Assembly: GCA_964630905.1 (NCBI GenBank)
Contig: CAZVWR010000002.1
Coordinates: 23,531-87,530 of the forward strand
Direction of reading: 5' to 3'
Length of the DNA stretch: 64,000 bases
Source of the DNA: an uncultured Spirochaetales bacterium
Lineage (GTDB): Bacteria > UBP6 > UBA1177
Both the position numbers and the translations under genes were made by a program. How positions within the stretch are numbered: position 1 is the stretch's first letter; each line of letters starts with the position of its first letter. A model generated the notes under the pieces. It was not told the origin of the DNA. It saw nothing but the letters and a program-made list of their open reading frames with translations, and made no database searches. This document shows positions 1 through 64,000 of the stretch, in pieces.

Positions 1-5
1 GAGCT

Positions 6-1727
6 ATGAATACAATGACTGTTAATGGAAAAGAGGTTCCTTTCAACGGGAACGAAACGATACTGACCGCACTTAAAAGAGAAGGAATAAAGATACCGAC
101 GCTCTGCCACATTGAAGGGCTTCCCCCTACCGGTGCGTGCAGAATATGTGTCGTGGAAGATGCAAAGACCGGAGTGCTTATCCCTTCATGCAGCTTTCCG
201 GCAACTGATAAGATGTCAATACTTACACACAGTCCTAAAGTAATAAAGGCAAGAAAAACCATTGTGGAACTGCTTCTTGCAAACCATCCTGATGACTGTC
301 TCTACTGCGACAGAAACCTCAACTGCGCATTGCAGACTCTGGCAGAAGAACACGGTGTCCGTCAGAGAAAGATCAGTGCTGAAAAGATAAAACAGTTCGT
401 TGACAACTCAAGTCCTTCAATAATGCGTGATCCTGAAAAATGTATCTTGTGTGGAAAATGTGTAAGAACCTGTGAAGAGATCCAGGGCGTTTCGGCACTT
501 GATTTCAGCGGAAGAGGGTCAAAAAGCAGAATCTCCACAGCTTTCAATGTATCACTCAATCTTTCGACCTGTGTTGCCTGCGGACAGTGTGTCAATGCAT
601 GCCCGACAGGGGCGCTTGTTGAAAGATCAAGTATCAGGGAGGTCGTCAACGCACTTCAGGATCCGGAAAAGACAGTTGTTATCCAGCATGCTCCGGCAGT
701 CAGTATTTCGCTTGCGGAGGAACTCGGTCTTGAACCGGGTACTGATATTATCGGAGTTATGACAGCGGCACTCAAGCAGATAGGATTCAATTATGTTTTT
801 GACACTTCTTTCTCAGCCGACCTTACCATAATGGAAGAGGCAAGCGAACTTGTTCAAAGAGTTACACAAAACGGTGTGCTTCCAATGATAACATCGTGTT
901 CTCCGGCGTGGATAAAATTTGCTGAAACATTCTATCCAGACCTTATTCCGAATGTATCTTCCTGTAAAAGTCCTCAGCAGATGCTCGGTTCCATGATAAA
1001 GAACTACTGGGCTCCCAAAATGAATATCCCTTCTGAAAAGGTATTTTCGGTCAGTGTCATGCCATGCACCGCAAAGAAATTCGAGATCGAACGGGAAGAG
1101 ATGGTTTCAAAAGGAATATCCGATATTGATGCGGTCCTTACAACAAGAGAGCTTGCCAAACTTATCAGAATGTATTCAATCGACATCAGAAAGGCGGGAT
1201 CTGCTGAGTGTGACCTTCCTTTCGGCGAAAGATCATCAGCAGGAAAGCTTTTCGGAGCAAGCGGAGGAGTAATGGAAGCTGCCATCAGAACAGCTTACTG
1301 GATGATAACAGGAAATGAACTAACAAACCTTGTCATATCAGAGCTTCGTGACAAGGAAAACTACAGAGAGATAACAGTTGACATAAACGGTCTGAAAGTA
1401 AAAGCGGCAGTTGTCAGCGGTCTTGGAAATGCACGGCTTGTGCTTGATAAAATGATGAAAAAAGAATGTGACCTCCACTTCCTTGAGATCATGTCATGCC
1501 CCGGCGGCTGCATTAACGGCGGAGGCCAGCCCAGAGCGATCGATAAAGAAGCAGTTAAAAAGAGAATGGCCGCCCTGTACTCAATTGACAGTTCAGCAGA
1601 AATAAGGGTGAGCCATAAGAACAGTTCAGTAATGGGTCTTTATGAAAATTTCCTTGGAAAACCGGGAAGCCATAAAGCTCATGAACTGCTTCATACAACA
1701 TACCAGAAAAGAACAGATCTAATCTAA
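6..1727 (+). CDS. hydA: [FeFe]-hydrogenase, CpI-like domain order: N-terminal 2Fe-2S ferredoxin, His-ligated 4Fe-4S, 2x 4Fe-4S, then the H-cluster domain
   Basis: Cys patterns HPDDCLYCDRNLNC, CILCGKCVRTC and CVACGQCVNACP. H-cluster motifs are L2 MPCTAKKFE and L3 EIMSCPGGCINGGGQP. L1 reads TSCSPAW rather than the canonical TSCCPxW. Length 573 aa, similar to CpI. Confidence 0.9.
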   Translation: MNTMTVNGKEVPFNGNETILTALKREGIKIPTLCHIEGLPPTGACRICVVEDAKTGVLIPSCSFPATDKMSILTHSPKVIKARKTIVELLLANHPDDCLYCDRNLNCALQTLAEEHGVRQRKISAEKIKQFVDNSSPSIMRDPEKCILCGKCVRTCEEIQGVSALDFSGRGSKSRISTAFNVSLNLSTCVACGQCVNACPTGALVERSSIREVVNALQDPEKTVVIQHAPAVSISLAEELGLEPGTDIIGVMTAALKQIGFNYVFDTSFSADLTIMEEASELVQRVTQNGVLPMITSCSPAWIKFAETFYPDLIPNVSSCKSPQQMLGSMIKNYWAPKMNIPSEKVFSVSVMPCTAKKFEIEREEMVSKGISDIDAVLTTRELAKLIRMYSIDIRKAGSAECDLPFGERSSAGKLFGASGGVMEAAIRTAYWMITGNELTNLVISELRDKENYREITVDINGLKVKAAVVSGLGNARLVLDKMMKKECDLHFLEIMSCPGGCINGGGQPRAIDKEAVKKRMAALYSIDSSAEIRVSHKNSSVMGLYENFLGKPGSHKAHELLHTTYQKRTDLI

Positions 1728-1738
1728 GGGGGAATAAA

Positions 1739-2134
1739 ATGGAAGAACTTCGGAACAGAATAATGCTGGTCGATGACGACCCCGACTTTCTCGAGCCGAT
1801 AAAGATGGTGCTCGAAAGTCACAACTACATTGTGGAAACGGCCAACAGTGAAGAAGGTGCCGTAAAGCTGATGGATGTTTTCAAACCTGACCTTGCAGTG
1901 TTCGATCTTATGATGGACAACTACGATTCAGGATTCATTCTGAGCCACAAGCTTAAAAGCAGATACCCTGACGCTCTCGTGATAATCGCAACAGGTGTCA
2001 CAAAAGAGACAGGGTTCAGGTTTTCAGCAGATTCCAAATATGGCGGAAACTGGACAAATGCTGACCTCATAATGGACAAAGGGATCCGTCCCGACCAGAT
2101 ATTAAAGGAAATAAAGAAGCTTTTAAAAGGCTAA
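1739..2134 (+). CDS. Stand-alone receiver (REC) domain protein, CheY-like
   Basis: IMLVDDDPDF...DLAVFDLMMD acidic pocket / phospho-Asp pattern; 131 aa; 11 bp after hydA stop. Confidence 0.8.
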   Translation: MEELRNRIMLVDDDPDFLEPIKMVLESHNYIVETANSEEGAVKLMDVFKPDLAVFDLMMDNYDSGFILSHKLKSRYPDALVIIATGVTKETGFRFSADSKYGGNWTNADLIMDKGIRPDQILKEIKKLLKG

Positions 2135-2142
2135 CGGAGGGG

Positions 2143-3270
2143 ATGATGAATTATCTCAAGCTGCTGATAGTTGACGATGACCAGAGAATGAGGGAAAGCT
2201 GTTCAATGCTTCTTGAAACATTGAAGATAAAACTTCCATGGCTCGAAGATGAATACCGTTTTCAGATAACGGAGACCGGAACAGCTGAGGAAGCAAAGAG
2301 CTTAATTGAATCGCAAAAAACAGATCTTCTCCTTCTTGATCAGCATCTTCCCGGTATTCAGGGAACAGATCTGCTTGAGTATATTTCAAGTCAGGAAATT
2401 GACATACAGACTGTTATGATAACAGGGAACGCAACACTTGATACGGCAGTAAGTGCCGCACGGAACGGTGCAAACGAGATACTGGCAAAACCTTTCACAC
2501 CTGAAGAGCTCAGAACGGCTGTCACAAAAGCGGCGAAGTTCCTCATACTCCAGAGGATCGTTTCTAAACTCGATGAGGAGCGGAAAAAAACAAGGTTTGA
2601 GTTCATAAGAGTTCTTTCGCATGAACTGAAAAGTCCTCTTGCGGCGGTGACAGGATATATGAACATCATAAAGAACAGAACCATCGGCAATGATCTTGAA
2701 ACATACATCCCTTCCATTGAAAGGTCGATTCTGCGGCTTGAAGGGATGAAACGGCTTATTTCCGACATGCTTGATCTGACAAGAATCGAATCCGGTGTCA
2801 AAGTAAGAAACATCTCTGAGCATGTGATCTCTGAAATTGTCGCTGACATGGTTGAAGGGGTCCGGACACAGGCGGCGGAAAGAAAAATATCAATAACAGC
2901 CGAAATTCCCGATTTTAAAATTATTGTTGACAGAGTTGATATTGAAATTATCTTGACAAATCTTTTAACTAATGCTGTAAAATATAATAAGGATGGTGGT
3001 AGTATTAAACTTACTGCTCATAAAATCGGTAGAGCTTTGAAGATTCAATGTTCGGACAGCGGTATAGGAATGACAGAAGAAGAAGTTTCCAGACTTTTTC
3101 AGGAGTTTACGAGAATAAGGAACGAACAGACAAAGAACATTCTCGGAAACGGTCTGGGGTTATCGATACTTAAAAAAGTTGTGTCACTTTACGACGGTGA
3201 AGTAAGCGTGTCATCGAAGTATGGAGAAGGAACCGAATTTACAGTGATTTTGCCGGGTATCATAAACTGA
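2143..3270 (+). CDS. Hybrid receiver + histidine kinase (REC-HisKA-HATPase_c)
   Basis: N-terminal REC (LLIVDDD...LLLLDQHLPG). H-box LSHELKSPLAAV. C-terminal ATPase G-boxes (GLGLSILKK). Confidence 0.85.
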   Translation: MMNYLKLLIVDDDQRMRESCSMLLETLKIKLPWLEDEYRFQITETGTAEEAKSLIESQKTDLLLLDQHLPGIQGTDLLEYISSQEIDIQTVMITGNATLDTAVSAARNGANEILAKPFTPEELRTAVTKAAKFLILQRIVSKLDEERKKTRFEFIRVLSHELKSPLAAVTGYMNIIKNRTIGNDLETYIPSIERSILRLEGMKRLISDMLDLTRIESGVKVRNISEHVISEIVADMVEGVRTQAAERKISITAEIPDFKIIVDRVDIEIILTNLLTNAVKYNKDGGSIKLTAHKIGRALKIQCSDSGIGMTEEEVSRLFQEFTRIRNEQTKNILGNGLGLSILKKVVSLYDGEVSVSSKYGEGTEFTVILPGIIN

Positions 3271-3287
3271 ATTAAAGGGAGATTATC

Positions 3288-3674
3288 ATGACAACTGCAC
3301 CAAAAAAAGTTTTTCTTGTTGACGATGATGCAGACATCATTGCACAGAACAAAATGGTTCTTGAAGCTAAAGGTTTTATTGTTGAAGATGCGGCAAGTGC
3401 AAAAGAAGCAGGGGAAAAGATCGGAAAATTCAGACCTGACATCATCATTCTCGATGTAATGATGGAACATCCCAGAGCAGGACTTGAATTTGCAGGAAAG
3501 ATCGCAACGGAAAAAGGAATGCCGAAGATCCCGATCATTCTTCTTACAAGTGACGGACACAACCCGGCATGGCTGAGCGAACCGAACTTTACATGGGTAA
3601 AAATAGCTCAGGTACTTGATAAACCGGTCACTCCCGAAAAGCTTGTTGAGACAGTCAACAAAATACTCAAGTAA
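3288..3674 (+). CDS. Stand-alone receiver domain protein
   Basis: VFLVDDDADI...DIIILDVMME; 128 aa. Confidence 0.8.
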   Translation: MTTAPKKVFLVDDDADIIAQNKMVLEAKGFIVEDAASAKEAGEKIGKFRPDIIILDVMMEHPRAGLEFAGKIATEKGMPKIPIILLTSDGHNPAWLSEPNFTWVKIAQVLDKPVTPEKLVETVNKILK

Positions 3675-3710
3675 CAAAGATCTGTTCTTTCAGTAATTCA
3701 TAAAAAAGAT

Positions 3711-3790
3711 CAAATTCAATTCTGAAGATCAACTCACCTGAAAACTGGAAAAGGTGGAATTTATTTAGGGTGTTGGGGTGAATTTGAATA
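3711..3790 (+). repeat. Intergenic repeat copy A (core ...tgaaaactggaaaaggtggaatttatttagggtgttgggg)
   Basis: Aligns with copies at 4801, 5411, 6108, 7073 and a partial copy at 10401, all in the same orientation. Confidence 0.8.
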
Positions 3791-3857
3791 AGAAAAACAT
3801 GTGTGGGAATGGGGGCACTTTCGGGTTTCAATCGCTAAGAATTAAGCTTTTGGTTTT

Positions 3858-4694
3858 TTAACCTTCGTCTGATTCGTCCTGATTTGTGGAAGAGAGAAAA
3901 TTCTGAGTCGAAATAATGCTTTTGCCAATCTCTTTTTCTGTTTCTTTTCTCGCTTTTCCGGCTACAGAGCCGCCTCTTTTTGCGACTTTTTTGTTTTTCT
4001 CAAATGTTTCCGGTTTTTCTTTTTTTGATATTTCAGTCGTCACTTTCTCTCCAAGCATGGTGAAGATAAGTTCAAAATCTGTCATATGATCCCGAAGATT
4101 CTGAGTTTTTTTCGTCAATCCTTTTAAATCTTTATATTGAGCAGGTGTCAGCCCGAAAGTCGCTTTTGAGATTTCAGCCGTCAGAATTGCAAAATCATTT
4201 TCTGAATCTATCCCTCTTTCTTTCCATTCATCAGTCAGATTCTGGCGAATTGCGATTCCACGAAGCCGCTTGTCAATCCAGTCTTTGGGATAACCTTTCT
4301 TTTCGTAAAGCTCTTTCATCCTTTCCTGAGCAAGTTCCGGGTTTTCAATTTCCTGAACTCTCTCGTATCCGACTTGAGCGAGCCACTGTTTGAAAGGTTC
4401 AGCTTTCGGTGATGGAATAGACTGAATTATCCTAAACATGTTTTTTGTATTGGCACAATCTGTTTCTCTCATTTTTCCATCAGGTGCCACAAGTTTCAAC
4501 CGTCGACAAATTGTCGACAGTTCAACTTCAGCATCAATAAGCTCTCTTTTTTTCATTTTAAACCAATAATCTCTGGCATTTAAACTGTCTGTCAATATTG
4601 CGATAATATCAACAACAGAAAAATACCATTCCTCATCATGCCAGATCCTTCTAATCTTCTTTCCTTCAAAAACGATCATCTTCTTTTCACTCAT
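3858..4694 (-). CDS. Bro-N domain protein (DinD / phage antirepressor-like)
   Basis: N-terminal RRIWHDEEWYFSVVDIIAIL Bro-N signature; 278 aa. Confidence 0.6.
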   Translation of the reverse strand: MSEKKMIVFEGKKIRRIWHDEEWYFSVVDIIAILTDSLNARDYWFKMKKRELIDAEVELSTICRRLKLVAPDGKMRETDCANTKNMFRIIQSIPSPKAEPFKQWLAQVGYERVQEIENPELAQERMKELYEKKGYPKDWIDKRLRGIAIRQNLTDEWKERGIDSENDFAILTAEISKATFGLTPAQYKDLKGLTKKTQNLRDHMTDFELIFTMLGEKVTTEISKKEKPETFEKNKKVAKRGGSVAGKARKETEKEIGKSIISTQNFLSSTNQDESDEG

Positions 4695-4800
4695 GATTTT
4701 ACCTCAGCAAAGATTATCTTAAATTTGAATTCTAAATAATCTATGAAGAGCATAACATAAATGCTCCCTTTTCTCAAGGATTCTTTTCTTTATTAAAAAG

Positions 4801-4872
4801 AAATTCAGGAAAATTTTCTTACTCGCCAGAAAACTGAAAAAAGTGGAATTTGTTTAGGGGTTTGGGGGTCAT
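4801..4872 (+). repeat. Intergenic repeat copy B
   Basis: aaattcaggaaaattttcttactcgccagaaaactgaaaaaagtggaatttgtttagggg. Confidence 0.85.
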
Positions 4873-4885
4873 TATGGTTCTGAAA

Positions 4886-5101
4886 TCAGACCAGTTTTTT
4901 AAGTTGTTCGAGAGTTATTCCGACTTTTTTGATGATGTTGTTGAGTGTTCCCTTTTTTAGTTCATCGTGAACTGGAACAATGACAGAGATATGGCGGTCA
5001 AGATTGTACATAAAAATGTGGCTGCCACGCTGATGATCAACCACAAAACCGAGCCGCCTTAAAGCTCTAACTACCTCCCGCCCTGAAAATGTTTTGCTCA
5101 T
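4886..5101 (-). CDS. hicA: HicA-family mRNA interferase toxin
   Basis: [33 protein letters not shown]... YcfA/HicA fold; internal Met start, overlapping hicB stop by 4 nt. Confidence 0.75.
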
Positions 5102-5325
5102 AATCTGACCATTAGTTCTCTTACTTTTTTCTTTGTTCCGGTTTTGATCTGATTGAGTTTTTCGAGCCCTTCGAGATAGCACTTAATTGCTTCGGATGCA
5201 TTACGCAAAGCTTCTTCTTCGGTGTCTCCCTGCGTAAAACAACCGTCAAGCGCCGGAACAGTAACATTGAATCCGCCTTCTTCGGCTTTTTCAAGAACAA
5301 CATTAAATTTCATATCACGCCTCAC
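5098..5325 (-). CDS. hicB: HicB-family antitoxin
   Basis: [43 protein letters not shown] (UPF0150/HicB N-terminal domain). Confidence 0.75.
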
Positions 5326-5410
5326 TTCAAAATGTTAGCGGTAAATAGTTTACTCGTGGACAGCACCATTGTCAAATCAAAGAGTGCGAGGAAGTGAGTG
5401 GAAGAGCAAG

Positions 5411-5518
5411 AAAACAGATAAGATTTTCTTACTCTCTGGAAAACAAAGGAAAGTGGAGTTGATTTAGGGGGTTGGTGGTTAATTACAGTCACATTTTTAT
5501 ATATAAATATTGCTCCCT
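5411..5518 (+). repeat. Intergenic repeat copy C with 3' extension agtcacatttttatatataaatattgctccct
   Basis: Core and extension both shared with copy E (7073-7178). Confidence 0.85.
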
Positions 5519-6052
5519 GACCCCTATGTTTCCTTTCTCCCTGACCCCTATGTTTCCAATTGCTTCCTGCTCATAAAAATTTCTTGCTTCTTTGTTTGCA
5601 ACCCTCATCAATGCTCGATAATGTGACCATGACAATTTTGAAGAAAACAGTAATCGATCAAATTCGCCACCTGACGGGTAGCTTTTTAAATGCTCTAAAC
5701 CGGATTGGCTACCTGACGGGTAGCTTTTCCTCGGCAACCGGTCTGCGAATGAAATATAAAACTGTCTAAAATTTTTAATGTTTGCAAGAGAAAATCCTTC
5801 GCCATATCTTTTTGTAAGGTTTTCAGAAAGCTCAAACACAACTTTTTTTCCATATTCAGCTCTCTCCTCTCCGCCTTGAATCTCTTCAACTATTTCTCGA
5901 CCGATAAGCCAGTAGGCAGTCACCATGTTGCTGTTGACAGCACGGATAACATTGTTCCTTGCTTCCTCAAGAATCAAGACAACACGATCAAAAATATCGT
6001 TCTTCAAGTTACTGACTTTTTTCATCAAAACCCTCCGACACACAAAATTCAT
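5489..6052 (-). pseudogene. yhcG: YhcG-like (DUF1016 N-terminal domain) gene truncated at the repeat junction; C-terminal PD-(D/E)xK nuclease half missing
   Basis: LSWSHYRALMRV...EARNFYEQEAIGN matches the YhcG N-domain. The reading frame runs into repeat copy C and ends ...GNIGVREKGNIGVREQYLYIKM* across a 21-bp tandem duplication. Confidence 0.6.
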
Positions 6053-6107
6053 CGCTTCTTATATTCAATGTCCAGAGTCAATATATCTAATGCCAGATTA
6101 ATTTACA

Positions 6108-6180
6108 AGAAATTCAGAAAAATTATCTTACTCACCAGAAAACTGGGAAAAGTGGAGTTTATTTATAGGGTTGGTGGACA
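6108..6180 (+). repeat. Intergenic repeat copy D
   Basis: aaattcagaaaaattatcttactcaccagaaaactgggaaaagtggagtttatttatagggttggtgg. Confidence 0.85.
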
Positions 6181-6193
6181 AGGTTACGAATGT

Positions 6194-6568
6194 TTATGAT
6201 GAATACTTTGCCTTTTTTTCTGCAACTATCCAGGACTTTTCTTTGTGTTTGAATTTTTCAGTATTTTTATCAATAGGTATTATCTCAATTTTTATATCGA
6301 AGATATTTTGAAGTTTTGCTATTGTTTTCATATTAAGAAATTTGTCTGACCCGAAAAGCTGAGTCACGAAAGCTTTAGATGTTTCCATTTTTTCTGAAAG
6401 ATCTTTTCTGCTCATTCCTCTCTTATCCATAATATCCTGAATTTTAAAGAGAAACTCCATTTGTATCTTCATTGCATCAAATTCAATCTTCTCATTATTA
6501 TCAATGGGGGTGAGTGCAAACTTGAGAGCTTCCTCGATTTTGAGCTTTTTTCTTTCACTTGAACTCAT
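6194..6568 (-). CDS. HTH (XRE-like) DNA-binding protein, probable antitoxin
   Basis: MSRKDLSEKMETSKAFVTQLF helix-turn-helix; overlaps upstream ORF by 14 nt. Confidence 0.55.
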   Translation of the reverse strand: MSSSERKKLKIEEALKFALTPIDNNEKIEFDAMKIQMEFLFKIQDIMDKRGMSRKDLSEKMETSKAFVTQLFGSDKFLNMKTIAKLQNIFDIKIEIIPIDKNTEKFKHKEKSWIVAEKKAKYSS

Positions 6569-6992
6569 ATTCGTATCCTCCGATCGTTTTATATTTCTGT
6601 GTCAACCTTTTATCATTTCTTGAACTTTGCTTTTTTTCAACTGAAACAACGACAACCTTTTTATCTGAAAAGAAAAATTCTTTGCATATCACTCTTCTTT
6701 TACCGAATTTCATTGCTGTCAAGCTCCATTCTTTATACTCCATTTTATAGTGCATATCATCGTATCTGTTGTTCATTACAACCGTCAATATAGCAAAAAG
6801 TTTTTTTCTGTTTTCCATAAAAAGCTCTGAAATTTCCGCTTCATTTTTCAAATCAACATAAATTTCAACTTTTGGCTTCTCTTTTTCAAAAACTTCAATG
6901 AACTTGTTAATTTCCGCAGTAATGTTGCGGCAACTTCTCTTAATAGTTAACTGATTGGTTAATTTTTTGCAAGTTTTTTCTTCTCTACTCAT
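6555..6992 (-). CDS. Hypothetical protein, possible toxin partner of the downstream HTH (higBA-like gene order)
   Basis: 145 aa; overlaps the HTH gene. The only family resemblance is weak and low-confidence: the C-terminal stretch GKRRVICKEFFFSDKKVVVVSVEKK loosely resembles the RelE/HigB motif. Confidence 0.3.
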   Translation of the reverse strand: MSREEKTCKKLTNQLTIKRSCRNITAEINKFIEVFEKEKPKVEIYVDLKNEAEISELFMENRKKLFAILTVVMNNRYDDMHYKMEYKEWSLTAMKFGKRRVICKEFFFSDKKVVVVSVEKKQSSRNDKRLTQKYKTIGGYEYEFK

Positions 6993-7072
6993 TTAGTTAA
7001 ATCCGTTTATTCAAATCAACAAAATTCTTCTGATTAGAAATTTATATCTATTAGTTATTTATTGCAATAAAA

Positions 7073-7178
7073 CATTCATAATATTTTCTTACTCACCAAA
7101 AAAACTGAAAAAAGTGGAATTTGTTTAGGGTGTTGACGGCAACTAAAGTCACATTTTTATATATAAATATTGCTCCCT
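7073..7178 (+). repeat. Intergenic repeat copy E with the same 3' extension as copy C
   Basis: atattttcttactcaccaaaaaaactgaaaaaagtggaatttgtttagggtgttgacggcaactaaagtcacatttttatatataaatattgctccct. Confidence 0.85.
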
Positions 7179-7221
7179 ATTTTATTCGAAATAGAAGATA
7201 TTGCAGAACTATGCTTTATCC

Positions 7222-7927
<706 letters not shown>

Positions 7928-8048
7928 TGAAAAATCCAAAGCATTTTAACAGATAAAAAATGTAAATACAAAAATTATAAACGATTTGAATTTGAAAAAT
8001 TTTGTATCGCGATGAATTCTCCGCAGGGGCAGAGGACTGAAAACGGAA

Positions 8049-8088
8049 CGGGGAATGCTCCTTGACGGAGCGTTACCCCGTTTTAAGC
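8049..8088 (+). other. GC-rich hairpin (acggggaatgctcc-ttgac-ggagcgttaccccg) followed by tttt, lying in a GC-rich patch of an AT-rich intergenic region
   Basis: Inverted repeat read directly; no upstream + strand gene for it to terminate. Confidence 0.4.
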
Positions 8089-8282
8089 ACAGAGGCGGTG
8101 CCGTCGTGAGACATCAAACAGATCCGAGAACTGACTTGCGTGAAGTGTAATAGCAAACTTGGCAATAATCTTCCGTCTGAAAATTAGAGCTATACGCAGT
8201 ATCCTTGTTTATTTATTTTGCAATTTACAATCTCCTATCGTATATTATTTTGAAATTTGTTAGAATTTTAAAGGGGGATACA

Positions 8283-8711
8283 ATGAAACAAAAAGTTTTA
8301 ATGTTTGTGCTGACATTAGTGTTTGCGGCATCATGTGGCGAAGACAGTGAAAAAGAAAACTACTCTTTAACTGAAACAGGAAAACTCTATTGCGAAAAAT
8401 ATAAAGAGTGTGTGCCTGAAGAATGGGAAGAGACCTTTTCTGACCAGGAAAAAGGGATGGAATACTGTATTAATTCCTTAGAGAAAGAAATAAATTCTGA
8501 AGTTGAGGAAGGAGACATGGTCAACACTTATGAGTGTAGAAAGGGCTTATATGATTATTACAAGTGCCTTTCAATTCTAACCTGTGAAAAATATCTTGAA
8601 GCATCGGAATATACATCTGAAGATGAAACAGGAATGTGCCTTTTTGAGCTCAAAGAATTTGCGAAGCACTGTTCTGCTCCCAGCGATGAAGACGAAGAGT
8701 TCGAAGAATAA
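8283..8711 (+). CDS. Small Cys-rich secreted lipoprotein
   Basis: MKQKVLMFVLTLVFAASCGE lipobox; 8 Cys; acidic C-terminus; SD aagggggat precedes the ATG. Confidence 0.6.
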   Translation: MKQKVLMFVLTLVFAASCGEDSEKENYSLTETGKLYCEKYKECVPEEWEETFSDQEKGMEYCINSLEKEINSEVEEGDMVNTYECRKGLYDYYKCLSILTCEKYLEASEYTSEDETGMCLFELKEFAKHCSAPSDEDEEFEE

Positions 8712-8837
8712 AGATAAAAATCCATCAGTAGTAAATTCACAACACCTTTAAAAGTTGTTTACTTAACACACCGAAACGATAAAGGAGAGGTCTTAAGATT
8801 GGCACTTATAGCGGCCTTGATGAAATCAATATGCCTG

Positions 8838-9344
8838 CTACAAACTTTTCTCAATTTCTTTGATCAGTTCAGGGTGTTTTTCACTTTTAAATATTATTCT
8901 GCCTGTTCTGTCGAGCATGAACATCTGCGGAACCACTGCGGAACCGTTCTTGTCTACTATGCCGAACTTTTTTCCGGTTATGGAATATTTGTCAAAAACG
9001 ACTGGGAACGAAATCTTCTGTTTTTTGAAAAACTCTTTTATTTTCACTAATTCTGCCGATCTGTCTTCTTCAACCGGAATGACTATAACAACAAATTTAA
9101 GTCCTTTCGCTGAATACTTGCGGTATACTTCATCCCATTTTGAAATTGATTTTTTACATGGCTCGCAATGTATTGAAAAAAAATCAGCGACCATGATCTT
9201 TGTATCATCTTTTTCAAGTTCCTTCTGAGATGAGTATAAAACATCATCAAGGGTATAAAGATCGAACTTTTTGACATCTTCATCACCGCTCATCCGGAAA
9301 GACAGAAACACAACTGCTATCATCAGAAAAATCCGTTTTTTCAT
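8838..9344 (-). CDS. Thioredoxin-fold thiol:disulfide oxidoreductase (TlpA/ResA/redoxin family)
   Basis: Signal peptide; FFSIHCEPCKK (CxxC) active site. Confidence 0.75.
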   Translation of the reverse strand: MKKRIFLMIAVVFLSFRMSGDEDVKKFDLYTLDDVLYSSQKELEKDDTKIMVADFFSIHCEPCKKSISKWDEVYRKYSAKGLKFVVIVIPVEEDRSAELVKIKEFFKKQKISFPVVFDKYSITGKKFGIVDKNGSAVVPQMFMLDRTGRIIFKSEKHPELIKEIEKSL

Positions 9345-9429
9345 AATAAGCTCCGTAATTGGATCACTGCAAAAAATCTTGATGCCGATTATACATTAAA
9401 CTTTTTAACCTTGCAAATTTAGAGGGAAT

Positions 9430-10341
9430 TTAAAGCAGTTTTGTCACCATCTTCGTAACATCAACTTCCATTTTGGAAAATCCGAACCATTTTCTGCCGA
9501 GATCTTTCAATGACGCGCCGAAATGATAGAGGTCGCGATTGTCAATTATCATGAATCTGTCATGGGAATGATTGAATTCTTTTATTTCAGCGGGCGGGAA
9601 CTGTTCATTGAATTTCTTTATGTCAAGTTGAAGTTGTTTTGAAGGGTTTTTGGTGAGAATTTTGAGCACGACCCCATCTTTCCGTTTTGAAAAAAGTGTG
9701 AGGACGGTATCATCAACATAATTGTCAATGAGGATGATCGACTTTTCAGCGGAACGGACAATATCCGAAACAAATTTGTGTGCGTCAAAAACCTGACCGT
9801 CAAAAAAGATGCCTTGCTTTGGCTGAATTTGCTTTGATTCAAGGGCTGAAAGCACTTTTTCGATTTTATTATCGGTTTCTATCTGCTTAACTTCCACAAA
9901 GGCAAGTCTTTGGAAAATCTCCGCATTTGATGTAATAAAATGCCTCATCTTAACAAAAGCGTCCATTATGAGAATGCTTACATCAATTGCAGTTTTGCTT
10001 TTCAAAACGGCTGAAAGCATTGCCACACCTTGTTCAGTGAAAACATATGGAACATATTTTCTATACTGACCTCTCCCACCCAACAATTTAGTCAATGATT
10101 TCGGATTGTTATTCTCTAAGGTCACAAATTGTGACCTTAGAGAACTATATTCATTCTCGGTAAGCCGGAATCTAAATCTTTCTGGAAAGCGTCCTTCATT
10201 TCTTTTTACAGCCTGATTTAAAACCTTTGTGTCAACTTGATATAGCTCAGCAAGATCACTATCCAGCATCACTTGCATTCCACGAATTGTGAAAATCCTT
10301 CTTTTAATCTCATCAATCTTTATCAGCTCGTTTTCAACCAT
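9430..10341 (-). CDS. ORF6N-domain protein (phage antirepressor-type DNA-binding N-domain)
   Basis: IRGMQVMLDSDLAELYQVDTKVLNQAVKRNEGRFPERFRFRLT matches ORF6N; 303 aa. Confidence 0.65.
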   Translation of the reverse strand: MVENELIKIDEIKRRIFTIRGMQVMLDSDLAELYQVDTKVLNQAVKRNEGRFPERFRFRLTENEYSSLRSQFVTLENNNPKSLTKLLGGRGQYRKYVPYVFTEQGVAMLSAVLKSKTAIDVSILIMDAFVKMRHFITSNAEIFQRLAFVEVKQIETDNKIEKVLSALESKQIQPKQGIFFDGQVFDAHKFVSDIVRSAEKSIILIDNYVDDTVLTLFSKRKDGVVLKILTKNPSKQLQLDIKKFNEQFPPAEIKEFNHSHDRFMIIDNRDLYHFGASLKDLGRKWFGFSKMEVDVTKMVTKLL

Positions 10342-10400
10342 CTTTCAACTCCTAAATTTTAGTCACCGATAGATAATGCAACAATTAGATTAAATATGCA

Positions 10401-10440
10401 AGAAAACGAATAAGATTATCTAACTCGTCCCGGAAAGGCT
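10401..10440 (+). repeat. Partial copy F of the 3.7-7.2 kb intergenic repeat
   Basis: aagattatctaactcgtcccggaaagg aligns with aagattttcttactctctggaaaacaaagg of copy C. Confidence 0.5.
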
Positions 10441-10445
10441 TGAGA

Positions 10446-10742
10446 TTACAGAATATCGAGTCCGATCGTGGCTTTCTCGGACACACCTATGAAAAGGGTC
10501 ACCTGAACTCCGTTTGACTGGAAAAGTTTTTTCACTTCGCTATAGAGAACATTTTTCAATTCCTCTTTATCTGCAAACTTATATTCCCCGATAAAGGTGA
10601 ACCGCGGAAGATCGCGAAGGGTGTCTCCTTCTGTTTTGATCCTGCTGTAAAGCCCTATCTCCTCGAGTTCTCCGTTGAAAAAATCGTGGTTGTAATTTTC
10701 TGCCTTGATCACTTCATAACTTAAAAAAGCGAAATAATGCAT
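10446..10742 (-). CDS. Hypothetical small protein (98 aa)
   Basis: ORF only; no motif recognised. Confidence 0.4.
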   Translation of the reverse strand: MHYFAFLSYEVIKAENYNHDFFNGELEEIGLYSRIKTEGDTLRDLPRFTFIGEYKFADKEELKNVLYSEVKKLFQSNGVQVTLFIGVSEKATIGLDIL

Positions 10743-10750
10743 TGAGTTAC

Positions 10751-11296
10751 CTATTTTGAAGAAAGTTTATTCACTATCGCAATTGCAAATTTTTCAGCGG
10801 CGGCAGGCCCGTTGCCTGTTATTATGTTACCGTCCTCAACAACTTCTCCACCACTGAAAACCGCACCGTATTTTTCCATCACGGCGCTTGTTTTCATTCC
10901 GTATTCAGCATCATCACCAAGCCATACTGTCGTCTTCTTTCCTTTGACAGCACCGGCTTTTGCAAGGATCGTGGGAGCCCAGCAGATCGCACCGAGAACT
11001 TCATGACCTGCACTGTTCTTAGCTATTTCAACTGCCCTCTTATCCGCCCTGACAGAAGGAACACCGGCTCCGCCGACAAAAACAACAGCGTCAAATTCAG
11101 ATTCATTCACTTCATCAAGTGTCTTTTTTACATCGAATTTTGCACCGAACATGCCGGTCGCAACACCTTTTTTCAAGCTCGCAACAGTTACTGAAGCACC
11201 TTCATCAACAAATTTCTTGAAAGGAATTTCAAACTCTTCATCCCTGAACTTCTCCGGCGCAATGATCATAAGGATCTTTTTGCTTTTAATTTTCAT
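10751..11296 (-). CDS. DJ-1/PfpI family protein
   Basis: ILMIIAPEKFRDEEF...AICWAPTILAKAG nucleophile-elbow Cys; 181 aa. Confidence 0.85.
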   Translation of the reverse strand: MKIKSKKILMIIAPEKFRDEEFEIPFKKFVDEGASVTVASLKKGVATGMFGAKFDVKKTLDEVNESEFDAVVFVGGAGVPSVRADKRAVEIAKNSAGHEVLGAICWAPTILAKAGAVKGKKTTVWLGDDAEYGMKTSAVMEKYGAVFSGGEVVEDGNIITGNGPAAAEKFAIAIVNKLSSK

Positions 11297-12473
11297 CTTC
11301 TCCTCCTTGATAATCGTTTTTCCAAAGATGCTGTCTTTGATATTTTATGACATTGTTAAGAACTCTCTTTCTTGCGGCACATATCTGATTTTTCTTGTAT
11401 TCTTCATGACTTGCCCTTCCCTCTCTGCTTTCTTTGAAGCTTTCTTCATCAAGGATCTGTATCTCAAATGGAAAAAAGAAACGGTAAACAATTTCAGGTT
11501 TGAAAAAATCCTTGATAGTTATAAGCTGTCTTCCTGTCAACTGGAGAGATGAATAAAGAGTCGAAGAATATAAATTGTTCTCTTTGATTATCCTGTCTGT
11601 TTCCAGCTCCTTCTCTTCGGGCGGAAGCTGAAGGTGCCTTTCAAGAAACTCCGCCACATCATCATCTTTCCAGCTTGAAAGATCGTGTGAGTTAAGTTCT
11701 TCTATTCCCTGCAGAAATCTTTCAACATTTATCAGATTGTTCCTTGTTCTGCTCGGCTTGATATTTGCAAAAGAGACCACATGATTAACAGAAAAGTATT
11801 TCAGAACAAGAATGACATCAAGCTTGTTATATGTGACGATCCTCACACCAATCCTGTCAAAGACATCCGCTGTTACATTCTCTTTTTTATGAAGAAGTTT
11901 CAGCAACAGGCTCTCTCTGCTTTTTTCGTTCTTCATCTCAAACATTTTGAGCTGTATCTTCTGATCACCTTCACCCAGATAATATTCCCCTGTTCTGCTG
12001 AGCTTCAGATGATCCATAAACCTTGAAAATATCTGCTTTTTTATCCCAGGCATAAAACTTTTTGCAAGATCGTTCTCGATATGGGTTATCGTATGGGCAA
12101 CCCTGAGAACAGAACACGCCCATGCCTGAAGCAGAGTTTTTTCCTTTTCTGAAGCCATAATTAGCATATCGAGAATATTGTCATTGAAAAGAACTTCAGG
12201 GGGCATTAAAAGTGCAGGGTCGCCCCCTTCAGGATCTTCAAGCAGATAGTTCTGAATGAAGTTTTTGGATTCCTGAAGAATAAGGCCTACTTTCTGTTTC
12301 ATCAGAGGATCAGTTGTGTCGTAACCGTAATTTCTCATATAACTCAAAGCGGTCGCTTCATCATGGACATTGAGCCGGTTTATATCAATGAAGCTTTTCC
12401 TTGAAAAAACTACATTGAACAACTCATAAGGGAATTTAAGAAAGTTTTTTTCAATTCTGTTTTTTGGTTCCAT
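11286..12473 (-). CDS. Hypothetical protein, possible nucleotidyltransferase (RelA/SpoT-like DRIGVRIV motif)
   Basis: DVFDRIGVRIVTYNKLD resembles the RelA/SpoT synthetase-fold motif; otherwise no match. Confidence 0.3.
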   Translation of the reverse strand: MEPKNRIEKNFLKFPYELFNVVFSRKSFIDINRLNVHDEATALSYMRNYGYDTTDPLMKQKVGLILQESKNFIQNYLLEDPEGGDPALLMPPEVLFNDNILDMLIMASEKEKTLLQAWACSVLRVAHTITHIENDLAKSFMPGIKKQIFSRFMDHLKLSRTGEYYLGEGDQKIQLKMFEMKNEKSRESLLLKLLHKKENVTADVFDRIGVRIVTYNKLDVILVLKYFSVNHVVSFANIKPSRTRNNLINVERFLQGIEELNSHDLSSWKDDDVAEFLERHLQLPPEEKELETDRIIKENNLYSSTLYSSLQLTGRQLITIKDFFKPEIVYRFFFPFEIQILDEESFKESREGRASHEEYKKNQICAARKRVLNNVIKYQRQHLWKNDYQGGEDEN

Positions 12474-12546
12474 ATCCGTTTCCTGAAAAGATCAAAGCCC
12501 TATTCTACAGAAAATAAGGATTCCGACAAATTTTTGTTTTCAGTAT

Positions 12547-12957
12547 TCATTCATTGATCTTTAAAACGGCAGATCTCGTAACTTCCTTAAGTTCATCAGG
12601 TCTGAAAGGTTTTCCAAGAAATCCGAACGCTCCGTTTCTCATTGCCGCATCAGCAGTTTCAACCGAAGGAAATGCGGTGATCATTATAGTAAGCGGTTTG
12701 TTTACACATTCTTTTGAAATCATTTCGAGCACTTCGGTTCCGGACATACCGGGAAGCTTGTTGTCAAGGAAACAGATGTCAAACCTTTCTTCAATAATAG
12801 CGGAAACACCCTCTTCACCAGTTTCAAAAATAGCGATTTCAAACTTAAAACTCTCTTCAGTCCCGGGTATTGTCATGTTTGCTGCCGAAAGAACTCTTCT
12901 TATCCCTTCACGGATACCGAACTCATCATCGATAACAATAACTTTGACAGTTTTCAT
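12547..12957 (-). CDS. Stand-alone receiver domain response regulator
   Basis: VKVIVIDDEFGI...DICFLDNKLPG; 136 aa. Confidence 0.8.
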   Translation of the reverse strand: MKTVKVIVIDDEFGIREGIRRVLSAANMTIPGTEESFKFEIAIFETGEEGVSAIIEERFDICFLDNKLPGMSGTEVLEMISKECVNKPLTIMITAFPSVETADAAMRNGAFGFLGKPFRPDELKEVTRSAVLKINE

Positions 12958-12966
12958 ATCCGGCTC

Positions 12967-14967
12967 CTAATATTCAGGTTTTTTTCTTGGCAGGGTAATG
13001 GTGAAAGTGGTTCCTGTCGGACCTTTGACACTGCTTGAATTTGAAACGACATTTATCTGCCCTTTATGCATTTTTATTATCCCGTAACTTACCGGTAGTC
13101 CTAGACCGGTTCCCTTTCCTGCAGGCTTGGTAGTAAAGAAAGGAACAAAAAGCTTATCCATATTCTCAGCTGGAATGCCCAGACCGTTGTCAGATATCTT
13201 TATAACAAGGTCTTTTTCGCTGCCGCCTATTGTTATTTTAACTTCTCCGCCCTTTTCCTCCACAGCTTCGACACTGTTCTTCACAAGATTTGTCAGAACC
13301 TGTTTTATCTGCTCCCTGTCAATATCGGCATTGTCTGAACTACCTTCATTGATGATCTCAAAAATGACATTGTCAGGCTTTATTATCCCTCTGAGAACTG
13401 ATTCAATCAGCTCAGGAATATCGGTTTTTTCATAGTTCACATCGTTCTTTCTTGCAAAGTTCAAAAGCCCGCCGACAATGTTCTTACACCTTTCAGCCTG
13501 TTCGGATATCAGTTTTATGTCATGATAAAGCTGAGAATCTTTCTCAATTTCATCAATGAGAAGATTCGAATAGAGCAGCACCACTCCCAGAGGATTGTTC
13601 ACTTCATGAGCAATTCCTGCCGCAAGCTGACCCATACTGGCAAGTTTTTCATTGTGTTTCAGAGCACTTCTTGCAGATTCAAGTTCTGTGATCGATCTGT
13701 GAAGCTGTTCTATCGTGTTTGGAAGACACATTTCCGATTCTGCAAGACCGTTAATTATTGCAACAGCATGTTCAACACAGGTCTCATATCCGCAGGCTCC
13801 GCAGTTCAGCATATCTTCGTCATGGATCTTACCCATCTTTTTAAGAGTTTCGGTTATATTGATGCCGTTAGGCGGTTCGATCCTCTGATCAAGATCAACA
13901 TACTCCCTTGAAAGATCAAGCTCTCTGTATTTTTCCATATACTTAAGCCAGAGTTCATTGTCCATTGTCGAAAGTTTCTGCTTTACATAATTTGCAACAT
14001 TTGACCTTCTTACAAACCTTTTCCCTTCTTCACTCATTCCAGGACCCATTATGCAGCCCTGACAGCACAGAAGTTCCAGATGATGGTTATGAAGAACACC
14101 GGAATCAAATTCCTTAAGAGATTCAATGAGTTCGTGCCTTCCTTCAGCGACAATAATATTAGTGGTTGATATGTCGACATTCATTTTTATCGTCTGGAGC
14201 ATCCCTCTTGTCACAGGAAATATCGCCCCTCTTCCCCCGACCGGAGGATCAAATTCGGTCGGATTAACCATTTCAGGAGTTATGCTGTGATTTTTGAAAG
14301 CATCTCTGAGCTCAGTAAATGTAAGGGCGTTATCAATTATTCCTGAAACCATCGGGTCATCAGCTTCGTTTTTCTTTGCTATGCAGGGACCGATGAAAAC
14401 GATCTTAACATCTTCACCATATTCAGCTTTCACAACTTTTCCCATCGCTATCATCGGACTTACAACTTTTCCGATGTTCTTGACCAGTGAAGGGTGATAA
14501 TGCTGAATAAAGTTCACAGCCGCAGGACAGTTGCCGACTATTGTAAATATTTCAGGTGATATATCTTCAAGCACTTCCTTATATTTTTCCGCAACGAGGT
14601 CTGCACCGAAAGCCACTTCGGTAACATAGGTGAACCCGAGCTTCCTTATCATTGAAACAAGCAGTCTGTAATCGCTTATCTCATTGAATTCAGCCGGAAA
14701 ACTCGGTGCAACTATTGCGACAACCTTTTTTCCTGATGCCAGAATATGTTCAACTTCCTCCAGAGAACCTCTGAATTTCTTTGCACCCTGAGAACAGACC
14801 TTCACGCAGTTTCCACAGCAGATGCATCTTTCGGATATGATCTCAGCCTGTCCTGATGTGACTCTTATCGCTTTTGCCGGGCATTCTCTGACACAGGTAT
14901 AACAGAGTTTACACCGTTCCTTAATCGTATAAAGCAGTGGTCTTGCGTCGACAGTTGCATTCATCAT
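12967..14967 (-). CDS. Sensor histidine kinase with N-terminal 2x[4Fe-4S] ferredoxin and a degenerate [FeFe]-hydrogenase large-subunit-like domain
   Basis: CKLCYTCVRECP and CICCGNCVKVC. Hydrogenase-like segment VVAIVAPSFPAEF ... GNCPAAV (L1 degenerate) ... GPCIAKKNE (L2 conserved) ... ELLCCQGCIMGPG (L3-like). Extra CGACGYETC. HisKA H-box AAGIAHEVNNPLG. HATPase_c G-boxes. Confidence 0.75.
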   Translation of the reverse strand: MMNATVDARPLLYTIKERCKLCYTCVRECPAKAIRVTSGQAEIISERCICCGNCVKVCSQGAKKFRGSLEEVEHILASGKKVVAIVAPSFPAEFNEISDYRLLVSMIRKLGFTYVTEVAFGADLVAEKYKEVLEDISPEIFTIVGNCPAAVNFIQHYHPSLVKNIGKVVSPMIAMGKVVKAEYGEDVKIVFIGPCIAKKNEADDPMVSGIIDNALTFTELRDAFKNHSITPEMVNPTEFDPPVGGRGAIFPVTRGMLQTIKMNVDISTTNIIVAEGRHELIESLKEFDSGVLHNHHLELLCCQGCIMGPGMSEEGKRFVRRSNVANYVKQKLSTMDNELWLKYMEKYRELDLSREYVDLDQRIEPPNGINITETLKKMGKIHDEDMLNCGACGYETCVEHAVAIINGLAESEMCLPNTIEQLHRSITELESARSALKHNEKLASMGQLAAGIAHEVNNPLGVVLLYSNLLIDEIEKDSQLYHDIKLISEQAERCKNIVGGLLNFARKNDVNYEKTDIPELIESVLRGIIKPDNVIFEIINEGSSDNADIDREQIKQVLTNLVKNSVEAVEEKGGEVKITIGGSEKDLVIKISDNGLGIPAENMDKLFVPFFTTKPAGKGTGLGLPVSYGIIKMHKGQINVVSNSSSVKGPTGTTFTITLPRKKPEY

Positions 14968-14968
14968 T

Positions 14969-15241
14969 TCACAGTTTCCCTCTCGGTTTATCCAGAAGCT
15001 CTTTTACAGTTTCAGTCATTCTTTCAAGATCGGCGACAACACTTGTGATTATTTTCTGCTGGTTGGGGGTGAGTTCACCGGCATATCCGTCTTTAAGGGT
15101 GTATGCGCTTAAAACTGCACTCGAAAGTGCTCCTTTCAGTTCATGCGAAAGAAGCGAGATCATTTTTTTAAGCTCCTCAAATGTTTCATTATCAACTTTT
15201 TCTTTTACCAGAGATAAAATATCGACTTTCGACATATCCAA
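14969..15241 (-). CDS. Small HisKA-like phosphoacceptor-fragment protein
   Basis: LSHELKGALSSAV H-box-like; 90 aa; 2 bp upstream of the sensor kinase. Confidence 0.4.
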   Translation of the reverse strand: MDMSKVDILSLVKEKVDNETFEELKKMISLLSHELKGALSSAVLSAYTLKDGYAGELTPNQQKIITSVVADLERMTETVKELLDKPRGKL

Positions 15242-15361
15242 AATGAACCCCCCTGAAAACGACCGCCTGATTATATAACCATTTTTACTGCCAATTCAAC
15301 TACAATTTTGATTTCCTTTAACAAAAATATATTATATCTGCGTGTTTTTTGAGAGGGGGTT

Positions 15362-16108
15362 ATGGAAAAGATCATTAAATGCTGCGGCGGCAGAGCTGAA
15401 ATTCATCAGTACAAAGGGACAAACAGCAACATCTATCTTGTCAGCTATCAGGAAGAAGGAAGAACTGTCGTGGTTGACTGCGGACTTCCGTGGGACATTC
15501 CGGGACTTATTGAATATATTGACAAAAACAATCTGCCGCCTGTTGAAAAAGTTATCTGCACCCATTTTCATGTCGATCACTGTTCGGGCTGGGTCGAACT
15601 TAAAAAGGTTCTTAAATCCGCTCCCATACATTTTCACATTGATGCAGCCCCTTTTGTAGACGGAACAAAAACGATGGAGATGCCTGCATTTTCCGATTTC
15701 AAAGAGATAATGATCCCTGTAATGAAAGAGAATCAGTACATGCCTGAGCTTAAAGAGGCAATAAAAACGCTATATTACGGGACATCGTTTAAAAGCAGGT
15801 TCCCGATGGACAGAGTTGTTTTTTTCGACGGCAAAGACAACCTCATTCCCGGATTTCTGACGATTCACACTCCGGGACACAGACCGGAATCGGTCAGCTT
15901 TTTCGATCCATCATCGGGAGTATTCATTTCAGGAGATTTCATAATTGTAATGAATGGAAAGATCGTTGTGAACACCTTTGTATATGACAGTCATAAACAG
16001 ATGGAAAGCTTTGAAAAAGTTAAAAAACTTGAAGACTTAATGTATCTTCTGCCCGGTCATGGCGAAATAAAACATTTCAACGAAAAACTTCTGAAATATA
16101 AGATCTGA
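15362..16108 (+). CDS. MBL-fold metallo-hydrolase
   Basis: THFHVDHCSGW (HxHxDH) and downstream His/Asp ligands. Confidence 0.8.
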   Translation: MEKIIKCCGGRAEIHQYKGTNSNIYLVSYQEEGRTVVVDCGLPWDIPGLIEYIDKNNLPPVEKVICTHFHVDHCSGWVELKKVLKSAPIHFHIDAAPFVDGTKTMEMPAFSDFKEIMIPVMKENQYMPELKEAIKTLYYGTSFKSRFPMDRVVFFDGKDNLIPGFLTIHTPGHRPESVSFFDPSSGVFISGDFIIVMNGKIVVNTFVYDSHKQMESFEKVKKLEDLMYLLPGHGEIKHFNEKLLKYKI

Positions 16109-16122
16109 AGAAACCGTAAGAC

Positions 16123-16950
16123 CTATTCCCCGCCTGTGTCAACAGTGAAAGAGAAGAAATCGCTTCCGTAACGGGCGGCATCTGTTCCTGTAAGACTTTT
16201 AACAGGTTTGAGAACGGCAAAAAACTTGTATGTTCCAATTAACGGAGCATCAGATAAATCTCTGAAATTAACAATTATCTTTCCTGAATCCTTATCAAAT
16301 TCAACTACTTCCGGAAGTTCAGCCGAAACTCCTGAAACAAACCATGAAAAAACATAATCATCTTTTACGACATCATCAACCACTGTTTTTTCTGGGATAA
16401 AACTCACTTCTTTCGGAACACTCGACGGACTGAACACAACTGACGAACCTTTTTCAATACTTATCTTCTGAGCACTTCCCGTCACATCGTATTCCATCTG
16501 CGAAATTTCAGGATTTACTCCGAAACTGTCAGGTTTATATCCCGATCCCGCAATTCTGAACATTTTGACTGCATTGTTTCCACTGTTCCTGATACCTACC
16601 TCGATGCTTACATCGGCATAACCGTTTCTTCTAATTTCAGCAGCAGTATCATCACCGAAAAGAGTTGACACATCATCCGGTATTGTGAACTCTGCGGTGG
16701 TCTTTCCTGCAAAGACCATGTTGCCTACACTTATATCCACCAACGGTTCTTCACCTCTGCCGTCATCAACTGCAACTGAAACAGCGATCTTTGTCCCGGG
16801 CGTTGCAACGGGCGGATCGACCTTCACCGATACCACAGAATTTTCGAGAATAACATCATCCCTTGAAAATTCCACCTCGTTGCAGGAAACAGAAATGAAA
16901 ACTAAAAACGCTATTAACACACTGAATTTTTTCATGATATTCCTCCTCAT
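16123..16950 (-). CDS. Secreted hypothetical lipoprotein
   Basis: Signal peptide FLVFISVSC; no motif. Confidence 0.45.
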   Translation of the reverse strand: MRRNIMKKFSVLIAFLVFISVSCNEVEFSRDDVILENSVVSVKVDPPVATPGTKIAVSVAVDDGRGEEPLVDISVGNMVFAGKTTAEFTIPDDVSTLFGDDTAAEIRRNGYADVSIEVGIRNSGNNAVKMFRIAGSGYKPDSFGVNPEISQMEYDVTGSAQKISIEKGSSVVFSPSSVPKEVSFIPEKTVVDDVVKDDYVFSWFVSGVSAELPEVVEFDKDSGKIIVNFRDLSDAPLIGTYKFFAVLKPVKSLTGTDAARYGSDFFSFTVDTGGE

Positions 16951-19436
16951 CAGAAATCTCCTCTAACGCCGACAGTTCCCAATACCGGATAGAGATAAAG
17001 TCCGCCACTTTCCGAGTAGTCACTGTTATAGATCACATCCATTTTTGCATTGGAACCCTTTATGTCACCATAGATCCCGAGAATGAAATCCTTAAAGAAC
17101 AGTGCATATTCAATTCTGAAACCGTATCCGACTGAATTGGAAAGTCTTATTCCGTTTATGTCATCCTCTTCAAATACCGGCACATAAATTCCGGCATCTG
17201 CCAGATATGTTGTTCCGGCAAGTCCGGTCATCAATGTTCCGGATGCTACTGAAATATCACCGGAAACAGTCCAGTTCTTGAGGAAATTATATGAAAGCGC
17301 CGCTTTTAAAATATGGGGAATATCGCCATCAGCCCTTCTTTCTTCCAATGATTCGCTGTCAGTTCTCAAACTTTTAACAAACGAATAAGATACCCAGCCT
17401 GTCACTTCCTTGTTTGAATATCCTGCTTTTATCTCGGTTCCTGCCGCCCAACCCTTTCCTGTGTTTTCATAATCGGTGATCTCTTCAGGATTTCTTCTTA
17501 TAAGGTCATAAAAATACTTGTAAAATCCAGCGACATCGGCTGTAAAACCTTCATATTCAAACGCAAATCCGAGTTTTGCATGAACAGCCTTTTCATAGTT
17601 AAGAGCTTCGTTACCGAGCTTATGGAAAACAATATCATACTGCGGTCTTTTTGAATACATTCCGCCGTTTGCATAAACTTTCATCCATTTAGTGATATCA
17701 TACGAAAGGTAAAGTCTCGGATCGATCGAACCTGACCACTCCTTTTTATTGTGAAAATCTCCCGAAACATATACTCCCGGAACAGCTTCAAACCCTTTGG
17801 CAAAGAAACGGTATTTCAAGTAAAGTGACGGGTGGATATATCCAATGTTATCAGCCTGAGAAAGCATCCCTGACGATCTTATCATACCCGGTTCGCCTTC
17901 AAGCGGAAGGAGAAGGAACGATGTATCTGTCGAAAATATTCCGGCGGCAAAAACAACCCCGAGGTCAAATCTGTTGCCTTCATTTATCTTAAAACTAAGA
18001 TGTTCTTCTATTGTTCCGCGATTGTCGATCGTCGTTAATTTTTCCCCTTTGAAAACATGATAATTAAAATCTGAAAGGACAAAACTTCCTGTAAATCTTG
18101 AATTCATTGATGCTGTTTTATATATGTGATCACCTTTTGCAAGGATGAACATCATTTCAGGGGAAAGCGATTCGCCAAGAACAGGAACATTTTTGTTTTT
18201 CAAAGTTGAAAGATGATAAAGGTTGTCCCTTGCTCCTGCAATTGTAAGAACTATTGAATTCTTACAGTCAATTTCATACAGATATCTGATGTGTCCGCTG
18301 AGATTACCCTGTGAAACTATTGAATTTTCATCATCATATGCAACTCTTGTGAAAAGATCGTCAGCTCCGAAATCAAATGAGATGGAAAAATAATTGGATT
18401 TAGCAAGAGGACCTTCCGCCATCAGCGAAACTCCGAACATGCTCAGATCAAATGTCCCCCCTATGTTGTCGGTTCTAGGGTCCTTGAAGAACAGATTGGT
18501 CACTCCTCCGATGGAATCACCAAGCTCTGGACCGAAATTTCCTGAATAAATATAAGTGCTTTTAAGAACATTCTGATCTATTACACTTTTTTCTGTCAGC
18601 ATGTGATGAGAAAAGGGAACTTTCACTCCATCAATGTAATAACTGTTCTCATTTGAACTGCTGCCGCCCATTATTAAGCCGGTTCCGTAAGCAGTTGAAG
18701 GAAGTCCGTTATAGACAAAGGGCATTTTAGATGTCGAGTTTTCGTTCTTATATCTGATGAGTTTTCTTTTTGCCGCTTCGATCGGTCCTGTTATGTCTGT
18801 CCCCGATTCTCTCTCTTCAAGCTGCTGCGGAGAATCAAAATAATACTGCTCAACTTTTTTCTTTTTTTCCTCAACCGGCTGTGTTTCAACAGGTTTTGCC
18901 GCCTCAACAGGCTTTGCCGCCTCAACAGGTTTTGCCGCCTCAACAGGCTTCTTAACCTCAACAGGCTTTGCCGCCTCAACAGGCTTCTTCACATCAACAG
19001 GCTTTGCCGCCTCAACAGGCTTCTTCACCTCAACAGGCTTTGCCGCCTCAACAGGCTTTGCCGCCTCAACGGGCTTTGCCGCCTCAACGGGCTTTGCCGC
19101 CTCAACGGGCTTTGCCGCCTCAACAGGTTTTGCCGCCTCAACAGGCTTTGCCGCCTCAACGGGCTTTGCCGCCTCAACAGGTTTTGCCTTTTTCTCCTTT
19201 ACCGGTTTCTTTTTGCCGGCAGTTATCGGAACAAGTTCAGGTGCTGCAACCACCGGTTCCTCTTTCTTTTCTTCTATTTTATCTTCTTTCTTCTCTTCTT
19301 TCTCTTCCTTCTTTTCCTCTTTTTCCACCTTTTCTTTGTCTTCAGTTTTTTCAGGTGCAAACTTCTTTTTCTGTGCACTCAGGAACAAAGGAAGACAAAA
19401 AATAAGAACCAGAAATAAAATAACGATCCTTTTCAT
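16950..19436 (-). CDS. Outer-membrane beta-barrel protein with N-terminal Lys/Glu-rich and (AAKPVE)n repeat region
   Basis: Signal peptide MKRIVILFLVLIFCLPLFLSA; ~20 PVEAAK repeats; alternating amphipathic strands; C-terminal ...RGDF (terminal Phe). Start set at ATG 19436 (SD aggagg). Confidence 0.6.
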   Translation of the reverse strand: MKRIVILFLVLIFCLPLFLSAQKKKFAPEKTEDKEKVEKEEKKEEKEEKKEDKIEEKKEEPVVAAPELVPITAGKKKPVKEKKAKPVEAAKPVEAAKPVEAAKPVEAAKPVEAAKPVEAAKPVEAAKPVEAAKPVEVKKPVEAAKPVDVKKPVEAAKPVEVKKPVEAAKPVEAAKPVEAAKPVETQPVEEKKKKVEQYYFDSPQQLEERESGTDITGPIEAAKRKLIRYKNENSTSKMPFVYNGLPSTAYGTGLIMGGSSSNENSYYIDGVKVPFSHHMLTEKSVIDQNVLKSTYIYSGNFGPELGDSIGGVTNLFFKDPRTDNIGGTFDLSMFGVSLMAEGPLAKSNYFSISFDFGADDLFTRVAYDDENSIVSQGNLSGHIRYLYEIDCKNSIVLTIAGARDNLYHLSTLKNKNVPVLGESLSPEMMFILAKGDHIYKTASMNSRFTGSFVLSDFNYHVFKGEKLTTIDNRGTIEEHLSFKINEGNRFDLGVVFAAGIFSTDTSFLLLPLEGEPGMIRSSGMLSQADNIGYIHPSLYLKYRFFAKGFEAVPGVYVSGDFHNKKEWSGSIDPRLYLSYDITKWMKVYANGGMYSKRPQYDIVFHKLGNEALNYEKAVHAKLGFAFEYEGFTADVAGFYKYFYDLIRRNPEEITDYENTGKGWAAGTEIKAGYSNKEVTGWVSYSFVKSLRTDSESLEERRADGDIPHILKAALSYNFLKNWTVSGDISVASGTLMTGLAGTTYLADAGIYVPVFEEDDINGIRLSNSVGYGFRIEYALFFKDFILGIYGDIKGSNAKMDVIYNSDYSESGGLYLYPVLGTVGVRGDF
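18880..19200 (+). repeat. About 18 tandem copies of an 18-bp unit (gccgcctcaacaggcttt and variants) inside the OMP gene
   Basis: Directly visible periodicity; encodes the AAKPVE repeats. Confidence 0.9.
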
Positions 19437-19446
19437 CGGAAACCTC

Positions 19447-22400
19447 CTAAACAGAAACCCCAAACCTCATTACTTCAAGGATAAATTTATCAACTTTATA
19501 ACCCGACTTTTCAGCCGCGGCGATAAGGTTCTTCACAACTTCATATCTTCTTTTGAATTCCACTTTTCTTTCAGATATTTTCTCAATGTTCCTGAGTATT
19601 TCAAGGGCCGAAATAACAAACAGTCCCGCCATAAAATTCTCAAAAGCTTCTTTGTTGAACCACCTCTCTCCTTCGTATTCATTGATCTGAAGGATTGAAA
19701 TCATGTTATCATCGGCAAAAACCTCTTCCATAAGTTTTACGATAAGGACTTCGGGTTCGTAATGTCTCCACCAGTTCTGGTAAAAAATGAAAGCCCTGAT
19801 GTGTCTGACCACGGTTTGTGCATGGTAATCGGTCATTCCGGTGGATTCAAAAAACTCTCTGAAAACGATGTTAAGCCTGTATTTTATGAACAGTTCCCAA
19901 CTCTTTTGCGCATCGTTCTTCTCACCAAAGATCATTGAAAGTCTCGCCCCTGTAACGAAACCCAGTACCATGTATAAGTAGTATTTGTCTTCTGAAAGAT
20001 TTCTGTGAAGATAGTCATCAGCCTCGATATCATAGTCTTTCAGCTTATATTTCGGAAGATCAATAACAGCGATCAGATCATTGATGAAAAGTCCCGCAAC
20101 ATCTCTGTTAATATGTTCAACACCTTCAAATCTGCTGAGTTCGTTTATGAATTTCTGATACTTATCTGCCAGAACTTTGTAAAATTTTGAAACAGGGCTC
20201 TTTTTCTTTTCGCTGAGCCTTTCTTCAACAAACTTTTCAAAAGTCTCCTTGCTGACAAAATCACGGAAAAGATCGTGTACCGGACGGAACCTTATTCTGT
20301 CAAGTTCAAGTTCAAGGTTTTCAACACCTGATCCATTAAGTTTTTCTGAAAGCTCTCTCCATGGCTCTAAAACAGAATCAGCAACTTCAGTAAAATCGCT
20401 GAAAACATAATATTTATAGGCATTTAATTTAACAAAAAAACCTTTGTCGCAAATTCCTTTACAGCTGAGAACATATTCCAGTCCGGTGATAAGATCCTTG
20501 AATTTCAGATATTTTTCTTCTCTGACACATATTCCGAGTGCTTCGTGAAGCTCTTTTCTTGCAAGAACCCCCGATCTTTTATCAAGGTATGCGGCAGATG
20601 TTTTTATCCATCCTTCTGTTGAAGCATACTTGTTGTGGTAGAACACCAGAACTCTTTTGTCACCGTAACCGTTTGAATATGCAAAAACATTTTCATCAAC
20701 ACTTCCGTCTGCCCGGTAAACATCAAAAAGATTGAAGTGTTCAACATGCGCGAACATGCTTCTTCTATGCATCAGGGGAAAAATATCCCTTTCATGCCTT
20801 TGAACAAGGTCCCAGTTGACTGATTCGTTCCAGTAAGCTTTTCTATATTCCATTCCGTATTTTTCAGAATATCCCTCTATCTGTCCATGGCCGAACATCG
20901 GCAGACCCGGCATAGTCACCATTGAAAGTGTAACTCCGAAATACTTGTCACCTGTTCCGAACTGTCTTACAGCAGTCTCTTCATCGGGATTATTCAGAAA
21001 ATTCACATGCCGCTCAAGGATGTGCGGATCAAATTCAAGAATATTCCTTATTGATTCCCGATACTTGGCATTGTCTTCGTCTTTCATGAAATTCATAAAC
21101 GCCGAATTGTAGACCCTGTGCATTCCAAGTGTCCTTACAAAATATCCTTCCATAAGCCAGAACGCTTCGGCAAGAAGAAGTGTTTCGGGGACTTCAGCAG
21201 CAACTCTGTCAACGACCTCTCTCCAGAATTCTTTCGGAAAATGGGTATTGAACTCCTCTCTTGTCATTCCGTGTTCCGATCTTGAAGCAATGTCTCCACC
21301 CCGCCCAGGCTCAGGGAACCACAGACGGTGATAATGTCTTTTCGCAAGTGTCATCGCGGCATCAAAACGGATTATCGGAAAATCTTTTGCTATGCTGATT
21401 ATTGTTCTGATAACATGCTCTCTCACATCTTCCCGCAGATAGTTAAGCTGTGCGGTATCGTTCCACGGCATGCATGTTCCGTCATTCCCATGATAGACAT
21501 ACCTGACATCGCCGTTTCTTTTATCCACCCTTTTAAATGTGACTGCGGCATCGGATTTTTCAAAATAATGGTCTTCAATAAATATTTCTGTTCCCGGATC
21601 ACTTGAAAGGTTCTCACCGTTATAAGTGTAACTCTGGAAAGGGGGTTCGTCTAATGAGAGAAACCATTCCGGATGTTCGTTGACCCATTTTGAATCTATT
21701 GCCATGTGATTCGGCACCATATCACTTGCTATCCTTATCCCGAACTGCCATGCTCTCTGCTTAAAGTTCTCAAAAGCAGTCTGTCCGCCGAGCTCTGTTG
21801 CAATTGAATAATCATAAAGGGAATATGCTGAAGCGACCGCATCATGATTGCCCATGATCTGCTTTATCCTCTTTGAAGCGGCACTCCTTTCCCACAACCC
21901 GATAAGCCACAAACCGGTAAAACCCCGCTTTGCAAGGGATTTCAGCTCATCGTCAGGAATTTTATCAAGGGTTGAAATATTTGTTGCGTATGTTTTTGAA
22001 AGCTGGTCAAGCCAGACAAAAACATTTTTTGCCATCATTACCACTCTTGGCATCCATGATGAGTCAACAGAAAAGTTCTCTGTTTCAACATCATAATAAT
22101 TCCAGTCACCTGATGAAAGGGATTCTTTTGTTATGACTTCCCCTCCATGACCGCCGCCGGGACCGAAGACAGGCCTGGTCTCTTCTTTCATTATGTCAAC
22201 AGAAACAAGAAGACGGTTTGAAAAATCCTTTAAAAGTTCAAGCCCCCAGTTTTCTTTCATATACAAAAGTTGACCTGCAAGAGAATCAGGAGACGCCCTG
22301 AACGGTGCTCTTAAAAGCTCTATGAGAGAGAACTTCTTGCCGTTAACAGTTATTTTTTCCTGTGAATCGAATGACTTTTCTATTGATGAAAAAGCTGAAA

Positions 22401-22935
22401 GATATCCGGTTTTTTCTATCAGAGATGAATCATCAAAAAGCTCCTTGAACTCTCCTGTCGCCGGGTTTTCATTTGCAATTTTAAGCAGTATCATCTCTTC
22501 AAATTTTATAAGTCTGCAAGGCATATCATCAATCTTTCCGTTTAGAAACTCATCCGCAGAGATCTCGCCTGACTCAACAGGAACAGGGGGAAACTCACCG
22601 GTAAAAAAGTCTATTGTTGACTCAAGTGACCTCTTTCCCACATTTGACAGCGCAGATTCATAAGCCTTTGAAAGGAAAAGGGGATCAATATTTTTTCTGT
22701 AGACACTGAAAATATAGTGCATTATCTCATCAATAAGCCCCATGGCATATATTTCGCCAGGTTTCACATATCTTTTCACACCCTCTTCAATGAATTTCCG
22801 GTTCATTCTGTCAGCAAATTCCTTTGCCGCGGCATAATCGGGGAAGATCACATTGCCGGTTATAGAGAATATCCCTTTTCTGAATGAGTATTTTTTTCTT
22901 GAATCCCTGCTGATGTGAAAGTTGAATTTTTTCAT
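19447..22935 (-). CDS. Large multidomain GH13 (alpha-amylase family) glycoside hydrolase
   Basis: GH13 regions I DMVPNHMA, II IRFDAAMTLAKRH, III LLAEAFW, IV FLNNPDE; 1162 aa. Confidence 0.7.
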   Translation of the reverse strand: MKKFNFHISRDSRKKYSFRKGIFSITGNVIFPDYAAAKEFADRMNRKFIEEGVKRYVKPGEIYAMGLIDEIMHYIFSVYRKNIDPLFLSKAYESALSNVGKRSLESTIDFFTGEFPPVPVESGEISADEFLNGKIDDMPCRLIKFEEMILLKIANENPATGEFKELFDDSSLIEKTGYLSAFSSIEKSFDSQEKITVNGKKFSLIELLRAPFRASPDSLAGQLLYMKENWGLELLKDFSNRLLVSVDIMKEETRPVFGPGGGHGGEVITKESLSSGDWNYYDVETENFSVDSSWMPRVVMMAKNVFVWLDQLSKTYATNISTLDKIPDDELKSLAKRGFTGLWLIGLWERSAASKRIKQIMGNHDAVASAYSLYDYSIATELGGQTAFENFKQRAWQFGIRIASDMVPNHMAIDSKWVNEHPEWFLSLDEPPFQSYTYNGENLSSDPGTEIFIEDHYFEKSDAAVTFKRVDKRNGDVRYVYHGNDGTCMPWNDTAQLNYLREDVREHVIRTIISIAKDFPIIRFDAAMTLAKRHYHRLWFPEPGRGGDIASRSEHGMTREEFNTHFPKEFWREVVDRVAAEVPETLLLAEAFWLMEGYFVRTLGMHRVYNSAFMNFMKDEDNAKYRESIRNILEFDPHILERHVNFLNNPDEETAVRQFGTGDKYFGVTLSMVTMPGLPMFGHGQIEGYSEKYGMEYRKAYWNESVNWDLVQRHERDIFPLMHRRSMFAHVEHFNLFDVYRADGSVDENVFAYSNGYGDKRVLVFYHNKYASTEGWIKTSAAYLDKRSGVLARKELHEALGICVREEKYLKFKDLITGLEYVLSCKGICDKGFFVKLNAYKYYVFSDFTEVADSVLEPWRELSEKLNGSGVENLELELDRIRFRPVHDLFRDFVSKETFEKFVEERLSEKKKSPVSKFYKVLADKYQKFINELSRFEGVEHINRDVAGLFINDLIAVIDLPKYKLKDYDIEADDYLHRNLSEDKYYLYMVLGFVTGARLSMIFGEKNDAQKSWELFIKYRLNIVFREFFESTGMTDYHAQTVVRHIRAFIFYQNWWRHYEPEVLIVKLMEEVFADDNMISILQINEYEGERWFNKEAFENFMAGLFVISALEILRNIEKISERKVEFKRRYEVVKNLIAAAEKSGYKVDKFILEVMRFGVSV

Positions 22936-22949
22936 TTAATCTTTTCCGT

Positions 22950-23390
22950 TTAGTTCTTTAAAAGGCATTTTTTCACTGTTTCGCTTGCAAGTTTTCCGTC
23001 AAACTGACCATCGTATTTCTTTTTAAGCTCAGCCATCACCGCACCCATCATTTTTACAGACTTTTCAGGAAGTGCGGCCGCAATGCCGTCGATTATCGTT
23101 TCAAGTTCTTCAGGACTCAACTGTTTCGGGAGAAATGATTCAAGTATCTCTTTTTCTTTCGTGACGGCACTTTTATCTTTTCCCATTTCATCAAGGATCT
23201 TTATGTTCTCATTGGCATTTTTAATGAATTTTTTAATGATATTAACAACTTCCTGATCAGTTGTCGCCCTGTTGCCGTCATTTTTGCCCACCATTGCGGC
23301 CTCTGCTACAAGGGTTGAAAGAAGGTTGCTTTTAGCTGTGTCATGTTCCATTTTGGCTTTCATCATCGCCTTTTTAAGTTCGTTTATCAT
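22950..23390 (-). CDS. GatB/YqeY domain protein
   Basis: Whole-length similarity to YqeY-like proteins; 146 aa. Confidence 0.75.
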   Translation of the reverse strand: MINELKKAMMKAKMEHDTAKSNLLSTLVAEAAMVGKNDGNRATTDQEVVNIIKKFIKNANENIKILDEMGKDKSAVTKEKEILESFLPKQLSPEELETIIDGIAAALPEKSVKMMGAVMAELKKKYDGQFDGKLASETVKKCLLKN

Positions 23391-23494
23391 TTTTCACCTC
23401 TTAGAATGAATTAAGACTTAACGGGGAATTATATCTGTTATAAATTAAATATCAAATTAGAGGCAGGAGAAAATGTTATATGGCAGTCAGATTT

Positions 23495-24940
23495 CTATTT
23501 TTCAGGAACGGTTATATAAAAAGTGCTCCCTTTTCCGGGGGTGCTTTCAACATTTACAAAACCGTTATGTGACTGGGCTATGTGCTTGACTATGGCAAGC
23601 CCGAGCCCTGTTCCTCCGAGCTTTCTGCTTCTTGCCTTGTCAACTCTGTAAAATCTTTCAAAAAGTCTGTCGAGGTGCTCTTTTTCTATTCCGCAGCCGT
23701 GATCTTGCACTTTGACAGTGACTTTTCCACCTTCCTGATATGCAGATACTTCCACAGTTGATCCCGGTTCGCTGTATTTCACAGCATTGTCAATCAGGTT
23801 TATGACTGCCTGTTCAAGAAGTCTCGCATTTATTTTTGCATTGAGATCGTCACTGCATTCAACATTTACAGTGATATCTGATTTAGCGGCTATGGCAAAC
23901 ACCGAGTTCACTGCGCTCACTATCACAGGTCTTACTTTACTTACAGAAAGCTCAACATCCTGACTTTCATTATCCTTTTCTATCCTCGAAAGACAGAGTA
24001 GATCTTCAATTATGCTGTTCAGTCTTTCTGTCTGTCTTGATATGATCTCAATGAATTCAAGAGCATTCTCCCGGTCATCTATGGCTCCGTCCCTGAGCGT
24101 TTCAATATAACCCTTGATGCTTGTGATCGGAGTTCTAAGCTCATGGCTCACATTTGCAACAAATTCCTTCCTTATGTTTTCAAGTCTTGCAAGTTCGTTC
24201 CTCTGACGGGTTATGGTGTTGAGCCTGTATTTCAGATCTATTGCCATCTGGTTCATATTTTCTGCAAGTTTTGAAAACTCATAAGTGATGCTCTCATCAA
24301 GTTTCCCGTCAAGTTCTCCCTGACCGAAAAGTTCGACACCTCTAAGTATTTTCTTAAGCGGTTTGATGATGAACATTGAAAAAAGAAATGAGAAAAAAAT
24401 GGATATGAACGCTGTCATGACACCGGCGATAATGAATTTCATCGTCATAGGCTCAAGCGTCTCAGAAAGACTGAGTGCGGGCAGAGATGTCCTTGTAACT
24501 CCTTTTATTTCGCCATTTTTCATGAAAGGTATCGCCACATAGAGCATATCTTTTCCTAAAGTTGAGGAATATCTGGTTGAAACACCGTTTCCGCCTTTCA
24601 GAGCTTCTATGATCTCAGGACGGCCGGCATGGTTCTCCATTTTCCTTATATCCTCTTGCGAATCGGCAAAAACCCTCCCGTCGGGAGAGATCAGGGTTAT
24701 CCTCGTACCAATGGAACTACCTGTCTTTTTGAGGAAAACATCTACTTCCTCAGAATTTTCCTCTATTCCCTTTGAATATATTTCCTCAAGAAGGATCGCT
24801 TTGGCCTTCAATTCATTTACAGTCTGATCTATGTGAAACCGTTTTACAGCATCCCACAAAAAGAAAGTGACAGAAGCTATTGAAAATATTACAAGAAAAA
24901 TGTATGTGGGAAGGAGCTGCCATATAAGTTTTATTTTCAT
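23495..24940 (-). CDS. Membrane sensor histidine kinase, PhoR-like
   Basis: Two TM segments; H-box ANVSHELRTPITSI; HATPase_c motifs. Confidence 0.8.
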   Translation of the reverse strand: MKIKLIWQLLPTYIFLVIFSIASVTFFLWDAVKRFHIDQTVNELKAKAILLEEIYSKGIEENSEEVDVFLKKTGSSIGTRITLISPDGRVFADSQEDIRKMENHAGRPEIIEALKGGNGVSTRYSSTLGKDMLYVAIPFMKNGEIKGVTRTSLPALSLSETLEPMTMKFIIAGVMTAFISIFFSFLFSMFIIKPLKKILRGVELFGQGELDGKLDESITYEFSKLAENMNQMAIDLKYRLNTITRQRNELARLENIRKEFVANVSHELRTPITSIKGYIETLRDGAIDDRENALEFIEIISRQTERLNSIIEDLLCLSRIEKDNESQDVELSVSKVRPVIVSAVNSVFAIAAKSDITVNVECSDDLNAKINARLLEQAVINLIDNAVKYSEPGSTVEVSAYQEGGKVTVKVQDHGCGIEKEHLDRLFERFYRVDKARSRKLGGTGLGLAIVKHIAQSHNGFVNVESTPGKGSTFYITVPEK

Positions 24941-24943
24941 CTA

Positions 24944-25630
24944 TTAATCCTTGAACCTGTATCCGACACCTCTGACAGTTTCAATATTGGCACCTGCATC
25001 ACCGAGTTTTTTTCTCAGATTGAGGATCTGGACATCGACAGAACGGTCAGTTACAGGATAGTCATCACCCTTTACACCGTTAATTATCTGCGACCTTGTA
25101 AAAACCCACCCCGGCCTTCTTGCAAGATAAACAAGGATTTCGAACTCCGTGGCTGTAAGATCTATTGCGTCTCCGCTGACAGCGACTCTGTGTCTGACAG
25201 TGTCGATTTCCATTTCGTCAACTTTTATCAACGGGCTTTTGCCCTCCTTCACCTTGCTGTCCCTTCTGAGGACCGTCTTCACCCTTGCGATCAGAACCCT
25301 CGGACTGAAAGGCTTGGTTATATAGTCATCTGCCCCCAGCTCAAGCCCTGCAACGATATCACTGTCCTCACCTTTTGCTGTGAGCATAACTATCGGAGTT
25401 TTCATAACATTCTTGTCATTTTTCAATATCCTGCATACATCGAAACCGTCCATTCCAGGAAGCATGAGATCAAGCAGTATGAGATCAGGGACGTTTTCTC
25501 TTGCAGCCCTTACAGCAGCTTCTCCGGTAGTTACCGTCTCAACTTTAAACCCCTCTCTTTCAAGGTTGTATTTGACAAGATTTAAAATATCCTCTTCATC
25601 ATCTACAAGAAGAATTCTTTCTCTGCTCAT
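24944..25630 (-). CDS. OmpR/PhoB-family response regulator
   Basis: REC (ILLVDDEEDI...LILLDLMLPG) plus winged-helix (TVRGVGYRFKD). Confidence 0.9.
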   Translation of the reverse strand: MSRERILLVDDEEDILNLVKYNLEREGFKVETVTTGEAAVRAARENVPDLILLDLMLPGMDGFDVCRILKNDKNVMKTPIVMLTAKGEDSDIVAGLELGADDYITKPFSPRVLIARVKTVLRRDSKVKEGKSPLIKVDEMEIDTVRHRVAVSGDAIDLTATEFEILVYLARRPGWVFTRSQIINGVKGDDYPVTDRSVDVQILNLRKKLGDAGANIETVRGVGYRFKD

Positions 25631-25675
25631 AGTTATCCTCCCGGAAATCCTTGATAATTCTAATATTTATTCCAT

Positions 25676-27400
25676 TTAAGTCCAGAATTTGTGTCCTGCT
25701 CCGACTTCTGCAATGTTATGCACCTGTGAAGCCATTCCATCAAGGTTGGTAAGCATTTCAATGTATATCATCGACGCCTCTTCCATGCATTTTCCTTCTT
25801 TTAATCTGTTGAAATGGGATATCTTCGCTTCCCTTATCTCAGCTTTCAGCTCTCTTTTTCTATTTTCCGCATTTTTAAGAAATTCATTTGTGTCCTTTAT
25901 CTCAACTTCAAGCGCTTTCACAGTATCATCAAAGAAATTCATGAGCTTATCGGTAAGAGATGCCAGTCCTTCCTGCCCTTCTTTTGAAAGCTTCAGGCCG
26001 TTATCTTTGAAATTCCTGAACTGGACTGCAATATTTGCAAGGAAATCAGCAAATTTTTCAAGATTGGCGGCTGCGGTTATTGAATTACCTACAACATGAG
26101 CATCCCTCTCCGAGAGACTTTTCTGAGAAAGTGAAAGCAGAAAGGATGTTATCATCTTTCTATATTCATCAATAAGGTTCTCGTTCTCCTCTATTTTTGC
26201 AAAAAGTTCCGGACCTATCTCCTTTCCTGTGAAAAGTTCCTGAACCCTTAAACCGTTCTTTTTAACTCTGTTGGCCATTGCAATGAGCTCTTTCTGCGAT
26301 TCTGCGATCCCTATTGCAGGGGTATCGATAAGCTCAAAGTGAATGTGGGAGAACCTGAAAGCCCCTTTTTTCTCTTTTTCTTTCGGAGTAGGGATTATGA
26401 ATGTGACAACTTTTGCAAGAACACCGATCAGCGGAGTGAAAATTATTACATTTGTTATGTTGAAAAGGGAGTGGAACATTGCAATATGTGTTCCGATGTA
26501 AGGTTTGACACCGATATCCATTTTATATTTTGCCGCCTGTTCAGCCGTCTGAATTACAAAATCGGGCATTCCCGGAACAAGCCAGTTTACAAAATGGGCA
26601 AACGGGTAGAAAAAGGTCAATATTATAACAACGCCCATTACATTAAAAACTGTGTGGGCGATCGCCGCCCTTTTTGCATGGTGATTAGCACCTATCGATG
26701 CAAGGATCGCAGTGATGGTCGTACCGATATTGTCACCCAGAACCAGTGCGGCCGCCCCTTCATAGGTGAGAAGCCCCTGTGTTGCAAGGGCGATCGCTAT
26801 ACCTATCGTCGCAGAGCTTGACTGGACGATCACTGTTGTCGCAGTTCCTATGAAAACGCCAAGGAAAACAGTAACATAAGAAGAACCGCTGACAAGTTTG
26901 AAAAAGTTAATGAAATCGGGGTTCGACCTTAACGGCTTGAAACCGTCTCCCATTGTTGTCATTCCGAGAAAAAGTATGCCGAAACCGAATATTATCTCTC
27001 CTGTATACCTCCATTTGGTGGATTTGCTGAAAAATCTCAGCATTACACCGAAACCGATCATCGGAAGTGCCCATTTAACAACAGGAAGAGTGACGATCCA
27101 GCCGGTAACAGTCGTTCCGATGTTGGCTCCGAGAACAACTCCTATGGCCTGAGTAAGAGTCATCAGTCCGGCATTTACAAAACCGACGATCATGACCGTT
27201 GTAGCTGAACTTGACTGAATAACTGCTGTCACAAGAAATCCTACAAAAACCGCCACATATCTGTTGATCGTCAGATAGTTAAGGATCTTTTTCAATCCGT
27301 CACCTGCTGTTTTCTGCATCCCTTCGCTCATGATCTTCATTCCCATAAGGAAAAGACCGAGTCCCCCGAACACCTGAAAAAACACTTCTTTCCAATCCAT
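25676..27400 (-). CDS. Na/Pi cotransporter family protein with C-terminal PhoU-like domain
   Basis: Duplicated QSSSATTVM / QSSSATIGI motifs characteristic of NptA-type transporters. Confidence 0.85.
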   Translation of the reverse strand: MDWKEVFFQVFGGLGLFLMGMKIMSEGMQKTAGDGLKKILNYLTINRYVAVFVGFLVTAVIQSSSATTVMIVGFVNAGLMTLTQAIGVVLGANIGTTVTGWIVTLPVVKWALPMIGFGVMLRFFSKSTKWRYTGEIIFGFGILFLGMTTMGDGFKPLRSNPDFINFFKLVSGSSYVTVFLGVFIGTATTVIVQSSSATIGIAIALATQGLLTYEGAAALVLGDNIGTTITAILASIGANHHAKRAAIAHTVFNVMGVVIILTFFYPFAHFVNWLVPGMPDFVIQTAEQAAKYKMDIGVKPYIGTHIAMFHSLFNITNVIIFTPLIGVLAKVVTFIIPTPKEKEKKGAFRFSHIHFELIDTPAIGIAESQKELIAMANRVKKNGLRVQELFTGKEIGPELFAKIEENENLIDEYRKMITSFLLSLSQKSLSERDAHVVGNSITAAANLEKFADFLANIAVQFRNFKDNGLKLSKEGQEGLASLTDKLMNFFDDTVKALEVEIKDTNEFLKNAENRKRELKAEIREAKISHFNRLKEGKCMEEASMIYIEMLTNLDGMASQVHNIAEVGAGHKFWT

Positions 27401-27467
27401 TTTCTTCTCCCGGATCTGTTAAAAAAACAATTCGGCCCATAAATCACAAATATTATTAAACCACAAT

Positions 27468-27507
27468 TGTTAGGATTGTGTTAGGATAAAGTTAATATTG
27501 TGTGATC
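27468..27507 (+). promoter_or_regulatory. Four 7-bp direct repeats (TGTTAGG, TGTTAGG, AGTTAAT, TGTGATC) at exact 11-bp spacing: Pho-box-like architecture
   Basis: Read directly; lies between the divergent nptA-phoB-phoR-like operon and ttcA. Confidence 0.4.
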
Positions 27508-27543
27508 AGTGCGATTTTTCTTAATTTCTGAAGTCATATTGAC

Positions 27544-28344
27544 TTGATATCAAATATGGATAATGTGTTTTTTATGAATGGAGGAAACCCTGCGGGGAAA
27601 GAGACCAAGCGGTTTCTCAATATGCACAAAAGGCTTGAAGCCGCAATAATTGATTACAATATGATAAAACCGGGCGACCATGTCATTGCCGGTCTTTCGG
27701 GCGGAAAGGACAGTTCAGTCCTTTTAAAGCTCCTTACAAGAAAAAAGATCCAGACGACCAATGATTTCAAGCTTTCGTCCGTTTTTGTCAAAACAGGTTT
27801 TGAAGGTGATGACAGAACAGCTGAATATCTCAGGGATTATTCTTTTGGACTTGGGGTGCCGTTCCATATTGTTGAAACAGATATTTATGACCGGGTGATC
27901 AGCAAAAGTGATGAAAAACCATGCTATATGTGCTCAAGGGGAAGAAGACTTGCAATATTCGATCTTGCCGACAGGATCGGAGGAAATGTAATAGCTTTCG
28001 GACACCACCGGGATGACTTTATTCAAACCCTTCTTCTCAATCTTTTTTATTCAGGAAGTTTTCAGGCAATGAAACCGGACAATCCTTTTTTCGGTGGAAA
28101 ATACAGGATAATAAGACCGATGGTTTACATTGATGAAAAAATGATCTTAACCGAAAAAGAGCAGAGCGGAATAAAAACATTCCCGTCAGAGTGTCCGTTT
28201 GACTCAACATCGGAAAGAATGTTCATCAAAGATATCATAAAAACAGTTGAAAAACGGAATCCCGATGCAGTAAAGAATATTTTCAGAGCGATGTATTCAC
28301 CCAATCCCGACTATCTGTTAAAAAAACCTTCGAAAAATGTTTAG
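27544..28344 (+). CDS. ttcA: TtcA-family PP-loop ATPase (tRNA 2-thiocytidine biosynthesis)
   Basis: SGGKDS PP-loop in AGLSGGKDSSVLL; CxxC motif CYMCSRGRR; true start probably an internal Met (MHKRL at ~27622). Confidence 0.75.
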   Translation: MISNMDNVFFMNGGNPAGKETKRFLNMHKRLEAAIIDYNMIKPGDHVIAGLSGGKDSSVLLKLLTRKKIQTTNDFKLSSVFVKTGFEGDDRTAEYLRDYSFGLGVPFHIVETDIYDRVISKSDEKPCYMCSRGRRLAIFDLADRIGGNVIAFGHHRDDFIQTLLLNLFYSGSFQAMKPDNPFFGGKYRIIRPMVYIDEKMILTEKEQSGIKTFPSECPFDSTSERMFIKDIIKTVEKRNPDAVKNIFRAMYSPNPDYLLKKPSKNV

Positions 28345-28347
28345 AAA

Positions 28348-29310
28348 TTAAAGTTTTGAGACAAGTCCGTCCCTTCTGAGATAATTTCTGTGTTCCCCTT
28401 TGTGATTTTCAAGAATAAAATTCAAGTATTTGATATTATTATTCATTCCGTTGTGATAAAGATTGCTTTCAATTCCATACCTTTCCTTGAAATGGAGTAT
28501 TGCAAGCTGATCTATTCCTTCAAGGTCGTTCCTGAACCGTCTTTCCATCTGCTTATAAAAATCTATGGTCTTTTCAAGCAGTTCCTCTTCAGAATCAAAT
28601 CCGGGGACTCCCCCTGCCTTGAATTCGCGGTAAAGGAACAGAAGTTTTTCAAGATAAACTCTGTCGGCCATCTGACCCAGAAGGTCACCCGCTCCGAGAA
28701 TTTTTGCAAGTTTACGCACTTCCGGGGTTATGAAACCTACTTTTTCAAGGTCGACCTTCAGCTCCGTTGAAAGTATTACCTGACCGATCTTTTCTGCAAT
28801 CAGCGATGGATAACCCTTTGATCTCATATATTTTTTCATGAATTCGATGCTTCTTTCGACATGAATGTTGGTGTATATAGCACCGTTCTCAACAGGGTCT
28901 GATGTTTCGGGAATATAACCTGTGTCATGCATCAGAGCGGCAACTGTAATAATGAAAATCCCTTCGTGGGAAAGGTAGTTATCGCTCAGGATCACTGCAT
29001 CTGTAAGACGGAGCGACGCCAGAAGGACATCCATAATATGTCTGAAATTGTGATATTCGGTGTCACACGCCCGGTAGCCTTCATATTTTCCTTCATAAAG
29101 GTCCCGCACATCATCAAATATCAATGCCGCTTTTTTTGACAGATCACGGTCAAAACCTGTAAAATCAAAAAGCTGCAGCACAGCCTCTTTCGCCTTAACA
29201 TAATCACCTGTGTCAACGATCATCGACAACTGGTCAAGTTGAAAATTTTTCATTGCTTTTTCTCCAATCACATTGAAGAATTTTACAAATGTAAAAAAAA
29301 GTGTCAACAA
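28348..29310 (-). CDS. HD-domain phosphohydrolase
   Basis: H...HD motif (HNFRHIMDV ... ALMHDTGY). Confidence 0.7.
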   Translation of the reverse strand: MLTLFFTFVKFFNVIGEKAMKNFQLDQLSMIVDTGDYVKAKEAVLQLFDFTGFDRDLSKKAALIFDDVRDLYEGKYEGYRACDTEYHNFRHIMDVLLASLRLTDAVILSDNYLSHEGIFIITVAALMHDTGYIPETSDPVENGAIYTNIHVERSIEFMKKYMRSKGYPSLIAEKIGQVILSTELKVDLEKVGFITPEVRKLAKILGAGDLLGQMADRVYLEKLLFLYREFKAGGVPGFDSEEELLEKTIDFYKQMERRFRNDLEGIDQLAILHFKERYGIESNLYHNGMNNNIKYLNFILENHKGEHRNYLRRDGLVSKL

Positions 29311-29407
29311 TTCTATTTGATTTCATAGTTCCCCCAACAAATTAAATCCTTTGGATTTGCAAAATTTGTTGGAGACGATCAGAAATATATAAATTCACCA
29401 TAGAAAA

Positions 29408-29519
29408 CCTTTTCCAGGCAGAGAAACAAGTTATGTTACACTCAGAAATGGTGTCTTTTAAAAGCTAATGAAATTAGGCAGTTATGAATTCATGTAACTA
29501 AATGTATGTTGTGTTACAG
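29408..29519 (+). repeat. Copy 1 of a TGTTACA-rich intergenic element (second copy at 51022-51188)
   Basis: ccttttccaggcagagaaacaagttatgttacactcagaaatggtgtcttttaaaagctaatgaaattaggcagtta..catgtaac..ttgtgttaca; ~90 % identity to the 51 kb copy. Confidence 0.85.
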
Positions 29520-29622
29520 TGGGGAGGGGGGTTTTTAGACATTCCAGTTTGTGGCATAGATAGCCAAAAGAGTTTAAAATGATTTATAAAATGGATAAAT
29601 TAAAAAAGAGCCGGTTGTGTCC

Positions 29623-31956
29623 TCAATTACAATCTTCGTGGAACGGACACACCAGCATTCTGCCGACATAAGGTTTCCTATGATCAGTGCCGTCAAAAAA
29701 TGCCGTTATCACCAGATATTCATAATCATCTTTTTTTACAAGAACATGTTGATCAATCCGAGGAAATATGGTTCTTGTCGAGAACTGGCGCAGTTCAATT
29801 TTTTCCCAAATATTTTTAGTGGTGTCTTTTAAAAATATATCTTGAGCATTTCCCATGATATATCTGTTGTCATCCACTACGACATGGAACAACACACTAT
29901 CTCCTTGTTTAAGCAATTGATCCGGCAAATCATCAACCTTCTCCCATGTGGAAAGCAGCTCATTATAACAGAAAATGTCATCGGCATCGGCATCGGCTAA
30001 ACATTGGCCTTTTGCCCAACCTGCACCGGCATAGCAAATCATATCTGAAAAGAAAAACATAGCCCCTCCTGCACGAGGTGGATTTGGAAGAGAATCCATT
30101 GTGTTCCATGTCTGACTGGCGGACTCTATATATGCACAATTTCCATATTGAGTACAGTTATTGCTGAAGCCACCGCATGCAATCAGTTTTGATTTGTCGG
30201 CATTAGTTATTGATGAAACTCCATGAGCATTCCATGTTAAAGAATCTGCATTGTTCCAGGATGTTCCATCGAAATACCTTACAGCTTTTGATCCAGTAAA
30301 GCCGGTGTAGCCGCCGATTGACCAAAGCTTATTGTCAAATTGGAAAAGAGAATGCCCGTAAGTGCCTGTAGTCATTGCTGGTCCATCACTCCAGATCATT
30401 GTATTTAAATCTAATATCTTATGATCCTGCAATGCCTGCGAGTAATTACCACCTGTGCAATGGATCTTTCCTGTCACAGTATAGAATGCACAAGAAGGCA
30501 ACGACCAGTCGACAGCATTAGTGGTTAGCGTTCCCGGATATAAAACATCTGTATCGTGTAATTCAAGCCAGACAGAAAAAGGAAGAGGATCTCCATTCCA
30601 TGGTGCGGAATCTAAAAACACTAAAGAATCTTTATTCAATGTCGTCGAAATCCCCGACAAATCCCATTTTATACAAGAATCGTTCAATTCACAGGTTTGA
30701 AGATTTATTGGCAAGCTGTTTTCGAGATTAATTTCATAAGCACTTTTTCTATCACATGATACTAATATTTTATCTTCAGCAAGAAAAAGTGGTGATGAAG
30801 AAAACGGGGTATCATCAACTGAACAATCCAAAATAAGGTTTTTTGTGTCGCTACTGGTATCACAATAATACAGTTGCGTTATACCTGAATATCCCGCAAG
30901 CTTATTATAATGAAATGCAAACCTGTTCCCTGAATCCGAAACTGCTCCGAATGCTTTTGAGTGACCATCGGTTGAAGCACAAGGAAGAGCTGTCTGGGTT
31001 CCCCATGAAGATACAGTATCCCCGCTTAAACTTAATTCACCTATATAATTATCAGGAACCCAGTTGGCTGGCCAGAAACTTGCAAAGATACTTTCCCTCT
31101 GAGAAACAGCGCTGAAATTTTCGCTAGCCGTACAGCCCATAGCTTTGGTACTAAGAACTGTCCCACCTTCCACGCTCAAACTCCACAACGAAAGGGCACG
31201 ATTTGAAGTATTTCCGCAAGCACCGCCCGATGTTGTATAATAACCTAATACTAAACGGTCTTCCGAAAGGAAGTCACAACGACTTAATTCGGTTGATACA
31301 GGGGTTAGCTGACTAATATTAAGCTCATTCAGTTTTTCTACAACTCCTTTTGTGCTCCATATTTCCATTCTTTCCGGCACAAGATCTTTTCTTAAAAGTG
31401 CCATTTTGTCCCCTAATGGACTCAAACAAGCAACATAGGAAAACCTTGCAGGAACACTGAAAGATAATAATTTTGAAATCTCTGCTCCTCGCTTGGTCAA
31501 CATATATATGCTTCTTATATCATCCTTGTCATGTGCAAACAAAACTATCCTGTCAGATCCATCAGAAATTGTGTCGCTATCGTCTGTTTCAGTTACATCA
31601 TCGTCCAATTCGATATCGTCTGTGTCTACACCGATAATATCATCATCACCCGAATCTCCACTGTCTCCTGAATTTCCTGAATCACCAGTATTTCCAGTAT
31701 CTTCATCACCTGCCGTATTGCCAGTATCTCCGGTGTTTCCTGAATTTCCTGAATCGCCAGTATTTCCTGTATTTCCTGAATCATCATCATTTTTTGCTTC
31801 ATCGGGTTTGACACATTTCCCGTCATCACAGACAAGTCCTTTTCTGCATGTACCGTTGCCGAAACATGCCGCACCTTCTTTACCCACCTCTATATCTTTA
31901 AAATTCTCACACCCGGCAAAAACAAAAATAATCATTAAAAAATATAGATATTTCAT
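29623..31956 (-). CDS. Lipoprotein with Cys-rich N-module, (D/N/S)TG repeat linker and C-terminal Kelch / beta-propeller repeats
   Basis: Lipobox [55 protein letters not shown] linker. Repeated W..GG/ACGG Kelch-like blades. ATG at 31956 (ORF track start is a GTG). Confidence 0.65.
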   Translation of the reverse strand: MKYLYFLMIIFVFAGCENFKDIEVGKEGAACFGNGTCRKGLVCDDGKCVKPDEAKNDDDSGNTGNTGDSGNSGNTGDTGNTAGDEDTGNTGDSGNSGDSGDSGDDDIIGVDTDDIELDDDVTETDDSDTISDGSDRIVLFAHDKDDIRSIYMLTKRGAEISKLLSFSVPARFSYVACLSPLGDKMALLRKDLVPERMEIWSTKGVVEKLNELNISQLTPVSTELSRCDFLSEDRLVLGYYTTSGGACGNTSNRALSLWSLSVEGGTVLSTKAMGCTASENFSAVSQRESIFASFWPANWVPDNYIGELSLSGDTVSSWGTQTALPCASTDGHSKAFGAVSDSGNRFAFHYNKLAGYSGITQLYYCDTSSDTKNLILDCSVDDTPFSSSPLFLAEDKILVSCDRKSAYEINLENSLPINLQTCELNDSCIKWDLSGISTTLNKDSLVFLDSAPWNGDPLPFSVWLELHDTDVLYPGTLTTNAVDWSLPSCAFYTVTGKIHCTGGNYSQALQDHKILDLNTMIWSDGPAMTTGTYGHSLFQFDNKLWSIGGYTGFTGSKAVRYFDGTSWNNADSLTWNAHGVSSITNADKSKLIACGGFSNNCTQYGNCAYIESASQTWNTMDSLPNPPRAGGAMFFFSDMICYAGAGWAKGQCLADADADDIFCYNELLSTWEKVDDLPDQLLKQGDSVLFHVVVDDNRYIMGNAQDIFLKDTTKNIWEKIELRQFSTRTIFPRIDQHVLVKKDDYEYLVITAFFDGTDHRKPYVGRMLVCPFHEDCN

Positions 31957-32840
31957 CACCACCTCCCCTGTAAACCGGTCACAAATCCATCTCCGGAAGG
32001 AATAACATAAAAAGAGACATGCTCATTCTTCCTTTCCGGCGCTACTGCATCAAGAATAAGAAGTGTTATCCCCCCCGCAATGAAAACAGAGCCGGCGACA
32101 TAACCGCCTATCGTAAGACCTCTAAACATTTTAAACTTATCTTCGTCATCGCTTTTTCCCGTTTTTATAAACGCATCCCTTGATGAATTCATCATCACAT
32201 TGGATATGGCTCCCCCGGCAAGAACAAGAGCTCCCGCAACTGTAAATGTCCAGCCAGTCGCTTTTTTCCATGAAACCGGTGCCTTTTCATTCTTTTCAGC
32301 TTTTTTTTCGGATTGCGGCTTAACTTCTTTCACTTCAACGGTCTTTGTTTCAGCCGGCTTCGGCTGACCGAAAAGTTCAATTACAAGAGGTGTCAACGAT
32401 TCTATAAGTGTATTCATATCACCTTTGAATTTTTTTGTAACTCTTGATTTTACCTCGACTTTTTTAACATCAACGAGCTGGATCGTTATGACCCAGTAGT
32501 CTCCCATCTTCGAGAGTATTCCCGAAATTGAAAACGGGGCTCCGAGCGTTGCACCCACTTCCGCAATGCATGAGTTGTCGTCTATGCCGCAGGATGCTCT
32601 TATTGTTTCTCCATCAATGACACTTCTAACTTCTGATTCACTGATCACAACCATTTTGGAAACCTGCTCGATCTCACTCGTAAGGATAGAAGTTACAGTG
32701 ATAGATTCCTTTTCAGTTACGCCCGTCTGCGGCTTCAGATTCCAGACAACGATCTTGTCTGCGAACAGATTTCCGGTGAACAGTGTGAGCATTGCAAAAA
32801 CGATTAAAACTCGTGTCATTTTTATCTCCGCTTCAACCAT
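31956..32840 (-). CDS. Secreted/membrane hypothetical protein
   Basis: Signal peptide MTRVLIVFAMLTLFTGNLFA; C-terminal hydrophobic segments. The true start is probably the internal Met; my reading of the upstream coordinates disagreed with the ORF track by 12 nt. Confidence 0.4.
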   Translation of the reverse strand: MVEAEIKMTRVLIVFAMLTLFTGNLFADKIVVWNLKPQTGVTEKESITVTSILTSEIEQVSKMVVISESEVRSVIDGETIRASCGIDDNSCIAEVGATLGAPFSISGILSKMGDYWVITIQLVDVKKVEVKSRVTKKFKGDMNTLIESLTPLVIELFGQPKPAETKTVEVKEVKPQSEKKAEKNEKAPVSWKKATGWTFTVAGALVLAGGAISNVMMNSSRDAFIKTGKSDDEDKFKMFRGLTIGGYVAGSVFIAGGITLLILDAVAPERKNEHVSFYVIPSGDGFVTGLQGRW

Positions 32841-32987
32841 TAAAAAAACTTTTAAACACTTAATCCTGAAAATTATAATCGCGCTAGGGTTTAAGTCAAA
32901 AAACAGGGGAAAGTCACCGGAAAGTCAACAAGAAATAAACCGTTACCCGACCACCTCCCCCAAAATCCCCCTGATTTTCTGTTATAA

Positions 32988-33356
32988 GTGTTTGTGAATA
33001 CAGACATTATTTCAGGAGGAAACTATGAAAGAGATCGCGAGTACTATTGCAGAGAGGGGTGCGGGTTACTGTTCAAATCCGGATCTGCTGGTTTTGTAAC
33101 GCTCACGGTGAACGGCAACAACTGCCTGATTTCAAAGCGGGTCATCTTTATCGGGACTCTCAACAAGTCAATCGTCCATCCGAGAGAGGTGTTCGCTGCG
33201 GCCATTTCAGATCATGCGGCGGGGATCGTCCTGGTGCACAACCATCCAAGCGGCAACCCCGAACCGAGCAATGAGGACATCATCATGCCCATGAGAATTG
33301 AAAACATCAGAAGCCGGAAAGCTGCCACAGAGCAGAAAGCGACAAAAGCCGCGTGA
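32988..33356 (+). pseudogene. radC: radC-like JAB/MPN gene remnant fused in frame to the tail of a dnaN-like gene
   Basis: IVLVHNHPSGNPEPS JAB motif retained; ends ...IIMPMRIENIRSRKAATEQKATKAA, identical to the C-terminus of the 59098-60324 protein. Confidence 0.75.
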
Positions 33357-33384
33357 AAAGGTTGGGGATGAGAAAGAAAAACCT

Positions 33385-33412
33385 CCCGCCGGAAGGCGGG
33401 AGGGGGTGGAAA
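33385..33412 (-). terminator. Hairpin terminator CCTCCCGCC-GGAA-GGCGGGAGG with T-tract on the minus strand, 3' of the protease gene
   Basis: Perfect 9-bp stem; minus-strand reading gives the hairpin followed by TTTTTCTTTC. Confidence 0.6.
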
Positions 33413-33424
33413 AACAATAAAAAC

Positions 33425-34633
33425 CTAAATTATCAACAAGGCACATCCGCCCTGATTATCTGACGCATCATAATAATACGGATTCTTCTTACAATTGTTG
33501 CCACATTCACCATAAGAATACACACTCCCCTCGTCACACTCTTCAGGATACTGAACAATCCCGTCTCCACACCTTCCGATTCTTGTGCTTCGACAATCGT
33601 TTGAACATTCATCGTCATCAATATTATTTCCGTCGTCACACATTTCATTACTGTTCACTATTCCATTGCCGCAAACCATTTCTGCACATTGTAATGAGTT
33701 ATAGGATTTGCAGTTTTCAGAACAACCTGCCATATCACCTTTTTCATAATTTCCCAATGTGGAGCAGTCAACCTTATCGTTTCTTTCGCAAACCTCTCCA
33801 TCGTCAATATCTCCATCACCACATATAGTTTCAAGGTCGTGTCCTGCAAGCTCTATCATTTTTTCATTTATCCAGTTTCTGTACGCAACAACTCTTATTA
33901 AAAAAGAATTACCCACTGCTGAACAGCCTCCCCGACCAAAAGAAGTTATCCCCGACACAACCATTTTATTGTTCTGAGTTGTAAATAAAGGACCCCCGGA
34001 ATCTCCTTGACAAGTTCCCGAAGGGTTTCCAATTTCTAAAAGCTGCTCACCCGTGTCAATGTCAAGAATTGTAGTGTTTCCCCATCTCTGGGTTAAAGCG
34101 TCATCTTTGTCGTCTCCGGTTATACCATAGCCGACCACTATTCCTTTTTCTCCTTTATTTTCTGCAGGATTGTCCCTTACTTTATACATTAAAAGATCCG
34201 TGATGTTTTTATTCAGTAGCAGCATCGCTATATCAGTTCCCGGCAATTCTCCATCCCAGCTTTCATGTGTGACAGCTTTTGTGACTGAAGCCTTATTTGA
34301 ATAATATGAAAGATTTAAGCCATCATGAATGCTTAATATTCCAGGGTTACTAACTCCGTTAAATTCAACATTCCCGTTCTCATCTTTTGAAAACACACAA
34401 TGCCCCGCCGTTAAAACAACATTGGGGGCGATGAGTGTTCCTGTACATATTGAAGCTGTTCCATCTCCCAAATCTGCTATAACTCCCACAACACCACTAA
34501 ATCTACTATCCCAGTCACTCCAAGTAGTTTCAGTTCCGTTTACAATTTTCGGCTCAATTTCGCCAAAAAGTTGAAAACCGGTAGTAAGTATAAAAACAAG
34601 CAATATAACGACATATGTTCTCATATTTTTCAC
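33425..34633 (-). CDS. Secreted trypsin-like (S1) serine protease with C-terminal Cys-rich repeats (CGNG..E.CDDGN type)
   Basis: TAGHC His motif, GDSGGPLF Ser motif; repeats CGDGDIDDGEVCERN..., CGNGIVNSNEMCDDGNN..., CGDGIVQYPEECDEG. Confidence 0.8.
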   Translation of the reverse strand: MKNMRTYVVILLVFILTTGFQLFGEIEPKIVNGTETTWSDWDSRFSGVVGVIADLGDGTASICTGTLIAPNVVLTAGHCVFSKDENGNVEFNGVSNPGILSIHDGLNLSYYSNKASVTKAVTHESWDGELPGTDIAMLLLNKNITDLLMYKVRDNPAENKGEKGIVVGYGITGDDKDDALTQRWGNTTILDIDTGEQLLEIGNPSGTCQGDSGGPLFTTQNNKMVVSGITSFGRGGCSAVGNSFLIRVVAYRNWINEKMIELAGHDLETICGDGDIDDGEVCERNDKVDCSTLGNYEKGDMAGCSENCKSYNSLQCAEMVCGNGIVNSNEMCDDGNNIDDDECSNDCRSTRIGRCGDGIVQYPEECDEGSVYSYGECGNNCKKNPYYYDASDNQGGCALLII

Positions 34634-34643
34634 CTCTTAATAA

Positions 34644-35540
34644 TCATAATCCCTTAAAAGTAACACGGAAACTCTCAACACCATCCGAAAGAATATCATA
34701 ATCTTCTTCAGTAACCTCACCAATTTTAAGAAATGTTCCAAGAATTGACGAAGAAATATATGGTGTTGATACAATATCATCGGCGTCATCGTCATCATCA
34801 TATATCATAAAAAAAAGACTTTCTCCTTTTAAAACAACTGTGGATTCATATGAGAAAGACCATGAAGCATAAAAAGAATCTTCGATGGTTTCAGTTCTAA
34901 AAATTTCCGTGTCATTTTTAAAAACTATCACAAATATATCAGGTGGTTCAAAAGGCCAAGGATCCCAATCTTCACCATTAGGCATTAAAGATGTCAGCGA
35001 AACATTATGTACCTGAATTCTCCAGCTGCGTCCGAAAATATTTCTGCACACACTGTTTTCACATCTCTGATCTTCTTCACAGTCAGCATTTGAAATACAT
35101 CCTCCAGTATCACCGGTATCACTGGTATCACCTGAATTCCCCGTATTCCCTGAATCTCCGGAATTTCCACTATCTCCTGAGTTTCCGGAATCACCTGTGT
35201 TTCCAGTATTTCCTGAATTACCAGAATCCCCGGAGTTATTTTCATAACGGCTTTCATCAACTAGAACACATCGTGGCTCTGTAAAGTCATTTATAAATTT
35301 ACACTTCTTTTCTTCTGTTCCATCTTCATCTTCACATGAACCGAAAAAAACCCACTCACCATCTACGCATATTTCCGCATCTTTATCACTGTGAGTAGCA
35401 CAGCGGAAAGTTCCGTCAGGTTCACAGTCAGGAGCATTATCTTTAGAATCAGATCCACCGCAGCTTGGCAAAGCCATTAATAAAAAAACTGTCAAAATTA
35501 AAAAAAACATTGGCAAAATTAAAAATTTTATCATTTCCAA
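34644..35540 (-). CDS. Lipoprotein with Cys-rich modules and an (N/D/S)SG/TG repeat linker
   Basis: Lipobox LMALPSC; [45 protein letters not shown]; 10 bp upstream of the protease gene. Confidence 0.6.
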   Translation of the reverse strand: MEMIKFLILPMFFLILTVFLLMALPSCGGSDSKDNAPDCEPDGTFRCATHSDKDAEICVDGEWVFFGSCEDEDGTEEKKCKFINDFTEPRCVLVDESRYENNSGDSGNSGNTGNTGDSGNSGDSGNSGDSGNTGNSGDTSDTGDTGGCISNADCEEDQRCENSVCRNIFGRSWRIQVHNVSLTSLMPNGEDWDPWPFEPPDIFVIVFKNDTEIFRTETIEDSFYASWSFSYESTVVLKGESLFFMIYDDDDDADDIVSTPYISSSILGTFLKIGEVTEEDYDILSDGVESFRVTFKGL

Positions 35541-35870
35541 ACCTCATCATAATTTAAACACAACGGAAGTATTTTAATAAATTTAAAACAGAATAGAAGT
35601 TTTCCCCACCCATAAACAAAATTCCCCCTTCCCCTCATAAACCACAACCTTCGTTTCTATCTGCCTGGGTCGGAAAGATATGAAAGAAAACGGTGAATGA
35701 TGCGGTAAATTTTCATTCCGCACAAGTATTATGCCTCTATGAAAAAGTATGTCAAAAAAGTGAAATTCAGAACCTCAATGGATTTTTATTAACATAGAGT
35801 AACTTTTATTTACAATTATAGTGCAGATGGATATATTGTGGTGATTGAATTACCTCTATGGAGATTTCGT

Positions 35871-37838
35871 ATGGATCAGATCACACACAACACGATAGTA
35901 AATTTTATATGGAATATTGCTGATGATGTATTAAGAGATGTTTATGTTCGTGGTAAGTACCGGGATGTTATTCTTCCAATGACAGTCATCCGGCGCCTTG
36001 ATGCACTTCTTGAGCCGACAAAAGGTGCTGTAATTGAAATGAAAAAACATCTTGATACGGCTGGAATTGCGAATCAGGATGCGGCTTTGTGTCAAGTTGC
36101 CAAAGAAGCGTTTTTTAATAGATCTGCGTTTACTCTTAAAGACTTGAAAAACCGTTCAAAAATACAGCAGTTGAAGGCTGATTTTGAAGAATATCTTGAT
36201 GGGTTTTCTCCGAATGTCCAGGAGATTCTTGATAAATTTAAATTCCGCAATCAGATTCCCACACTTGTAGAGGCAGGAATTCTTGGTTCACTGATTGAAA
36301 AATATATTAATCCTGCAATAAATCTCAGTCCGAAACCCGTGCTTGATTCCAACGGCAATGAAAAAATTCCCGGACTTGATAATCACAGTATGGGTATGAT
36401 TTTTGAAGAGCTTATCCGCCGATTCAATGAGGAGAATAATGAAGAGGCCGGAGAACACTTTACACCTCGTGATGTAGTGAAGCTCATGGCAGACCTGATT
36501 TTTCTTCCAATAGCAGACAAAATTGAGTCAGGAACATACCTTGTTTATGACGGAGCATGTGGAACTGGTGGAATGCTGACTGTGGCTGAAGAAAGACTCC
36601 ACAAACTGGCAAAAGATTCAGGGAAGGAGGTGTCAATACATCTTTACGGTCAGGAAATTCAACCTGAAACTTATGCAATTGCCAAAGCTGATCTCCTGTT
36701 GAAAGGTGAAGGTGCTGAAGCTGAAAACATTATATATGGCTCCACTCTTTCCAGTGATGGTTTTATCTCAAACAAATTTGACTTTATGCTTTCAAATCCG
36801 CCATACGGAAAAAGCTGGAAAACCGATCTTGAAAGAATGGGTGGAAAAAATGATATTAAAGATCCGAGATTTATTATTGAATTTGCAGATGATCCCGAAT
36901 ATAAAATGCTCACAAGATCAAGTGACGGCCAGTTAATGTTCCTGGTGAACAAGCTGATGAAAATGAAGGAAAAAAGCAAGCTTGGCAGTCGTATTGCCCA
37001 GGTTCATAACGGATCATCCCTTTTTACCGGTGATGCCGGACAGGGAGAGAGCAACATCCGCAGATGGATTATAGAAAATGACTGGCTTGAAGCTATAGTT
37101 GCTCTGCCCGAGAATATTTTTTATAACACTGGAATTGCGACATATATCTGGGTGCTTACCAATAAAAAGTCTGAAAACAGAAAAGGAAAAGTGCAACTGA
37201 TAGATGCGACAAAATGGTATCAGTCACTTCGTAAAAATATGGGTAAGAAAAACTGTGAGCTGAATGAAGACCACATTAAAGAAATCTGCGAACTCATTAT
37301 TGCTCCCAAGGAAACAGAGCAGTCAAAGATTTTTCCCAATGACGCATTCGGATATTATAAAGTTCATGTGCTTAGACCGCTTCGTGTAAAAAACATTGAT
37401 CCTGAAAATGTTTATTCAACAAAAGAAATCAAAGACTTTAAAGATAAAAATATGATTGCTGAAGAAGGTTTTCCTGTTATAAAAAAAATTCACAAAAAAG
37501 GAACAGAACCAAATCCTTTGCATGGACTGTTTGAAGTCAAAATCAACGGGAAGAAACAGGTTGTGGAATATCATTTTGACACAGAACTCAGTGACACCGA
37601 ACAAGTTCCACTGCTTGAAAAAGGGGGAATCAGCGAATTTATAGAAAGAGAAGTACTTCCATACACACCTGATGCGTGGATAGACCCGGCAAAAACACAA
37701 ATCGGCTATGAAATATCATTCACACGCCATTTTTATAAACCGGCACCAATGAGAACACTTGAAGAAATAAAAGCAGACATCTTCGCACTTGAAAAAGAGA
37801 CAGATGGACTGCTTGAAGAAATTATCGGGGAAAAGTGA
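35871..37838 (+). CDS. hsdM: Type I restriction-modification methyltransferase subunit (N6-adenine)
   Basis: HsdM N-domain; motif I YDGACGTGGM; motif IV LSNPPYG; ATG at 35871 (ORF track start is a GTG). Confidence 0.9.
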   Translation: MDQITHNTIVNFIWNIADDVLRDVYVRGKYRDVILPMTVIRRLDALLEPTKGAVIEMKKHLDTAGIANQDAALCQVAKEAFFNRSAFTLKDLKNRSKIQQLKADFEEYLDGFSPNVQEILDKFKFRNQIPTLVEAGILGSLIEKYINPAINLSPKPVLDSNGNEKIPGLDNHSMGMIFEELIRRFNEENNEEAGEHFTPRDVVKLMADLIFLPIADKIESGTYLVYDGACGTGGMLTVAEERLHKLAKDSGKEVSIHLYGQEIQPETYAIAKADLLLKGEGAEAENIIYGSTLSSDGFISNKFDFMLSNPPYGKSWKTDLERMGGKNDIKDPRFIIEFADDPEYKMLTRSSDGQLMFLVNKLMKMKEKSKLGSRIAQVHNGSSLFTGDAGQGESNIRRWIIENDWLEAIVALPENIFYNTGIATYIWVLTNKKSENRKGKVQLIDATKWYQSLRKNMGKKNCELNEDHIKEICELIIAPKETEQSKIFPNDAFGYYKVHVLRPLRVKNIDPENVYSTKEIKDFKDKNMIAEEGFPVIKKIHKKGTEPNPLHGLFEVKINGKKQVVEYHFDTELSDTEQVPLLEKGGISEFIEREVLPYTPDAWIDPAKTQIGYEISFTRHFYKPAPMRTLEEIKADIFALEKETDGLLEEIIGEK

Positions 37839-39220
37839 TGAAACCATACCCGAAATATAAAGATTCTGGAATAGTCTGGTTAGGAAAAATACCGGAACAT
37901 TGGGAAAGTGCAAAAATTAGATCAATTTTATCTCCTATAATAGAAAAAAACAGATCAGATCTTCCGCTATTATCCGTAGTTCGCGAAAAAGGAGTTATTA
38001 AGCGAAATATTGAAAGCAAAGAAGAAAACCACAATTATATTCCAGATGATCTTTCAAATTATAAAGTTGTAAAAAAAGGACAGTTTGCAATGAATAAGAT
38101 GAAAGCATGGCAAGGTTCTTATGGAGTCTCAGCCTTTGATGGAATAGTTAGTCCTGCTTATTTTACCTTTCAAATTGATAGAGTGGAAAGAGAATTTTTT
38201 CATGCTGCAATGAGATCAAAGGCATATGTTCCTTTTTTTACGCAAGCTTCTGATGGAGTGCGAGTTGGTCAATGGGATTTGAACCAGTCAAGAATGGGAG
38301 ATATTCCTTTTTTTATCCCTCCTGAATCCGAACAAACACAAATTGCCCGTTATCTTGACTGGCAGACTTCTAAAATAAACAAGTTCATAAAAAACAAAAA
38401 GAAACTCATTGCATTACTGAAAGAACAGAAGCAGAACATCATCAACGAAGCTGTAACAAAAGGCCTCAACCCCAATGTTAAAATGAAAAACAGCGGTGTT
38501 GAATGGATCGGAGAAATCCCGATGCATTGGGAGGCTCTGTATATAAGGCGTTGCACAAAATTCGTGAAAACCGGTGGAACACCAAAAGGTGCCAACGAAT
38601 CGCATTTCTGCGAGAAAGGTTTTAACTGGTTTACTCCATCTGATTTTAAGGAAGAGGTGTTTCTGAAAAATTCTTATCGTCAGTTATCAGAATTAGGCAA
38701 GAAAGATGTAAAGCTGTTTCCAGCAAATACAGTAATGATGATTGGAATAGGCGGTACGATTGGGAAGGTTTCTATTTCCCCTGACATTTCAAGCTGCAAT
38801 CAACAAATCAATGCGATTTTTACAAATGAGAGAGTTGTTTCAATATATATGACTTTTGCTCTAAGGTGCTTAAAAAGCTTCATTATTGAATGTGGAAAAT
38901 ATACAACGATGCCAATTATAAATCAGGATGAAACAAAGACCTTAAAAATTCCCGTACCACCAATTTCTGAACAGCAAGAAATAGTTGCTTTCATAGAAAA
39001 AGAAACTGCTCTCATCGACAAGACCATCGCCCGCACTGAAAAAGAAATTGAACTGATTCAGGAATATCGCACTCGCCTTGTTTCGGATGTTGTAACCGGT
39101 AAGATTGATGTGCGGGATGTTGAAGTTCCAGATTTTGTAGAAGAAATTGTTGAAATTAATGCAGATGAAGATGAAAACGAAGAAGAATTTATTCAGGCAG
39201 GAGATGAGGGAAATGATTAG
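37838..39220 (+). CDS. hsdS: Type I R-M specificity subunit, two target-recognition domains
   Basis: Duplicated TRD + conserved-helix organisation (…LKEQKQNIINEAVTKGLNP… and …EIELIQEYRTRLVSDVVTGKIDV…); ATG overlaps hsdM stop (TGATG). Confidence 0.85.
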   Translation: MKPYPKYKDSGIVWLGKIPEHWESAKIRSILSPIIEKNRSDLPLLSVVREKGVIKRNIESKEENHNYIPDDLSNYKVVKKGQFAMNKMKAWQGSYGVSAFDGIVSPAYFTFQIDRVEREFFHAAMRSKAYVPFFTQASDGVRVGQWDLNQSRMGDIPFFIPPESEQTQIARYLDWQTSKINKFIKNKKKLIALLKEQKQNIINEAVTKGLNPNVKMKNSGVEWIGEIPMHWEALYIRRCTKFVKTGGTPKGANESHFCEKGFNWFTPSDFKEEVFLKNSYRQLSELGKKDVKLFPANTVMMIGIGGTIGKVSISPDISSCNQQINAIFTNERVVSIYMTFALRCLKSFIIECGKYTTMPIINQDETKTLKIPVPPISEQQEIVAFIEKETALIDKTIARTEKEIELIQEYRTRLVSDVVTGKIDVRDVEVPDFVEEIVEINADEDENEEEFIQAGDEGND

Positions 39221-40106
39221 AGCGTTGTTCGAACGGTTTAGAAAAAATATTCCAACTCCAAAAAGAAGTCGATCAACACTTCACTTGAATTGGCATAATC
39301 TGCCTGATGGTTGTAGATGTATGTATCTTTCAAGTGATTTGTATCCTGAACTTTTTGAATTGCGTTTCCCAGATATTTTTAGAAAAGCTGGAGGAGGGTG
39401 GCGACAAAAAAGTTCAAATACATCTCAAAAATATCTCTGGTTTCCTTCAAAATCTGTAACTGAAGATGATATAAAAAAAGTAAATTGTTGGGGGCGAAAA
39501 TTTGGCCAATTTGTAGTGTTGGGGATTAATAAAAACATTGAAGATTATTTCTCTACCGAAATGGACTTCTGTTTGGCGTTAAGCTTCAACAAAGACAATC
39601 CAAAAGAAAAAGAAAGAACCTTTTATGGAGAAGCAGAATATCAAATAAAATACAAAGAAAAAAACGACCCTTACTTAGGTTATCTTTTTGATGGATTGCA
39701 AGATGCCTATGATTATCTGCCTATTTATAGACCAAAAGAGAATATAATACTTACTACTATTCCTTCCGAAAGAACTGAAAAGCTCCCACACAAACTGTTA
39801 AAAAGTGTTGCAGAGAACAAACATCTGGAATATGTCATTCCATATCTAAACTGTGACAAAAAGAAGTTTAAGGGATTGCCCATATCTGAAAAGATTCCAG
39901 AATGGGATCATGTTTTTTCCAATGACAGAAACATTGAATTAAATAAAAACCTTAGCGGAAAAACAGTAATTATAATAGACGATTTATATCAATCCGGTGC
40001 AACGATGTGGTCATTTGCAAAATATTTAAAAAGCAAAAAAGCAAAAGAAGTCATTGGATTGGTTTGTGTTAAATCTTTAAGGGACACAGATAATACGGAT
40101 GGATGA
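39204..40106 (+). CDS. shosT: Phosphoribosyltransferase (PRTase type I) domain protein, ShosT-like
   Basis: C-terminal VIIIDDLYQSGATMWSFAKYLKSKKAKEVIGLVCV = PRTase PRPP-binding loop. Start overlaps the hsdS stop; an ATG at 39213 is equally possible. Pairing with a downstream DprA-like gene matches the described ShosTA toxin/antitoxin defence pair. Confidence 0.5.
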   Translation: MREMIRALFERFRKNIPTPKRSRSTLHLNWHNLPDGCRCMYLSSDLYPELFELRFPDIFRKAGGGWRQKSSNTSQKYLWFPSKSVTEDDIKKVNCWGRKFGQFVVLGINKNIEDYFSTEMDFCLALSFNKDNPKEKERTFYGEAEYQIKYKEKNDPYLGYLFDGLQDAYDYLPIYRPKENIILTTIPSERTEKLPHKLLKSVAENKHLEYVIPYLNCDKKKFKGLPISEKIPEWDHVFSNDRNIELNKNLSGKTVIIIDDLYQSGATMWSFAKYLKSKKAKEVIGLVCVKSLRDTDNTDG

Positions 40107-40109
40107 TAT

Positions 40110-41096
40110 ATGATTGATGCCAAAGTGCTGCAATTTATTTTAGCAAAGGGCGCCGGCGATGCTGCTTTAAAAAAGTTTCTTGAATATATCAATAAAAATG
40201 GGATCGAAAGTGTTTCAGAATTGTTGAAGACTCCCCAAGAAATCGTTTATAACTTAAATATTAAAGAAGATGTCGCCAGCAACATAATAAATACTGAAAA
40301 TGAGGCAATGATATTAAGCGATAATTTGAAAAAAGATGAAATTACTCTTCTGACAAACATAGACAAAGATTATCCATCAAAAAAATTGAAGGTTTTAGAA
40401 AAAGATGCCTCCCCAGTTTTATTCGTGAAAGGAAATAAAGATTTATTGTCAATGAAGTCAATTGGTTTTTGTGGTTCCAGAAAAGCTTCAGAAAAAGGAA
40501 TAGATATAACACAAAACTGTAGCAAGCAGTTGGTGGAAAAAGATTATTGCATCATAAGTGGATATGCTCATGGAGTTGATATGGCTGCACACATATCGGC
40601 ACTTAAAAATGGAGGAAAAACTATCTTTGTATTAGTGGATGGTATTTTAAGATTTACTGAAAAAAAAGAAATTAAGGAGTATTTATCTAGTTCAAACCAT
40701 TTAATAGTTTCACAATTTCCTCCGAACATAACATGGATCGGGCACAATGCGATGCGAAGAAATTTAACAATAATTGGATTGTCTGATGCGATGATTCTTG
40801 TTGAGTCAGGCATCACTGGCGGAACTTTTGCGGCAGGGGAAGAGACTTTAAAGGTGAAAAGACCATTATTTGTTATAGATTTTGCTAAGCCTGGTCCGTC
40901 TGCTGAAGCAAATCCTTATTTTATAAAAAAAGGTGGAATCTCTATAAGAGGAAAAAAAGGTGTTCCTAATTTAAGCGAATTAATCAAAATAACATCATCA
41001 GAGCCTTCTACTGTTGGAAAAGAAGAAAAAACATTCGGTGAACAACTATCTTTATTCCAATTTGGTGATATTAAAATTGAGGAGAGCGACGAATGA
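40110..41096 (+). CDS. shosA: DprA/Smf-like (SLOG Rossmann fold) protein, ShosA-like
   Basis: GFCGSRKASEKG...IISGYAHGVDMAAHISALKNGGKTIFVLVDGI...RRNLTIIGLSDAMILVESGITGGTFAAGEE matches the DprA Rossmann-domain pattern; 4 nt after the shosT-like stop. Confidence 0.55.
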   Translation: MIDAKVLQFILAKGAGDAALKKFLEYINKNGIESVSELLKTPQEIVYNLNIKEDVASNIINTENEAMILSDNLKKDEITLLTNIDKDYPSKKLKVLEKDASPVLFVKGNKDLLSMKSIGFCGSRKASEKGIDITQNCSKQLVEKDYCIISGYAHGVDMAAHISALKNGGKTIFVLVDGILRFTEKKEIKEYLSSSNHLIVSQFPPNITWIGHNAMRRNLTIIGLSDAMILVESGITGGTFAAGEETLKVKRPLFVIDFAKPGPSAEANPYFIKKGGISIRGKKGVPNLSELIKITSSEPSTVGKEEKTFGEQLSLFQFGDIKIEESDE

Positions 41097-41731
41097 CAGT
41101 TCCCGCTAATCCAAAGATTTATCACATAACTCATGTTGAAAACCTCGCTTCAATTATTTCTGACGGTTGTATCTGGTCTGATGCAAAAACTGTACATAAT
41201 CAAGGAGTTGTCAAAATTGGGATGTCAGAAATCAAGCGGAGAAGGTTGTATGAAAATCAACTCACAAGTCATCCCGGTCTTTATGTCGGGGAGTGTGTTC
41301 CGTTTTATTTCTGTCCGCGATCTATTATGCTCTTCCTGTTTTATATGAACAATCATAAAGATATAACATACAAAGGAGGACAGGAGCCAATCATTCATCT
41401 TGAAGCAGATTTAAAAAAAGTGGTAAATTGGGCTGAACAGAACAACAAAAGGTGGGCTTTCACTCTTTCCAATGCAGGAGCATCCTACTTTGAAGACAGA
41501 AAAAGTCTTGAGAATCTGGATGAACTTGACTGGAATGCCATTAATTCCACAAGCTGGCATGAATGCAGAGAAAAGAAGCAGGCAGAATTTCTCATTGAGG
41601 AAAAATTTCCATGGAGTCTTATTGATAGAATTGGAATATATTCTGAAAATTATTATAATAATGTAATCCGTTCTTTTAATGGAAACAGTCATCGTCCAGT
41701 GGTTGAGATTAAAAGAAGCTGGTATTATTGA
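41093..41731 (+). CDS. darT: DarT-like ssDNA ADP-ribosyltransferase toxin (DUF4433)
   Basis: IYHITHVENLASIISDGCIWS ... YVGECVPFYFCPRSIMLF matches the DUF4433/DarT signature; ATGA overlap with upstream stop. Confidence 0.7.
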   Translation: MTVPANPKIYHITHVENLASIISDGCIWSDAKTVHNQGVVKIGMSEIKRRRLYENQLTSHPGLYVGECVPFYFCPRSIMLFLFYMNNHKDITYKGGQEPIIHLEADLKKVVNWAEQNNKRWAFTLSNAGASYFEDRKSLENLDELDWNAINSTSWHECREKKQAEFLIEEKFPWSLIDRIGIYSENYYNNVIRSFNGNSHRPVVEIKRSWYY

Positions 41732-41739
41732 GAGGAACT

Positions 41740-42795
41740 ATGATGAAATTTACTCAGGGTGATATTTTCACCGCAAACACAGAAGCAATTGTCAATACAG
41801 TGAACTGTGTCGGAGTTATGGGAAGAGGAATCGCTCTTCAGTTTAAAAAAAGATTCCCTGAAAATTTCAAAGAATATGAATCTGCATGCAGTAGAGAAGA
41901 AGTTGTTCCGGGGAAAATGTTCGTTTATGAAACAGGAGCTCTTTTTAATCCGAGAATAATTATTAATTTCCCCACAAAACGACATTGGCGTGGCGAAAGT
42001 AAAATTGAAGACATAGAAAATGGATTGATTGATCTTGTCAGAATTATTCAAGAAAAGAACATTAAATCAATTGCATTGCCGCCTCTTGGATGTGGATTGG
42101 GTGGTTTGAACTGGTCTGATGTGAAAATGCTTATTCAAAAATATCTGATCGCATTAAATGATGTTGAAGTTCTTGTTTTTGAACCTATTGGAGCTCCGGC
42201 TGCCGAAGAAATGGTGAAAAACCGGAAAGTTCCGGAAATGACATCCGGCAGAGCTGCTTTAATTGAACTGGTTGCTCACTATTTAAATGGATTGCTTGAC
42301 CCCATCGTAACACTTCTTGAAGTTCATAAATTAATGTATTTTCTTCAGGCATCAGGAGAAAATCTGAGACTTAATTATACGAAAGGACCTTTCGGACCTT
42401 ATTCTAAAAATCTGAGCCATGTTCTGAATGCTATAGAAGGACATTTGATTTCAGGTTATGCGGATGGAGGCGATAAACCGGACAAACGACTTAAACTGGT
42501 TCCAGGTGCTTATGAAAGTGCATCCGAATTTCTTGAAACGCAGAAAAATACAATAAAAAATCTGGAACGGGTCGCTGATCTTGTGAAAGGATTTGAAACC
42601 CCGTTTGGAATGGAACTCTTATCCACTGTTCATTGGGTGGTAGTTAATGAAAAAGCTGAGTCAAAAGAAGATGTTGTTGCAAAAGTTCATGCATGGGGAG
42701 AAAGAAAAAAACAATTTACGCCGCGGCAGATTTTTATAGCTCTTGATGTCCTTTCAAAAAAGAAATGGGTGGATGTTTCTTCATGGGAAAGCTAA
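41740..42795 (+). CDS. darG: DarG-like macrodomain antitoxin
   Basis: N-terminal macrodomain (GDIFTANTEAIVNTVNCVGVMGRGIALQFKK ... IALPPLGCGLGGL) plus ~200-aa C-terminal domain; overlaps darT stop. Confidence 0.7.
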   Translation: MMKFTQGDIFTANTEAIVNTVNCVGVMGRGIALQFKKRFPENFKEYESACSREEVVPGKMFVYETGALFNPRIIINFPTKRHWRGESKIEDIENGLIDLVRIIQEKNIKSIALPPLGCGLGGLNWSDVKMLIQKYLIALNDVEVLVFEPIGAPAAEEMVKNRKVPEMTSGRAALIELVAHYLNGLLDPIVTLLEVHKLMYFLQASGENLRLNYTKGPFGPYSKNLSHVLNAIEGHLISGYADGGDKPDKRLKLVPGAYESASEFLETQKNTIKNLERVADLVKGFETPFGMELLSTVHWVVVNEKAESKEDVVAKVHAWGERKKQFTPRQIFIALDVLSKKKWVDVSSWES

Positions 42796-45700
42796 ATATA
42801 AAACCAACCGACACAACTGAAGCCGGACTTGAATCTCTCATTGTTAAATCACTGATTGAAGAATCGAAATATGTTGCAGGTGATCCTCGTGATTATGACA
42901 GAACACATGCTGTTGACCTTGTTAAACTGACTGATTTTATTAAATCTACTCAGCCGGAAATTGCCGATTCTCTTTCCCTTGATGCTGACTCTCCGACCCG
43001 GACCCAATTCCTTCACAGGCTTCAGGGTGAAATAGCAAAAAGGGGCGTGATTGATGTTTTGCGTAGAGGATTGAATCACGGACCCCACTCAATAACAGCA
43101 TTTTACGGAACTCCGACAGCAAACAATGAAAAAGCAAAAGAACTGTTTGAGAAGAATATTTTCAGTGTGACCCGTCAGCTCCGTTACAGCTCAAGTGAAA
43201 CACAACTTGCTCTCGATATGGGCGTTTTCATAAATGGATTGCCTGTGGCAACATTTGAGCTGAAAAACAAGCTGACAAAACAGACTGTTGAAGATGCAGT
43301 GCAGCAATATAAGAATGATCGTGACTCCAAAGAACTGCTTTTCCAGTTTGGTCGGTGTATGGTTCATTTTGCGCTAGATGATCATGAAGTTGAAATGTGT
43401 GCTCACTTAAAAGGAAAAGACTCATGGTTTCTGCCATTTAATAAAGGTTTTAATGATGGAGCAGGAAATCCGCCCAATCCGGATGGCCTGGCAACAGATT
43501 ATTTATGGAAAGAAATACTAACAAAGCCGAGACTGACAGATATTATTGAGAATTATGCTCAGATCGTTGAAGAAAAAGACCCGAAAACCGGAAAGAAAAA
43601 ATATAGGCAGATATTTCCACGGTATCATCAGTTAAAAGCAGTTCGAAAGCTGCTCTCAGACGCACAAATCAACGGAGCCGGGAAACGATATCTCATTCAA
43701 CATTCTGCCGGAAGCGGCAAGTCAAATTCAATCGCCTGGCTTGCTCATCAACTCGTCGGGCTTGAAAAAAACAAAAAACCTGTATTTGACTCCATAATTG
43801 TTGTAACAGATCGAAGGGTTCTTGATAAGCAGATCAAAGACACAATTAAATCATTTGCTCAGGTTTCCAACATCATAGGTCATGCAGAAAGATCCGGAGA
43901 CTTGAAACGGTTTATCAGTGAAGGCAAGCAGATAATAATCACAACAGTCCAGAAATTTCCTTTCATAATTAATGAGATCGGAGATGAGCACAGAAATAAT
44001 AAGTTTGCAATAATTATTGATGAAGCTCACTCAAGCCAGGGAGGAAAAGCTGCAACGAAAATGAATATTGCTTTAGCATCTACATCAGAAGTGAGGGAAA
44101 ACTGCGAAAAATATGATGATTTGCTGATGGTTGCTGAAAGAAGTCCTGAATATACTGGCGAGTGTGAAGATGTTGACTTGGAAGATCAAATCAATTTTAT
44201 TATGGAAAGCAGAAAGATGCTTAATAATGCAAGCTATTTTGCATTCACTGCAACTCCGAAAAACAAGACTCTTGAAATATTCGGAGAACCTTTTCCGCAA
44301 CCTGACGGCAAGATTAAACATAAGCCTTTTGACAGTTATACAATGAAGCAGGCAATACAGGAAGGATTTATAAGGGATGTGCTTAAAAATTACACTCCAG
44401 TGGAAAGTTATTATAAAATCACAAAAAAAATTGAGGACGACCCATATTTTGATTCTAAAAGAGCCCAGAAAAAACTCAGAAAGTTTGTAGAATCGAACAA
44501 ATATGCAATTAAAGAAAAAGCAGAGATAATAATTGATCATTTCCAGACTCAGGTGATTTCCCGTCGTAAAATCGGGGGTGAAGCCCGTGCAATTGTTGTA
44601 ACAAGCGGGATAATGCGTGCAATTGAATATTACTATGAAATAAGCGCCTACATAAAAGAAAAAAAACTGCAGTACAAAGCCATCGTTGCATTTTCAGGGG
44701 AACATGAATACGGTGGGGGAAAAGTCACGGAATCTACAATTAATGGATTTCCAAGTAATCAGATAGAAGATAAAATTATTGAGGATCCATACCGTATTCT
44801 GGTTGTTGCCGATAAATATCTTACTGGCTATGACGAACCATTGATGCACACAATGTATGTTGATAAGCCGCTTGAAGGAATTAAAGCTGTTCAGACACTT
44901 TCCCGGCTTAATAGAGCCCATCCTAAAAAACACGATACTTTCGTTCTGGATTTTTATAATGACACAGTAACCATTCAGAGTGCGTTCGCAGATTATTACA
45001 GAACAACCATATTGAGTGAAGAGACCGACCCCAATAAGCTTCACGATCTCAAATCTGACATTGATCTTTATCAAGTTTATTCATTTGAGCAGATTGATGA
45101 TCTTGTGGAAAAATATCTGTCAGGAGCTGAAAGAGATTCTATTGATCCTATCCTTGACACATGTGTTGCTGTTTATAATAGTGAACTTGATGAAAATGGA
45201 CAGGTTGATTTTAAAGGTAAGGCAAAGGCATTTGTAAGAACATACGGGTTTCTTTCTGCACTTCTTCCGTATAACAACGCTGAATGGGAAAAACTCTCGA
45301 TATTTCTTAATTTTCTAATACCCAAACTTCCTGCCCCGAAAGAAGAAGATCTTTCAAAAGGTATTTTGGAAACTATTGATCTTGAAAGTTACAGAGCTGA
45401 AATGAAAGCGACAATAAATATCTCTCTGCCTGATGAAGATGCTGAACTTGGAGCTGTGCCTACCACAGGAGGTGGTCGTAAACCCGAGCCGGAGCTTGAT
45501 CAACTCAGCAACATATTGAAAACTTTTAATGATCTTTTTGGGAATATCGAGTGGAAAGATGATGATAAGATCAGGAAAGTCATTGCTGAAGAAATTCCCG
45601 AAATGGTTGCCGCTGACACAGCATATCAGAATGCAATGAAAAATTCTGATAAACAGAACGCCAGAATAGAGCATGACAAGGCCCTCCAAAGAGTAATTCT

Positions 45701-45827
45701 AACGCTTATTGCCGATCACACGGAGCTTTATAAACAGTTCAGCGACAATCCATCTTTCAATAAATGGTTGGGAGACACAATATTTAACGCAACTTATTCA
45801 GAGAATGAAAATAATATAAACAGGTGA
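42783..45827 (+). CDS. hsdR: Type I restriction enzyme R subunit
   Basis: Walker A HSAGSGKSNS, DEAH box IIIDEAHSSQ, helicase motifs, HsdR N-terminal nuclease region; start overlaps darG stop. Confidence 0.9.
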   Translation: MGKLNIKPTDTTEAGLESLIVKSLIEESKYVAGDPRDYDRTHAVDLVKLTDFIKSTQPEIADSLSLDADSPTRTQFLHRLQGEIAKRGVIDVLRRGLNHGPHSITAFYGTPTANNEKAKELFEKNIFSVTRQLRYSSSETQLALDMGVFINGLPVATFELKNKLTKQTVEDAVQQYKNDRDSKELLFQFGRCMVHFALDDHEVEMCAHLKGKDSWFLPFNKGFNDGAGNPPNPDGLATDYLWKEILTKPRLTDIIENYAQIVEEKDPKTGKKKYRQIFPRYHQLKAVRKLLSDAQINGAGKRYLIQHSAGSGKSNSIAWLAHQLVGLEKNKKPVFDSIIVVTDRRVLDKQIKDTIKSFAQVSNIIGHAERSGDLKRFISEGKQIIITTVQKFPFIINEIGDEHRNNKFAIIIDEAHSSQGGKAATKMNIALASTSEVRENCEKYDDLLMVAERSPEYTGECEDVDLEDQINFIMESRKMLNNASYFAFTATPKNKTLEIFGEPFPQPDGKIKHKPFDSYTMKQAIQEGFIRDVLKNYTPVESYYKITKKIEDDPYFDSKRAQKKLRKFVESNKYAIKEKAEIIIDHFQTQVISRRKIGGEARAIVVTSGIMRAIEYYYEISAYIKEKKLQYKAIVAFSGEHEYGGGKVTESTINGFPSNQIEDKIIEDPYRILVVADKYLTGYDEPLMHTMYVDKPLEGIKAVQTLSRLNRAHPKKHDTFVLDFYNDTVTIQSAFADYYRTTILSEETDPNKLHDLKSDIDLYQVYSFEQIDDLVEKYLSGAERDSIDPILDTCVAVYNSELDENGQVDFKGKAKAFVRTYGFLSALLPYNNAEWEKLSIFLNFLIPKLPAPKEEDLSKGILETIDLESYRAEMKATINISLPDEDAELGAVPTTGGGRKPEPELDQLSNILKTFNDLFGNIEWKDDDKIRKVIAEEIPEMVAADTAYQNAMKNSDKQNARIEHDKALQRVILTLIADHTELYKQFSDNPSFNKWLGDTIFNATYSENENNINR

Positions 45828-45834
45828 TAGTACT

Positions 45835-46689
45835 TTGAAAACAGGACATAGATCTACACTTATAATTTTAATCATCGCAACCGTAGTTATCATTATAATA
45901 GGGTTTGGATATCCTTTTTTTACAAACGAAACCATGAACATGTCAAGTCTTTCAAGTTGGATTTCAGCTATAATATCCAGTACTGCTTTCATATGGCTTA
46001 TATTCGGTTATTTTTTGCAGATGAAATCTTTAAATATACAAAGTATAGAAGTCGAACGGATGGCAAAGTTTGCAGCTTTGCAACAGATTCAAAATGCATT
46101 TGGCTTATTAAATGAAAAGGTAAAAAATTCAGGATATAAAGACGTTCATACTTTATCTGTGGAATTTCCGATGACTATGGCATTCACCATTAAAAATGTT
46201 GTTGAAAATAAAACCGATGAAAAACTGAAAATGGAGTGGATGTCTAAATGGACAAATTTTAAAAGTCTGTGTGATGAATTTATTGGCACTTTCGCAATGA
46301 TGTTAAAGCTTTATGATGAAGCACCTGAAAAAGAGATGGTTCAAAAAAAGAAACTGACTACCATAGAGAGTTCAATGAAAACCCTGAACATTGATGCAAA
46401 AACAATAAAGGATTTTGAGTCCATCGTGGACTATAAAAATGCATGGTATATTAAGACGAATTTCAAAAGAGCCCAAGAAATTCCAGTATTAGCTTTTTAT
46501 TCAAAGGCGGCTGGGATGTTGGCCGAGAGTATGATTCGTTTTGAACCAGGCATTGATATAGTCGAACTTGAGATACTTGAGGACAGTGAAAAAACCATTC
46601 CTGGTTGTGTAAAGAGCGAATATTTAGAAAAATTAAGAAAAAAGGTTGGCGATAGGGAAAAAGAAAGAGAGTCCAAAAAGAAGGTCTAA
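45835..46689 (+). CDS. Hypothetical membrane protein (2 N-terminal TM helices + ~220-aa helical cytoplasmic domain)
   Basis: LIILIIATVVIIIIGF and ISSTAFIWLIFGYFL hydrophobic helices; TTG start 8 nt after hsdR. Confidence 0.45.
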   Translation: MKTGHRSTLIILIIATVVIIIIGFGYPFFTNETMNMSSLSSWISAIISSTAFIWLIFGYFLQMKSLNIQSIEVERMAKFAALQQIQNAFGLLNEKVKNSGYKDVHTLSVEFPMTMAFTIKNVVENKTDEKLKMEWMSKWTNFKSLCDEFIGTFAMMLKLYDEAPEKEMVQKKKLTTIESSMKTLNIDAKTIKDFESIVDYKNAWYIKTNFKRAQEIPVLAFYSKAAGMLAESMIRFEPGIDIVELEILEDSEKTIPGCVKSEYLEKLRKKVGDREKERESKKKV

Positions 46690-46697
46690 GTTTAAAT

Positions 46698-47414
46698 ATG
46701 GTCAAGAAAAAGTTAAACCATAGTGTTTTATTCAGTCAGTCAGGTATTAATTATTCAACGACGGTTGAAGCTGCATTAGCAAAAACCATAATTCATGCGC
46801 TCGAACAGTACAAAATAAAATGGTCTTTGGGAAACAAGGTGTTATATGCAATGTGTAAAAATCACCCTGGACATAAAACTGAAGAGGAAATTCTGGCAAA
46901 AATATGGCTTATCGGAAGATCTTACGCTGCTGCCCTTGAGAGAAGAAAGAACAAAGAAAAAGAGTCAAGTAACGACGATTTTTACAATAATGCGGCAGAT
47001 CAGATCCAACAATCTGAAATAGATAAATGGATTGAGGAGAGTCGAAACAACAATGACCCTCAGGTTCACATTAAAACACACAAAAAGGTAACAACTCTTT
47101 TTGAAACGATAACTGGGCTCGAAAAACGGTCTCTTGCATCAAAATACCTTCACTTCCACCTGCCGAAAAAGTTTTTCATATATGATTCCAGGGCTGCTGG
47201 GGCAATGCCGGCTCTTTTACGGGAACTCGGCATTAAAAAGGTCACTGTCACCCATAAGGGCGAGGAATACGATGAAAAATATGCAGCGTTTTACGAGAAA
47301 TGTTTTGTCGCCCAGAAAGCAATAAAAGAAAAGTTCAACATAAATTGCAGTTGCAGAGATCTTGATACTGTGTTGATACATTTTGATAAGATCAAGAAAA
47401 CATTAAATATTTAA
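46698..47414 (+). CDS. Hypothetical protein (238 aa)
   Basis: ORF 9 nt after the preceding gene; no motif recognised. Confidence 0.4.
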   Translation: MVKKKLNHSVLFSQSGINYSTTVEAALAKTIIHALEQYKIKWSLGNKVLYAMCKNHPGHKTEEEILAKIWLIGRSYAAALERRKNKEKESSNDDFYNNAADQIQQSEIDKWIEESRNNNDPQVHIKTHKKVTTLFETITGLEKRSLASKYLHFHLPKKFFIYDSRAAGAMPALLRELGIKKVTVTHKGEEYDEKYAAFYEKCFVAQKAIKEKFNINCSCRDLDTVLIHFDKIKKTLNI

Positions 47415-47425
47415 GGGTGGTAATT

Positions 47426-48355
47426 ATGAGTAATAAAATAAAAAATGTTAAAAAGGTTCTTTTCATAAAACTTGGTGAGAAAGGTAAGTTTGAGGAGGAC
47501 TGTATTGAGAAAAGCAACACACTGAAACTTGATTACACAGAAATAGATCATAATGCTTGCACTAACGGTAACTGGGATAAGGTTAGAGAACATTACTTAA
47601 TTAAAGGTAATAAGCCGCAAGTAGCGACAGGTCATGTAAACCAAATAAAGCGTTTTTATGAAGAAGATAAGAAAACTCTCTGGATAACCTTTTATTCAAA
47701 CAAGCTATGGTGGTGTTTTTCAACTCCGAAGATCACAAAACTTCATGACAGCACCAAAACCCGTCCAGTAATCGGTAAGTGGTCTGACAAAGACATAAAT
47801 GGGAAAAAACTTTCTTTCGATAAGCTAAGCGGGAAGTTGCTGAAAACCCAAGGGTTCAGAGGTACTATTTGTGAGGTTCCGGAAAAAGAATATGTTCTGG
47901 CTAAAATTAATAGTGAAAAAAACCAAGATGTTTTGGATGTTGAAAAAGCTGTTTCAGTCCTGCAATCAAAGTTGACCAAGTTAATTCAAACTCTTCATTG
48001 GAAAGATTTTGAAACCCTTGTTGATCTTATATTCAGACAAGCAGGATGGCAAAGAGTTAGTGAGGTAGGAAAAACACAGAAAACATTAGATCTTGATCTT
48101 TTTGCGCCGGTAACTGGTGAAAGAGCACTGGTGCAGATAAAAGCACAGTCAAAATTTTCTGAGTTTGAAGAGTATAAGAAGGACTTTGAAAACATGAGCA
48201 GTTTCAACAAATTCTTTTATGTTGTACACACTTCTGACGAAAAACTTAAAAGTTATAAAAATGTCGGGAATATAAATATATGGCTCATCGAAAAAGTGGC
48301 AGAGCTGACAATTTCTGCCGGGTTAGTAGACTGGGTTATAAAGAAAACTTCCTGA
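47426..48355 (+). CDS. Protein with C-terminal Mrr-cat type PD-(D/E)xK restriction-endonuclease domain
   Basis: WKDFETLVDLIFRQAGWQRV ... TLDLDLF ... ALVQIKAQS (D...QxK core) as in Mrr N-terminal catalytic domains; unknown ~180-aa N-domain. Confidence 0.5.
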   Translation: MSNKIKNVKKVLFIKLGEKGKFEEDCIEKSNTLKLDYTEIDHNACTNGNWDKVREHYLIKGNKPQVATGHVNQIKRFYEEDKKTLWITFYSNKLWWCFSTPKITKLHDSTKTRPVIGKWSDKDINGKKLSFDKLSGKLLKTQGFRGTICEVPEKEYVLAKINSEKNQDVLDVEKAVSVLQSKLTKLIQTLHWKDFETLVDLIFRQAGWQRVSEVGKTQKTLDLDLFAPVTGERALVQIKAQSKFSEFEEYKKDFENMSSFNKFFYVVHTSDEKLKSYKNVGNINIWLIEKVAELTISAGLVDWVIKKTS

Positions 48356-48505
48356 CCCCCGCCCTTTTCTTATGAATTCACCATAGCAAATTCCGCCATT
48401 TATTTTTGCTCCATTCCCTAATTAAGCTATAATCCTCCGATGTTTGCGCCGATTTGCACTCTTGCTTGCGGGCGCTTTATAAAAACTGCTAAAAGGAGGA
48501 ATCCA

Positions 48506-48979
48506 ATGAAATTTCATTCAAAGATCTTAGGTGCGTTAATTCAGAAACAGAGGTTTGAGCACAAACGCTTGACAAGGAAGGGACTCGCAAAAATGCTCGG
48601 CTACAGCAATCTAGGTCGCGGGATCTGGCAGATTGAGCAGATCGAGAACGGGATAATCGAAGAACCGCTTGTTTCAAGGATCTGCGAGCTTCTTGATATT
48701 TCAGAGCTTGACCGGAAACGGTGTGAACTTGAGGAGAAGAAACAACTCCTTGAATATAGGATGGCTCTGCCACCGTTCAAACCGCACATCTCCGTCCGGC
48801 TTGGAAGCTGTTTCGGAAAGAACTATGCAATTCCTGAAGAGATCCTGGGAGTTGACGGACACATCTCATACGCGATAGGATTTGCAAAAACCATGAAACA
48901 GGCAGTGCATCTATGGATAACCCGTGACTTGAGCTATGTTGTTGAACCGGATGGGAAATGCAAGGTTGAGGGGCATTAG
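48506..48979 (+). CDS. HTH (XRE-like) DNA-binding protein
   Basis: RLTRKGLAKMLGYSNLGRGIWQIEQIENG helix-turn-helix; strong SD aaaggagga before the ATG at 48506. Confidence 0.55.
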   Translation: MKFHSKILGALIQKQRFEHKRLTRKGLAKMLGYSNLGRGIWQIEQIENGIIEEPLVSRICELLDISELDRKRCELEEKKQLLEYRMALPPFKPHISVRLGSCFGKNYAIPEEILGVDGHISYAIGFAKTMKQAVHLWITRDLSYVVEPDGKCKVEGH

Positions 48980-49078
48980 CAAATTCCACCCCTCCCGATT
49001 TTCATCAATTCTTGTTGGGTATACCCCACATAAGACACAAAAAGCCCAATGATTTCAAGAAAGCGTTCCGCCAGATCT

Positions 49079-49186
49079 GGTTGTCTATTTCCCACAACAG
49101 CCAGGCCGTCAACCTCGGAAATGTTGTCTATATCCTACAAGAATAGTTCCTCTGCAGCATAATTGTTGTCTATATCCTACAAGAAT
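49079..49186 (+). repeat. Three 22-23 bp direct repeats (gttgtctat[a/t]tcc[t/c]acaa...) with 16-20 bp spacers, bracketed by an 11-bp direct repeat cctcccgattt (48991-49001 and 49207-49217)
   Basis: Read directly; iteron-like. Confidence 0.7.
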
Positions 49187-49318
49187 CCGGTTTTTGAGGG
49201 CAGTCGCCTCCCGATTTCCTTAAAACTTCAATTTATACCAATATACTTTAAGTACTATTTAAGAGGAATGATTTTAAAGATTTACAGAAAAGAAACAAGC
49301 CGTTTGAGACTTTTGTTT

Positions 49319-49903
49319 TTAACTTTTAAGCCACAATTCTACCTCAGAAAGCGTTTCCATGGTTCCGTCCTTGCCCGCTGCTGTTACAAGAGAACCGGTA
49401 CTTAAAGAATATACCGAGTACCCTCGGTTTTCTTTTAGTAAATAGAACCCTGCTTTTTTTAAGCGATCGTCCATTATTGCTTCCTCTTCGTCTAGGTCAA
49501 TCTGAAATGCTCTATATTCCTCTTCAAGAATATCTTTCTGTTGTTCTACATCAGACAGTGTTAAAGTTGCAGTTTTTGAAGAAGATTCCCAACCATATAA
49601 AGGACTGTCGTCGCTGTCGCAGATATAGTATAGCCCTTTTTTCTTGATCAAATCATAACCCATTGATTGCAAATTCCGTCGCAGCAATCTTTCTGTTTCT
49701 TCTATATCGTTTTCAATACTTTCGACTTCTTTTTCAAGATCGTCAAGGCTGAACATTGCACACTTTGATGTTGGATCCCATCCATATTCCGGAACCCCGC
49801 GATCATTCATAATAAAGAAATTACTTTTGATTTTTGAAACAGAGAATCCTCCTCCCGCAATTCTTTCATTGAGAGCACTAATTTTACTCATGATATCCTC
49901 CAA
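49319..49903 (-). CDS. Hypothetical protein with internal duplication (two ~80-aa homologous halves)
   Basis: GWDPTSKCAMFSLDDLEKEV... vs GWESSSKTATLTLSDVEQQK... Confidence 0.4.
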   Translation of the reverse strand: MEDIMSKISALNERIAGGGFSVSKIKSNFFIMNDRGVPEYGWDPTSKCAMFSLDDLEKEVESIENDIEETERLLRRNLQSMGYDLIKKKGLYYICDSDDSPLYGWESSSKTATLTLSDVEQQKDILEEEYRAFQIDLDEEEAIMDDRLKKAGFYLLKENRGYSVYSLSTGSLVTAAGKDGTMETLSEVELWLKS

Positions 49904-50180
49904 AAAAATAAATCTACAAAAATTCCATCAACACAGTCCGTTTTTCTTGATTGTTTTTCAAAAAACATTTTACCTCCAATACAAAAATTAATGAACAACA
50001 TACCAACACCATTGTAGGTATATTTAAAAATCAGAGAGCATACTATAAAAAAGCTCTGCATCAGATATGATGATTTTTTTCATCATACAGTTTTGCCGTA
50101 CATCGAGATATCGTGATAAGTCGTATGAAGTCTTGTGATGCCCTGCCGTGCCTTTTTTCCATTCTATCGGGCTGAATCAA

Positions 50181-50276
50181 AAAATGACTCAATAAGAATC
50201 GAAAAATCCTCAAAGAGAAAGCTGCATAAATCCTCAAGGGCGAAGCAGCGTTAATCCTCAATAGGAAAAACTGTGT
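50181..50276 (+). repeat. Four iteron-like units at exact 24-bp period (core AATCCTCAA.G.GAA) 3' of the recombinase gene
   Basis: aatcctcaa at 50205, 50229, 50253 plus a degenerate unit at 50181. Confidence 0.7.
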
Positions 50277-50370
50277 AAATATAACAAAACGCATCTGTTT
50301 TGTCAATAAGACGAAAAAAAAAACCAAAAAAAAGGAGCCCATTACAGACTCCCTTTTAATACAAATTTCG

Positions 50371-50916
50371 CTATAGCGAAAACTTCTCCAGCGACTCATC
50401 AATGGCATCCTGAGTTATGCCGATATACCTCAGTGTGACTGCGGGTGATGAGTGGTTGAAGATCTTCTGGAGCATGGCGATGTCCTTGCTCATGCGGTAG
50501 TAATGAAACCCGAAGGTCTTTCTCATTGTGTGTGTTCCTATCCCTTCAAGTCCTACTTCCCTGGCGGCACTGTTGAGGATCCTCCATGCCGAAACTCTGG
50601 TGAGCGGTCGCTTTCCCCCCTGCCTTGAGAGGAACAGAAACTCATCATCATCCCTGCCCCGGACATAGCAGTCGATCTCCCGCTGAAGGTTGTCATTGAT
50701 CTTGAACTTCTTCTCCTTGCCGGTCTTCTGTTCACGGATAACGATATGGCTCCGCTCCCGGACATCCTCCACCCTGAGCCGGAGCAGATCCCCGACCCTG
50801 ATGCCGATGTTTATCCCCGACACAAAAAGGAAATAGTTCCTGAAGGACTGCTCCCGCAGTATCTTCTTCATCTGCTCGATCTTTTCCTGATCCCTTATCG
50901 GATTTACACTGTTCAT
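50371..50916 (-). CDS. Small tyrosine recombinase (181 aa)
   Basis: Catalytic-domain motifs GTHTMRKTFG (H..R) and VTLRYIG (Y). Its size resembles FimB/FimE and other small inversion recombinases. Confidence 0.75.
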   Translation of the reverse strand: MNSVNPIRDQEKIEQMKKILREQSFRNYFLFVSGINIGIRVGDLLRLRVEDVRERSHIVIREQKTGKEKKFKINDNLQREIDCYVRGRDDDEFLFLSRQGGKRPLTRVSAWRILNSAAREVGLEGIGTHTMRKTFGFHYYRMSKDIAMLQKIFNHSSPAVTLRYIGITQDAIDESLEKFSL

Positions 50917-51021
50917 GGTAGCACCTCTCTTTTAAGTTATTATCTCTGATCTGAAACTTTTCTGACCTGATACTTATACCACAGAATGCCCGGTTTTTGC
51001 GTCAGAACGAAAATGCGCAAT

Positions 51022-51188
51022 CCCTTTTCCAGGCAGGGAAATAAGTTATGTTACACTCAGTGAAACACACTATGTTTTTATGTTACCCGATTTTGCTCAG
51101 TATGTTACACCCAGAAATGGTGTCTTTTAAAAGCTAATGAAATTAGGCAGTTACAAATTCATGTAACTTAATGTATATTGTGTTACAT
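51022..51188 (+). repeat. Copy 2 of the TGTTACA-rich element, with a ~55-bp internal duplication flanked by atgttacacYcag
   Basis: Aligns with 29408-29519; contains GTTACA-n6-TGTAAC-n14-GTTACA inverted repeats and four (a)tgttac(a) motifs. Confidence 0.85.
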
Positions 51189-51231
51189 ATAATAATAAAA
51201 TCCTTGCTTGTTTTCTTTGCTAATATTAATT

Positions 51232-52005
<774 letters not shown>

Positions 52006-52160
52006 TTTTACCTCTCTTTAAAGTTTGTATTTAAAAAAACTCGCACCCTTCTTTATTAGAATAAATATTACAAGATGTTAATCAAGTTTTTACGGCATAT
52101 ATGCCGTGGACAATTAATTTTCCTCACATATTGTTATTTCAACCTTTTTGTGGGAGTTTC

Positions 52161-52409
52161 ATGAAAGTCGAAAAGTTTCTGGCAGAGATTCTCCGAAGAG
52201 AGAGAAGAAAGAAAAAACTATCGCAGGAAAAAACTGCTGTTCTTGCTGGAATTGACCGTTCATATTATTCAAAAATTGAAAGGGGCGAAAATAAGCCGAC
52301 TCTTGTAATTCTTTTTAAAATCAGCAGCGTTTTCGGAATTAAACTCTCTGAAATGATTAAAGAATTAGAAGACAGAAATCCAAAAATTTACAAAAATCCT
52401 GATAAATAA
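52161..52409 (+). CDS. HTH XRE-family DNA-binding protein
   Basis: LSQEKTAVLAGIDRSYYSKIERGENKPTL. Confidence 0.6.
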   Translation: MKVEKFLAEILRRERRKKKLSQEKTAVLAGIDRSYYSKIERGENKPTLVILFKISSVFGIKLSEMIKELEDRNPKIYKNPDK

Positions 52410-52808
52410 TTTTAAAATATCGCAGTGTGTTCAGATAATAAAGAGATCCTGCTTAAAAGATCCCTTTGCAACCGGCTTTCTTCAGTGCCTCAAGTTGAAG
52501 ATTCAGTATCTGATCAAGAATGATTACCTGTGCACAACCTACTCACGATTTTCCTCCTTGAAGTTAATATGTATATTGAAAATTCTGATCTCTACAATTA
52601 CTTATAACAGAATCCCAGAAAATTTTTCGGGTCGGACTTATCTCATAAACGCCAGTTAAGCGATGTTGATTTTGAGACGGGATTTGAGACAGGTTTTTTT
52701 ATCTTCTGAAGGGTTTCATAAACCTTCGTTTTTGAGAATTAATTATTTTTCTTTATATCGACTTAGTATCTGTAAATTATATTTTAAATCCCAAAAACAA
52801 AGAGAATT

Positions 52809-52958
52809 TTAAAAATCCCATTTGAAAAGAAATATATCATTACCACCGGCACCGGTCTTACCGTCCAGAGATCCTTTGGTGTACCCGGTTACAAATATGT
52901 TACCGCTGCTGTCCACTGCAACAGAGGATGCAAAATCACCTTCGCTCGTTCTCTGTCA
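52809..52958 (-). pseudogene. Remnant of an SBBP-repeat (beta-propeller) protein gene
   Basis: Minus-strand frame QRTSEGDFASSVAVDSSGNIFVTGYTKGSLDGKTGAGGNDIFLFKWDF* preceded by an in-frame stop; no intact gene. Confidence 0.5.
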
Positions 52959-53244
52959 CTGGTTACCGTCACGCAGTGACATAGAGCCAGAGAGAAAACG
53001 GAGACTGCTCTACGGCAGACTCAGAGCAGTTAAGAGATTATTATGGCAGTTGATTAAATTTGATATGTCTTTGGAAAAAACCTATACTCCGAAAAGAACT
53101 TGCTTTGGAAAGAAGGGGTTATGAGAATGTCATATAATTGGGAAAACAATTAATATCGAGTACACATGGACATCAATATAAACTCAATGGAACAGTACTA
53201 ATATAAATTGACAGGGTGTTTTTGAAATAAACAAGGAGCAGTAA

Positions 53245-54132
53245 ATGACTGAAAAAACAAAAGTACGGAAGTATGTTATAATAATGATAACAATAGTAAT
53301 AATATTTATTATTGGATCTATACTTTTTGTGGCTACTATGAATTCTGACCTGTATGGCAGGTTGATCGAAACAAAAAAGATCCAATTCTTCAACTCTGGA
53401 AAAGAGCAGTCTGACATACTACCTGAAGTTACGCTCATTTTACATAAATATGTCCGAGAAGAAAATTCAATAGAAGCATCAATGATTCTTAGATATGATG
53501 AAAGAAAGATGTTTCAGGACCTTAAAACCGACACTTTGCAATTCGTTGTTAGGTATGATGAGGGTTCTGGTATCTTACCTTTTGGACTTAACAAGTTCTA
53601 TCATACCGACAAATTTAATGGTGAAAACTATGGCGCTGTTAATTCGGTTTTTGAAACTAACAGGTTTTTAATTCCAACTCTTCCCTCTATGTATGGTTTC
53701 CCCTTTGACGATATACAAATTATCCCAATAATCTTTTTGTATGTTAACGGAAGGAACAGTAAGCTAAATACTGTAATTCAGAAAAATATTCCTGGCAGGA
53801 CAATAGAATTCTCAGAGAATAACAAAAAAGTAATTTTTCTAACCAGACTTCCGGCAGAAAAGTATCTGGTAATGATTAGCTCCGTGGTTTTTTTATTATT
53901 GACTATATTACTTACTTATAGCCTTTTTACTACAAAAGAAGAACTGAAAACAGTTGAGGAACTTATTGCAGTAGCGGGATACATCTTGGCGACAGCAGGT
54001 TTTAAAGAGATTGTTGGCATCGATAGAAGCAATGGAACGAGTGCTTTAGAAATTCTTGTTATTTTAATTCCACTTTTATTAGTTTTTTCGGGATTAATAT
54101 ATTCATTTTATAAGGCCAAAAAAGCTGTATAG
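53245..54132 (+). CDS. Hypothetical membrane protein (N- and C-terminal TM segments)
   Basis: Hydrophobic segments IIMITIVIIFIIGSILFVA and LVMISSVVFLLLTILLTYSLF. Confidence 0.4.
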   Translation: MTEKTKVRKYVIIMITIVIIFIIGSILFVATMNSDLYGRLIETKKIQFFNSGKEQSDILPEVTLILHKYVREENSIEASMILRYDERKMFQDLKTDTLQFVVRYDEGSGILPFGLNKFYHTDKFNGENYGAVNSVFETNRFLIPTLPSMYGFPFDDIQIIPIIFLYVNGRNSKLNTVIQKNIPGRTIEFSENNKKVIFLTRLPAEKYLVMISSVVFLLLTILLTYSLFTTKEELKTVEELIAVAGYILATAGFKEIVGIDRSNGTSALEILVILIPLLLVFSGLIYSFYKAKKAV

Positions 54133-54497
54133 GATGAACAAATAATCAATAACACGAGTTCAACTTATTTGAATTTGCAAAGAAATCGAAAATCAGGACA
54201 CTTATAAAAAATTGCCTTGCTACAATGACAGGTGGTATGTATAAAATTACAAACGATTATCTATATATATGCCTACAGGAATGATGTTTTTAATGGTTTT
54301 TCAAACGCGCCTGATTGAAAATATTCACAGTTTAAGATACTGAGTGGTTTTGGTCGTCATCGTTTGTCGATGTCGGGGGATACTGATTTGGGATATATTT
54401 CGCAATTGCTCTTATAAATGATCCTGAACTCAATAAGGGCACACCTGCATTACCTAATTTTGTTAAGAAGATCGTGAAGAATCGGTAGTTAGTCGAA

Positions 54498-57400
54498 TTA
54501 ATTACCAAGATTTATCATAATATGAAACATTTCAGCATTTTCACCATGTAATGTTTTTGCTATCTTGAAGTTTCTCACATCATCAAATTCATTAGTGATA
54601 TCAATAAAACCTCGTTTCTTATCTATCAAAAAAGTGGAAGGATAGTCAATCCCAAGAACATGTGATTCATATTTATTCCAGTTTTTATCAAAATTTTCAG
54701 ACTTTTTAAGGTAATAAATTATAACATAATACCTGTTTAAATATTCAATATATTTTTCACACTTTAAAATATGCTTCTGATTATATTCTTCTGTTCCAAA
54801 AACAAGAGCTTCTATAAGTGCAAAATCTTTTCCTCTTGAACTTAATGCAAAATCAGCATTACCCGCATCCTTCCCACCGTCAGATTTTCCAGTTCTTGGT
54901 TGATCATTTATATTCCAACCCCAAATAGCAAACCTTGGCAACAAGACTGCTTGAATAAAATCATTATAATGGTTTTCCAATATTTTCTGAGTTGCAACTT
55001 TCTTTTTCAATAAAGTTTGAAGAGCTAATATCAACTCATTTAAAATAAAAACTTCCAGCTCTTTTTTATTATTAATACATTCGGGAGTTATTCTTGGAAT
55101 ATTCTTTGGTTCTTGATTAATAATGTCCTTAAAAGAGTCTTTTAATATCGGCAATCTTTCCAATTTTGAATTCTGAATTAAATCATTAACATTTTTAGAT
55201 ACATCTTTATCATGTTCCCTTATATAACACTCTGATTTTTTTATATAATTGGACGCGAACTCATACATTTCCCTTTTCTTATAAAACTCATAAATTACCG
55301 GTATCATATCTTCATCATACAAAAATCGTTTTGATAACCGATTTATTGTTTGGTCAAAACTTACAGAATCTTCAATTGAAACATAGTAAAAAACCTTGTT
55401 ACTATCTACTTCTTCTGAAAAACCTACAAGCTTTTTCTTTTCCTCTGTATCATTAAGATTTTTAATGAAATTGTCCCATTCAGCATTAGCTTTGGCAAAC
55501 ATTTCTTTTGAAAATTCTTTTTCATTTGCTTCCAATGTTTGAGCACAATATAAGTATAGAGAATATTTTACATCTTGAGGATTTTTCTTAGACAAAGATT
55601 TCAAAATTTTAACTGCTTCAGGATAGTTTTTATCTTTATACATTTTATAAATAGCTACATAAAATGTCTTAAGATCTTCATTGGAAAATTTGTTGGGACC
55701 TCCCTCCGTTTTTGGAATTTCAAGACCATAAAGAGTTTCCCAATCTTTTTCTTTAAAAGCCAAAAGTAATTTTACCTCAAACATGAAAGAGTTAAAACGC
55801 GCATCAACAGTTTTTCTTTTTATATGATGTTTCTGAACTTCTTCAATAAGTGACTTTGCAAAAGCATAATGCTGTTCTGAATTAACCGCCTCTACTAAAG
55901 CATGTTCAAGTTCTGTAATCCAGTGTGCCGAATTTATAAAATCGTCAATTTTTATTTCCTTTATTCTTTTTGAAATCACATCTTTTACTTCTTTAGAATC
56001 TGTGCTGTTAATTGCTTTTAGCATTCTTTCAAAATTGACACTTTTTAAAAAGAATTCTTTAAAAAATTCGATTTGATTCCCTTTGTTAAAATAATTCAAA
56101 GACTTATATAGCAATTTTATTAATGGGGTGTGGTAAATGTTCTTCTCACTTAAATGGAATTTTTCATTAAAAACATCAATTCTTTTATTAGATAGCTCAT
56201 CACGAGAATAATTAAATGAGTAATATTTTATTAGGCTTTCCAATTCATTTGTAGTCTTTGTAACGGGCAAACAATGTGATTCATAAGCATCACGGCTTTG
56301 ATTTATTGATGTGTGAGCAACTAATAAAGTTTTCAAATAAGTCTTAATCTTTTCATGCTGTTCTAAATTTTCTTCATCATATTCACTTTCGTCTGAATTA
56401 AAACTCAGAGAACTAATAAAATCAGAGTCTATTTTTTTGAGAAAATCATACTTTTGAAAATGTAAAAACAAACATCCCCAGTCAATTATCTCATATCCAA
56501 ACTCTCCTGTACCTCTTCTTCTGACCTTTTCTGTTTTTGTTAATCCTGAGGAACAATCTATTACAGATATTTCTTTTGCACAGTAGAACCTTATTATGTA
56601 GTCCTTCAACGATGCAACTAACTCTTTTAAGAATTTTTCTATTTCGTCTTTCTTTTCAGACTCTTCCAAACCAGAAATATAGCTGTCATAAAAATTCAAA
56701 AGCTTTATTGAAAAATCAACAACGCCTGAATCTAGGTTTAATAATCCTGTATGATTTGGACTTGGATTATCTAATTTATTGATAATATATTTAGAAAGAC
56801 TTTGGATAGAATCATTTACTAACCCATGGTTGAAGTTACTGCCAACTATTCTCTTATTTTCAATAAGATATAAAGCTTTTTGATATCTTTTTTTATAAAA
56901 ATCATGCCGATTATTATCAAACCTACCCGCCGATCTTCCATTAAAAGCTTTTTCTGCAGCATCAAGCAAAATTCTAGCGAACATATTTCCAATTTCTTTG
57001 TCTCTAGAATTAGAAATGCTTATCTTATCCAGTATAAACTCAAACATTTCAAGCCAAATTTGACTCTTTATTTCGTATTGTTCCGTCATATCGTTGTGAT
57101 TGACTTTTTTTAAGATATTGTGATTTATTACAACTTCATCGACCATTCTTAACACAACTGGAACTGTATCTGGATCATATAATAAATACGGCAGGATCTC
57201 AGGATATTTTTCAGGAACTGTCTTAAATAAAGCCCAAATTAGAAAAGGCCTCGAAATGTCTTTAAAAATGGAAATAATTTCATCATATTTACTAAAATTA
57301 TTTGATTCATTCAAAATTATCAATCTTAAAAAAGTGTGATATATATATCGAGGCCCCTCATACAAACAACAGCAATCTCTGTTTGGCCATTCAAATATTT

Positions 57401-58319
57401 CCAGATTTTTAAGCACAGCATCAATATTCTCATCTTTTAATCTAAACATTTTATCATTTGAATAACTAACTTTTATTTCATATCTTTCAAAACAATCAAA
57501 AACATTCTTTGTTGATTCATATTCTGAATTTATAAGATCTTCTTCATCAATGAGATAATTATGTGCCGACTTGCAAATTGCCAAACATTCTGACTCCGGC
57601 AAATAATTTCTCATATCGCCCACATATAATCCAGAAATTCTAATATATTCAAAAAATTGATTAAACTTTTCATCGTATGATTTTTTGTTTTTAATCAAAT
57701 GCCACAAAATTGAACCAATTTCATTTTTGAATAAATTTAATAAGTGGTGATGCCGTTTATTCCAAACATAGTCTTTTTCATCTTTTTCCATCCAAATAAG
57801 TTTTTCTTTTTTGAAATATTCCACACTCAAACCTGAGTTTTCTTCAATCAATATTTTCTCTATTACCTCTTTTGAAACGAAAACTCTATCTTCTTGAAAA
57901 TACTGTTCATTATATAAATTTAAACATTTTAATAGATTTAATTTTTTTTCAGAGATGTCATTGTTTTCTTTATCTTTTAAAACTTTCTTAACATAAAGCA
58001 ATACTTGACGAGGAATTAATGCTTGACCAGTTAAAATTCTGATCCAACCTTCTTGCTTAAAATCTTCTAAAATTAATGCAGTGCAATTCTCTTCATTATA
58101 CTTTTCAATTATTTCTAAGAATTTATTTTTACTTTTATCTGAAGATTTTAATTCTAAAATAATTCTTGCAAGAATGTATGAAAGCCTGTGTTTAAGGTCA
58201 TCTTTCCTTATAATCCAATCATTATGGCGCCCATTTCTGCTTCTGTCTAAATTATAAAACTTTAATCTTTGGCTTAATGATTCCAGTTTTATTGAATCTT
58301 GTGGCTTTATAAATGGCAT
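54498..58319 (-). CDS. Very large (1273 aa) AT-rich orphan protein, no recognised catalytic motif
   Basis: Continuous ORF. Base composition is markedly more AT-rich than flanking genes. C-terminal segment TGKSDGGKDAGNADFALSSRGKDFALIEALVF is weakly PD-(D/E)xK / Mrr-like. Confidence 0.45.
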   Translation of the reverse strand: MPFIKPQDSIKLESLSQRLKFYNLDRSRNGRHNDWIIRKDDLKHRLSYILARIILELKSSDKSKNKFLEIIEKYNEENCTALILEDFKQEGWIRILTGQALIPRQVLLYVKKVLKDKENNDISEKKLNLLKCLNLYNEQYFQEDRVFVSKEVIEKILIEENSGLSVEYFKKEKLIWMEKDEKDYVWNKRHHHLLNLFKNEIGSILWHLIKNKKSYDEKFNQFFEYIRISGLYVGDMRNYLPESECLAICKSAHNYLIDEEDLINSEYESTKNVFDCFERYEIKVSYSNDKMFRLKDENIDAVLKNLEIFEWPNRDCCCLYEGPRYIYHTFLRLIILNESNNFSKYDEIISIFKDISRPFLIWALFKTVPEKYPEILPYLLYDPDTVPVVLRMVDEVVINHNILKKVNHNDMTEQYEIKSQIWLEMFEFILDKISISNSRDKEIGNMFARILLDAAEKAFNGRSAGRFDNNRHDFYKKRYQKALYLIENKRIVGSNFNHGLVNDSIQSLSKYIINKLDNPSPNHTGLLNLDSGVVDFSIKLLNFYDSYISGLEESEKKDEIEKFLKELVASLKDYIIRFYCAKEISVIDCSSGLTKTEKVRRRGTGEFGYEIIDWGCLFLHFQKYDFLKKIDSDFISSLSFNSDESEYDEENLEQHEKIKTYLKTLLVAHTSINQSRDAYESHCLPVTKTTNELESLIKYYSFNYSRDELSNKRIDVFNEKFHLSEKNIYHTPLIKLLYKSLNYFNKGNQIEFFKEFFLKSVNFERMLKAINSTDSKEVKDVISKRIKEIKIDDFINSAHWITELEHALVEAVNSEQHYAFAKSLIEEVQKHHIKRKTVDARFNSFMFEVKLLLAFKEKDWETLYGLEIPKTEGGPNKFSNEDLKTFYVAIYKMYKDKNYPEAVKILKSLSKKNPQDVKYSLYLYCAQTLEANEKEFSKEMFAKANAEWDNFIKNLNDTEEKKKLVGFSEEVDSNKVFYYVSIEDSVSFDQTINRLSKRFLYDEDMIPVIYEFYKKREMYEFASNYIKKSECYIREHDKDVSKNVNDLIQNSKLERLPILKDSFKDIINQEPKNIPRITPECINNKKELEVFILNELILALQTLLKKKVATQKILENHYNDFIQAVLLPRFAIWGWNINDQPRTGKSDGGKDAGNADFALSSRGKDFALIEALVFGTEEYNQKHILKCEKYIEYLNRYYVIIYYLKKSENFDKNWNKYESHVLGIDYPSTFLIDKKRGFIDITNEFDDVRNFKIAKTLHGENAEMFHIMINLGN

Positions 58320-58485
58320 CTCAACTCCTTTTAATCTTAAAAAACGCCAATGATTACGAAAGATAACCTTATTGTTTCAATTGTCAATTTAAGCCACCAA
58401 AACCCAGAAAAGAACACATCCCAAAATCCCTCCATTTTTCTGTTATAAGTGTTTGTGAATACAGACATTATTTCAGGAGGAAACT

Positions 58486-59094
58486 ATGAAAGAGATCGCG
58501 AGTACTATTGCAGAGAGGGGTGCTGGTTACTGTTCCAATCCGGATCTGCTGGAATTCATTTTCGGGAAGGTCCGTCCGGATCACCGTCATGCTATCGAGA
58601 GGATAATAAATTCAGGTGAGGATCCTGAGAACACGAAGCTTCCGGGAAAGATGAAGCTGAAGCTGAAGGCGTTTTATGAGCTGGGTGCCCGGATGTTCGA
58701 GAAGGGTAAGATCCGGCTGGGGAAGAGTTCCGATGTGGCGGATCTGTGCAGGGATATGAGGACTCTGAAGCAGGAGCATTTTGTAACGCTCACGGTGAAC
58801 GGCAACAACTGCCTGATCTCAAAGCGGGTCATCTTCATCGGGACTCTCAACAAGTCAATCGTCCATCCGAGAGAGGTGTTCGCTGCGGCCATTTCAGATC
58901 ATGCGGCGGGGATCGTCCTGGTGCATAACCATCCAAGCGGCAACCCCGAGCCGAGTACTGAGGACATCATCATGACCCGTAAGCTTGCAGAAGCGGGAAA
59001 TATCCTGGGGATAGAGGTCATTGATCATGTGATCATAGCGGATTCGAATCATTACAGTTTTCAAGGTAACGGACTTATTAAGAGGGAGGTTTAA
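58486..59094 (+). CDS. radC: RadC-family JAB/MPN domain protein
   Basis: HNHPSGNPEPSTEDI JAMM-like motif; 202 aa. Confidence 0.8.
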   Translation: MKEIASTIAERGAGYCSNPDLLEFIFGKVRPDHRHAIERIINSGEDPENTKLPGKMKLKLKAFYELGARMFEKGKIRLGKSSDVADLCRDMRTLKQEHFVTLTVNGNNCLISKRVIFIGTLNKSIVHPREVFAAAISDHAAGIVLVHNHPSGNPEPSTEDIIMTRKLAEAGNILGIEVIDHVIIADSNHYSFQGNGLIKREV

Positions 59095-59097
59095 ACC

Positions 59098-60324
59098 ATG
59101 CAGATCAGTACACATGAATTTAAAAGGGCGGTTGAGAACTGCCTGCTCATCACACCGAAGAAACCGAAGCTCAGCATACTCGGGCTTCTCAAACTTGATG
59201 CCGGTAATAACAGCATCACACTTTCAGCAACGAACCTTGAAGAGCACTACTCTGTCACAGTGTCGGTCAGGAACGGCGAAGAGTTTTCGGCACTTATCCA
59301 GGGTGACCAGCTTTTGAAGGTGTTAAAGAACATTAAGAATGAAACGGTCGAGCTTGACGGTGAAAGGAATGAAACATCTGACATAGCTCATATCAGGATC
59401 GTTTCAGGTATGACATTCCGGCTCAATGCGGAAAACAGTGTCGATGATTTTCCGGGTATCCCCCGTGACGACTTCAGGAAAAGTGCGGCAGTTGAGATCT
59501 CTGATCAGAAAGTGCTTTTTGAGATCATGAAGAAAGTCCTTTTCAGCACAACTCAGCAGAATGTCAACAAGGCATATTCCGGAGTGCTGTTCTCTCAGAA
59601 GGATGATCACCTTGAAGTTGTCACGACCGACATCCACCGGCTCACAGTGGTAACAACGACTTCGGCACAGACAAAAGCCGATTTTGTGATACCGGCAGAA
59701 TCGGTAAAAAATCTGACCAGAATGTTTAAAGATGCGGCAGTTACAGAAGTTCTTCTTGCAACTGAACCGCAGGAAGAGAGTGGATCAGAAAAACCGGTTG
59801 ATGCGACAATGATCATGTTCATGACCAGCCATGAATGCTATGTCTCACGGCTTCTCAAGAACGAATTTCCCAATTACAACAGGGTTGTAGACATTGGCAT
59901 CGTTGAAAAAAGCTGGTTTGAAATTGAGAGAAAACCGCTCCTTGAAAAGCTCAAAACACTCATAGACTTCCATGCCGGAATGAAAATTGTGAGCGCAGTC
60001 TTTGACTTTGTTAACGAAACCCTCCACATCTCAACATGCGGAGGCGCTGAATCGTCCGTGCAGACAGAGATCCCCATCCGGCCCGTCAACGAAAACCCCG
60101 ACGCAGTAAAAATCACCGGACTCAATCTGAAGTACCTCCAGGAAGCAGTCAGCAGCATGGGAAGTGTCGCCGTCAACCTCATCGAAGGAGCAGAACTCAA
60201 ACCCTTCTACCTCACCGACAGACAACCCGGTTACCGGCTCTATCACCTCATCATGCCCATGAGAATTGAAAATATCAGAAGCCGGAAAGTTGCCACAGAG
60301 CAGAAAGCGACAAAAGCCGCGTGA
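59098..60324 (+). CDS. DNA polymerase III beta (sliding clamp)-like protein, divergent paralogue
   Basis: Three-domain clamp-like length (408 aa) and a DnaN-type C-terminal tail PFYLTDRQPGYRLYHLIMPMRI (compare ...YVVMPMRL); start 4 nt after radC stop. Confidence 0.55.
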   Translation: MQISTHEFKRAVENCLLITPKKPKLSILGLLKLDAGNNSITLSATNLEEHYSVTVSVRNGEEFSALIQGDQLLKVLKNIKNETVELDGERNETSDIAHIRIVSGMTFRLNAENSVDDFPGIPRDDFRKSAAVEISDQKVLFEIMKKVLFSTTQQNVNKAYSGVLFSQKDDHLEVVTTDIHRLTVVTTTSAQTKADFVIPAESVKNLTRMFKDAAVTEVLLATEPQEESGSEKPVDATMIMFMTSHECYVSRLLKNEFPNYNRVVDIGIVEKSWFEIERKPLLEKLKTLIDFHAGMKIVSAVFDFVNETLHISTCGGAESSVQTEIPIRPVNENPDAVKITGLNLKYLQEAVSSMGSVAVNLIEGAELKPFYLTDRQPGYRLYHLIMPMRIENIRSRKVATEQKATKAA

Positions 60325-60345
60325 AAAGGTTGGGGAAGAGAAAGA

Positions 60346-60372
60346 GAACCCTCCCGCCGGAAGGCGGGAGGG
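60346..60372 (-). terminator. Same CCTCCCGCC-GGAA-GGCGGGAGG hairpin as at 33385, T-tract on the minus strand, 3' of the 60386-60685 gene
   Basis: Perfect stem, read directly. Confidence 0.6.
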
Positions 60373-60385
60373 GGTGGTGAATAAA

Positions 60386-60685
60386 TTATTTCTTACCGGA
60401 AGTTAAGCCAGCCATTTTTTCGAGATCTTTTAGACGGTATCTTTTAATGCTTTTCCCGATGACACAAGGTTTAAGGAATCCTTTCACTGTAGGTGTATAA
60501 ACAGTCTGCCGGGTAACATTCAGCCATCTGGCCGCTTCCTGCTGTGTAAGAAGCACCTGCTGTACCGGAGGCTTATTTCCCTTTAAGACTGCTTTTACCT
60601 GTTTTTTCTGAAGCTCACTCACATTCGGATCGCTCTGCAATGCAGTTTCAACTATTCTGACGGTGTCCCGTTTTATCTTCTTCAT
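60386..60685 (-). CDS. Excisionase/MerR-like HTH DNA-binding protein
   Basis: LLTQQEAARWLNVTRQTVYTPTVKG...GKSIKRYRLKDLE (HTH_17 type); start at internal Met with SD gggagg. Confidence 0.55.
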   Translation of the reverse strand: MKKIKRDTVRIVETALQSDPNVSELQKKQVKAVLKGNKPPVQQVLLTQQEAARWLNVTRQTVYTPTVKGFLKPCVIGKSIKRYRLKDLEKMAGLTSGKK

Positions 60686-60803
60686 AGTTAACCTCCCTGA
60701 AATAATGCCAAAAGCAGTCTGTAAAGATTTTAGCAGATTGAAAATAAAAGGCAAAAAGGGGCGGCACGGAGTGAATGGTGAACGATGAAGAGTGACTTGT
60801 CCG

Positions 60804-61331
60804 TTACTTAAATACACTGTCCGGGGGTTTGGGAAGGCCGAGAACGGCATATAATTCTTCGATTGCATGAAGATGAGGAATGTATGTGTAAAGTACCCTG
60901 TTCATTTTCATATTTATCTGTTCAAGATCAAAGCTCCCTTCTTCAATAGCGGCATCCATATAAATTCCGATCGAAAATATAAGATCGTTCTGACAGCCGG
61001 TCAGCCGCCTGTTCGGAAGACTTTTTGTAAATACAACTTCTGATGCTTCAAGCATTACCTCGTTAATTTTATCATCAGGAATTTCCGCCAGTTTCAGCAT
61101 TCTTTCCAGGCGGTCAAGAAATGCCTGTCTGAGAGTTGTTTTTGAAATATCTGTCAGTAAAAATGAGAAGAGCGTCTTTTCGTTTGAAAAGATGTAGTAT
61201 TTTTTCCTTCTGAAAATAAAAACATTGGCAGTCCAGTCACCCAGAAACCCGGGATGGTTTATGTCAGGAAGGGGAGACAGATGAAGTTTTAAACTGTCCG
61301 CCATTTTCTTTGTACAGCCAATGAAGATCAC
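60804..61331 (-). CDS. Hypothetical protein
   Basis: ORF only. Confidence 0.35.
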   Translation of the reverse strand: MIFIGCTKKMADSLKLHLSPLPDINHPGFLGDWTANVFIFRRKKYYIFSNEKTLFSFLLTDISKTTLRQAFLDRLERMLKLAEIPDDKINEVMLEASEVVFTKSLPNRRLTGCQNDLIFSIGIYMDAAIEEGSFDLEQINMKMNRVLYTYIPHLHAIEELYAVLGLPKPPDSVFK

Positions 61332-61451
61332 TTAGCACACTCCTTTAGAAAAAATCATCGGATTATTAAGGAAAATATCGGAAAAGGCAAGAGAGGTTAC
61401 GGAGTGACTTGGTGAACGGTGACCTTTCTGCTCACCCACGCAAAGCGTGTA

Positions 61452-61925
61452 TCATCCGTCACTGTTCACTGTATAAAAGCGACACACACGGACAAAATTT
61501 TTAGCAAGATCGTAGCTTAAGAAAACATTTCCTGTGTTGAAAGCAACACCTAATTTGTTAGCGGAATAATTATTGTGGGATGTAGAAGACCAGAAATATC
61601 CTGAATTATTATTACTATGCACCCAGACACCTTTTTCCATATAAAAACCATTTTCGCCGGGACCTTTATTTTTTTCTCCAGATTCTTTTTCTTCAGATAC
61701 ACCGGTAACAAGGGTCTTCAGTTCTTCAATTGTAGGCAACCGCCAATCTGAAAAGTCTCCCAGACGGAGATCTTCTGCATATTTTTCCACTTCATTACGC
61801 CATTCGAACTCTTTCTCACTGCAGGATCTCTGCCACATAAGCCCTGTTTTCAAATCAACAACAATTTCTTCATTATTTACACTGAAAATCTCATGCCTTC
61901 CGGCAACTGTTTCAATTTTTTTCAT
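61452..61925 (-). CDS. DUF1566 (Lcl C-terminal domain) protein
   Basis: TGLMWQRS ... DWRLPTIEELKTLV. Confidence 0.6.
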   Translation of the reverse strand: MKKIETVAGRHEIFSVNNEEIVVDLKTGLMWQRSCSEKEFEWRNEVEKYAEDLRLGDFSDWRLPTIEELKTLVTGVSEEKESGEKNKGPGENGFYMEKGVWVHSNNNSGYFWSSTSHNNYSANKLGVAFNTGNVFLSYDLAKNFVRVCRFYTVNSDG

Positions 61926-62512
61926 GCTTTAAATTCAGTCCTTTTTGAAAGAAACTTTAAAAATCCTATTTTCAATACCCATAAATTAACACCAACTTTC
62001 CCATTCGTCCTTATAGTATTTATCCGGTTCGTCGGGCCAGGTACTGTATTTGACTTTTCCCAGATAATAATCACTCCTGCTTTATAAGTTTAAAAGAGTA
62101 AACTAGCCAATTTTACTGATTTTAACACAAATTTGAAGTTTTTGTGGCGTTGCCGCGGTGAGTGGTAGAGCCACCGGAAGGAGTAAAGGGTGATATGTGG
62201 GAGAAGTGTTCCGGATTATTTGTTTTAAAAACTGATAATTCTTGAAATACAAGTAAAATCAATAAGTAAGGAAATAGTTGTCATTGTAAGGTCTATTTTT
62301 TATAATTTAAAACCTGATAGATGAGGGAATTGAAAAAATCGCAGATATTGTGGGAAACAACGATTTTACCCCCTACATATTGTTTGAAGGAGGCCGGAAA
62401 TGAAAAGATTTTTTTTACCTGCGGCAAGAATATTTTTTTGGGCGTTAAAATAAATATTTTAAAAAGTGTCACGCAGCATTATAATTAACGGTCAATTTAC
62501 TACGGAGCTACC

Positions 62513-62857
62513 ATGAAAGACCTTCCCCAACTGGAAGATTTCAAAGACCTTGAAAGATCTATGTATGTCGACATAGAAAATTTCCTTCTCCTCTTTCCCG
62601 ATGATCCGTTTATTTATTCAGGTGATATTTCAGAAACATTTTCCCTCAGGGCTTTACTTGAGAGTAGCAACATTACAAGAGTTTCCCGGCTCCTCCTGGT
62701 TGTCAGAGGAGGGTTTGATATAATAATGAACCTCTCTCATGATATTAAGGAGATCCTTGATGATGGTCTTGAAAATAATCTTTTAATGACCGGAACGGGC
62801 GGGAAAAGAAGGATTGTAGTGGTCGCTCAGCCTGCCGGAGGCAAGGATGAAGTATAA
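62513..62857 (+). CDS. Hypothetical protein
   Basis: First of three overlapping small ORFs. Confidence 0.35.
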   Translation: MKDLPQLEDFKDLERSMYVDIENFLLLFPDDPFIYSGDISETFSLRALLESSNITRVSRLLLVVRGGFDIIMNLSHDIKEILDDGLENNLLMTGTGGKRRIVVVAQPAGGKDEV

Positions 62858-63200
62858 GTTGTACCTTGATGATATCCGCCACCCGAGGCATACTCCTGAA
62901 TACAGGGATTTCGACCGTGATTTTTTTAAGGACATAACGATAGCCAGAAATTATGATGAGGTTGTTGAGATATTGACTGAGAAAGGACTTCCGGCAGTTT
63001 TGATGTTGGACTACGATCTGGGGCAGGATATCCATACCGGTCAGGATGTCGTTAATTACTTCATATCGCTTGTTAAAGAAAACCCTTCAGCACTTGACCC
63101 CAAATTTATTTATTTTGTCCACTCCAACAGCAAAGCTGGTGCGGCTCTGATGCGTGAAACACTTGATAATTTCCTTAAAGAGATAGGCAGGATGAAATGA
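62847..63200 (+). CDS. Small receiver-fold-like protein (MKYKLYLDDIRHP ... LMLDYDLGQD ... FVHSNSKAG)
   Basis: Acidic-pocket, Asp, Ser and Lys positions are consistent with a minimal REC-like fold; family not identified. Confidence 0.35.
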   Translation: MKYKLYLDDIRHPRHTPEYRDFDRDFFKDITIARNYDEVVEILTEKGLPAVLMLDYDLGQDIHTGQDVVNYFISLVKENPSALDPKFIYFVHSNSKAGAALMRETLDNFLKEIGRMK

Positions 63201-63655
63201 GAGTCTGTTATGTGAGATTTGTTATCGGCTGCAGAAAGATAATTATTGATGACCCCCGTTTTAATATCAGAGGCGATGTCATTCCTCTTAAAAATGGTGA
63301 AGGTCTTGAGATAACAGTGGATTTATACAATGTTTATGAGCAAAAGCACCTTCCCGTGTCCATGAACAGTCACGATTACAGGGATGATTTCGGCATACCG
63401 TCAGATGCCTCTGATACGGTATTTTCGCTTTTACATGATCTCAGAAAGGATTTTTTACTTTTCAAGCGTCTTGTCTCCTCAGATCCGGAAGAATGGGGCA
63501 CATTTGATGACCTTAAAGTAGACAAATTGAAAAAAAGCGTCGGTTACATATGTGGCAGTTATTATTACAGTCTGATCAGAACTGATGGAAAATACACCCT
63601 TGAACCTTTTGATGCTCCGGAATCTTTGAGACGACTTCAGAATGAATGCTGCTGA
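63197..63655 (+). CDS. Hypothetical protein
   Basis: ORF overlapping upstream stop by 4 nt. Confidence 0.35.
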   Translation: MRVCYVRFVIGCRKIIIDDPRFNIRGDVIPLKNGEGLEITVDLYNVYEQKHLPVSMNSHDYRDDFGIPSDASDTVFSLLHDLRKDFLLFKRLVSSDPEEWGTFDDLKVDKLKKSVGYICGSYYYSLIRTDGKYTLEPFDAPESLRRLQNECC

Positions 63656-63927
63656 TTGTTTTTGTTCGGCATCCTGCATGATTCCTTTACTCTAGCTGAT
63701 TCTTCCTTTATTTTAGAGATCTCCTCTTCCCTTCCAAGCATTTTATAGCAGTCTTCCATACTGCTTAAAGCCTTTTCAAGTCCTTTCATATATGCATCAG
63801 GATTATGCTGAAAAAGAAGTCTGAGGTATTCCAATGCCGTTTTACTGACACCCATGTCTTTATCATACTGCTTTAGCGCTCTGAAACATTTACCTGTTTC
63901 TATTCCGTTCTCAGCATGATAGCCCAT
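63637..63927 (-). CDS. Hypothetical protein
   Basis: ORF only. Confidence 0.3.
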   Translation of the reverse strand: MGYHAENGIETGKCFRALKQYDKDMGVSKTALEYLRLLFQHNPDAYMKGLEKALSSMEDCYKMLGREEEISKIKEESARVKESCRMPNKNNQQHSF

Positions 63928-64000
63928 ATAGTCAAAAATATTTTTCTTACACAGTATCTTTAACAGCCGGTCCGCTTCGCGGAAATTATAAAGAGCTTCC

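What the first reader, a model, noticed from the sequence alone, without database searches (positions are those of the whole stretch)
3711..7178. Cassette-like array: five to six copies of a conserved 60-110 bp repeat, each immediately 3' of a co-directional accessory gene
Copies sit at 3711-3790, 4801-4872, 5411-5518, 6108-6180 and 7073-7178, with a partial copy at 10401-10440. All are in one orientation and share the core aaattcagRaaaatttTCTTACTCRCCAGAAAACTGRAAAAAGTGGAATTTRTTTAGGGTGTTGG; two also share a 32-bp extension (agtcacatttttatatataaatattgctccct). Each lies 6-70 bp beyond the stop of a minus-strand gene. The gene cargo is typical of chromosomal integron or CALIN arrays: a Bro-N protein, hicBA, a truncated yhcG, a higBA-like pair and a small lipoprotein. 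No integron integrase is in the window and the repeats lack clear attC R-box inverted repeats. The unit may therefore be a different recombination site, a shared 3'-UTR or small-RNA element, or the target of an unknown recombinase.
Basis: seen in the sequence. Interest (0 to 1): 0.7.

Follow-up and report, generated by a model that had tools for sequence, protein, structure and literature searches.

The report
Integron-like defence-gene cassette array, new repeat
A narrow lineage of Cloacimonadota (sludge bacteria) keeps small defence and toxin-antitoxin genes as cassettes separated by a previously undescribed ~78-bp directional repeat, and close strains carry the same cassettes in a different order, so it behaves like an integron without having an integron's site or enzyme.

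Summary
Five full copies and one half copy of a ~78-bp direct repeat lie at 3.7-7.2 kb and 10.4 kb, and nowhere else in the 64 kb. All have one orientation and sit between co-directional minus-strand genes.

It is not attC. It has no RYYYAAC/GTTRRRY pair, no hairpin on either strand, and there is no intI in the window. It is also not dif-like, a MITE/REP or a structured RNA.

The repeat has two conserved blocks, ATTTTCTTACTCGCC and AAAGTGGARTTTATTTAGGGTGTTGG, around a purine-rich variable centre. It lies just upstream of the sigma-70-like promoter of the next gene.

The repeat recurs in 14 sludge-metagenome contigs and two MAGs (one labelled Cloacimonadota), always in this arrangement. It is absent from the orthologous locus of relatives whose neighbouring regulator gene is 89% identical or less.

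A strain 98-99% identical to the window has the order flank-TA-BroN instead of flank-BroN-hicAB-yhcG'-TA. Four cassettes seen in several contexts keep their promoter-side repeat and change their other neighbour. Identity changes cluster at ...GGGTG|TTGG.

The cargo is dominated by PADLOC candidate defence families (PDC-S02, PDC-S05, PDC-S13, TIR, SIR2-like) and TA pairs.

Best reading, at about 0.5: a new integron-like cassette platform whose enzyme acts in trans and is not identified. Main rival: passive promoter-bearing repeats reshuffled by gene conversion.

The parts
3708..3779 (+). Repeat copy 1, the array-terminal copy. It has the centre and block R but no promoter module. Its left flank is chromosomal, next to the response-regulator gene 3288-3674. 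A y-type 3' module follows to about 3830.
   Evidence: The same flank plus core is conserved in L146 and L163, with a different cassette next to it.
3858..4694 (-). Cassette 1: Bro-N protein, 278 aa (PADLOC PDC-S13). Promoter-like site at 4777-4749.
   Evidence: Pfam Bro-N 9e-13; PDC-S13 1.8e-121; promoter scan.
4792..4868 (+). Repeat copy 2 (block L, centre, block R).
4886..5310 (-). Cassette 2: hicA (4886-5104) and hicB (5098-5310). Promoter-like site TTGACA-17-TAAACT at 5375-5347.
   Evidence: Pfam HicA_toxin 8e-20 and HicB_lk_antitox 1.4e-12.
5405..5551 (+). Repeat copy 3 (5405-5477), x-type 3' module (5481-5518) and a tandemly duplicated CTGACCCCTAT motif (5517-5527, 5541-5551).
5489..6052 (-). 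Cassette 3: truncated yhcG (DUF1016_N only; PADLOC PDC-S02). The likely start is ATG at 6025, preceded by GGAGGG. Promoter-like site TTGTAA-17-TATATT at 6108-6080. The full-length 375-aa allele is in L134.
   Evidence: Pfam 1.2e-33.
6099..6177 (+). Repeat copy 4.
6194..6992 (-). Cassette 4: a 145-aa protein of unknown family (6555-6992) and a 124-aa HTH protein (6194-6568). This is a putative TA-like pair. The same pair sits at the first array position in strain L146.
   Evidence: Pfam HTH_26; PDC-M64B/C.
7068..7178 (+). Repeat copy 5 (7068-7139) and x-type module (7141-7178).
7222..7911 (-). Lipoprotein with a (G-D/N-T/S)n run, to the right of the last full repeat. It may be the original right flank or a last cassette.
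   Evidence: L147 carries a 234-aa allele.
9430..10341 (-). ORF6N protein, 303 aa (PADLOC PDC-S05). It is a separate insertion between the thioredoxin-like gene and the 98-aa gene, and is absent at this place in L068.
   Evidence: Pfam ORF6N 1.7e-32; PDC-S05 7.5e-123; L068 comparison.
10392..10435 (+). Half copy 6: promoter module and block L only (…AAGATTATCTAACTCG). It abuts the stop codon of the 98-aa gene 10446-10742.
   Evidence: The analogous half copy lies next to an M18 aminopeptidase gene in L137.

Best explanation
This is a lineage-specific, integron-like gene-cassette array that uses a new kind of site.

The site. It is a ~78-bp directional double-stranded repeat. On the + strand it reads CAAGAAA-N-ATTTTCTTACTCGCC (block L), then a purine-rich variable centre of about 15 nt, then AAAGTGGARTTTATTTAGGGTGTTGG (block R).

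The cassette. Written on the + strand, a cassette runs from TTGG, through an optional 50-nt x or y 3' module ending in CTGACCCCTAT, one or two minus-strand genes and their own sigma-70-like promoter, to the repeat. Each cassette therefore carries its site on its promoter side.

The proposed mechanism. Cassettes are cut out and re-inserted at the outer edge of block R (…GGGTG|TTGG…). This includes insertion at the array-terminal copy next to the chromosomal flank, which acts like an attI. A second exchange zone in block L (around CTTA|CTCGCC) accounts for the half sites at array ends. It also accounts for swaps of the segment between the two zones, where they are visible only in the variable centre, in otherwise identical DNA.

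The enzyme, a recombinase or a site-specific nuclease, acts in trans and is not encoded next to the array.

Shown here: the repeat and its anatomy; that the site stays with the promoter-side cassette; cassette permutation and gain or loss between close strains; clustering of identity changes at two places; the defence/TA cargo. Inferred: that a dedicated enzyme rather than general recombination does this, and the exact cleavage points.
For: 1. Anatomy. There are 5 full direct copies plus 1 half copy, array-specific within 64 kb. Two conserved blocks flank a variable centre in 17 distinct copies. Promoter-like sites lie between the repeat and the start codon.

2. The same repeat occurs in 14 metagenome contigs and 2 MAGs. 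In every case the flanking genes are co-directional and on the strand opposite to the repeat as written.

3. Strain L146 is 98-99% identical to the window. Its order is flank-[J1]-TA-[J2]-BroN-[J3+x], against flank-BroN-hicAB-yhcG'-TA-[x]lipoprotein in the window.

4. Four cassettes were seen in two or more contexts: TA, Bro-N, higBA (L131/L135/L139) and yhcG (window/L134). All keep their promoter-side repeat and change their other neighbour.

5. Change-point analysis puts the switch from 96.5-100% to about 50% identity at +39 to +44 from the A of ACTC in 4 pairs: w1/J1, w4/J1, w2/J3 and L135b/L139. That position is GGGTG|TTGG. In J1 the exchange is confined to at most 5 nt.

6. The window's copies are only 67-84% identical to each other. 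Their longest shared exact runs are 8-12 nt, except one pair with 30 nt. From established knowledge, this is below what RecA-dependent exchange normally needs.

7. Block-L zone. L127 and L137 are identical for hundreds of bases on both sides but differ at 8 positions between ACTC and GTGGA. The same is seen for w5 against J2. Half sites at array ends break at or near ACTC.

8. The array is not ancestral. The locus of relatives whose regulator is 89% identical or less has a terminator and other genes and no repeat. The 95% relative L163 has the terminal copy.

9. GC falls to 0.31-0.37 inside the array.
Against: No recombinase is next to any of the roughly 20 arrays or fragments examined. The only recombinase in the window, at 50371-50916, belongs to a family widespread outside this lineage, and its close homologues sit in loci without the repeat.

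The repeat has no convincing dyad symmetry of the kind tyrosine or serine recombinase core sites show.

Identity changes occur at three or more places: block L, the edge of block R, and the CTGACCCCTAT end of the x/y module. One case lies at a start codon (L136 against w4). Patchy swaps of this kind are also what gene conversion among repeats produces. One identical 50-nt y module lies between unrelated flanks in L094 and L135.

The key permutation rests on one short-read contig, L146, although its novel J2 centre and 1-2% SNPs argue against a chimera.

No circular cassette or empty attI-like site was observed. Genome-wide distribution in the source organism could not be examined.
Confidence: 0.5

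Rival explanations
1. The repeats are passive, promoter-bearing intergenic repeats. In this reading the repeat is a shared upstream regulatory and promoter module that spread by duplication. Cassette gain, loss and reordering result from general recombination, short-patch gene conversion and DNA uptake, as in Neisseria minimal mobile elements or transformation-driven shuffling. No dedicated enzyme is involved.
For: The conserved unit runs exactly through the -35/-10 of the next gene. The same promoter and 5'UTR are attached to unrelated genes: yhcG in the window and L134, ORF6N in L136. Module combinations are mosaic, with left types A/B and right types x/y/none. Centre patches and an identical y module between unrelated flanks look like conversion tracts. 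No recombinase was found.
Against: The copies are 67-84% identical, with exact runs of mostly 8-12 nt. The J1 exchange lies in at most 5 nt of shared sequence. Junctions recur at the same position in independent comparisons. The strict single orientation, the terminal half sites and the occurrence at three or more unrelated chromosomal loci all need an insertion mechanism.
Confidence: 0.25
2. It is a true chromosomal integron remnant (CALIN), with very divergent attC sites served by an IntI encoded elsewhere in the genome.
For: The polarity on the + strand resembles attC. There is an inverse-core-like TTCTTAC (ATCTAAC in copy 6) at the left. There is a core-like GTTGGGG/GTTGGGC at the right, where the main exchange maps and is compatible with G|TT. 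A strain difference places a cassette at the terminal, attI-like copy. The cargo resembles integron cassettes (bioRxiv 10.1101/2024.07.02.601686).
Against: No RYYYAAC...GTTRRRY pair occurs in any of the six intergenic regions on either strand. Single-strand folding gives 0 to -5.3 kcal/mol with z-scores of -0.5 to +1.8, which is no better than shuffles. The consensus fold is -3 to -4 kcal/mol, with a compensatory change at only 1 predicted pair on the minus strand and none on the plus strand. Genes are antisense to that polarity and each has its own promoter. There is no intI in 64 kb. Cloacimonadota is not among the phyla listed as carrying integrons in PMC8618304.
Confidence: 0.05
3. It is purely a regulatory element. 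Blocks L and R would be operator or activator sites for one regulator that co-controls the island, and the element has no role in DNA rearrangement.
For: It sits at a fixed position upstream of promoters. It has two conserved blocks and phased A-tracts between them.
Against: About 45 conserved positions shared next to unrelated genes in several genomes indicate common descent, not convergent operators. This reading explains neither the permutation, nor the half sites, nor the terminal copy, which has no gene downstream in that orientation.
Confidence: 0.1
4. It is a dispersed selfish repeat (MITE/REP/BIME-like) or a structured small RNA or 3'-UTR element that happens to be clustered here.
For: It is a short conserved intergenic repeat, and short-read contigs often break at it.
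Against: There are no terminal inverted repeats, target duplications or stable hairpin. It has a single orientation. No copy lies elsewhere in 64 kb. There is no Rfam hit at gathering thresholds or at E<=1, and next to no covariation: one compensatory change among 22 predicted pairs. A complete Cloacimonadales chromosome (OY782831) has only a chance match to the pattern, inside a coding-like, non-repeat context.
Confidence: 0.05

Closest known systems
Integron cassette arrays and CALINs (attC sites, IntI)
   Same: Tandem, co-oriented, mostly single-gene or TA cassettes are each bounded by a directional site that travels with the cassette. Order and content differ between close strains. A terminal site next to the chromosomal flank receives different cassettes. 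The cargo is enriched in TA and anti-phage genes, as reported for sedentary chromosomal integrons (bioRxiv 10.1101/2024.07.02.601686).
   Different: The site has no R''/R' core pair and does not fold, so it cannot use the single-stranded attC pathway. It sits on the promoter side (5') of its gene, not on the 3' side. Every cassette brings its own promoter. No IntI is present. Copies within one array are only 67-84% identical.
Tandem accretion of recombinase-less elements at one att site (for example psi-SCC elements in SCCmec composite islands; from general knowledge)
   Same: Direct repeats separate successive inserted units. Units lacking a recombinase would be moved in trans. Hybrid or half sites occur at array ends.
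   Different: The units here are 0.5-1 kb single genes, not islands of many kb. The repeat is 78 bp with two exchange zones, rather than a 15-20-bp core. Several chromosomal loci are used. No CcrAB-like or other recombinase was seen.
Xer-dependent dif modules (pdif modules of Acinetobacter plasmids; from general knowledge)
   Same: Small modules, often TA genes, are bounded by recombination sites and reshuffled without a nearby dedicated recombinase.
   Different: There is no 11-6-11 dif-like sequence; best matches are at shuffle level. All sites here are direct, whereas pdif modules are flanked by oppositely oriented sites.
Putative mobile promoters, and 'insertion with long target duplication' of restriction-modification genes (Matus-Garcia et al. 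2012; Nobusato et al. 2000; recalled from memory, not checked here)
   Same: Near-identical promoter regions lie upstream of unrelated genes. Selfish or defence genes are flanked by long direct repeats.
   Different: Here the repeats form ordered arrays with recurrent junction positions and cassette permutation. The flanking copies of one cassette are too divergent to be a fresh target duplication.
Neisseria minimal mobile elements and transformation-driven cassette replacement (from general knowledge; compare PMC12614218 for integrons)
   Same: Different genes occupy the same position between conserved sequences in different strains.
   Different: In minimal mobile elements, exchange uses long homology in the flanking core genes. 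Here the junctions lie inside short, divergent repeats, and the same cassettes occur at unrelated loci.

Membership tests
Integron / CALIN (attC array) | attC ends with inverse core RYYYAAC (R'') and core GTTRRRY (R'), complementary to each other and 50-150 nt apart | tested here: not met
   A regex screen of all six intergenic regions on both strands found no R''/R' pair. The only hits are single: ATCTAAC in copy 6, and GTTAAAT 33 nt into the screened IG5 segment, outside the repeat. Near matches only: TTCTTAC and GTTGGGG.
Integron / CALIN (attC array) | attC single strand folds into an imperfect hairpin (R and L boxes, extrahelical bases) | tested here: not met
   ssDNA folding of core and extended copies on both strands gives 0 to -5.3 kcal/mol with z-scores of -0.5 to +1.8. 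RNAalifold gives -3.0 and -4.0 kcal/mol, with one compensatory change among 8 predicted pairs on the minus strand and none among 14 on the plus strand.
Integron / CALIN (attC array) | Integron integrase (IntI) next to the array (integron) or elsewhere in the genome (CALIN) | tested here: not met
   There is no IntI in 64 kb. Array cargo and flanks, 35.8-48.4 kb and most ORFs of 48-64 kb were scanned with Pfam; ORFs at 12.5-35.5 kb were screened only by eye, apart from 5 that were scanned. The only recombinase is a 181-aa catalytic-domain-only protein at 50371-50916. None is in the related loci. The rest of the genome is not testable with these tools.
Integron / CALIN (attC array) | Cassettes are gained, lost and reordered as units bounded at the site | tested here: met
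   L146 against the window; L134 against L137; the higBA, yhcG and Bro-N cassettes in different contexts. Junctions lie at +39 to +44 of the repeat.
Integron / CALIN (attC array) | The site lies 3' of a usually promoterless ORF and moves with that ORF | tested here: not met
   The repeat stays with the downstream gene, on its promoter side, in 4 of 4 cassettes seen in several contexts. Promoter-like sites lie between the repeat and the gene.
Xer/dif (pdif) modules | 28-bp site with 11-bp XerC and XerD arms around a 6-bp spacer | tested here: not met
   Best matches to the E. coli, B. subtilis and Acinetobacter pdif sites are 13-20 of 28, within the range of shuffles.
Xer/dif (pdif) modules | Modules flanked by sites in opposite orientation | tested here: not met
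   All copies are direct repeats.
MITE / REP-type dispersed repeat | Terminal inverted repeats or a stable palindrome; target duplication; copies dispersed in both orientations | tested here: not met
   No local inverted repeats flank the copies. There is no stable fold. There is a single orientation, and no copies outside the array in 64 kb. The genome-wide count is not testable.
Structured small RNA / 3'-UTR element | Conserved secondary structure with covariation, or a match to a described RNA family | tested here: not met
   Rfam gives 0 hits at gathering thresholds. At E<=1 there are only two chance hits, both outside the repeats. Consensus folds are weak, with one compensatory change among 22 predicted pairs.
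Tandem accretion at an att site by a site-specific recombinase (SCC-like composite island) | Units separated by direct repeats, with hybrid or half sites at the ends | tested here: met
   Copy 1 is the flank plus centre and block R. Copy 6 and the L137 terminal copy are the promoter module plus block L, followed by the flank. Internal copies are complete.
Tandem accretion at an att site by a site-specific recombinase (SCC-like composite island) | A cognate recombinase encoded in at least one unit or in the genome | tested here: inconclusive
   None in any array fragment.
Homology-driven cassette replacement (minimal mobile elements) | Exchange through long homology in conserved flanking genes | tested here: not met
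   Junctions lie inside repeats that share mostly 8-12-nt exact runs. The same cassettes occur next to different chromosomal flanks: L068 against L137, and the window against L131.

The most novel reading that the evidence does not exclude
The array is a new class of cassette platform for anti-phage genes that works on double-stranded, non-hairpin sites. It may be driven by the cargo itself. One of the recurrent cargo families would recognise or cut the repeat: the YhcG/DUF1016 PD-(D/E)XK nuclease (PDC-S02), or the ORF6N or Bro-N DNA-binding proteins. Break repair or strand exchange would then copy or move cassettes between repeats, which is 'cassette homing'. This would explain three things: why no classical recombinase is nearby, why short conversion patches centre on the site, and why these three families make up about half of the cassettes seen.
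Probability: 0.2. Interest if true: 0.88.

Novelty: new variant of a known kind. Interest (0 to 1): 0.72.

Why it matters
How defence islands are assembled from single genes is an open question. Integrons are the only well-understood cassette platform, and they depend on folded attC sites and IntI.

This array shows the same population-level behaviour with a different site. Small defence and TA cassettes are bounded by a directional site and reshuffled between near-identical strains. The site is unstructured, linked to the promoter, and has no integrase nearby. The phylum is one in which integrons have not been reported.

If a dedicated enzyme exists, it would be a second, independent solution for stockpiling cassettes. 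It would also give a sequence tag (blocks L and R) for harvesting candidate defence genes from digester metagenomes. If no enzyme exists, the array is a clean natural case of promoter-carrying repeats that organise gene shuffling.

Tried and rejected
- attC membership. There is no R''/R' pair and no hairpin on either strand, for the core or extended versions.
- dif/pdif similarity is at shuffle level.
- Rfam, at gathering thresholds and at E<=1, gave nothing on the repeats. There are no tRNA or tmRNA genes in the window that could serve as att sites.
- Coding potential of the repeat. The + strand reads ...LLARKLKKVEFI*, but 1-nt indels in the centre break the frame between copies.
- The idea that the x and y modules are two orientations of an invertible segment bracketed by the block R end and CTGACCCCTAT. 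Reverse-complement alignments score at the null level. The two modules are weakly related in the same orientation.
- Fresh long target duplication. The copies flanking one cassette are only 67-84% identical.
- A link to the 181-aa tyrosine recombinase at 50371-50916. Its family is 55-65% identical in Bacillota and other phyla. Loci of 85%-identical homologues (L144, L145) have no repeat.
- A viral origin. Three viral-contig scans (core pattern, y-module end, x module) gave only chance hits or none. There was no match in phage records. In plasmid records only the Bro-N coding sequence matched.
- Exact-protein look-ups of the flank proteins, Bro-N, HicA and HicB returned only the window's own arrangement or nothing.
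- The genome-contig scan gave 107 hits. That is close to my own rough estimate of chance (about 140) for the 22-nt degenerate pattern, and only 2 hits were real.
- An attempt to reconstruct the ORF6N insertion (window against L068) as a simple exchange at block L. The right junction fits but the left junction does not.

Full report

Yes. The repeat finder returns one family of five direct copies of 83 nt, at 3700-3782, 4789-4871, 5399-5481, 6098-6180 and 7060-7142. A sixth site at 10398-10426 matches only the left part, at 86% to copy 3. The 32-nt extension is present exactly twice, with none expected.

Degenerate core motifs are far above chance. One gives 6 matches (the 5 copies plus one weak 2-mismatch site at 54 kb) against 0.48 expected, and another gives 4 against 0.11. 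No shuffle reaches either count. A profile built later from 17 distinct copies finds in the whole 64 kb only these five copies and the half copy at 10392-10435. The family is therefore array-specific within the window.

All genes between the copies are on the minus strand. They are:
- Bro-N (3858-4694)
- hicA and hicB (4886-5310)
- a yhcG gene truncated to its DUF1016_N part (5489-6052)
- a 145-aa protein with a 124-aa HTH protein (6194-6992)
- a lipoprotein (7222-7911)

An ORF6N gene (9430-10341) lies beside the half copy.

**2. Anatomy**

Aligning 17 distinct copies gives this + strand consensus: CAAGAAA..ATAA.ATTTTCTTACTCGCC (block L), a purine-rich centre of about 15 nt that varies, and AAAGTGGA.TTTATTTAGGG.GTTGG (block R).

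Read in the sense of the genes, the order is: stop codon, an optional 50-nt module (x or y type, both ending in CTGACCCCTAT), block R, centre, block L, a sigma-70-like -35/-10, a 5'UTR with a Shine-Dalgarno sequence, and the next start codon.

The promoter scan finds such sites upstream of three of the four array cassettes:
- TTGAGA-17-TATGCT before Bro-N
- TTGACA-17-TAAACT before hicB
- TTGTAA-17-TATATT before yhcG'

It also finds TTGCAA-17-TATAAT before the thioredoxin-like gene at 8838-9344, which is not preceded by a repeat. By eye there is a TTGCAA-17-TAAATT before the 145-aa gene. No terminator-like site lies at the repeats.

Copy 1, at the edge next to the convergent response-regulator gene, has the centre and block R but no promoter module. 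Copy 6 has the promoter module and block L, and then runs into the stop codon of the 98-aa gene.

**3. What it is not**

- Not attC. No RYYYAAC...GTTRRRY pair exists in any of the six intergenic regions on either strand.
- Not a hairpin. Single-stranded DNA folds of the core or extended copies reach only 0 to -5.3 kcal/mol, with z-scores from -0.5 to +1.8 against shuffles.
- Not a structured RNA. Consensus folds are -3 to -4 kcal/mol, with one compensatory change among the 22 predicted pairs. Rfam gives nothing at gathering thresholds and only two chance hits elsewhere at E<=1.
- Not dif-like. Similarity to dif or pdif sites is at shuffle level.
- Not a MITE. There are no terminal inverted repeats or target duplications.
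- Not coding. The frame is not conserved between copies.
- No integrase nearby. The window has no tRNA genes and no integron integrase. The only recombinase is a 181-aa catalytic-domain-only tyrosine recombinase at 50371-50916. Its family is widespread in Bacillota and elsewhere at 55-65% identity. Loci of 85%-identical homologues lack the repeat.

**4. Distribution**

A 22-nt degenerate pattern hit 107 stretches in 185,579 representative genomes. By my own rough estimate from the pattern's degeneracy and the collection's size, about 140 hits would occur by chance.

Extended similarity exists in only two. One is a Candidatus Cloacimonadota MAG (L094). The other is 'Bacterium Go_SlDig_bin_48' (L068), which is syntenic with window 8.8-12.5 kb at 92-95% identity.

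A complete Cloacimonadales chromosome has only a chance match to the pattern, in a non-repeat, coding-like context.

A stricter 45-nt gapped pattern found 15 metagenome contigs, 14 of them real. Those with descriptive record names are activated-sludge assemblies. Viral contigs, phage records and plasmid records gave nothing beyond chance, apart from Bro-N coding similarity.

Short-read contigs frequently end in the repeat, as expected for a multi-context repeat.

The orthologous locus was examined through orthologues of the response regulator:
- At 89%, 86% and 79% identity, the regulator gene is followed by a GC-rich hairpin plus T run and by unrelated genes, and no repeat is found even at E<=10.
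- At 95% identity (L163), the same flank and terminal copy are present, followed by a different y-type sequence.

The array is therefore recent and lineage-specific, not conserved synteny. GC drops to 0.31-0.37 within it, against 0.40-0.45 in the flanks.

**5. Cassettes move**

In every related locus the flanking genes are co-directional in the same sense relative to the repeat. Five comparisons show that the units move.

(a) L146, from JGI sample 3300076029, is 98-99% identical to the window but ordered differently. It reads regulator flank, [J1], 145-aa/HTH pair, [J2], Bro-N, [J3 with x module]. The window reads flank, [1], Bro-N, [2], hicAB, [3+x], yhcG', [4], 145-aa/HTH pair, [5+x], lipoprotein.

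(b) A Gp49-type higBA cassette has three different upstream neighbours, in L131 (Bro-N), L135 (an 83-aa lipoprotein) and L139 (a 101-aa protein). The shared part is 94-99% identical. In L137 the toxin gene alone is deleted.

(c) The yhcG cassette is full length (375 aa) in L134 and has a different upstream neighbour.

(d) L134 and L137 share an M18 aminopeptidase flank, 100% identical over 214 nt. L134 has an additional yhcG cassette between that flank and an ORF6N cassette.

(e) L068 lacks the ORF6N gene and half copy that the window has between the thioredoxin-like and 98-aa genes.

The window's own arrangement is corroborated by independent contigs: L012 and L013 for flank-1-BroN-2, L148 for yhcG'-4-TA-5 at 100%, and L147 for TA-5-lipoprotein. 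The hicAB links are not independently confirmed.

**6. Where the exchanges lie**

A two-rate change-point analysis of all junction pairs places the switch from 96.5-100% identity to about 50% at +39 to +44 from the A of ACTC. This holds for w1/J1, w4/J1, w2/J3 and L135b/L139. That position is the outer edge of block R...GGGTG|TTGG....

By inspection the same holds for w4/L134b, L131/L135b and L094/L135a.

In J1 the sequence is copy-1 type through GGGTG and copy-4 type from TGGAC. The exchange is therefore confined to at most five shared bases.

As a result, the whole repeat stays with the cassette on its promoter side in 4 of 4 cassettes seen in several contexts. The repeat on the 3' side changes.

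A second zone lies at block L:
- L127 and L137 are identical for hundreds of bases on both sides, yet differ at 8 positions between ACTC and GTGGA.
- Window copy 5 and J2 are 100% identical for 258 nt up to ACTCACCA, and then differ in the centre.
- The array-end copies break at or near ACTC.

One scheme reproduces such swaps of the segment between the two zones: a cassette is inserted at one zone and later excised at the other. This is an inference.

A third recurrent break is the CTGACCCCTAT end of the x/y modules. An identical 50-nt y module lies between unrelated flanks in L094 and L135. The motif is tandemly duplicated in the window, L134 and L136. It is also the endpoint of the yhcG truncation.

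**7. General or dedicated recombination?**

The five window copies are only 67-84% identical over the core. They share exact runs of 8-12 nt, with one pair sharing 30 nt. From established knowledge, RecA-dependent exchange normally needs more than 20-25 identical bases.

The J1 junction in at most 5 nt, and the recurrence of one position in independent junctions, favour an enzyme that recognises the site.

Against this, no recombinase is adjacent to any array fragment. The site lacks clear dyad symmetry. There are several break zones. The patch swaps are what gene conversion would give.

I therefore rate a dedicated, trans-acting enzyme at about 0.5, and passive promoter-bearing repeats reshuffled by conversion at about 0.25.

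A variant worth testing is that the cargo itself supplies the activity. YhcG (a PD-(D/E)XK nuclease), ORF6N and Bro-N together account for about half of the cassettes seen.

**8. Cargo**

PADLOC models give full-length matches to candidate defence families:
- Bro-N matches PDC-S13 (1.8e-121).
- ORF6N matches PDC-S05 (7.5e-123).
- yhcG matches PDC-S02.
- The HTH protein matches PDC-M64B/C.

Related arrays add a TIR protein (Pycsar-effector-like), a SIR2-like protein, an AAA_14/DUF4143 ATPase, Gp49/HTH pairs, an RNB nuclease and small lipoproteins.

One PDC-S05 representative was reported to protect E. coli against T4, T5 and T7 (PMC12881386). Sedentary chromosomal integrons have been described as biobanks of anti-phage cassettes (bioRxiv 10.1101/2024.07.02.601686).

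**9. Comparison with known systems**

Functionally the closest is an integron or CALIN. Membership fails on three tested defining features: the core-site pair, the hairpin, and the position and ownership of the site relative to the ORF. IntI is absent from the window.

A 2021 review does not list Cloacimonadota among the phyla with integrons (PMC8618304). No paper in the library combines Cloacimonadota-type names with 'integron' and 'attC'.

SCC-like tandem accretion, pdif modules, mobile promoters, long-target-duplication insertions and Neisseria minimal mobile elements each share one aspect and differ in others. The membership and closest-known tables give the details.

**10. Verdict and caveats**

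This is a real, non-chance, lineage-specific cassette array with a new type of junction repeat. It behaves like an integron at the population level. The mechanism is not established.

Caveats:
- The permutation rests mainly on one short-read contig. Its novel J2 centre and 1-2% SNPs argue against chimerism.
- All comparators are fragments.
- The source genome beyond 64 kb, and hence the genome-wide copy number and any distant recombinase, could not be examined.

Noticed in passing
window 50371-50916 (-) and 54498-58319 (-); L144 10001-14634: A 181-aa tyrosine recombinase with only the catalytic domain (Pfam PF00589, 3.6e-23). It belongs to a family 55-65% identical in Bacillota and Betaproteobacteria. 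In relatives it sits divergently next to a protein of about 1220 aa with no Pfam hit on record, like the 1273-aa protein 3.5 kb away here. This looks like a conserved pair of unknown function, and it is unlinked to the repeat.
   Followed up: partly
window 35838-45827: A type I restriction-modification operon (hsdM, hsdS, hsdR) with four genes embedded between hsdS and hsdR: a PRTase-like gene, a DprA/SLOG-like gene, DarT (5e-62) and a macro-domain DarG.
   Followed up: partly
window 7744-7847, 18814-19245, 51647-51817 (also 29623-31962): Several lipoproteins carry collagen-like (G-D/N-T/S)n runs encoded by 9- or 18-nt tandem repeats. The L147 allele of the 7222-7911 gene is 234 aa rather than 229 aa, which suggests variation in repeat number between strains.
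   Followed up: no
window 5517-5551; L134 and L136 (3' modules): The motif CTGACCCCTAT at the end of the x/y modules is tandemly duplicated (24-nt unit in the window) or triplicated in relatives. It marks the endpoint of the deletion that removed the C-terminal nuclease half of yhcG. It is a third recombination-prone spot, still unexplained.
   Followed up: partly
window 49000-64000: A second accessory island. It holds an Mrr_cat protein (47417-48355), two RadC-like JAB genes (32988-33356 and 58486-59094), a DnaN-like clamp (59098-60324), DUF6933 (60804-61331), an Lcl_C protein (61452-61925) and a cREC_REC receiver (62847-63200).
   Followed up: no
window 6555-6992 (-): The 145-aa partner of the HTH protein has no Pfam or PADLOC hit. 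It travels with the HTH gene as one cassette in the window, L146, L147 and L148, so it may be a new toxin or effector.
   Followed up: no
L137 6045-6500 against L131 321-701: In L137, L127 and L128 the Gp49-type higB toxin gene is precisely deleted, leaving the antitoxin gene under the same promoter. This is a solo antitoxin inside an otherwise 96%-identical cassette.
   Followed up: partly
window 5662-5728: A 25-nt direct repeat, 42 nt apart and 92% identical, lies inside the retained part of yhcG. It encodes a duplicated SYPSG motif.
   Followed up: no

Follow-up and report, generated by a model that had tools for sequence, protein, structure and literature searches.

A histidine kinase fused to a sensory-type [FeFe]-hydrogenase domain and its divided gene cluster in an uncultured bacterium

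Sensory hydrogenases and the three-gene operon

Group C1 of the [FeFe]-hydrogenases is described in HydDB as "histidine kinase-linked (putative)... may sense H2" (Sondergaard et al. 2016, PMC5037454). Its genes often adjoin those of group A3 bifurcating hydrogenases, e.g., in Petrimonas mucosa (PMC7768429), and in Hydrogenedentota this is the case for 21 of 53 C1 genes (PMC11406978). In the literature searched, no biochemical test of any kinase-fused member was found, including tests of [2Fe]H binding and of the response to H2. The closest characterized relatives are TmHydS of Thermotoga maritima (Group C, M2f) and the putative sensor TamHydS of Thermoanaerobacter mathranii (Group D, M2e). Both carry active-site substitutions comparable to those described below, and they bind an H-cluster and react with H2 (PMC10055695, PMC8163306). 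The output stage differs. TmHydS has a terminal PAS domain and separate signaling partners, and in T. mathranii the kinase is a separate gene, whereas in the protein discussed here the Fe-S module runs into a fused DHp/CA kinase core and, as in TamHydS, there is no PAS domain. In outline, the [NiFe] Group 2b system HoxBC/HoxJ/HoxA is also alike, with a slow sensor hydrogenase and a histidine kinase that control hydrogenase genes (PMC5037454). However, its metal site and fold are unrelated, its sensor and kinase are separate proteins, and its output is a DNA-binding regulator, a component not seen in the cluster described here.

The window, i.e., the whole stretch of 64,000 nucleotides that was analyzed, carries three closely spaced minus-strand open reading frames, with the same limits as in an earlier note on this DNA, and a promoter-like site upstream of them:

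14969–15241, minus strand: mini-HisKA, DHp-only, 90 aa with TTG 15241 as start codon or 88 aa with ATG 15235
12967–14967, minus strand: sensor kinase, 666 aa (Pfam, NCBIfam, AlphaFold model, Foldseek)
12547–12957, minus strand: stand-alone receiver, 136 aa (Pfam Response_reg only)
15270–15299, minus strand: promoter-like site TTGAAT-18-TATAAT upstream of mini-HisKA, 10 of 12 consensus positions matched (consensus match only)

One base lies between the mini-HisKA stop and the sensor ATG, and nine bases, with GGAG among them, lie between the sensor stop and the receiver ATG; the three genes are one tightly coupled operon. A promoter and terminator scan of the region gave counts not above the shuffled-sequence expectation. 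The Rfam scan of the whole window gave no matches and hence no sign of a riboswitch or leader. Two neighboring genes were considered as parts of the system and rejected: the downstream TIGR04552-family gene (11286–12473) and the divergent metallo-beta-lactamase gene (15362–16108) occur with the module in L001 and L002 alone, two contigs of the same species, and neither lies beside it in contigs L003 or L004.

Domain build and motifs of the sensor kinase

In the earlier note, the 666-aa protein was taken for a sensor kinase derived from a hydrogenase and carrying a ferredoxin domain at its N terminus, with a receiver and a HisKA-only protein on either side, and Pfam bears this out. The order is a 2x[4Fe-4S] ferredoxin, an H-domain, a Cx2Cx4Cx16C Fe-S module, a helical linker, HisKA and HATPase_c. 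The motifs L1 to L3 were verified by translation:

14782–14925, minus strand: N-terminal ferredoxin-like domain (Fer4-type dicluster, residues 15–62) with two CxxCxxCxxxC motifs (Pfam Fer4_10 and Fer4)
14041–14730, minus strand: H-domain, Fe_hyd_lg_C (PF02906), residues 80–309 (Pfam E 1.4e-50; 172.7 bits, cut-off 22.1)
14515–14541, minus strand: L1/P1 motif IVGNCPAAV
14365–14397, minus strand: L2/P2 motif FIGPCIAKKNE
14032–14082, minus strand: L3/P3 motif HLELLCCQGCIMGPGMS
13726–13803, minus strand: C-terminal Cx2Cx4Cx16C motif (C389, C392, C397, C414; PF04060 "FeS", residues 387–416, E 2.3e-8)
13444–13635, minus strand: HisKA/DHp domain, residues 445–508, H-box AGIAHEVNNPL with His454 (Pfam E 4.8e-12)
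12982–13320, minus strand: HATPase_c domain, residues 550–662, with N, G1, F and G2 boxes (Pfam E 3.5e-25)

Similarity to Fe_hyd_lg_C, without which the earlier note would have withdrawn its reading, is clear. The Fe_hyd_SSU domain was not found in the sensor kinase by Pfam. The AlphaFold model (pLDDT 80.8) matches HydA and CpI over ~440 residues (Foldseek E about 1e-17 to 1e-21), the best match of the H-domain being HydA of HydABC (8a6t_A, E 4e-21), and it matches ZraS over the kinase core (9jfj, the best solved match, E 2.3e-29). In a 78-sequence alignment, the eight ferredoxin cysteines (C19, C22, C25, C29, C48, C51, C54, C58), H454 and the ATPase boxes (N560/N564, D593xG595xG597, F607/F610, G617-G623) are invariant; with an H-box His together with N, G1, F and G2 boxes, the sensor is a class I (HisKA) histidine kinase. 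As read from the sequence, the catalytic and phospho-acceptor motifs of the kinase and receivers are intact. The C-terminal Fe-S module, overlooked in the earlier note, has four cysteines that are each 100% conserved among ~200 relatives, and the motif represents the extra [4Fe-4S] site of sensory [FeFe]-hydrogenases reported for groups C and D (PMC8163306).

Active-site frequencies were taken from the same ~200 relatives aligned to CpI numbering. The prototypical Group A motifs (TSCCPxW, MPCxxKxxE and ExMxCxxGCxxGGGQP) are absent, and VGNCPAA, GPCIAKKNE and ELLCCQGCIMGPGM are present instead. In L1, the proton-relay Cys (CpI C299) is replaced by N146, while the [4Fe-4S]H ligand position (CpI C300) is occupied by C147; across the family the relay position is Asp (63%), Asn (27%) or Ser (6%) and never Cys, and both C147 and P148 are conserved at 100%. 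The earlier claim that the TSCC pair has been lost therefore holds for its first Cys but not for its second. In L2, the equivalents are G193 (CpI M353), C195 (C355), K198 (K358) and E201 (E361), and the frequencies are 99% for G, 100% for P, 99% for C, 78% for K198, 99% for K199 and 100% for E. In L3, L300 corresponds to CpI M497, C302 (95%) to C499 and C305 (99%) to C503, and the gap between these two cysteines is one residue less than that of group A; PAS-type HydS proteins have the same CxGC spacing. Hence, the sensor has three sensory-type changes (relay Cys to Asn, Met353 to Gly and Met497 to Leu), and the group A proton pathway is not kept (E279 to K/E/R, S319 to G/A, R286 absent). All four H-cluster Cys ligand positions (C147, C195, C302, C305) are kept and 95–100% conserved, as are P88 and S89 (CpI P231/S232). 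The term "degenerate H-domain" used previously does not fit this conservation of the four Cys positions, the L2 Pro/Lys/Glu and the P231/S232 equivalents. The H-domain is instead of the sensory type, because the ligand cysteines are kept and the substitutions are those of the H-cluster-binding TmHydS and TamHydS (PMC10055695, PMC8163306).

The likeness to TmHydS comprises the N-terminal 2x[4Fe-4S] domain, the ligating cysteines, the C-terminal Cx2Cx4Cx16C motif, the altered C299, M353 and M497 (M353 is Gly in both) and the missing proton pathway (PMC10055695, PMC8163306). The relay position differs, being Ala in TmHydS, Asn in the window sensor and mostly Asp in the kinase-fused family. TamHydS has the same three-cluster layout; however, the hallmark of Group D is M353 replaced by Ser/Thr, and here the residue is Gly (99% of the family), which places the sensor outside Group D on this criterion.

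Comparison with HydS, as the earlier note proposed, groups the H-domain with the sensory HydS-type rather than with the catalytic hydrogenases. It shares 36% identity (E 1e-127) with a PAS-type HydS that is encoded beside a SpoIIE phosphatase, against 28% (E 7e-26) with the window's own HydA. In a neighbor-joining tree, the kinase-fused sensors and the PAS-type sensors are each monophyletic, and the two together stand apart from the catalytic HydAs. The PAS-type motif forms (xNCP, GPCxxxKxE, CxGC..GPG) equal the kinase-fused ones. The sensor architecture occurs in at least 564 species-level genomes, and thousands of full-length homologues have an identical Pfam architecture; the relatives of the sensor in the genome scan reach 56% identity at most. 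For DnaN of the window, the top matches stand at 98%, 86% and 65%, the next reach no more than 57%, and those past the nine closest lie at 32% or below. By architecture and motifs, the sensor matches the HydDB Group C1 type, an already catalogued, uncharacterized class in which a sensory-type H-domain is likewise linked to a histidine kinase and H2 sensing is proposed. The class itself is defined by sequence clustering, and some C1 references reportedly lack a fused HATPase domain (PMC11406978). The lineage of the window departs from the class in that a HisKA-only gene and a receiver of its own are added and the sensor has moved outside the hydCBA operon.

Gene order and the accessory, putative phosphotransfer proteins

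Further hydrogenase-related genes lie at the left edge of the window:

6–1727, plus strand: HydA, 573 aa, catalytic-type subunit of a HydABC-like enzyme (Pfam)
1739–2134, plus strand: single-domain receiver, 131 aa, of the type that other genomes encode directly downstream of the sensor kinase
2143–3270, plus strand: REC-HisKA-HATPase hybrid kinase (REC-kinase), 375 aa (Pfam), the second kinase of the conserved cluster
3288–3674, plus strand: single-domain receiver, 128 aa, of the type that in L004 immediately precedes mini-HisKA

The Pfam domains of HydA are Fer2_4, NADH-G_4Fe-4S_3, Fer4, Fe_hyd_lg_C (E 2e-92) and Fe_hyd_SSU. For the HydA genes neighboring the sensors, a regular expression for canonical L1–L3 returned many "none", and an alignment-based read-out was used instead.

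The earlier note took the two loci as two separate hydrogenase-linked signaling systems. On such a reading, the sensor, mini-HisKA and the 136-aa receiver form an autonomous module whose targets are unrelated to the HydA-REC-REC-HK-REC cluster. The two loci are indeed ~9 kb apart on opposite strands with unrelated genes between them, a receiver and a promoter-like site belong to the module itself, and in L003 it stands alone, with no hydrogenase within 8 kb. Gene order elsewhere argues otherwise. In a census of 80 genomes, the order HydA–sensor kinase–receiver–REC-kinase within a HydCBA operon was found in 74, such that the sensor is interleaved with exactly the genes of the left-edge locus. 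HydA of this type is immediately upstream of the sensor kinase in 71–74 of the 80, and the REC-kinase follows the receiver at 77 of the 80 loci. HydB (74/80), HydC (68/80), Rex (59/80) and HydG (49/80) accompany them, and hydE is also often found in operons with the sensor gene. In L004, the closest long contig, HydC, HydB, HydA, REC, REC-HK, REC, mini-HisKA, sensor and REC are contiguous, and L005 likewise holds all parts together. The 136-aa receiver is, in addition, closely paralogous to the REC-kinase's REC domain (37% identity, E 2e-27). Genes for Bro-N, HicA and ORF6N and a fragment of DUF1016 lie in the intervening DNA of the window and are typical of inserted mobile material. Two independent systems are accordingly a distinctly improbable reading. 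Given this interleaved order in 74 of 80 genomes and the contiguous cluster of L004, the two loci in the window are two pieces of one conserved cluster, here split and inverted. The HydCBA–sensor–REC–REC-kinase cluster, with or without Rex, is strongly conserved in at least several phyla, and in many genomes a PAS/phosphatase-type and a kinase-type sensor occur at one hydrogenase operon. Neither hydE, hydF, hydG, Rex nor a PAS-type HydS was found in the window.

The mini-HisKA gene lies upstream of the sensor only in L001–L005, and it and the 136-aa receiver are additions restricted to this lineage. HisKA is the sole Pfam match of mini-HisKA (E 2e-7). Its H-box, LSHELKGAL, retains the phospho-acceptor His31, which is invariant in five orthologues, and the H+4 residue is Gly or Arg, versus the Thr/Asn typical of phosphatase-competent DHp domains. 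At E<=1e-10, only two other 50%-identity clusters, both of short proteins, match it among 1.84e9 representatives searched. An origin from the DHp domain of another hydrogenase-kinase fusion was considered; the ~610–657-aa matches that were checked are ordinary Cache-HAMP kinases. The best match within the window is the DHp domain of the REC-kinase, and it is weak (27% identity, E 1e-3). Several stand-alone receivers are encoded near mini-HisKA, both in the window and in L004. The 136-aa receiver itself has Response_reg (PF00072) as its sole Pfam match (E 5e-21) and lacks an output domain; acidic D10/D11, phospho-acceptor D64, T93 and K115 can be read from its sequence. Phosphotransferases of the Spo0B/ChpT type sit between receivers in multi-step relays and resemble mini-HisKA in having a DHp-like hairpin that bears a His for phosphorylation and in lacking a functional ATPase. 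They are about twice as long, however, and retain a degenerate CA-like domain, whereas mini-HisKA is DHp only (88–109 aa).

Proposed function and alternatives

Collectively, these data suggest that the protein is probably a cytoplasmic sensory [FeFe]-hydrogenase of the C1 type, fused to an NtrB/AtoS/ZraS-like kinase and feeding an H2-responsive relay to the HydABC-type hydrogenase. An H2-responsive phosphorelay tied to a bifurcating-type hydrogenase is the most likely arrangement, in which H2 would be the signal. In this model, the H-domain would be matured with the [2Fe] subcluster, and its slow reaction with H2 would produce a redox or conformational change. This change might reach the DHp helices by way of the C-terminal Fe-S module and helical linker (residues ~415–458) and there alter autophosphorylation at His454. 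Phosphoryl groups would then be transferred to the adjacent 136-aa receiver, and the signal could spread by a multi-step relay involving mini-HisKA (His31) together with the REC-kinase and the remaining single-domain receivers, ultimately adjusting the production or activity of the HydABC-type hydrogenase to the H2 level. The paralogy of the 136-aa receiver to the REC domain suggests that the REC-kinase was the ancestral phosphotransfer target.

Several observations count against this proposal. The L3 Cys pair is one residue closer than in group A, and the Asn at the relay position of the window sensor is a poor proton carrier. It has been stated that one can "hardly find" the P1–P3 motifs in C1, and H2 sensing has been questioned (PMC11406978); in the kinase-fused sensors these motifs do occur, in modified form. 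H2 does not reduce the C-terminal cluster in TamHydS (PMC13104023), which bears on the proposed signal route. Within the window, the sensor module lies apart from hydA and the maturation genes hydE, hydF and hydG are absent, and Pfam found no DNA-binding or other output domain in the cluster.

Nar1-type proteins likewise retain the Cys ligands. The H-domain could hold only a [4Fe-4S] cluster, as in the eukaryotic hydrogenase-like proteins Nar1/CIAO3, and report to the kinase the redox state of ferredoxin/NADH, or exposure to oxygen, rather than H2. The Cys ligands by themselves are no proof of a [2Fe] site, the proton-transfer residues are gone with M353 and M497 replaced, the ferredoxin domain could take electrons from cellular carriers, Rex, another redox sensor, is often encoded in the same clusters, and H-cluster binding in C1 has been doubted (PMC11406978). 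However, conservation extends to the residues that in CpI touch the [2Fe] ligands (P88/S89, K198 and E201), TmHydS and TamHydS bind [2Fe] and turn over H2 with the same substitutions (PMC10055695, PMC8163306), and the genes lie in hydCBA operons, often with hydG and hydE; we regard a sensor without [2Fe] as unlikely. The position of the gene directly after hydA in most genomes also raises the question of whether the protein is an extra subunit that docks on HydABC for electron transfer or catalysis, with the kinase part being secondary. Group C3 proteins are treated as the "T subunit" of some BfuABC types (PMC11406978), and a metabolic role for C1 has been raised (PMC8542988). Such a role is very improbable given the complete kinase core, whose motifs are intact and invariant across the family, the receivers that come after the sensor kinase in the conserved gene order, the missing proton pathway for fast catalysis and the detachment of the gene from hydABC in the window and in L003.

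Returning to the H2-responsive phosphorelay, the sensor kinase, the DHp-only protein, the REC-kinase and three or four stand-alone receivers are together tied to hydCBA. Since the cluster receivers are all single-domain, without a DNA-binding output, it is conceivable that the relay acts on proteins, possibly the HydABC complex or Rex, and not on transcription, with mini-HisKA as a minimal, DHp-only protein of a new kind that transfers phosphoryl groups or modulates a kinase. We consider this extension doubtful and offer it tentatively.

The two characterized [FeFe]-type sensors, TmHydS and TamHydS, offer no output that can be assayed, and the role proposed for the C-terminal cluster has recently been challenged (PMC13104023). 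The retention of every H-cluster ligand position in the kinase-fused sensors answers the doubt expressed about C1 (PMC11406978). For the window, the result is mainly clarifying, in that there is a single split system and the H-domain is of the sensory type. C1 is a known, widespread class normally found beside the main hydrogen-handling enzyme, and what is new is a further member of it. A direct kinase fusion offers a simple read-out, autophosphorylation with versus without H2, by which the signaling question would become testable.

The sensor operon and its predicted products

The 12547-15241 locus was described in the earlier note as a hydrogenase-derived histidine kinase flanked by a receiver and a small HisKA protein. 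This description is borne out: three co-directional ORFs with the expected Pfam domains are present.

Genes of the sensor operon
14969..15241, minus strand: mini-HisKA, 90 aa, Pfam HisKA alone
12967..14967, minus strand: sensor kinase, 666 aa, Pfam matches to five domains
12547..12957, minus strand: REC136 (stand-alone receiver), 136 aa, Pfam Response_reg alone

The packing is operon-like. The mini-HisKA stop lies one base from the sensor ATG, and the sensor stop lies nine bases from the REC136 ATG, with GGAG inside those nine. An alternative mini-HisKA start (ATG at 15235) yields the 88-aa version in public gene calls.

Pfam domains of the sensor kinase
Residues 15-62: 4Fe-4S dicluster domain
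Residues 80-309: Fe_hyd_lg_C
Residues 387-416: PF04060 "putative Fe-S cluster"
Residues 445-508: HisKA
Residues 550-662: HATPase_c

The Fe_hyd_lg_C similarity, on which the earlier reading of this protein depended, was found with an E of 1.4e-50. In the AlphaFold model (pLDDT 80.8), low confidence is limited to residues 1-5 and 428-458, the latter comprising the linker and the first DHp helix. Across ~440 residues the model can be overlaid on both HydA of HydABC and the reference hydrogenase CpI, and at its C-terminus on the ZraS kinase core.

Upstream of the sensor gene, mini-HisKA occurs only in the window's own clade (loci L001-L005). Its orthologues have an invariant His31 and share LSHELKRPL and an LKDGYxGE loop; moreover, the gene overlaps the sensor start in L003 and L004. 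Collectively, these features speak for a functional protein that is co-translated, and against a gene remnant. Only two other clusters, both of short proteins, reached E<=1e-10 when 1.84 billion representatives were searched exhaustively with HMMER. The long matches next in rank, where checked, were DHp domains of ordinary Cache-HAMP kinases.

Two other genes border the operon. A metallo-beta-lactamase-fold gene (15362..16108, plus strand; sub-threshold ODP family match, E 5e-5) is divergent from mini-HisKA and adjoins the module only in same-species contigs. Directly downstream of REC136 lies a gene for a TIGR04552/TIGR04562-family protein (11286..12473, minus strand; E 1e-96), whose match to RelA_SpoT nucleotidyltransferase is weak and below threshold; the gene is not kept at this place in L003 or L004.

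H-domain motifs and family placement

Conservation in the H-domain was assessed by aligning the sensor to ~200 relatives and to the catalytic HydA found in the window itself.

H-domain positions of the sensor, with CpI equivalents and family conservation
L1 GNCP, C147 (CpI C300, cluster ligand): Cys in 100%
L1 N146 (CpI C299, proton relay): Asp 63%, Asn 27%, Ser 6%, Cys never
L2 GPCIAKKNE, G193 (CpI M353): Gly in 99%
L2 C195 (CpI C355): 99%
L2 K198 (CpI K358): 78%
L2 E201 (CpI E361): 100%
L3 ELLCCQGCIMGPG, L300 (CpI M497): Leu or Phe
L3 C302 (CpI C499): 95%
L3 C305 (CpI C503): 99%
CN-contact region P88, S89 (CpI P231, S232): 100% and 97%

The suggestion that the H-domain is degenerate does not hold, as the Cys ligand positions are 95-100% kept and the substitutions are those known from published sensory [FeFe]-hydrogenases, which keep the ligating Cys and H-bonding residues but differ at C299, M353, M497, and in the proton pathway (PMC10055695, PMC8163306). 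In this alignment the sensor has not retained the residues of the group-A proton pathway (E279, S319, R286), and the spacing of the L3 Cys pair is one residue shorter than in group A. PAS-type HydS proteins encoded at the compared loci match these motif forms, with Asn in the relay position and CxGC spacing among the shared points. Further along, the four Cys of C389-x2-C392-x4-C397-x16-C414 are 100% conserved among the ~200 relatives; an extra C-terminal [4Fe-4S] site with such a motif defines groups C and D (PMC8163306). Judged by its sequence, this is a sensory-type H-domain and not a degenerate one. The characterised sensory hydrogenases TmHydS and TamHydS bind the H-cluster and turn over H2 slowly despite the altered residues (PMC10055695, PMC8163306).

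A PAS-containing HydS whose gene adjoins a SpoIIE phosphatase gene matches the N-terminal ~430 residues at 36% identity, in an alignment spanning 590 residues (E 1e-127); for the window's HydA, the figure is 28% (E 7e-26). When the H-domain region of 58 sequences, all from the compared loci, was placed in a neighbour-joining tree, kinase-fused and PAS-type sensors were each monophyletic and jointly separate from the catalytic HydAs. The phylogeny proposed earlier as a check thus places the sensor with PAS-type HydS, apart from catalytic enzymes.

The best 120 database matches have an identical Pfam string throughout (53-91% identity), and several have source names such as [quoted passage not shown]; a Chloroflexota MAG is among the protein matches. 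Relatives occur in at least 564 GTDB species genomes. The presence of H-cluster motifs has been doubted for proteins of HydDB [FeFe] Group C1, "histidine kinase-linked (putative)" (PMC11406978). Contrary to that doubt, the aligned residues indicate that C1-type proteins carry these motifs in modified form. No experimental test of any kinase-fused member was found in the literature searched. The sensor is a genuine and well-formed representative of an already known class.

Gene context in the window and in related genomes

Genes at the left edge of the window
6..1727: HydA, 573 aa (Fer2_4, NADH-G, Fer4, Fe_hyd_lg_C, Fe_hyd_SSU)
1739..2134: receiver, 131 aa
2143..3270: REC-HisKA-HATPase kinase (REC-kinase)
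3288..3674: receiver, 128 aa

The sensor operon sits ~9 kb from this HydA set, on the opposite strand, and the earlier note regarded the two as separate signalling systems. A context census does not support that separation. It covered 80 genome loci, with window proteins as phmmer queries; Bacteroidales MAGs supplied most of them, and Omnitrophica, Fermentibacteria, and other MAGs were also represented. In 74 of the 80, HydA is followed by the sensor kinase, a REC of the 131-aa type, and REC-kinase in that order; the loci also have HydB (74/80), HydC (68/80), Rex (59/80), and HydG (49/80). In L004, the nearest long contig (sensor 65% identical), the order REC, HydC, HydB, HydA, REC, REC-kinase, REC, mini-HisKA, sensor, REC is contiguous. 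Because sensor and HydA/REC/REC-kinase genes are interleaved in 74/80 loci and joined in L004, the two loci make up a single conserved cluster, rearranged into two halves. The mini-HisKA, which is specific to this lineage, counts as a minor variant, as do the private receiver and the split arrangement.

REC136 has every phospho-acceptor residue. It is closest to the REC domain of REC-kinase (37% identity, E 2e-27), other receivers being far more distant, which suggests that REC-kinase was the sensor's ancestral phosphotransfer partner. A domain search of the window proteins found no output domain in any receiver of either gene set.

The genes between the two sets include DJ-1/PfpI and others. 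The stretch 3858..10341 looks like inserted mobile or defence-type material. In it lie genes for Bro-N (3858..4694), the toxin HicA (4886..5182), an N-terminal piece of DUF1016 (5489..6052), and ORF6N (9430..10341), together with small HTH-like ORFs.

In many Bacteroidales genomes (L006-L087; e.g., L087 2012..5092 and 5831..14219), a single hydCBA operon is associated with two differing putative H2 sensors: the kinase-fused type within the operon, and a PAS-type HydS (50/80 loci) that is transcribed divergently and comes with a SpoIIE/PP2C phosphatase (44/80). The L1 of the window's catalytic-type HydA is TSCSPAW (891..911, residues 296-302); Ser aligns with the [4Fe-4S]H ligand Cys (CpI C300), and a Cys lies one position earlier. 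Among HydAs beside C1 sensors, this form recurs only in L004, L005, and Ca. Fermentibacteria L045. The remainder have canonical (T/S)SCCPxW, ISACPAW (relay Cys to Ala), or SSDCPAW (relay Cys to Asp); L2 in these HydAs is MPCxAKKFE or TPCMAMKFE.

Other features of the window are as follows.
16950..19463, minus strand: 837-aa protein, long KPVEAA / KPVEVK tandem repeat run near the N-terminus, then a large C-terminal domain
23495..25630, minus strand: unrelated conventional two-component pair, Cache-HAMP-HisKA-HATPase kinase (23495..24940) and response regulator ORF (24944..25630)
35838..45827, plus strand: type I restriction-modification set, hsdM-like (35838..37838), specificity subunit (37835..39220), hsdR-like (42765..45827)
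40110..41096: DprA-like gene between the restriction-modification genes
54-58 kb: 28-30% GC stretch adjoining dnaN, with a 1273-aa ORF (54498..58319)
59098..60324: dnaN, very divergent (only about nine public relatives >45% identity, the rest <=32%)

The host lineage appears to be poorly sampled.

A proposed signalling relay and its alternatives

The sequences show a cofactor-binding signature, an intact kinase, intact receivers, an operon structure, and conserved linkage to hydCBA. In the model that we favor, H2 would react at a matured H-cluster, and the change would travel via the C-terminal Fe-S module and along the helical linker until it reaches the DHp, where it would alter the phosphorylation of His454. 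The phosphoryl group would pass to REC136 and then through mini-HisKA, REC-kinase, and the single-domain receivers, a relay that would adjust the HydABC-type hydrogenase. In TamHydS, the C-terminal cluster does not respond to H2 (PMC13104023).

We consider it unlikely that the protein is a redox or O2 sensor with [4Fe-4S] clusters only. Slightly less probable still is that the sensor operon and the HydA set are truly independent modules, as their separation in the window might imply, given how regularly they are joined elsewhere. That the protein is a structural subunit of the hydrogenase complex, to which its hydCBA linkage could point, seems very improbable for a protein whose kinase is intact and whose gene is followed by receiver genes.

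The kinase-fused class gives a directly assayable read-out on the question of how [FeFe]-type sensors signal. This is a property of the whole kinase-fused family and not of the window in particular.

Follow-up and report, generated by a model that had tools for sequence, protein, structure and literature searches.

The insertion of DarTG into Type I restriction-modification (R-M) operons was already noted in 2016 (PMC5179494), and an island with the order hsdM-hsdS-darT-darG-hsdR was characterised in 2025 (PMC12255303). This EPEC hsdM-hsdS-darTG2-hsdR island provides phage defence and is read from a single regulated promoter (PMC12255303). A 2024 survey describes such nesting, termed "guilt-by-embedding", for Type I R-M, BREX, DISARM, and Hma systems and gives 96.7% as the share of embedded genes that run in the same direction as their host system (bioRxiv 10.1101/2024.01.29.577857). 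According to this survey, PrrC of the prr locus (hsdM-hsdS-prrC-hsdR) is a single ABC-ATPase/anticodon-nuclease protein, which is almost exclusively embedded and is inhibited by the R-M complex EcoprrI (bioRxiv 10.1101/2024.01.29.577857).

The window, which is the whole 64,000-nucleotide stretch of DNA analysed here, contains seven co-directional open reading frames (ORFs) on the plus strand at 35871-45827, in the order hsdM, hsdS, PRTase gene, DprA-like gene, darT, darG, and hsdR. The co-directional order hsdM-hsdS-darT-darG-hsdR, the macrodomain DarG, and the position of DarTG between hsdS and hsdR are shared with the EPEC island (PMC12255303), but the window has a second toxin-antitoxin pair between hsdS and darT and three unrelated genes after hsdR. 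It lacks the M48 peptidase downstream and the RptR-like regulator upstream; upstream of hsdM there is no ORF for a small RptR-type regulator. With co-oriented cargo lying between the components of a host system, the operon conforms to the embedding survey, whose accessible part does not name DarTG, ShosTA, or PsyrTA (bioRxiv 10.1101/2024.01.29.577857). No description of the four-gene cassette (PRTase, DprA-like, DarT, DarG) was found in the searchable literature. A preliminary description of this DNA had held that two stacked toxin pairs in one Type I operon are not a described arrangement, which is too strong a statement in view of PMC5179494, PMC12255303, bioRxiv 10.1101/2024.01.29.577857, and two sister loci that each stack two systems (L040 and L053). 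We favour, with a probability of about 0.75, a mobile Type I R-M operon whose hsdS-hsdR insertion slot holds two autonomous toxin-antitoxin, abortive-infection modules. The Type I operon is complete, and its cargo is a real yet fairly ordinary case of defence genes nesting in restriction operons.

Gene content and layout of the operon

Gene identities were obtained by Pfam, PADLOC, and NCBIfam profile searches, whose domain assignments have E-values far beyond chance and bear out the seven co-directional genes and all domain calls made earlier. The same gene string was independently assembled in two Logan runs, SRR10083294 and SRR10083292.

Table 1. Features of the operon and of the genes behind it (window coordinates; junctions measured from the most likely start codons).
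Feature	Position	Strand	Basis or remark	Junction to next gene
Putative operon promoter region, upstream of hsdM	35541..35870	+		
hsdM, Type I methyltransferase subunit	35871..37838	+	Pfam, PADLOC, motifs	1-4 nt overlap
hsdS, specificity subunit, two target-recognition domains	37838..39220	+	Specificity_I, Methylase_S	8 nt overlap (PRTase ATG at 39213)
PRTase-domain toxin candidate, 297 aa	39213..40106	+	distinct N-terminal domain and type I PRTase core	3 nt gap
DprA-like antitoxin candidate, 328 aa	40110..41096	+	DNA_processg_A, PsyrA/ShosA models	4 nt overlap (ATGA)
darT, ssDNA ADP-ribosyltransferase toxin	41093..41731	+	Pfam, NCBIfam, Thermus DarT match	8 nt gap
darG, macrodomain ADP-ribosylglycohydrolase antitoxin	41740..42795	+	PADLOC, NCBIfam, PDB matches	13 nt overlap (hsdR ATG at 42783)
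hsdR, restriction/translocase subunit, 1014 aa	42783..45827	+	Pfam, PADLOC, motifs	7 nt gap
g8	45835-46689	+	behind hsdR	8 nt gap
g9	46698-47414	+	precomputed Pfam HI_0787_N; family of ~1,940 proteins	11 nt gap
g10	47426-48355	+	Mrr_cat 4.4e-6 (Pfam)	

HsdM matched N6_Mtase (3.5e-57) and HsdM_N (1.8e-21) of Pfam and MTase_I of PADLOC (4.6e-243), and its translation shows the NPPY motif (MLSNPPYGKSW) and the SAM motif (YDGACGTGGML). HsdS was covered in full length by Specificity_I (PADLOC, 3.1e-111, residues 2-426) and also matched Methylase_S (Pfam, 1.2e-18). For HsdR, the matches were HSDR_N (1.5e-17), SWI2_SNF2 (1.1e-28), ResIII, and a T1R_D3-like domain in Pfam and REase_I in PADLOC (2.7e-45), together with a visible DEAH box (IIIDEAHSSQ) and a D...ELK nuclease motif. 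Identity to orthologous loci is 72-87% for hsdM and only 24-47% for hsdS, the latter being expected because recognition domains are variable. Orthologues of hsdR at 57-80% identity occur across many phyla.

Judged from their sequences, DarT and DarG are bona fide, since both exceed the NCBI equivalog cut-offs (toxin_DarT, 231 bits versus 150; antitoxin_DarG, 473 bits versus 250), and the earlier reading of DUF4433 plus macrodomain as DarTG holds. DarT also matched the Pfam DarT family (5.1e-62) and Thermus DarT (7omv, 1.5e-33), in which Glu165 aligns with an Ala of the crystal chain. We take this chain to be the E160A catalytic mutant, and E165 is therefore read as the catalytic Glu. DarG matched its PADLOC model at 2.4e-137, and its macrodomain matched M. 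tuberculosis DarG closely (5m3i, 2.6e-54), with PTKRHW aligned to PTKKHW. The module is of the macrodomain type, DarTG2. The C-terminal domain (residues 167-337) matched the solved DarG fragment 7yk3_B, which has a role in DarT binding.

Neighbouring genes among the seven overlap by 1-13 nt or lie no more than 8 nt apart. Overlapping start and stop codons, as described earlier for the whole cluster, were found at four of the six junctions, the other two being such short gaps; the PRTase start codon was also called in an independent assembly. Neither terminator-like sites (9 versus 9.9 in shuffled sequence) nor promoter-like sites (42 versus 39.7) are in excess within the cluster. The tight spacing and the lack of above-chance terminators suggest that the seven genes are co-transcribed. 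A 330-nt gap separates hsdM from a divergent upstream gene, and sigma-70-like hexamer pairs lie there at 35789-35816 and 35809-35837, which are consensus matches with a frequency not above that of shuffles.

The PRTase/DprA-like pair

The first inserted pair resembles ShosTA of E. coli (PMC11961720, PMC12961424) in consisting of two genes, toxin then antitoxin, with a PRTase-domain toxin bearing an acidic PRPP loop and a DprA-like antitoxin. The Pfam Pribosyltran match of the PRTase protein (5.6e-7) is confined to the PRPP loop, which is intact, and the PsyrT match of this protein spans just profile positions 574-684; the protein's link in sequence to ShosT and PsyrT is hence limited to this loop. 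The DD of the loop is invariant across the PRTase family, and the equivalent D331/D332 of ShosT are essential for its toxicity (PMC11961720, PMC12961424), by analogy to which the PRTase protein may be toxic. The DprA-like protein matched DNA_processg_A (Pfam, 4e-42) and, in PADLOC, PsyrA (7.6e-58, 194 bits) better than ShosA (6.3e-47, 158 bits), a likeness to PsyrTA/RqlHI; a genuine PsyrT with a DprA-like ORF occupies the same hsdS-hsdR slot at the sister locus L053. PsyrT, however, joins a RecQ-like helicase and a PRTase in one protein of ~690 aa, whereas the PRTase protein of the window has no helicase domain. Judged from these matches, the PRTase gene belongs to a distinct, putative toxin family of ~285 aa and is not closely related to E. 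coli ShosT. The pair is therefore ShosTA/PsyrTA-class by analogy only, and of the ShosT/ShosA match proposed earlier the two-gene module stands while the close relationship does not.

An alternative is that these are ordinary competence genes, comFC and dprA, which came into the operon by chance. JGI labels homologues "predicted amidophosphoribosyltransferase", ComFC and DprA interact in transformation (PMC9005727), and among PDB sequences the DprA-like protein comes closest to S. pneumoniae DprA (3uqz, 4e-22), ahead of ShosA (8zva and 9vzo, ~3e-18). However, the PRTase protein reached 24 bits against the comF cut-off of 233.55 (TIGR00201) and the DprA-like protein 116.8 bits against the dprA cut-off of 191.15 (TIGR00732), with far stronger matches of the latter protein to the PsyrA and ShosA defence models. 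A conserved 4-Cys zinc finger, needed for ComFC function (PMC9005727), was sought in the PRTase protein and its family and is absent. The pair is wedged between hsdS and darT in the window, and pairs of this type are found on mobile elements and in defence loci. With scores so far under the ComF/DprA cut-offs and no zinc finger, a competence pair is extremely improbable, and the toxin-antitoxin reading survived this profile check.

Wherever a related locus is long enough to tell, a DprA-like gene lies directly 3' of the PRTase gene. No hsdM, hsdS, hsdR, DarT, or DarG was found near the pair in 96 related loci, and all 80 metagenome loci retrieved have it away from any R-M system. The same holds for five of the six contexts that were looked at, the remaining one being a DISARM-like system. 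Its settings elsewhere include housekeeping neighbourhoods, an integrative mobilisable element, a place beside a Gabija-like pair, and the interior of a DISARM-like system. The PRTase pair is hence autonomous elsewhere.

Variable cargo at the hsdS-hsdR junction

The slot was surveyed in orthologous loci that contain hsdS as well as hsdR, 42 in number and drawn from many phyla, whose hsdR is 48-80% identical. Cargo was present between hsdS and hsdR in 19 of the 42 and between hsdM and hsdS in 26 of 38 loci, and seven orthologous loci carried none. DarTG was the slot cargo in four loci, alone in three (L008, L014, L048) and stacked with PDC-M62A/B in the fourth (L040); at L053, HEC-01A/B is stacked with PsyrT (E = 1.8e-268) and the DprA-like ORF. 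Other cargo included PDC-S02/YhcG, PDDEXK_3, PD-Lambda-2_B, Schlafen/AlbA_2, HEC-01, PDC-M62, PsyrTA, GmrSD-like genes, RhuM, and TmtA. The slot in sister operons holds more than a dozen unrelated cargo types. PDC-S02, PDC-S05, PDC-M62, HEC-01, and HEC-05/06, all present in sister loci, match exactly what bioRxiv 10.1101/2024.01.29.577857 catalogues. The comparison establishes the variable slot that the preliminary description had suspected at the S-R junction.

The two modules differ in their relation to this slot. Pairwise identities of DarG and HsdR co-vary (r = 0.95, 10 pairs from five DarTG-bearing loci), which shows co-divergence, and the darG stop and hsdR start overlap, as ATGA in L008 and L048 but over 13 nt in the window. 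DarTG thus seems to have resided there for long and to have diverged alongside hsdR. The nearest homologue of the PRTase pair is 44-49% identical and located elsewhere, and its GC content is 0.33 against 0.365-0.389 in the flanking hsd and darTG genes; the pair therefore looks like a later insertion between hsdS and darT, an order drawn from five loci and a small GC difference.

The co-divergence could instead reflect functional dependence beyond mere linkage. By PrrC-like licensing, HsdMSR would hold the toxin(s) inactive until a phage anti-restriction protein frees them, the locus being one three-layer machine. The cargo sits in the slot of PrrC (discussed in bioRxiv 10.1101/2024.01.29.577857), likewise an abortive-infection effector between hsdS and hsdR, and the DarG-HsdR co-variation and the translational coupling of darG to hsdR would fit such control. 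At L085, which belongs to another lineage, an in-frame fusion joins a DISARM-type DUF1156 methyltransferase to the DprA-like protein that partners a homologous PRTase, so that physical coupling of the PRTase module to a modification enzyme can evolve. However, each module has a dedicated antitoxin, whereas the inhibitor of PrrC is the EcoprrI complex (bioRxiv 10.1101/2024.01.29.577857), and in E. coli there is no binding between ShosT and ShosA, the latter working through ssDNA and RecA (PMC11961720, PMC12961424). The diversity of unrelated cargo points to an insertion hotspot and not to co-adapted partners, and the PRTase pair lies outside recognisable Type I systems in 96/96 related loci. 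DarTG systems also defend when cloned without hsd genes. Unlike the prr locus, the modules of the window carry their own antitoxins and mostly reside elsewhere; we know of no antitoxin of PrrC itself. Licensing by the restriction complex, as put forward earlier, thus found no support and is quite improbable.

A selfish role is somewhat less remote, in which both pairs would mainly serve to retain the locus, killing cells from which it is lost, and would ride along on an often-transferred R-M operon, with defence secondary or absent. Stabilisation of Type I operons was proposed as one reason for DarTG insertions (PMC5179494), and the selfish benefit of embedding is discussed in bioRxiv 10.1101/2024.01.29.577857. 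Horizontal mobility of the hsdMSR lineage is clear from hsdR genes of 75-80% identity in Melioribacteraceae, Gammaproteobacteria, Victivallales, Kiritimatiellales, Fibrobacteraceae, and Legionella, and remnants of RadC and an integrase lie beside the island. Against this, DarTG2 in an hsdMSR island and E. coli ShosTA protect from phage experimentally (PMC12255303, PMC11961720), and most other slot cargo consists of nuclease or ATPase defence genes that have no addiction properties. Addiction is hence unlikely, and it is compatible with the insertion-slot explanation.

Predicted working of the operon and its flanks

In the favoured arrangement of two autonomous modules in a slot, one promoter upstream of hsdM would read all seven genes, with most junctions translationally coupled. 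The R-M complex would form the first line of defence by cutting unmodified incoming DNA, while each toxin would be restrained by its own antitoxin. DarG would bind DarT and strip ADP-ribose from DNA; the PRPP-dependent toxin would be countered by the DprA-like protein, probably via ssDNA and RecA like ShosA. The toxins may be released when a phage upsets antitoxin supply or DNA metabolism. Nesting would then give co-regulation, joint horizontal transfer, and operon stabilisation, and would not mean that the restriction enzyme physically licenses the toxins.

The cluster runs on past hsdR with three tightly packed co-directional genes (45835-48355; Table 1). None of them was found in any of 79 hsdR-related loci, and the g9 and g10 pair recurs behind a DUF4145 gene at L178; the three probably form an appended module of their own and do not belong to the main finding. 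The island is flanked by a RadC fragment and a truncated integrase.

The operon and its two nested pairs

The defence cluster consists of seven consecutive ORFs, for all of which profile searches against Pfam and PADLOC agreed with the domain calls of the preliminary description. Two sequencing runs (Logan) yielded the identical gene string in separate assemblies. The HsdR translation contains a DEAH box (IIIDEAHSSQ) and a D...ELK nuclease motif; owing to these, together with the HsdM motifs, the full-length HsdS and the uninterrupted hsdR frame, the R-M genes look functional, and both methylation and ATP-dependent cleavage are predicted. Junction distances were computed with the most plausible start codons, and the start of the PRTase gene is the one called in an independent assembly too. 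Terminator-like and promoter-like sites within the cluster were no more frequent than in shuffled sequence, and nothing in the layout speaks against a single transcript or proves one. No small ORF for an RptR-like regulator was detected upstream of hsdM.

Features of the window and of three comparison loci (positions of the latter are those of each locus)
Feature	Position	Strand	Junction with next gene	Description
Kelch/collagen protein	29623-31962
RadC-like JAB gene	32988-33356	+		truncated, left of island
Collagen-like protein	34644-35540	-		secreted
9-nt periodic repeats	35122-35238			encode collagen-like Gly-X-X
Seven-gene operon	35871-45827	+
hsdM		+	1-4 nt overlap	N6_Mtase 3.5e-57, HsdM_N 1.8e-21, PADLOC MTase_I 4.6e-243; NPPY and SAM motifs in translation
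hsdS		+	8 nt overlap	PADLOC Specificity_I 3.1e-111, residues 2-426 of 461; full length; two target-recognition domains
PRTase gene	39213-40106	+	3 nt gap	candidate toxin
DprA-like gene	40110-41096	+	4 nt overlap	candidate antitoxin
darT		+	8 nt gap
darG		+	13 nt overlap
hsdR		+	7 nt gap	HSDR_N, ResIII, SWI2_SNF2, T1R_D3; N-terminal PD-(D/E)xK nuclease domain, SF2 translocase; uninterrupted single ORF, 1014-1020 aa
g8	45835-46689	+	8 nt gap	284 aa, hydrophobic N-terminus; no family match
g9	46698-47414	+	11 nt gap	238 aa, family of about 1,940 proteins, precomputed Pfam HI_0787_N
g10	47426-48355	+		309 aa, C-terminal Mrr_cat nuclease domain
Last co-directional gene	48506-48979
26-nt direct repeats	49119-49144, 49161-49186			intergenic; 96% identical, 42 nt apart
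Tyrosine recombinase	50371-50916	-		phage-integrase family, truncated, 181 aa, right of island
Collagen-like protein	51232-52005	-		secreted; with Lcl_C domain
9-nt periodic repeats	51647-51817			encode collagen-like Gly-X-X
L040, Fibrobacteraceae MAG CAVTJU010000013	3463-12993			hsdS - PDC-M62A (734 aa) - PDC-M62B (370 aa) - darT - darG - hsdR; hsdR matches at 10001-11260 and 11251-12993
L053	163-9122			hsdS fragment - HEC-01A - HEC-01B - 87-aa ORF - PsyrT (695 aa, E 1.8e-268) - 481-aa DprA-like ORF - hsdR
L085	8001-12922			45%-identical PRTase gene, then one 1358-aa ORF

The darT product scored 231.2 bits against the NCBIfam toxin_DarT equivalog (cut-off 150), matched Pfam DarT (DUF4433) at 5.1e-62, and aligned end to end with Thermus DarT (7omv, 1.5e-33). 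Its Glu165, predicted to be the catalytic ARTT-motif glutamate, stands at a column occupied by Ala in the crystallised Thermus chain, which we take to be the E160A catalytic mutant. Directly downstream, the darG product gave 2.4e-137 with PADLOC and 472.8 bits against the antitoxin_DarG equivalog (cut-off 250); its N-terminal macrodomain closely resembles that of M. tuberculosis DarG (5m3i, 2.6e-54), and at the C-terminus residues 167-337 align with the solved DarG fragment 7yk3_B, presumably the DarT-binding part. Since both equivalog cut-offs were exceeded and the 7omv, 5m3i and 7yk3_B alignments concur, the two genes are assigned by sequence to DarTG of the macrodomain type, DarTG2. DarT of characterised systems attaches ADP-ribose to thymidines in ssDNA, and DarG removes it (PMC5179494, PMC12255303).

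The PRTase protein (297 aa) matched Pribosyltran at 5.6e-7, and its DprA-fold neighbour matched DNA_processg_A at 4e-42. For the latter, the best PADLOC model was PsyrA (7.6e-58, profile positions 34-314 of 398), ShosA gave 6.3e-47, and the solved ShosA structures 8zva and 9vzo in the PDB were matched at about 3e-18; the two defence models scored far better (194 and 158 bits) than the dprA model. The partner adjoining the PRTase gene is thus of the ShosA/PsyrA type by PADLOC and PDB matches, ShosA being the one that the preliminary description had named. Assignment to competence proteins (ComFC/DprA), the outcome it had named as contrary to its reading, did not occur: both comF (24 bits against a cut-off of 233.55) and dprA (116.8 against 191.15) stayed below their NCBIfam cut-offs, as did PRK10736 (103 against 495). 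ComFC depends on an N-terminal 4-Cys zinc finger (PMC9005727), which is lacking here: the PRTase family alignment shows no CxxC pair, and C120 is the sole Cys in it conserved at 90% or above. The competence identity was hence rejected on three grounds: the cut-off scores, the lack of a zinc finger and the genomic context. The pair possibly descends from a ComFC-DprA pair.

The proposed match to ShosT/ShosA held for the PRPP loop and the DprA-like partner, but not for the two-domain architecture of ShosT. The E. coli protein has 424 aa, with an N-terminal pyrophosphatase-like Rossmann domain and a C-terminal PRTase (PMC11961720, PMC12961424), an arrangement that the PRTase protein does not share. 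The PADLOC ShosT and PsyrT models touch it at the PRPP loop only, a single-sequence PDB search with it did not find ShosT at E≤1, and a profile of 66 family members reached ShosT only at E=0.7, aligning ShosT 329-363. The loop itself, D256-D257-L-Y-Q-S-G, is invariant in these 66 members, and D256/D257 correspond to ShosT D331/D332, the mutation of which abolishes toxicity (PMC11961720, PMC12961424). In PsyrTA/RqlHI the toxin joins a RecQ-like helicase to a PRTase (~690 aa), unlike the protein here, which is matched by the PsyrT model at profile positions 574-684 only (3e-6) and in which Pfam found no helicase domain. Because the ShosT architecture fails while the PRPP loop and the DprA-like partner hold, we read the pair as a putative third architecture in the class of PRTase toxins with DprA-like antitoxins, beside ShosTA and PsyrTA/RqlHI. 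By analogy it would work like ShosTA, and toxicity and defence are predicted.

The PRTase family, of ~285-aa proteins, is of moderate size (226 cluster representatives, E≤1e-30, among 1.84 billion), and the protein had no match in plasmid or phage collections. In six contexts obtained by exact protein look-up, a DNA_processg_A gene followed the PRTase gene every time: two were housekeeping neighbourhoods, a third was another such neighbourhood with the pair directly behind an HTH/M78-peptidase gene, and the remainder were an integrative mobilisable element, a site adjoining an OLD-TOPRIM/UvrD (Gabija-like) pair, and the interior of a DISARM-like system. Likewise, in 80 metagenome loci the DprA-like gene lies directly 3' of the PRTase gene wherever the downstream sequence suffices. 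None of 96 PRTase-related loci had a match to hsdM, hsdS, hsdR, DarT or DarG. The pair is an autonomous module, and its residence in a Type I operon beside DarTG is therefore exceptional for the family and not required. As the PADLOC ShosT and PsyrT models match at the PRPP loop only, current annotation likely misses this family, which is strictly paired with a DprA-like gene and is a candidate for toxicity and defence.

Cargo slots and probable history of the hsdMSR lineage

Relatives of HsdR, 57-80% identical with one at 48% (80% being the best in GTDB genomes), were found across widely separated phyla, in Melioribacteraceae, Gammaproteobacteria, Victivallales, Kapabacteria, Kiritimatiellales, Spirochaetaceae, Fibrobacteraceae, Clostridia, Legionella, Chlorobiaceae and Mycobacterium, and the hsdMSR operon is horizontally mobile. 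When cargo was defined as more than 400 bp between hsdS and hsdR, 19 of the 42 loci having both genes carried it, and its diverse types show this junction to be a variable insertion slot. DarTG was the cargo in four orthologous loci (L008, L014, L040, L048), and others contained PDC-S02/YhcG nuclease, PDDEXK_3, PD-Lambda-2_B, Schlafen/AlbA_2, HEC-01A/B, PDC-M62A/B, PDC-M24B, and a genuine PsyrT (E 1.8e-268) accompanied by a DprA-like ORF. The hsdM-hsdS junction forms a second slot, filled oftener (26 of the 38 loci having both genes) and empty in the window; its cargo, in loci L003-L056, includes RhuM (PDC-S05), GmrSD-like HEC-05/06, TmtA, PD-Lambda-3_B and RmrA-like M78 proteins. Both slots were filled in 11 loci, and neither in 7.

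Stacks of two systems recur in the hsdS-hsdR slot: L040 combines PDC-M62A/B with DarTG, and the gene order of L053 places a different PRTase/DprA-like pair together with another system in the same slot, so that the window is the third case. The hsdR of L040 may be frameshifted, since it matches in two pieces. DarTG insertion in Type I operons was already noted in 2016 (PMC5179494), and a 2025 study characterised an hsdM-hsdS-darTG2-hsdR island driven by one regulated promoter, whose hsdS-hsdR site it named as a potential hotspot of recombination (PMC12255303). A 2024 survey dealt with embedding in Type I R-M systems (bioRxiv 10.1101/2024.01.29.577857). Neither a PRTase/DprA-like pair within a Type I operon nor the four-gene stack turned up in a literature search. 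The view that two nested pairs had not been described is too strong: within the literature searched it fits the four-gene stack, but not the DarTG insertion or two-system stacking. No new category of system is opened; the operon is a clean natural example of defence cargo accumulating in Type I R-M operons.

Pairwise identities of DarG and HsdR were closely correlated (r=0.95, 10 pairs from five DarTG-bearing loci), and the darG stop and the hsdR start share an ATGA in L008 and L048, with a 13-nt overlap in the window. Both observations agree with an old linkage of darTG to hsdR which sister operons have lost or replaced. The extra system lies directly after hsdS and upstream of darT in the window and in L040 alike, and hence new cargo seems to enter immediately after hsdS. 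The PRTase pair has a GC content of 0.33, slightly below the 0.365-0.389 of the flanking hsd and darTG genes, and its closest homologue is only 44-49% identical; both fit a pair that was acquired later and independently. The picture is of one mobile hsdMSR lineage in which there are two slots for insertion, DarTG is an ancient associate, and a second system has repeatedly been added directly after hsdS.

Proposed working and licensing

The whole mechanism is proposed on grounds of homology, and co-transcription, toxicity and triggers are predicted. As a first layer, HsdM2S would methylate host DNA, and HsdR would cleave unmodified invaders. Two independent toxin-antitoxin modules would form a second layer, in which DarT would ADP-ribosylate ssDNA and block replication, with DarG as an enzymatic and binding antidote, and the PRTase toxin would draw on PRPP to disrupt nucleotide or DNA metabolism, damage that the DprA-like protein would counter via ssDNA and RecA in the manner of ShosA. 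Relatives are known to be triggered by host shut-off with antitoxin decay, and by ssDNA, SSB or replication proteins of phages (PMC11961720, PMC12961424).

The preliminary description further suggested that the restriction complex possibly licenses the toxins, which occupy the slot of PrrC in the prr locus. PrrC, the effector between hsdS and hsdR of that locus, has to our knowledge no antitoxin of its own. The EcoprrI R-M complex keeps PrrC inactive, and this effector occurs almost only embedded (bioRxiv 10.1101/2024.01.29.577857). Neither module here is of this PrrC type, a single effector, lacking an antitoxin and almost exclusively embedded: each toxin gene has an adjacent cognate antitoxin gene, and the PRTase pair was outside Type I R-M in 96 of 96 related loci, so that physical licensing is not supported. 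A small probability is kept alive by the DarG/HsdR co-divergence and by a fusion of the DprA-like partner to a DUF1156 methyltransferase. The fusion was seen in L085 (also L086, L087, L100, L101), a DISARM-like type of locus with the order SNF2 - GmrSD - PRTase - DprA::DUF1156 - DUF499, where the 1358-aa ORF encodes a DprA-like domain, a low-complexity linker and a DUF1156 (DrmMI-type) methyltransferase in frame, and it is present on several independent contigs. From this fusion, and from the co-divergence and translational coupling of DarTG with HsdR, one may conceive that the pairs are guards sensing how the modification/restriction machinery around them fares, such as its inhibition by phage anti-restriction proteins, within a three-layer, physically coupled immune operon. 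We regard this as improbable; if true, the nesting would be functional rather than incidental. A weaker variant, likewise improbable, would be cross-talk between the two toxin pairs: DarT makes ssDNA lesions, and the DprA-like antitoxin would work via ssDNA and RecA. Most plausibly, what the nesting offers is shared regulation, transfer as one unit and a more stable operon. According to the same survey, 96.7% of the genes found embedded point the same way as the system that hosts them (bioRxiv 10.1101/2024.01.29.577857).

Flanking genes and repeats

Three genes, g8, g9 and g10, are packed directly behind hsdR and may constitute a separate restriction-like module; none of them was present in 79 hsdR-related loci. 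A g9-g10 pair of 83% identity follows a DUF4145 gene in another locus (L178), and a g9 homologue lies near another Mrr_cat protein in three more (L094-L096). A search for att-like repeats, direct or inverted, on either side of the island or of the inserted pair returned chance-level short matches and collagen-like coding repeats only, and the window contains no tRNA gene. The truncated RadC-like and integrase genes suggest mobile-element remnants around the defence cluster. The two intergenic 26-nt direct repeats, which follow the last co-directional gene, possibly form an operator-like site. The 9-nt periodic repeats lie within the two minus-strand genes for secreted Gly-X-X proteins, and these collagen-like genes, as well as the Kelch/collagen gene, are unrelated to the defence operon.
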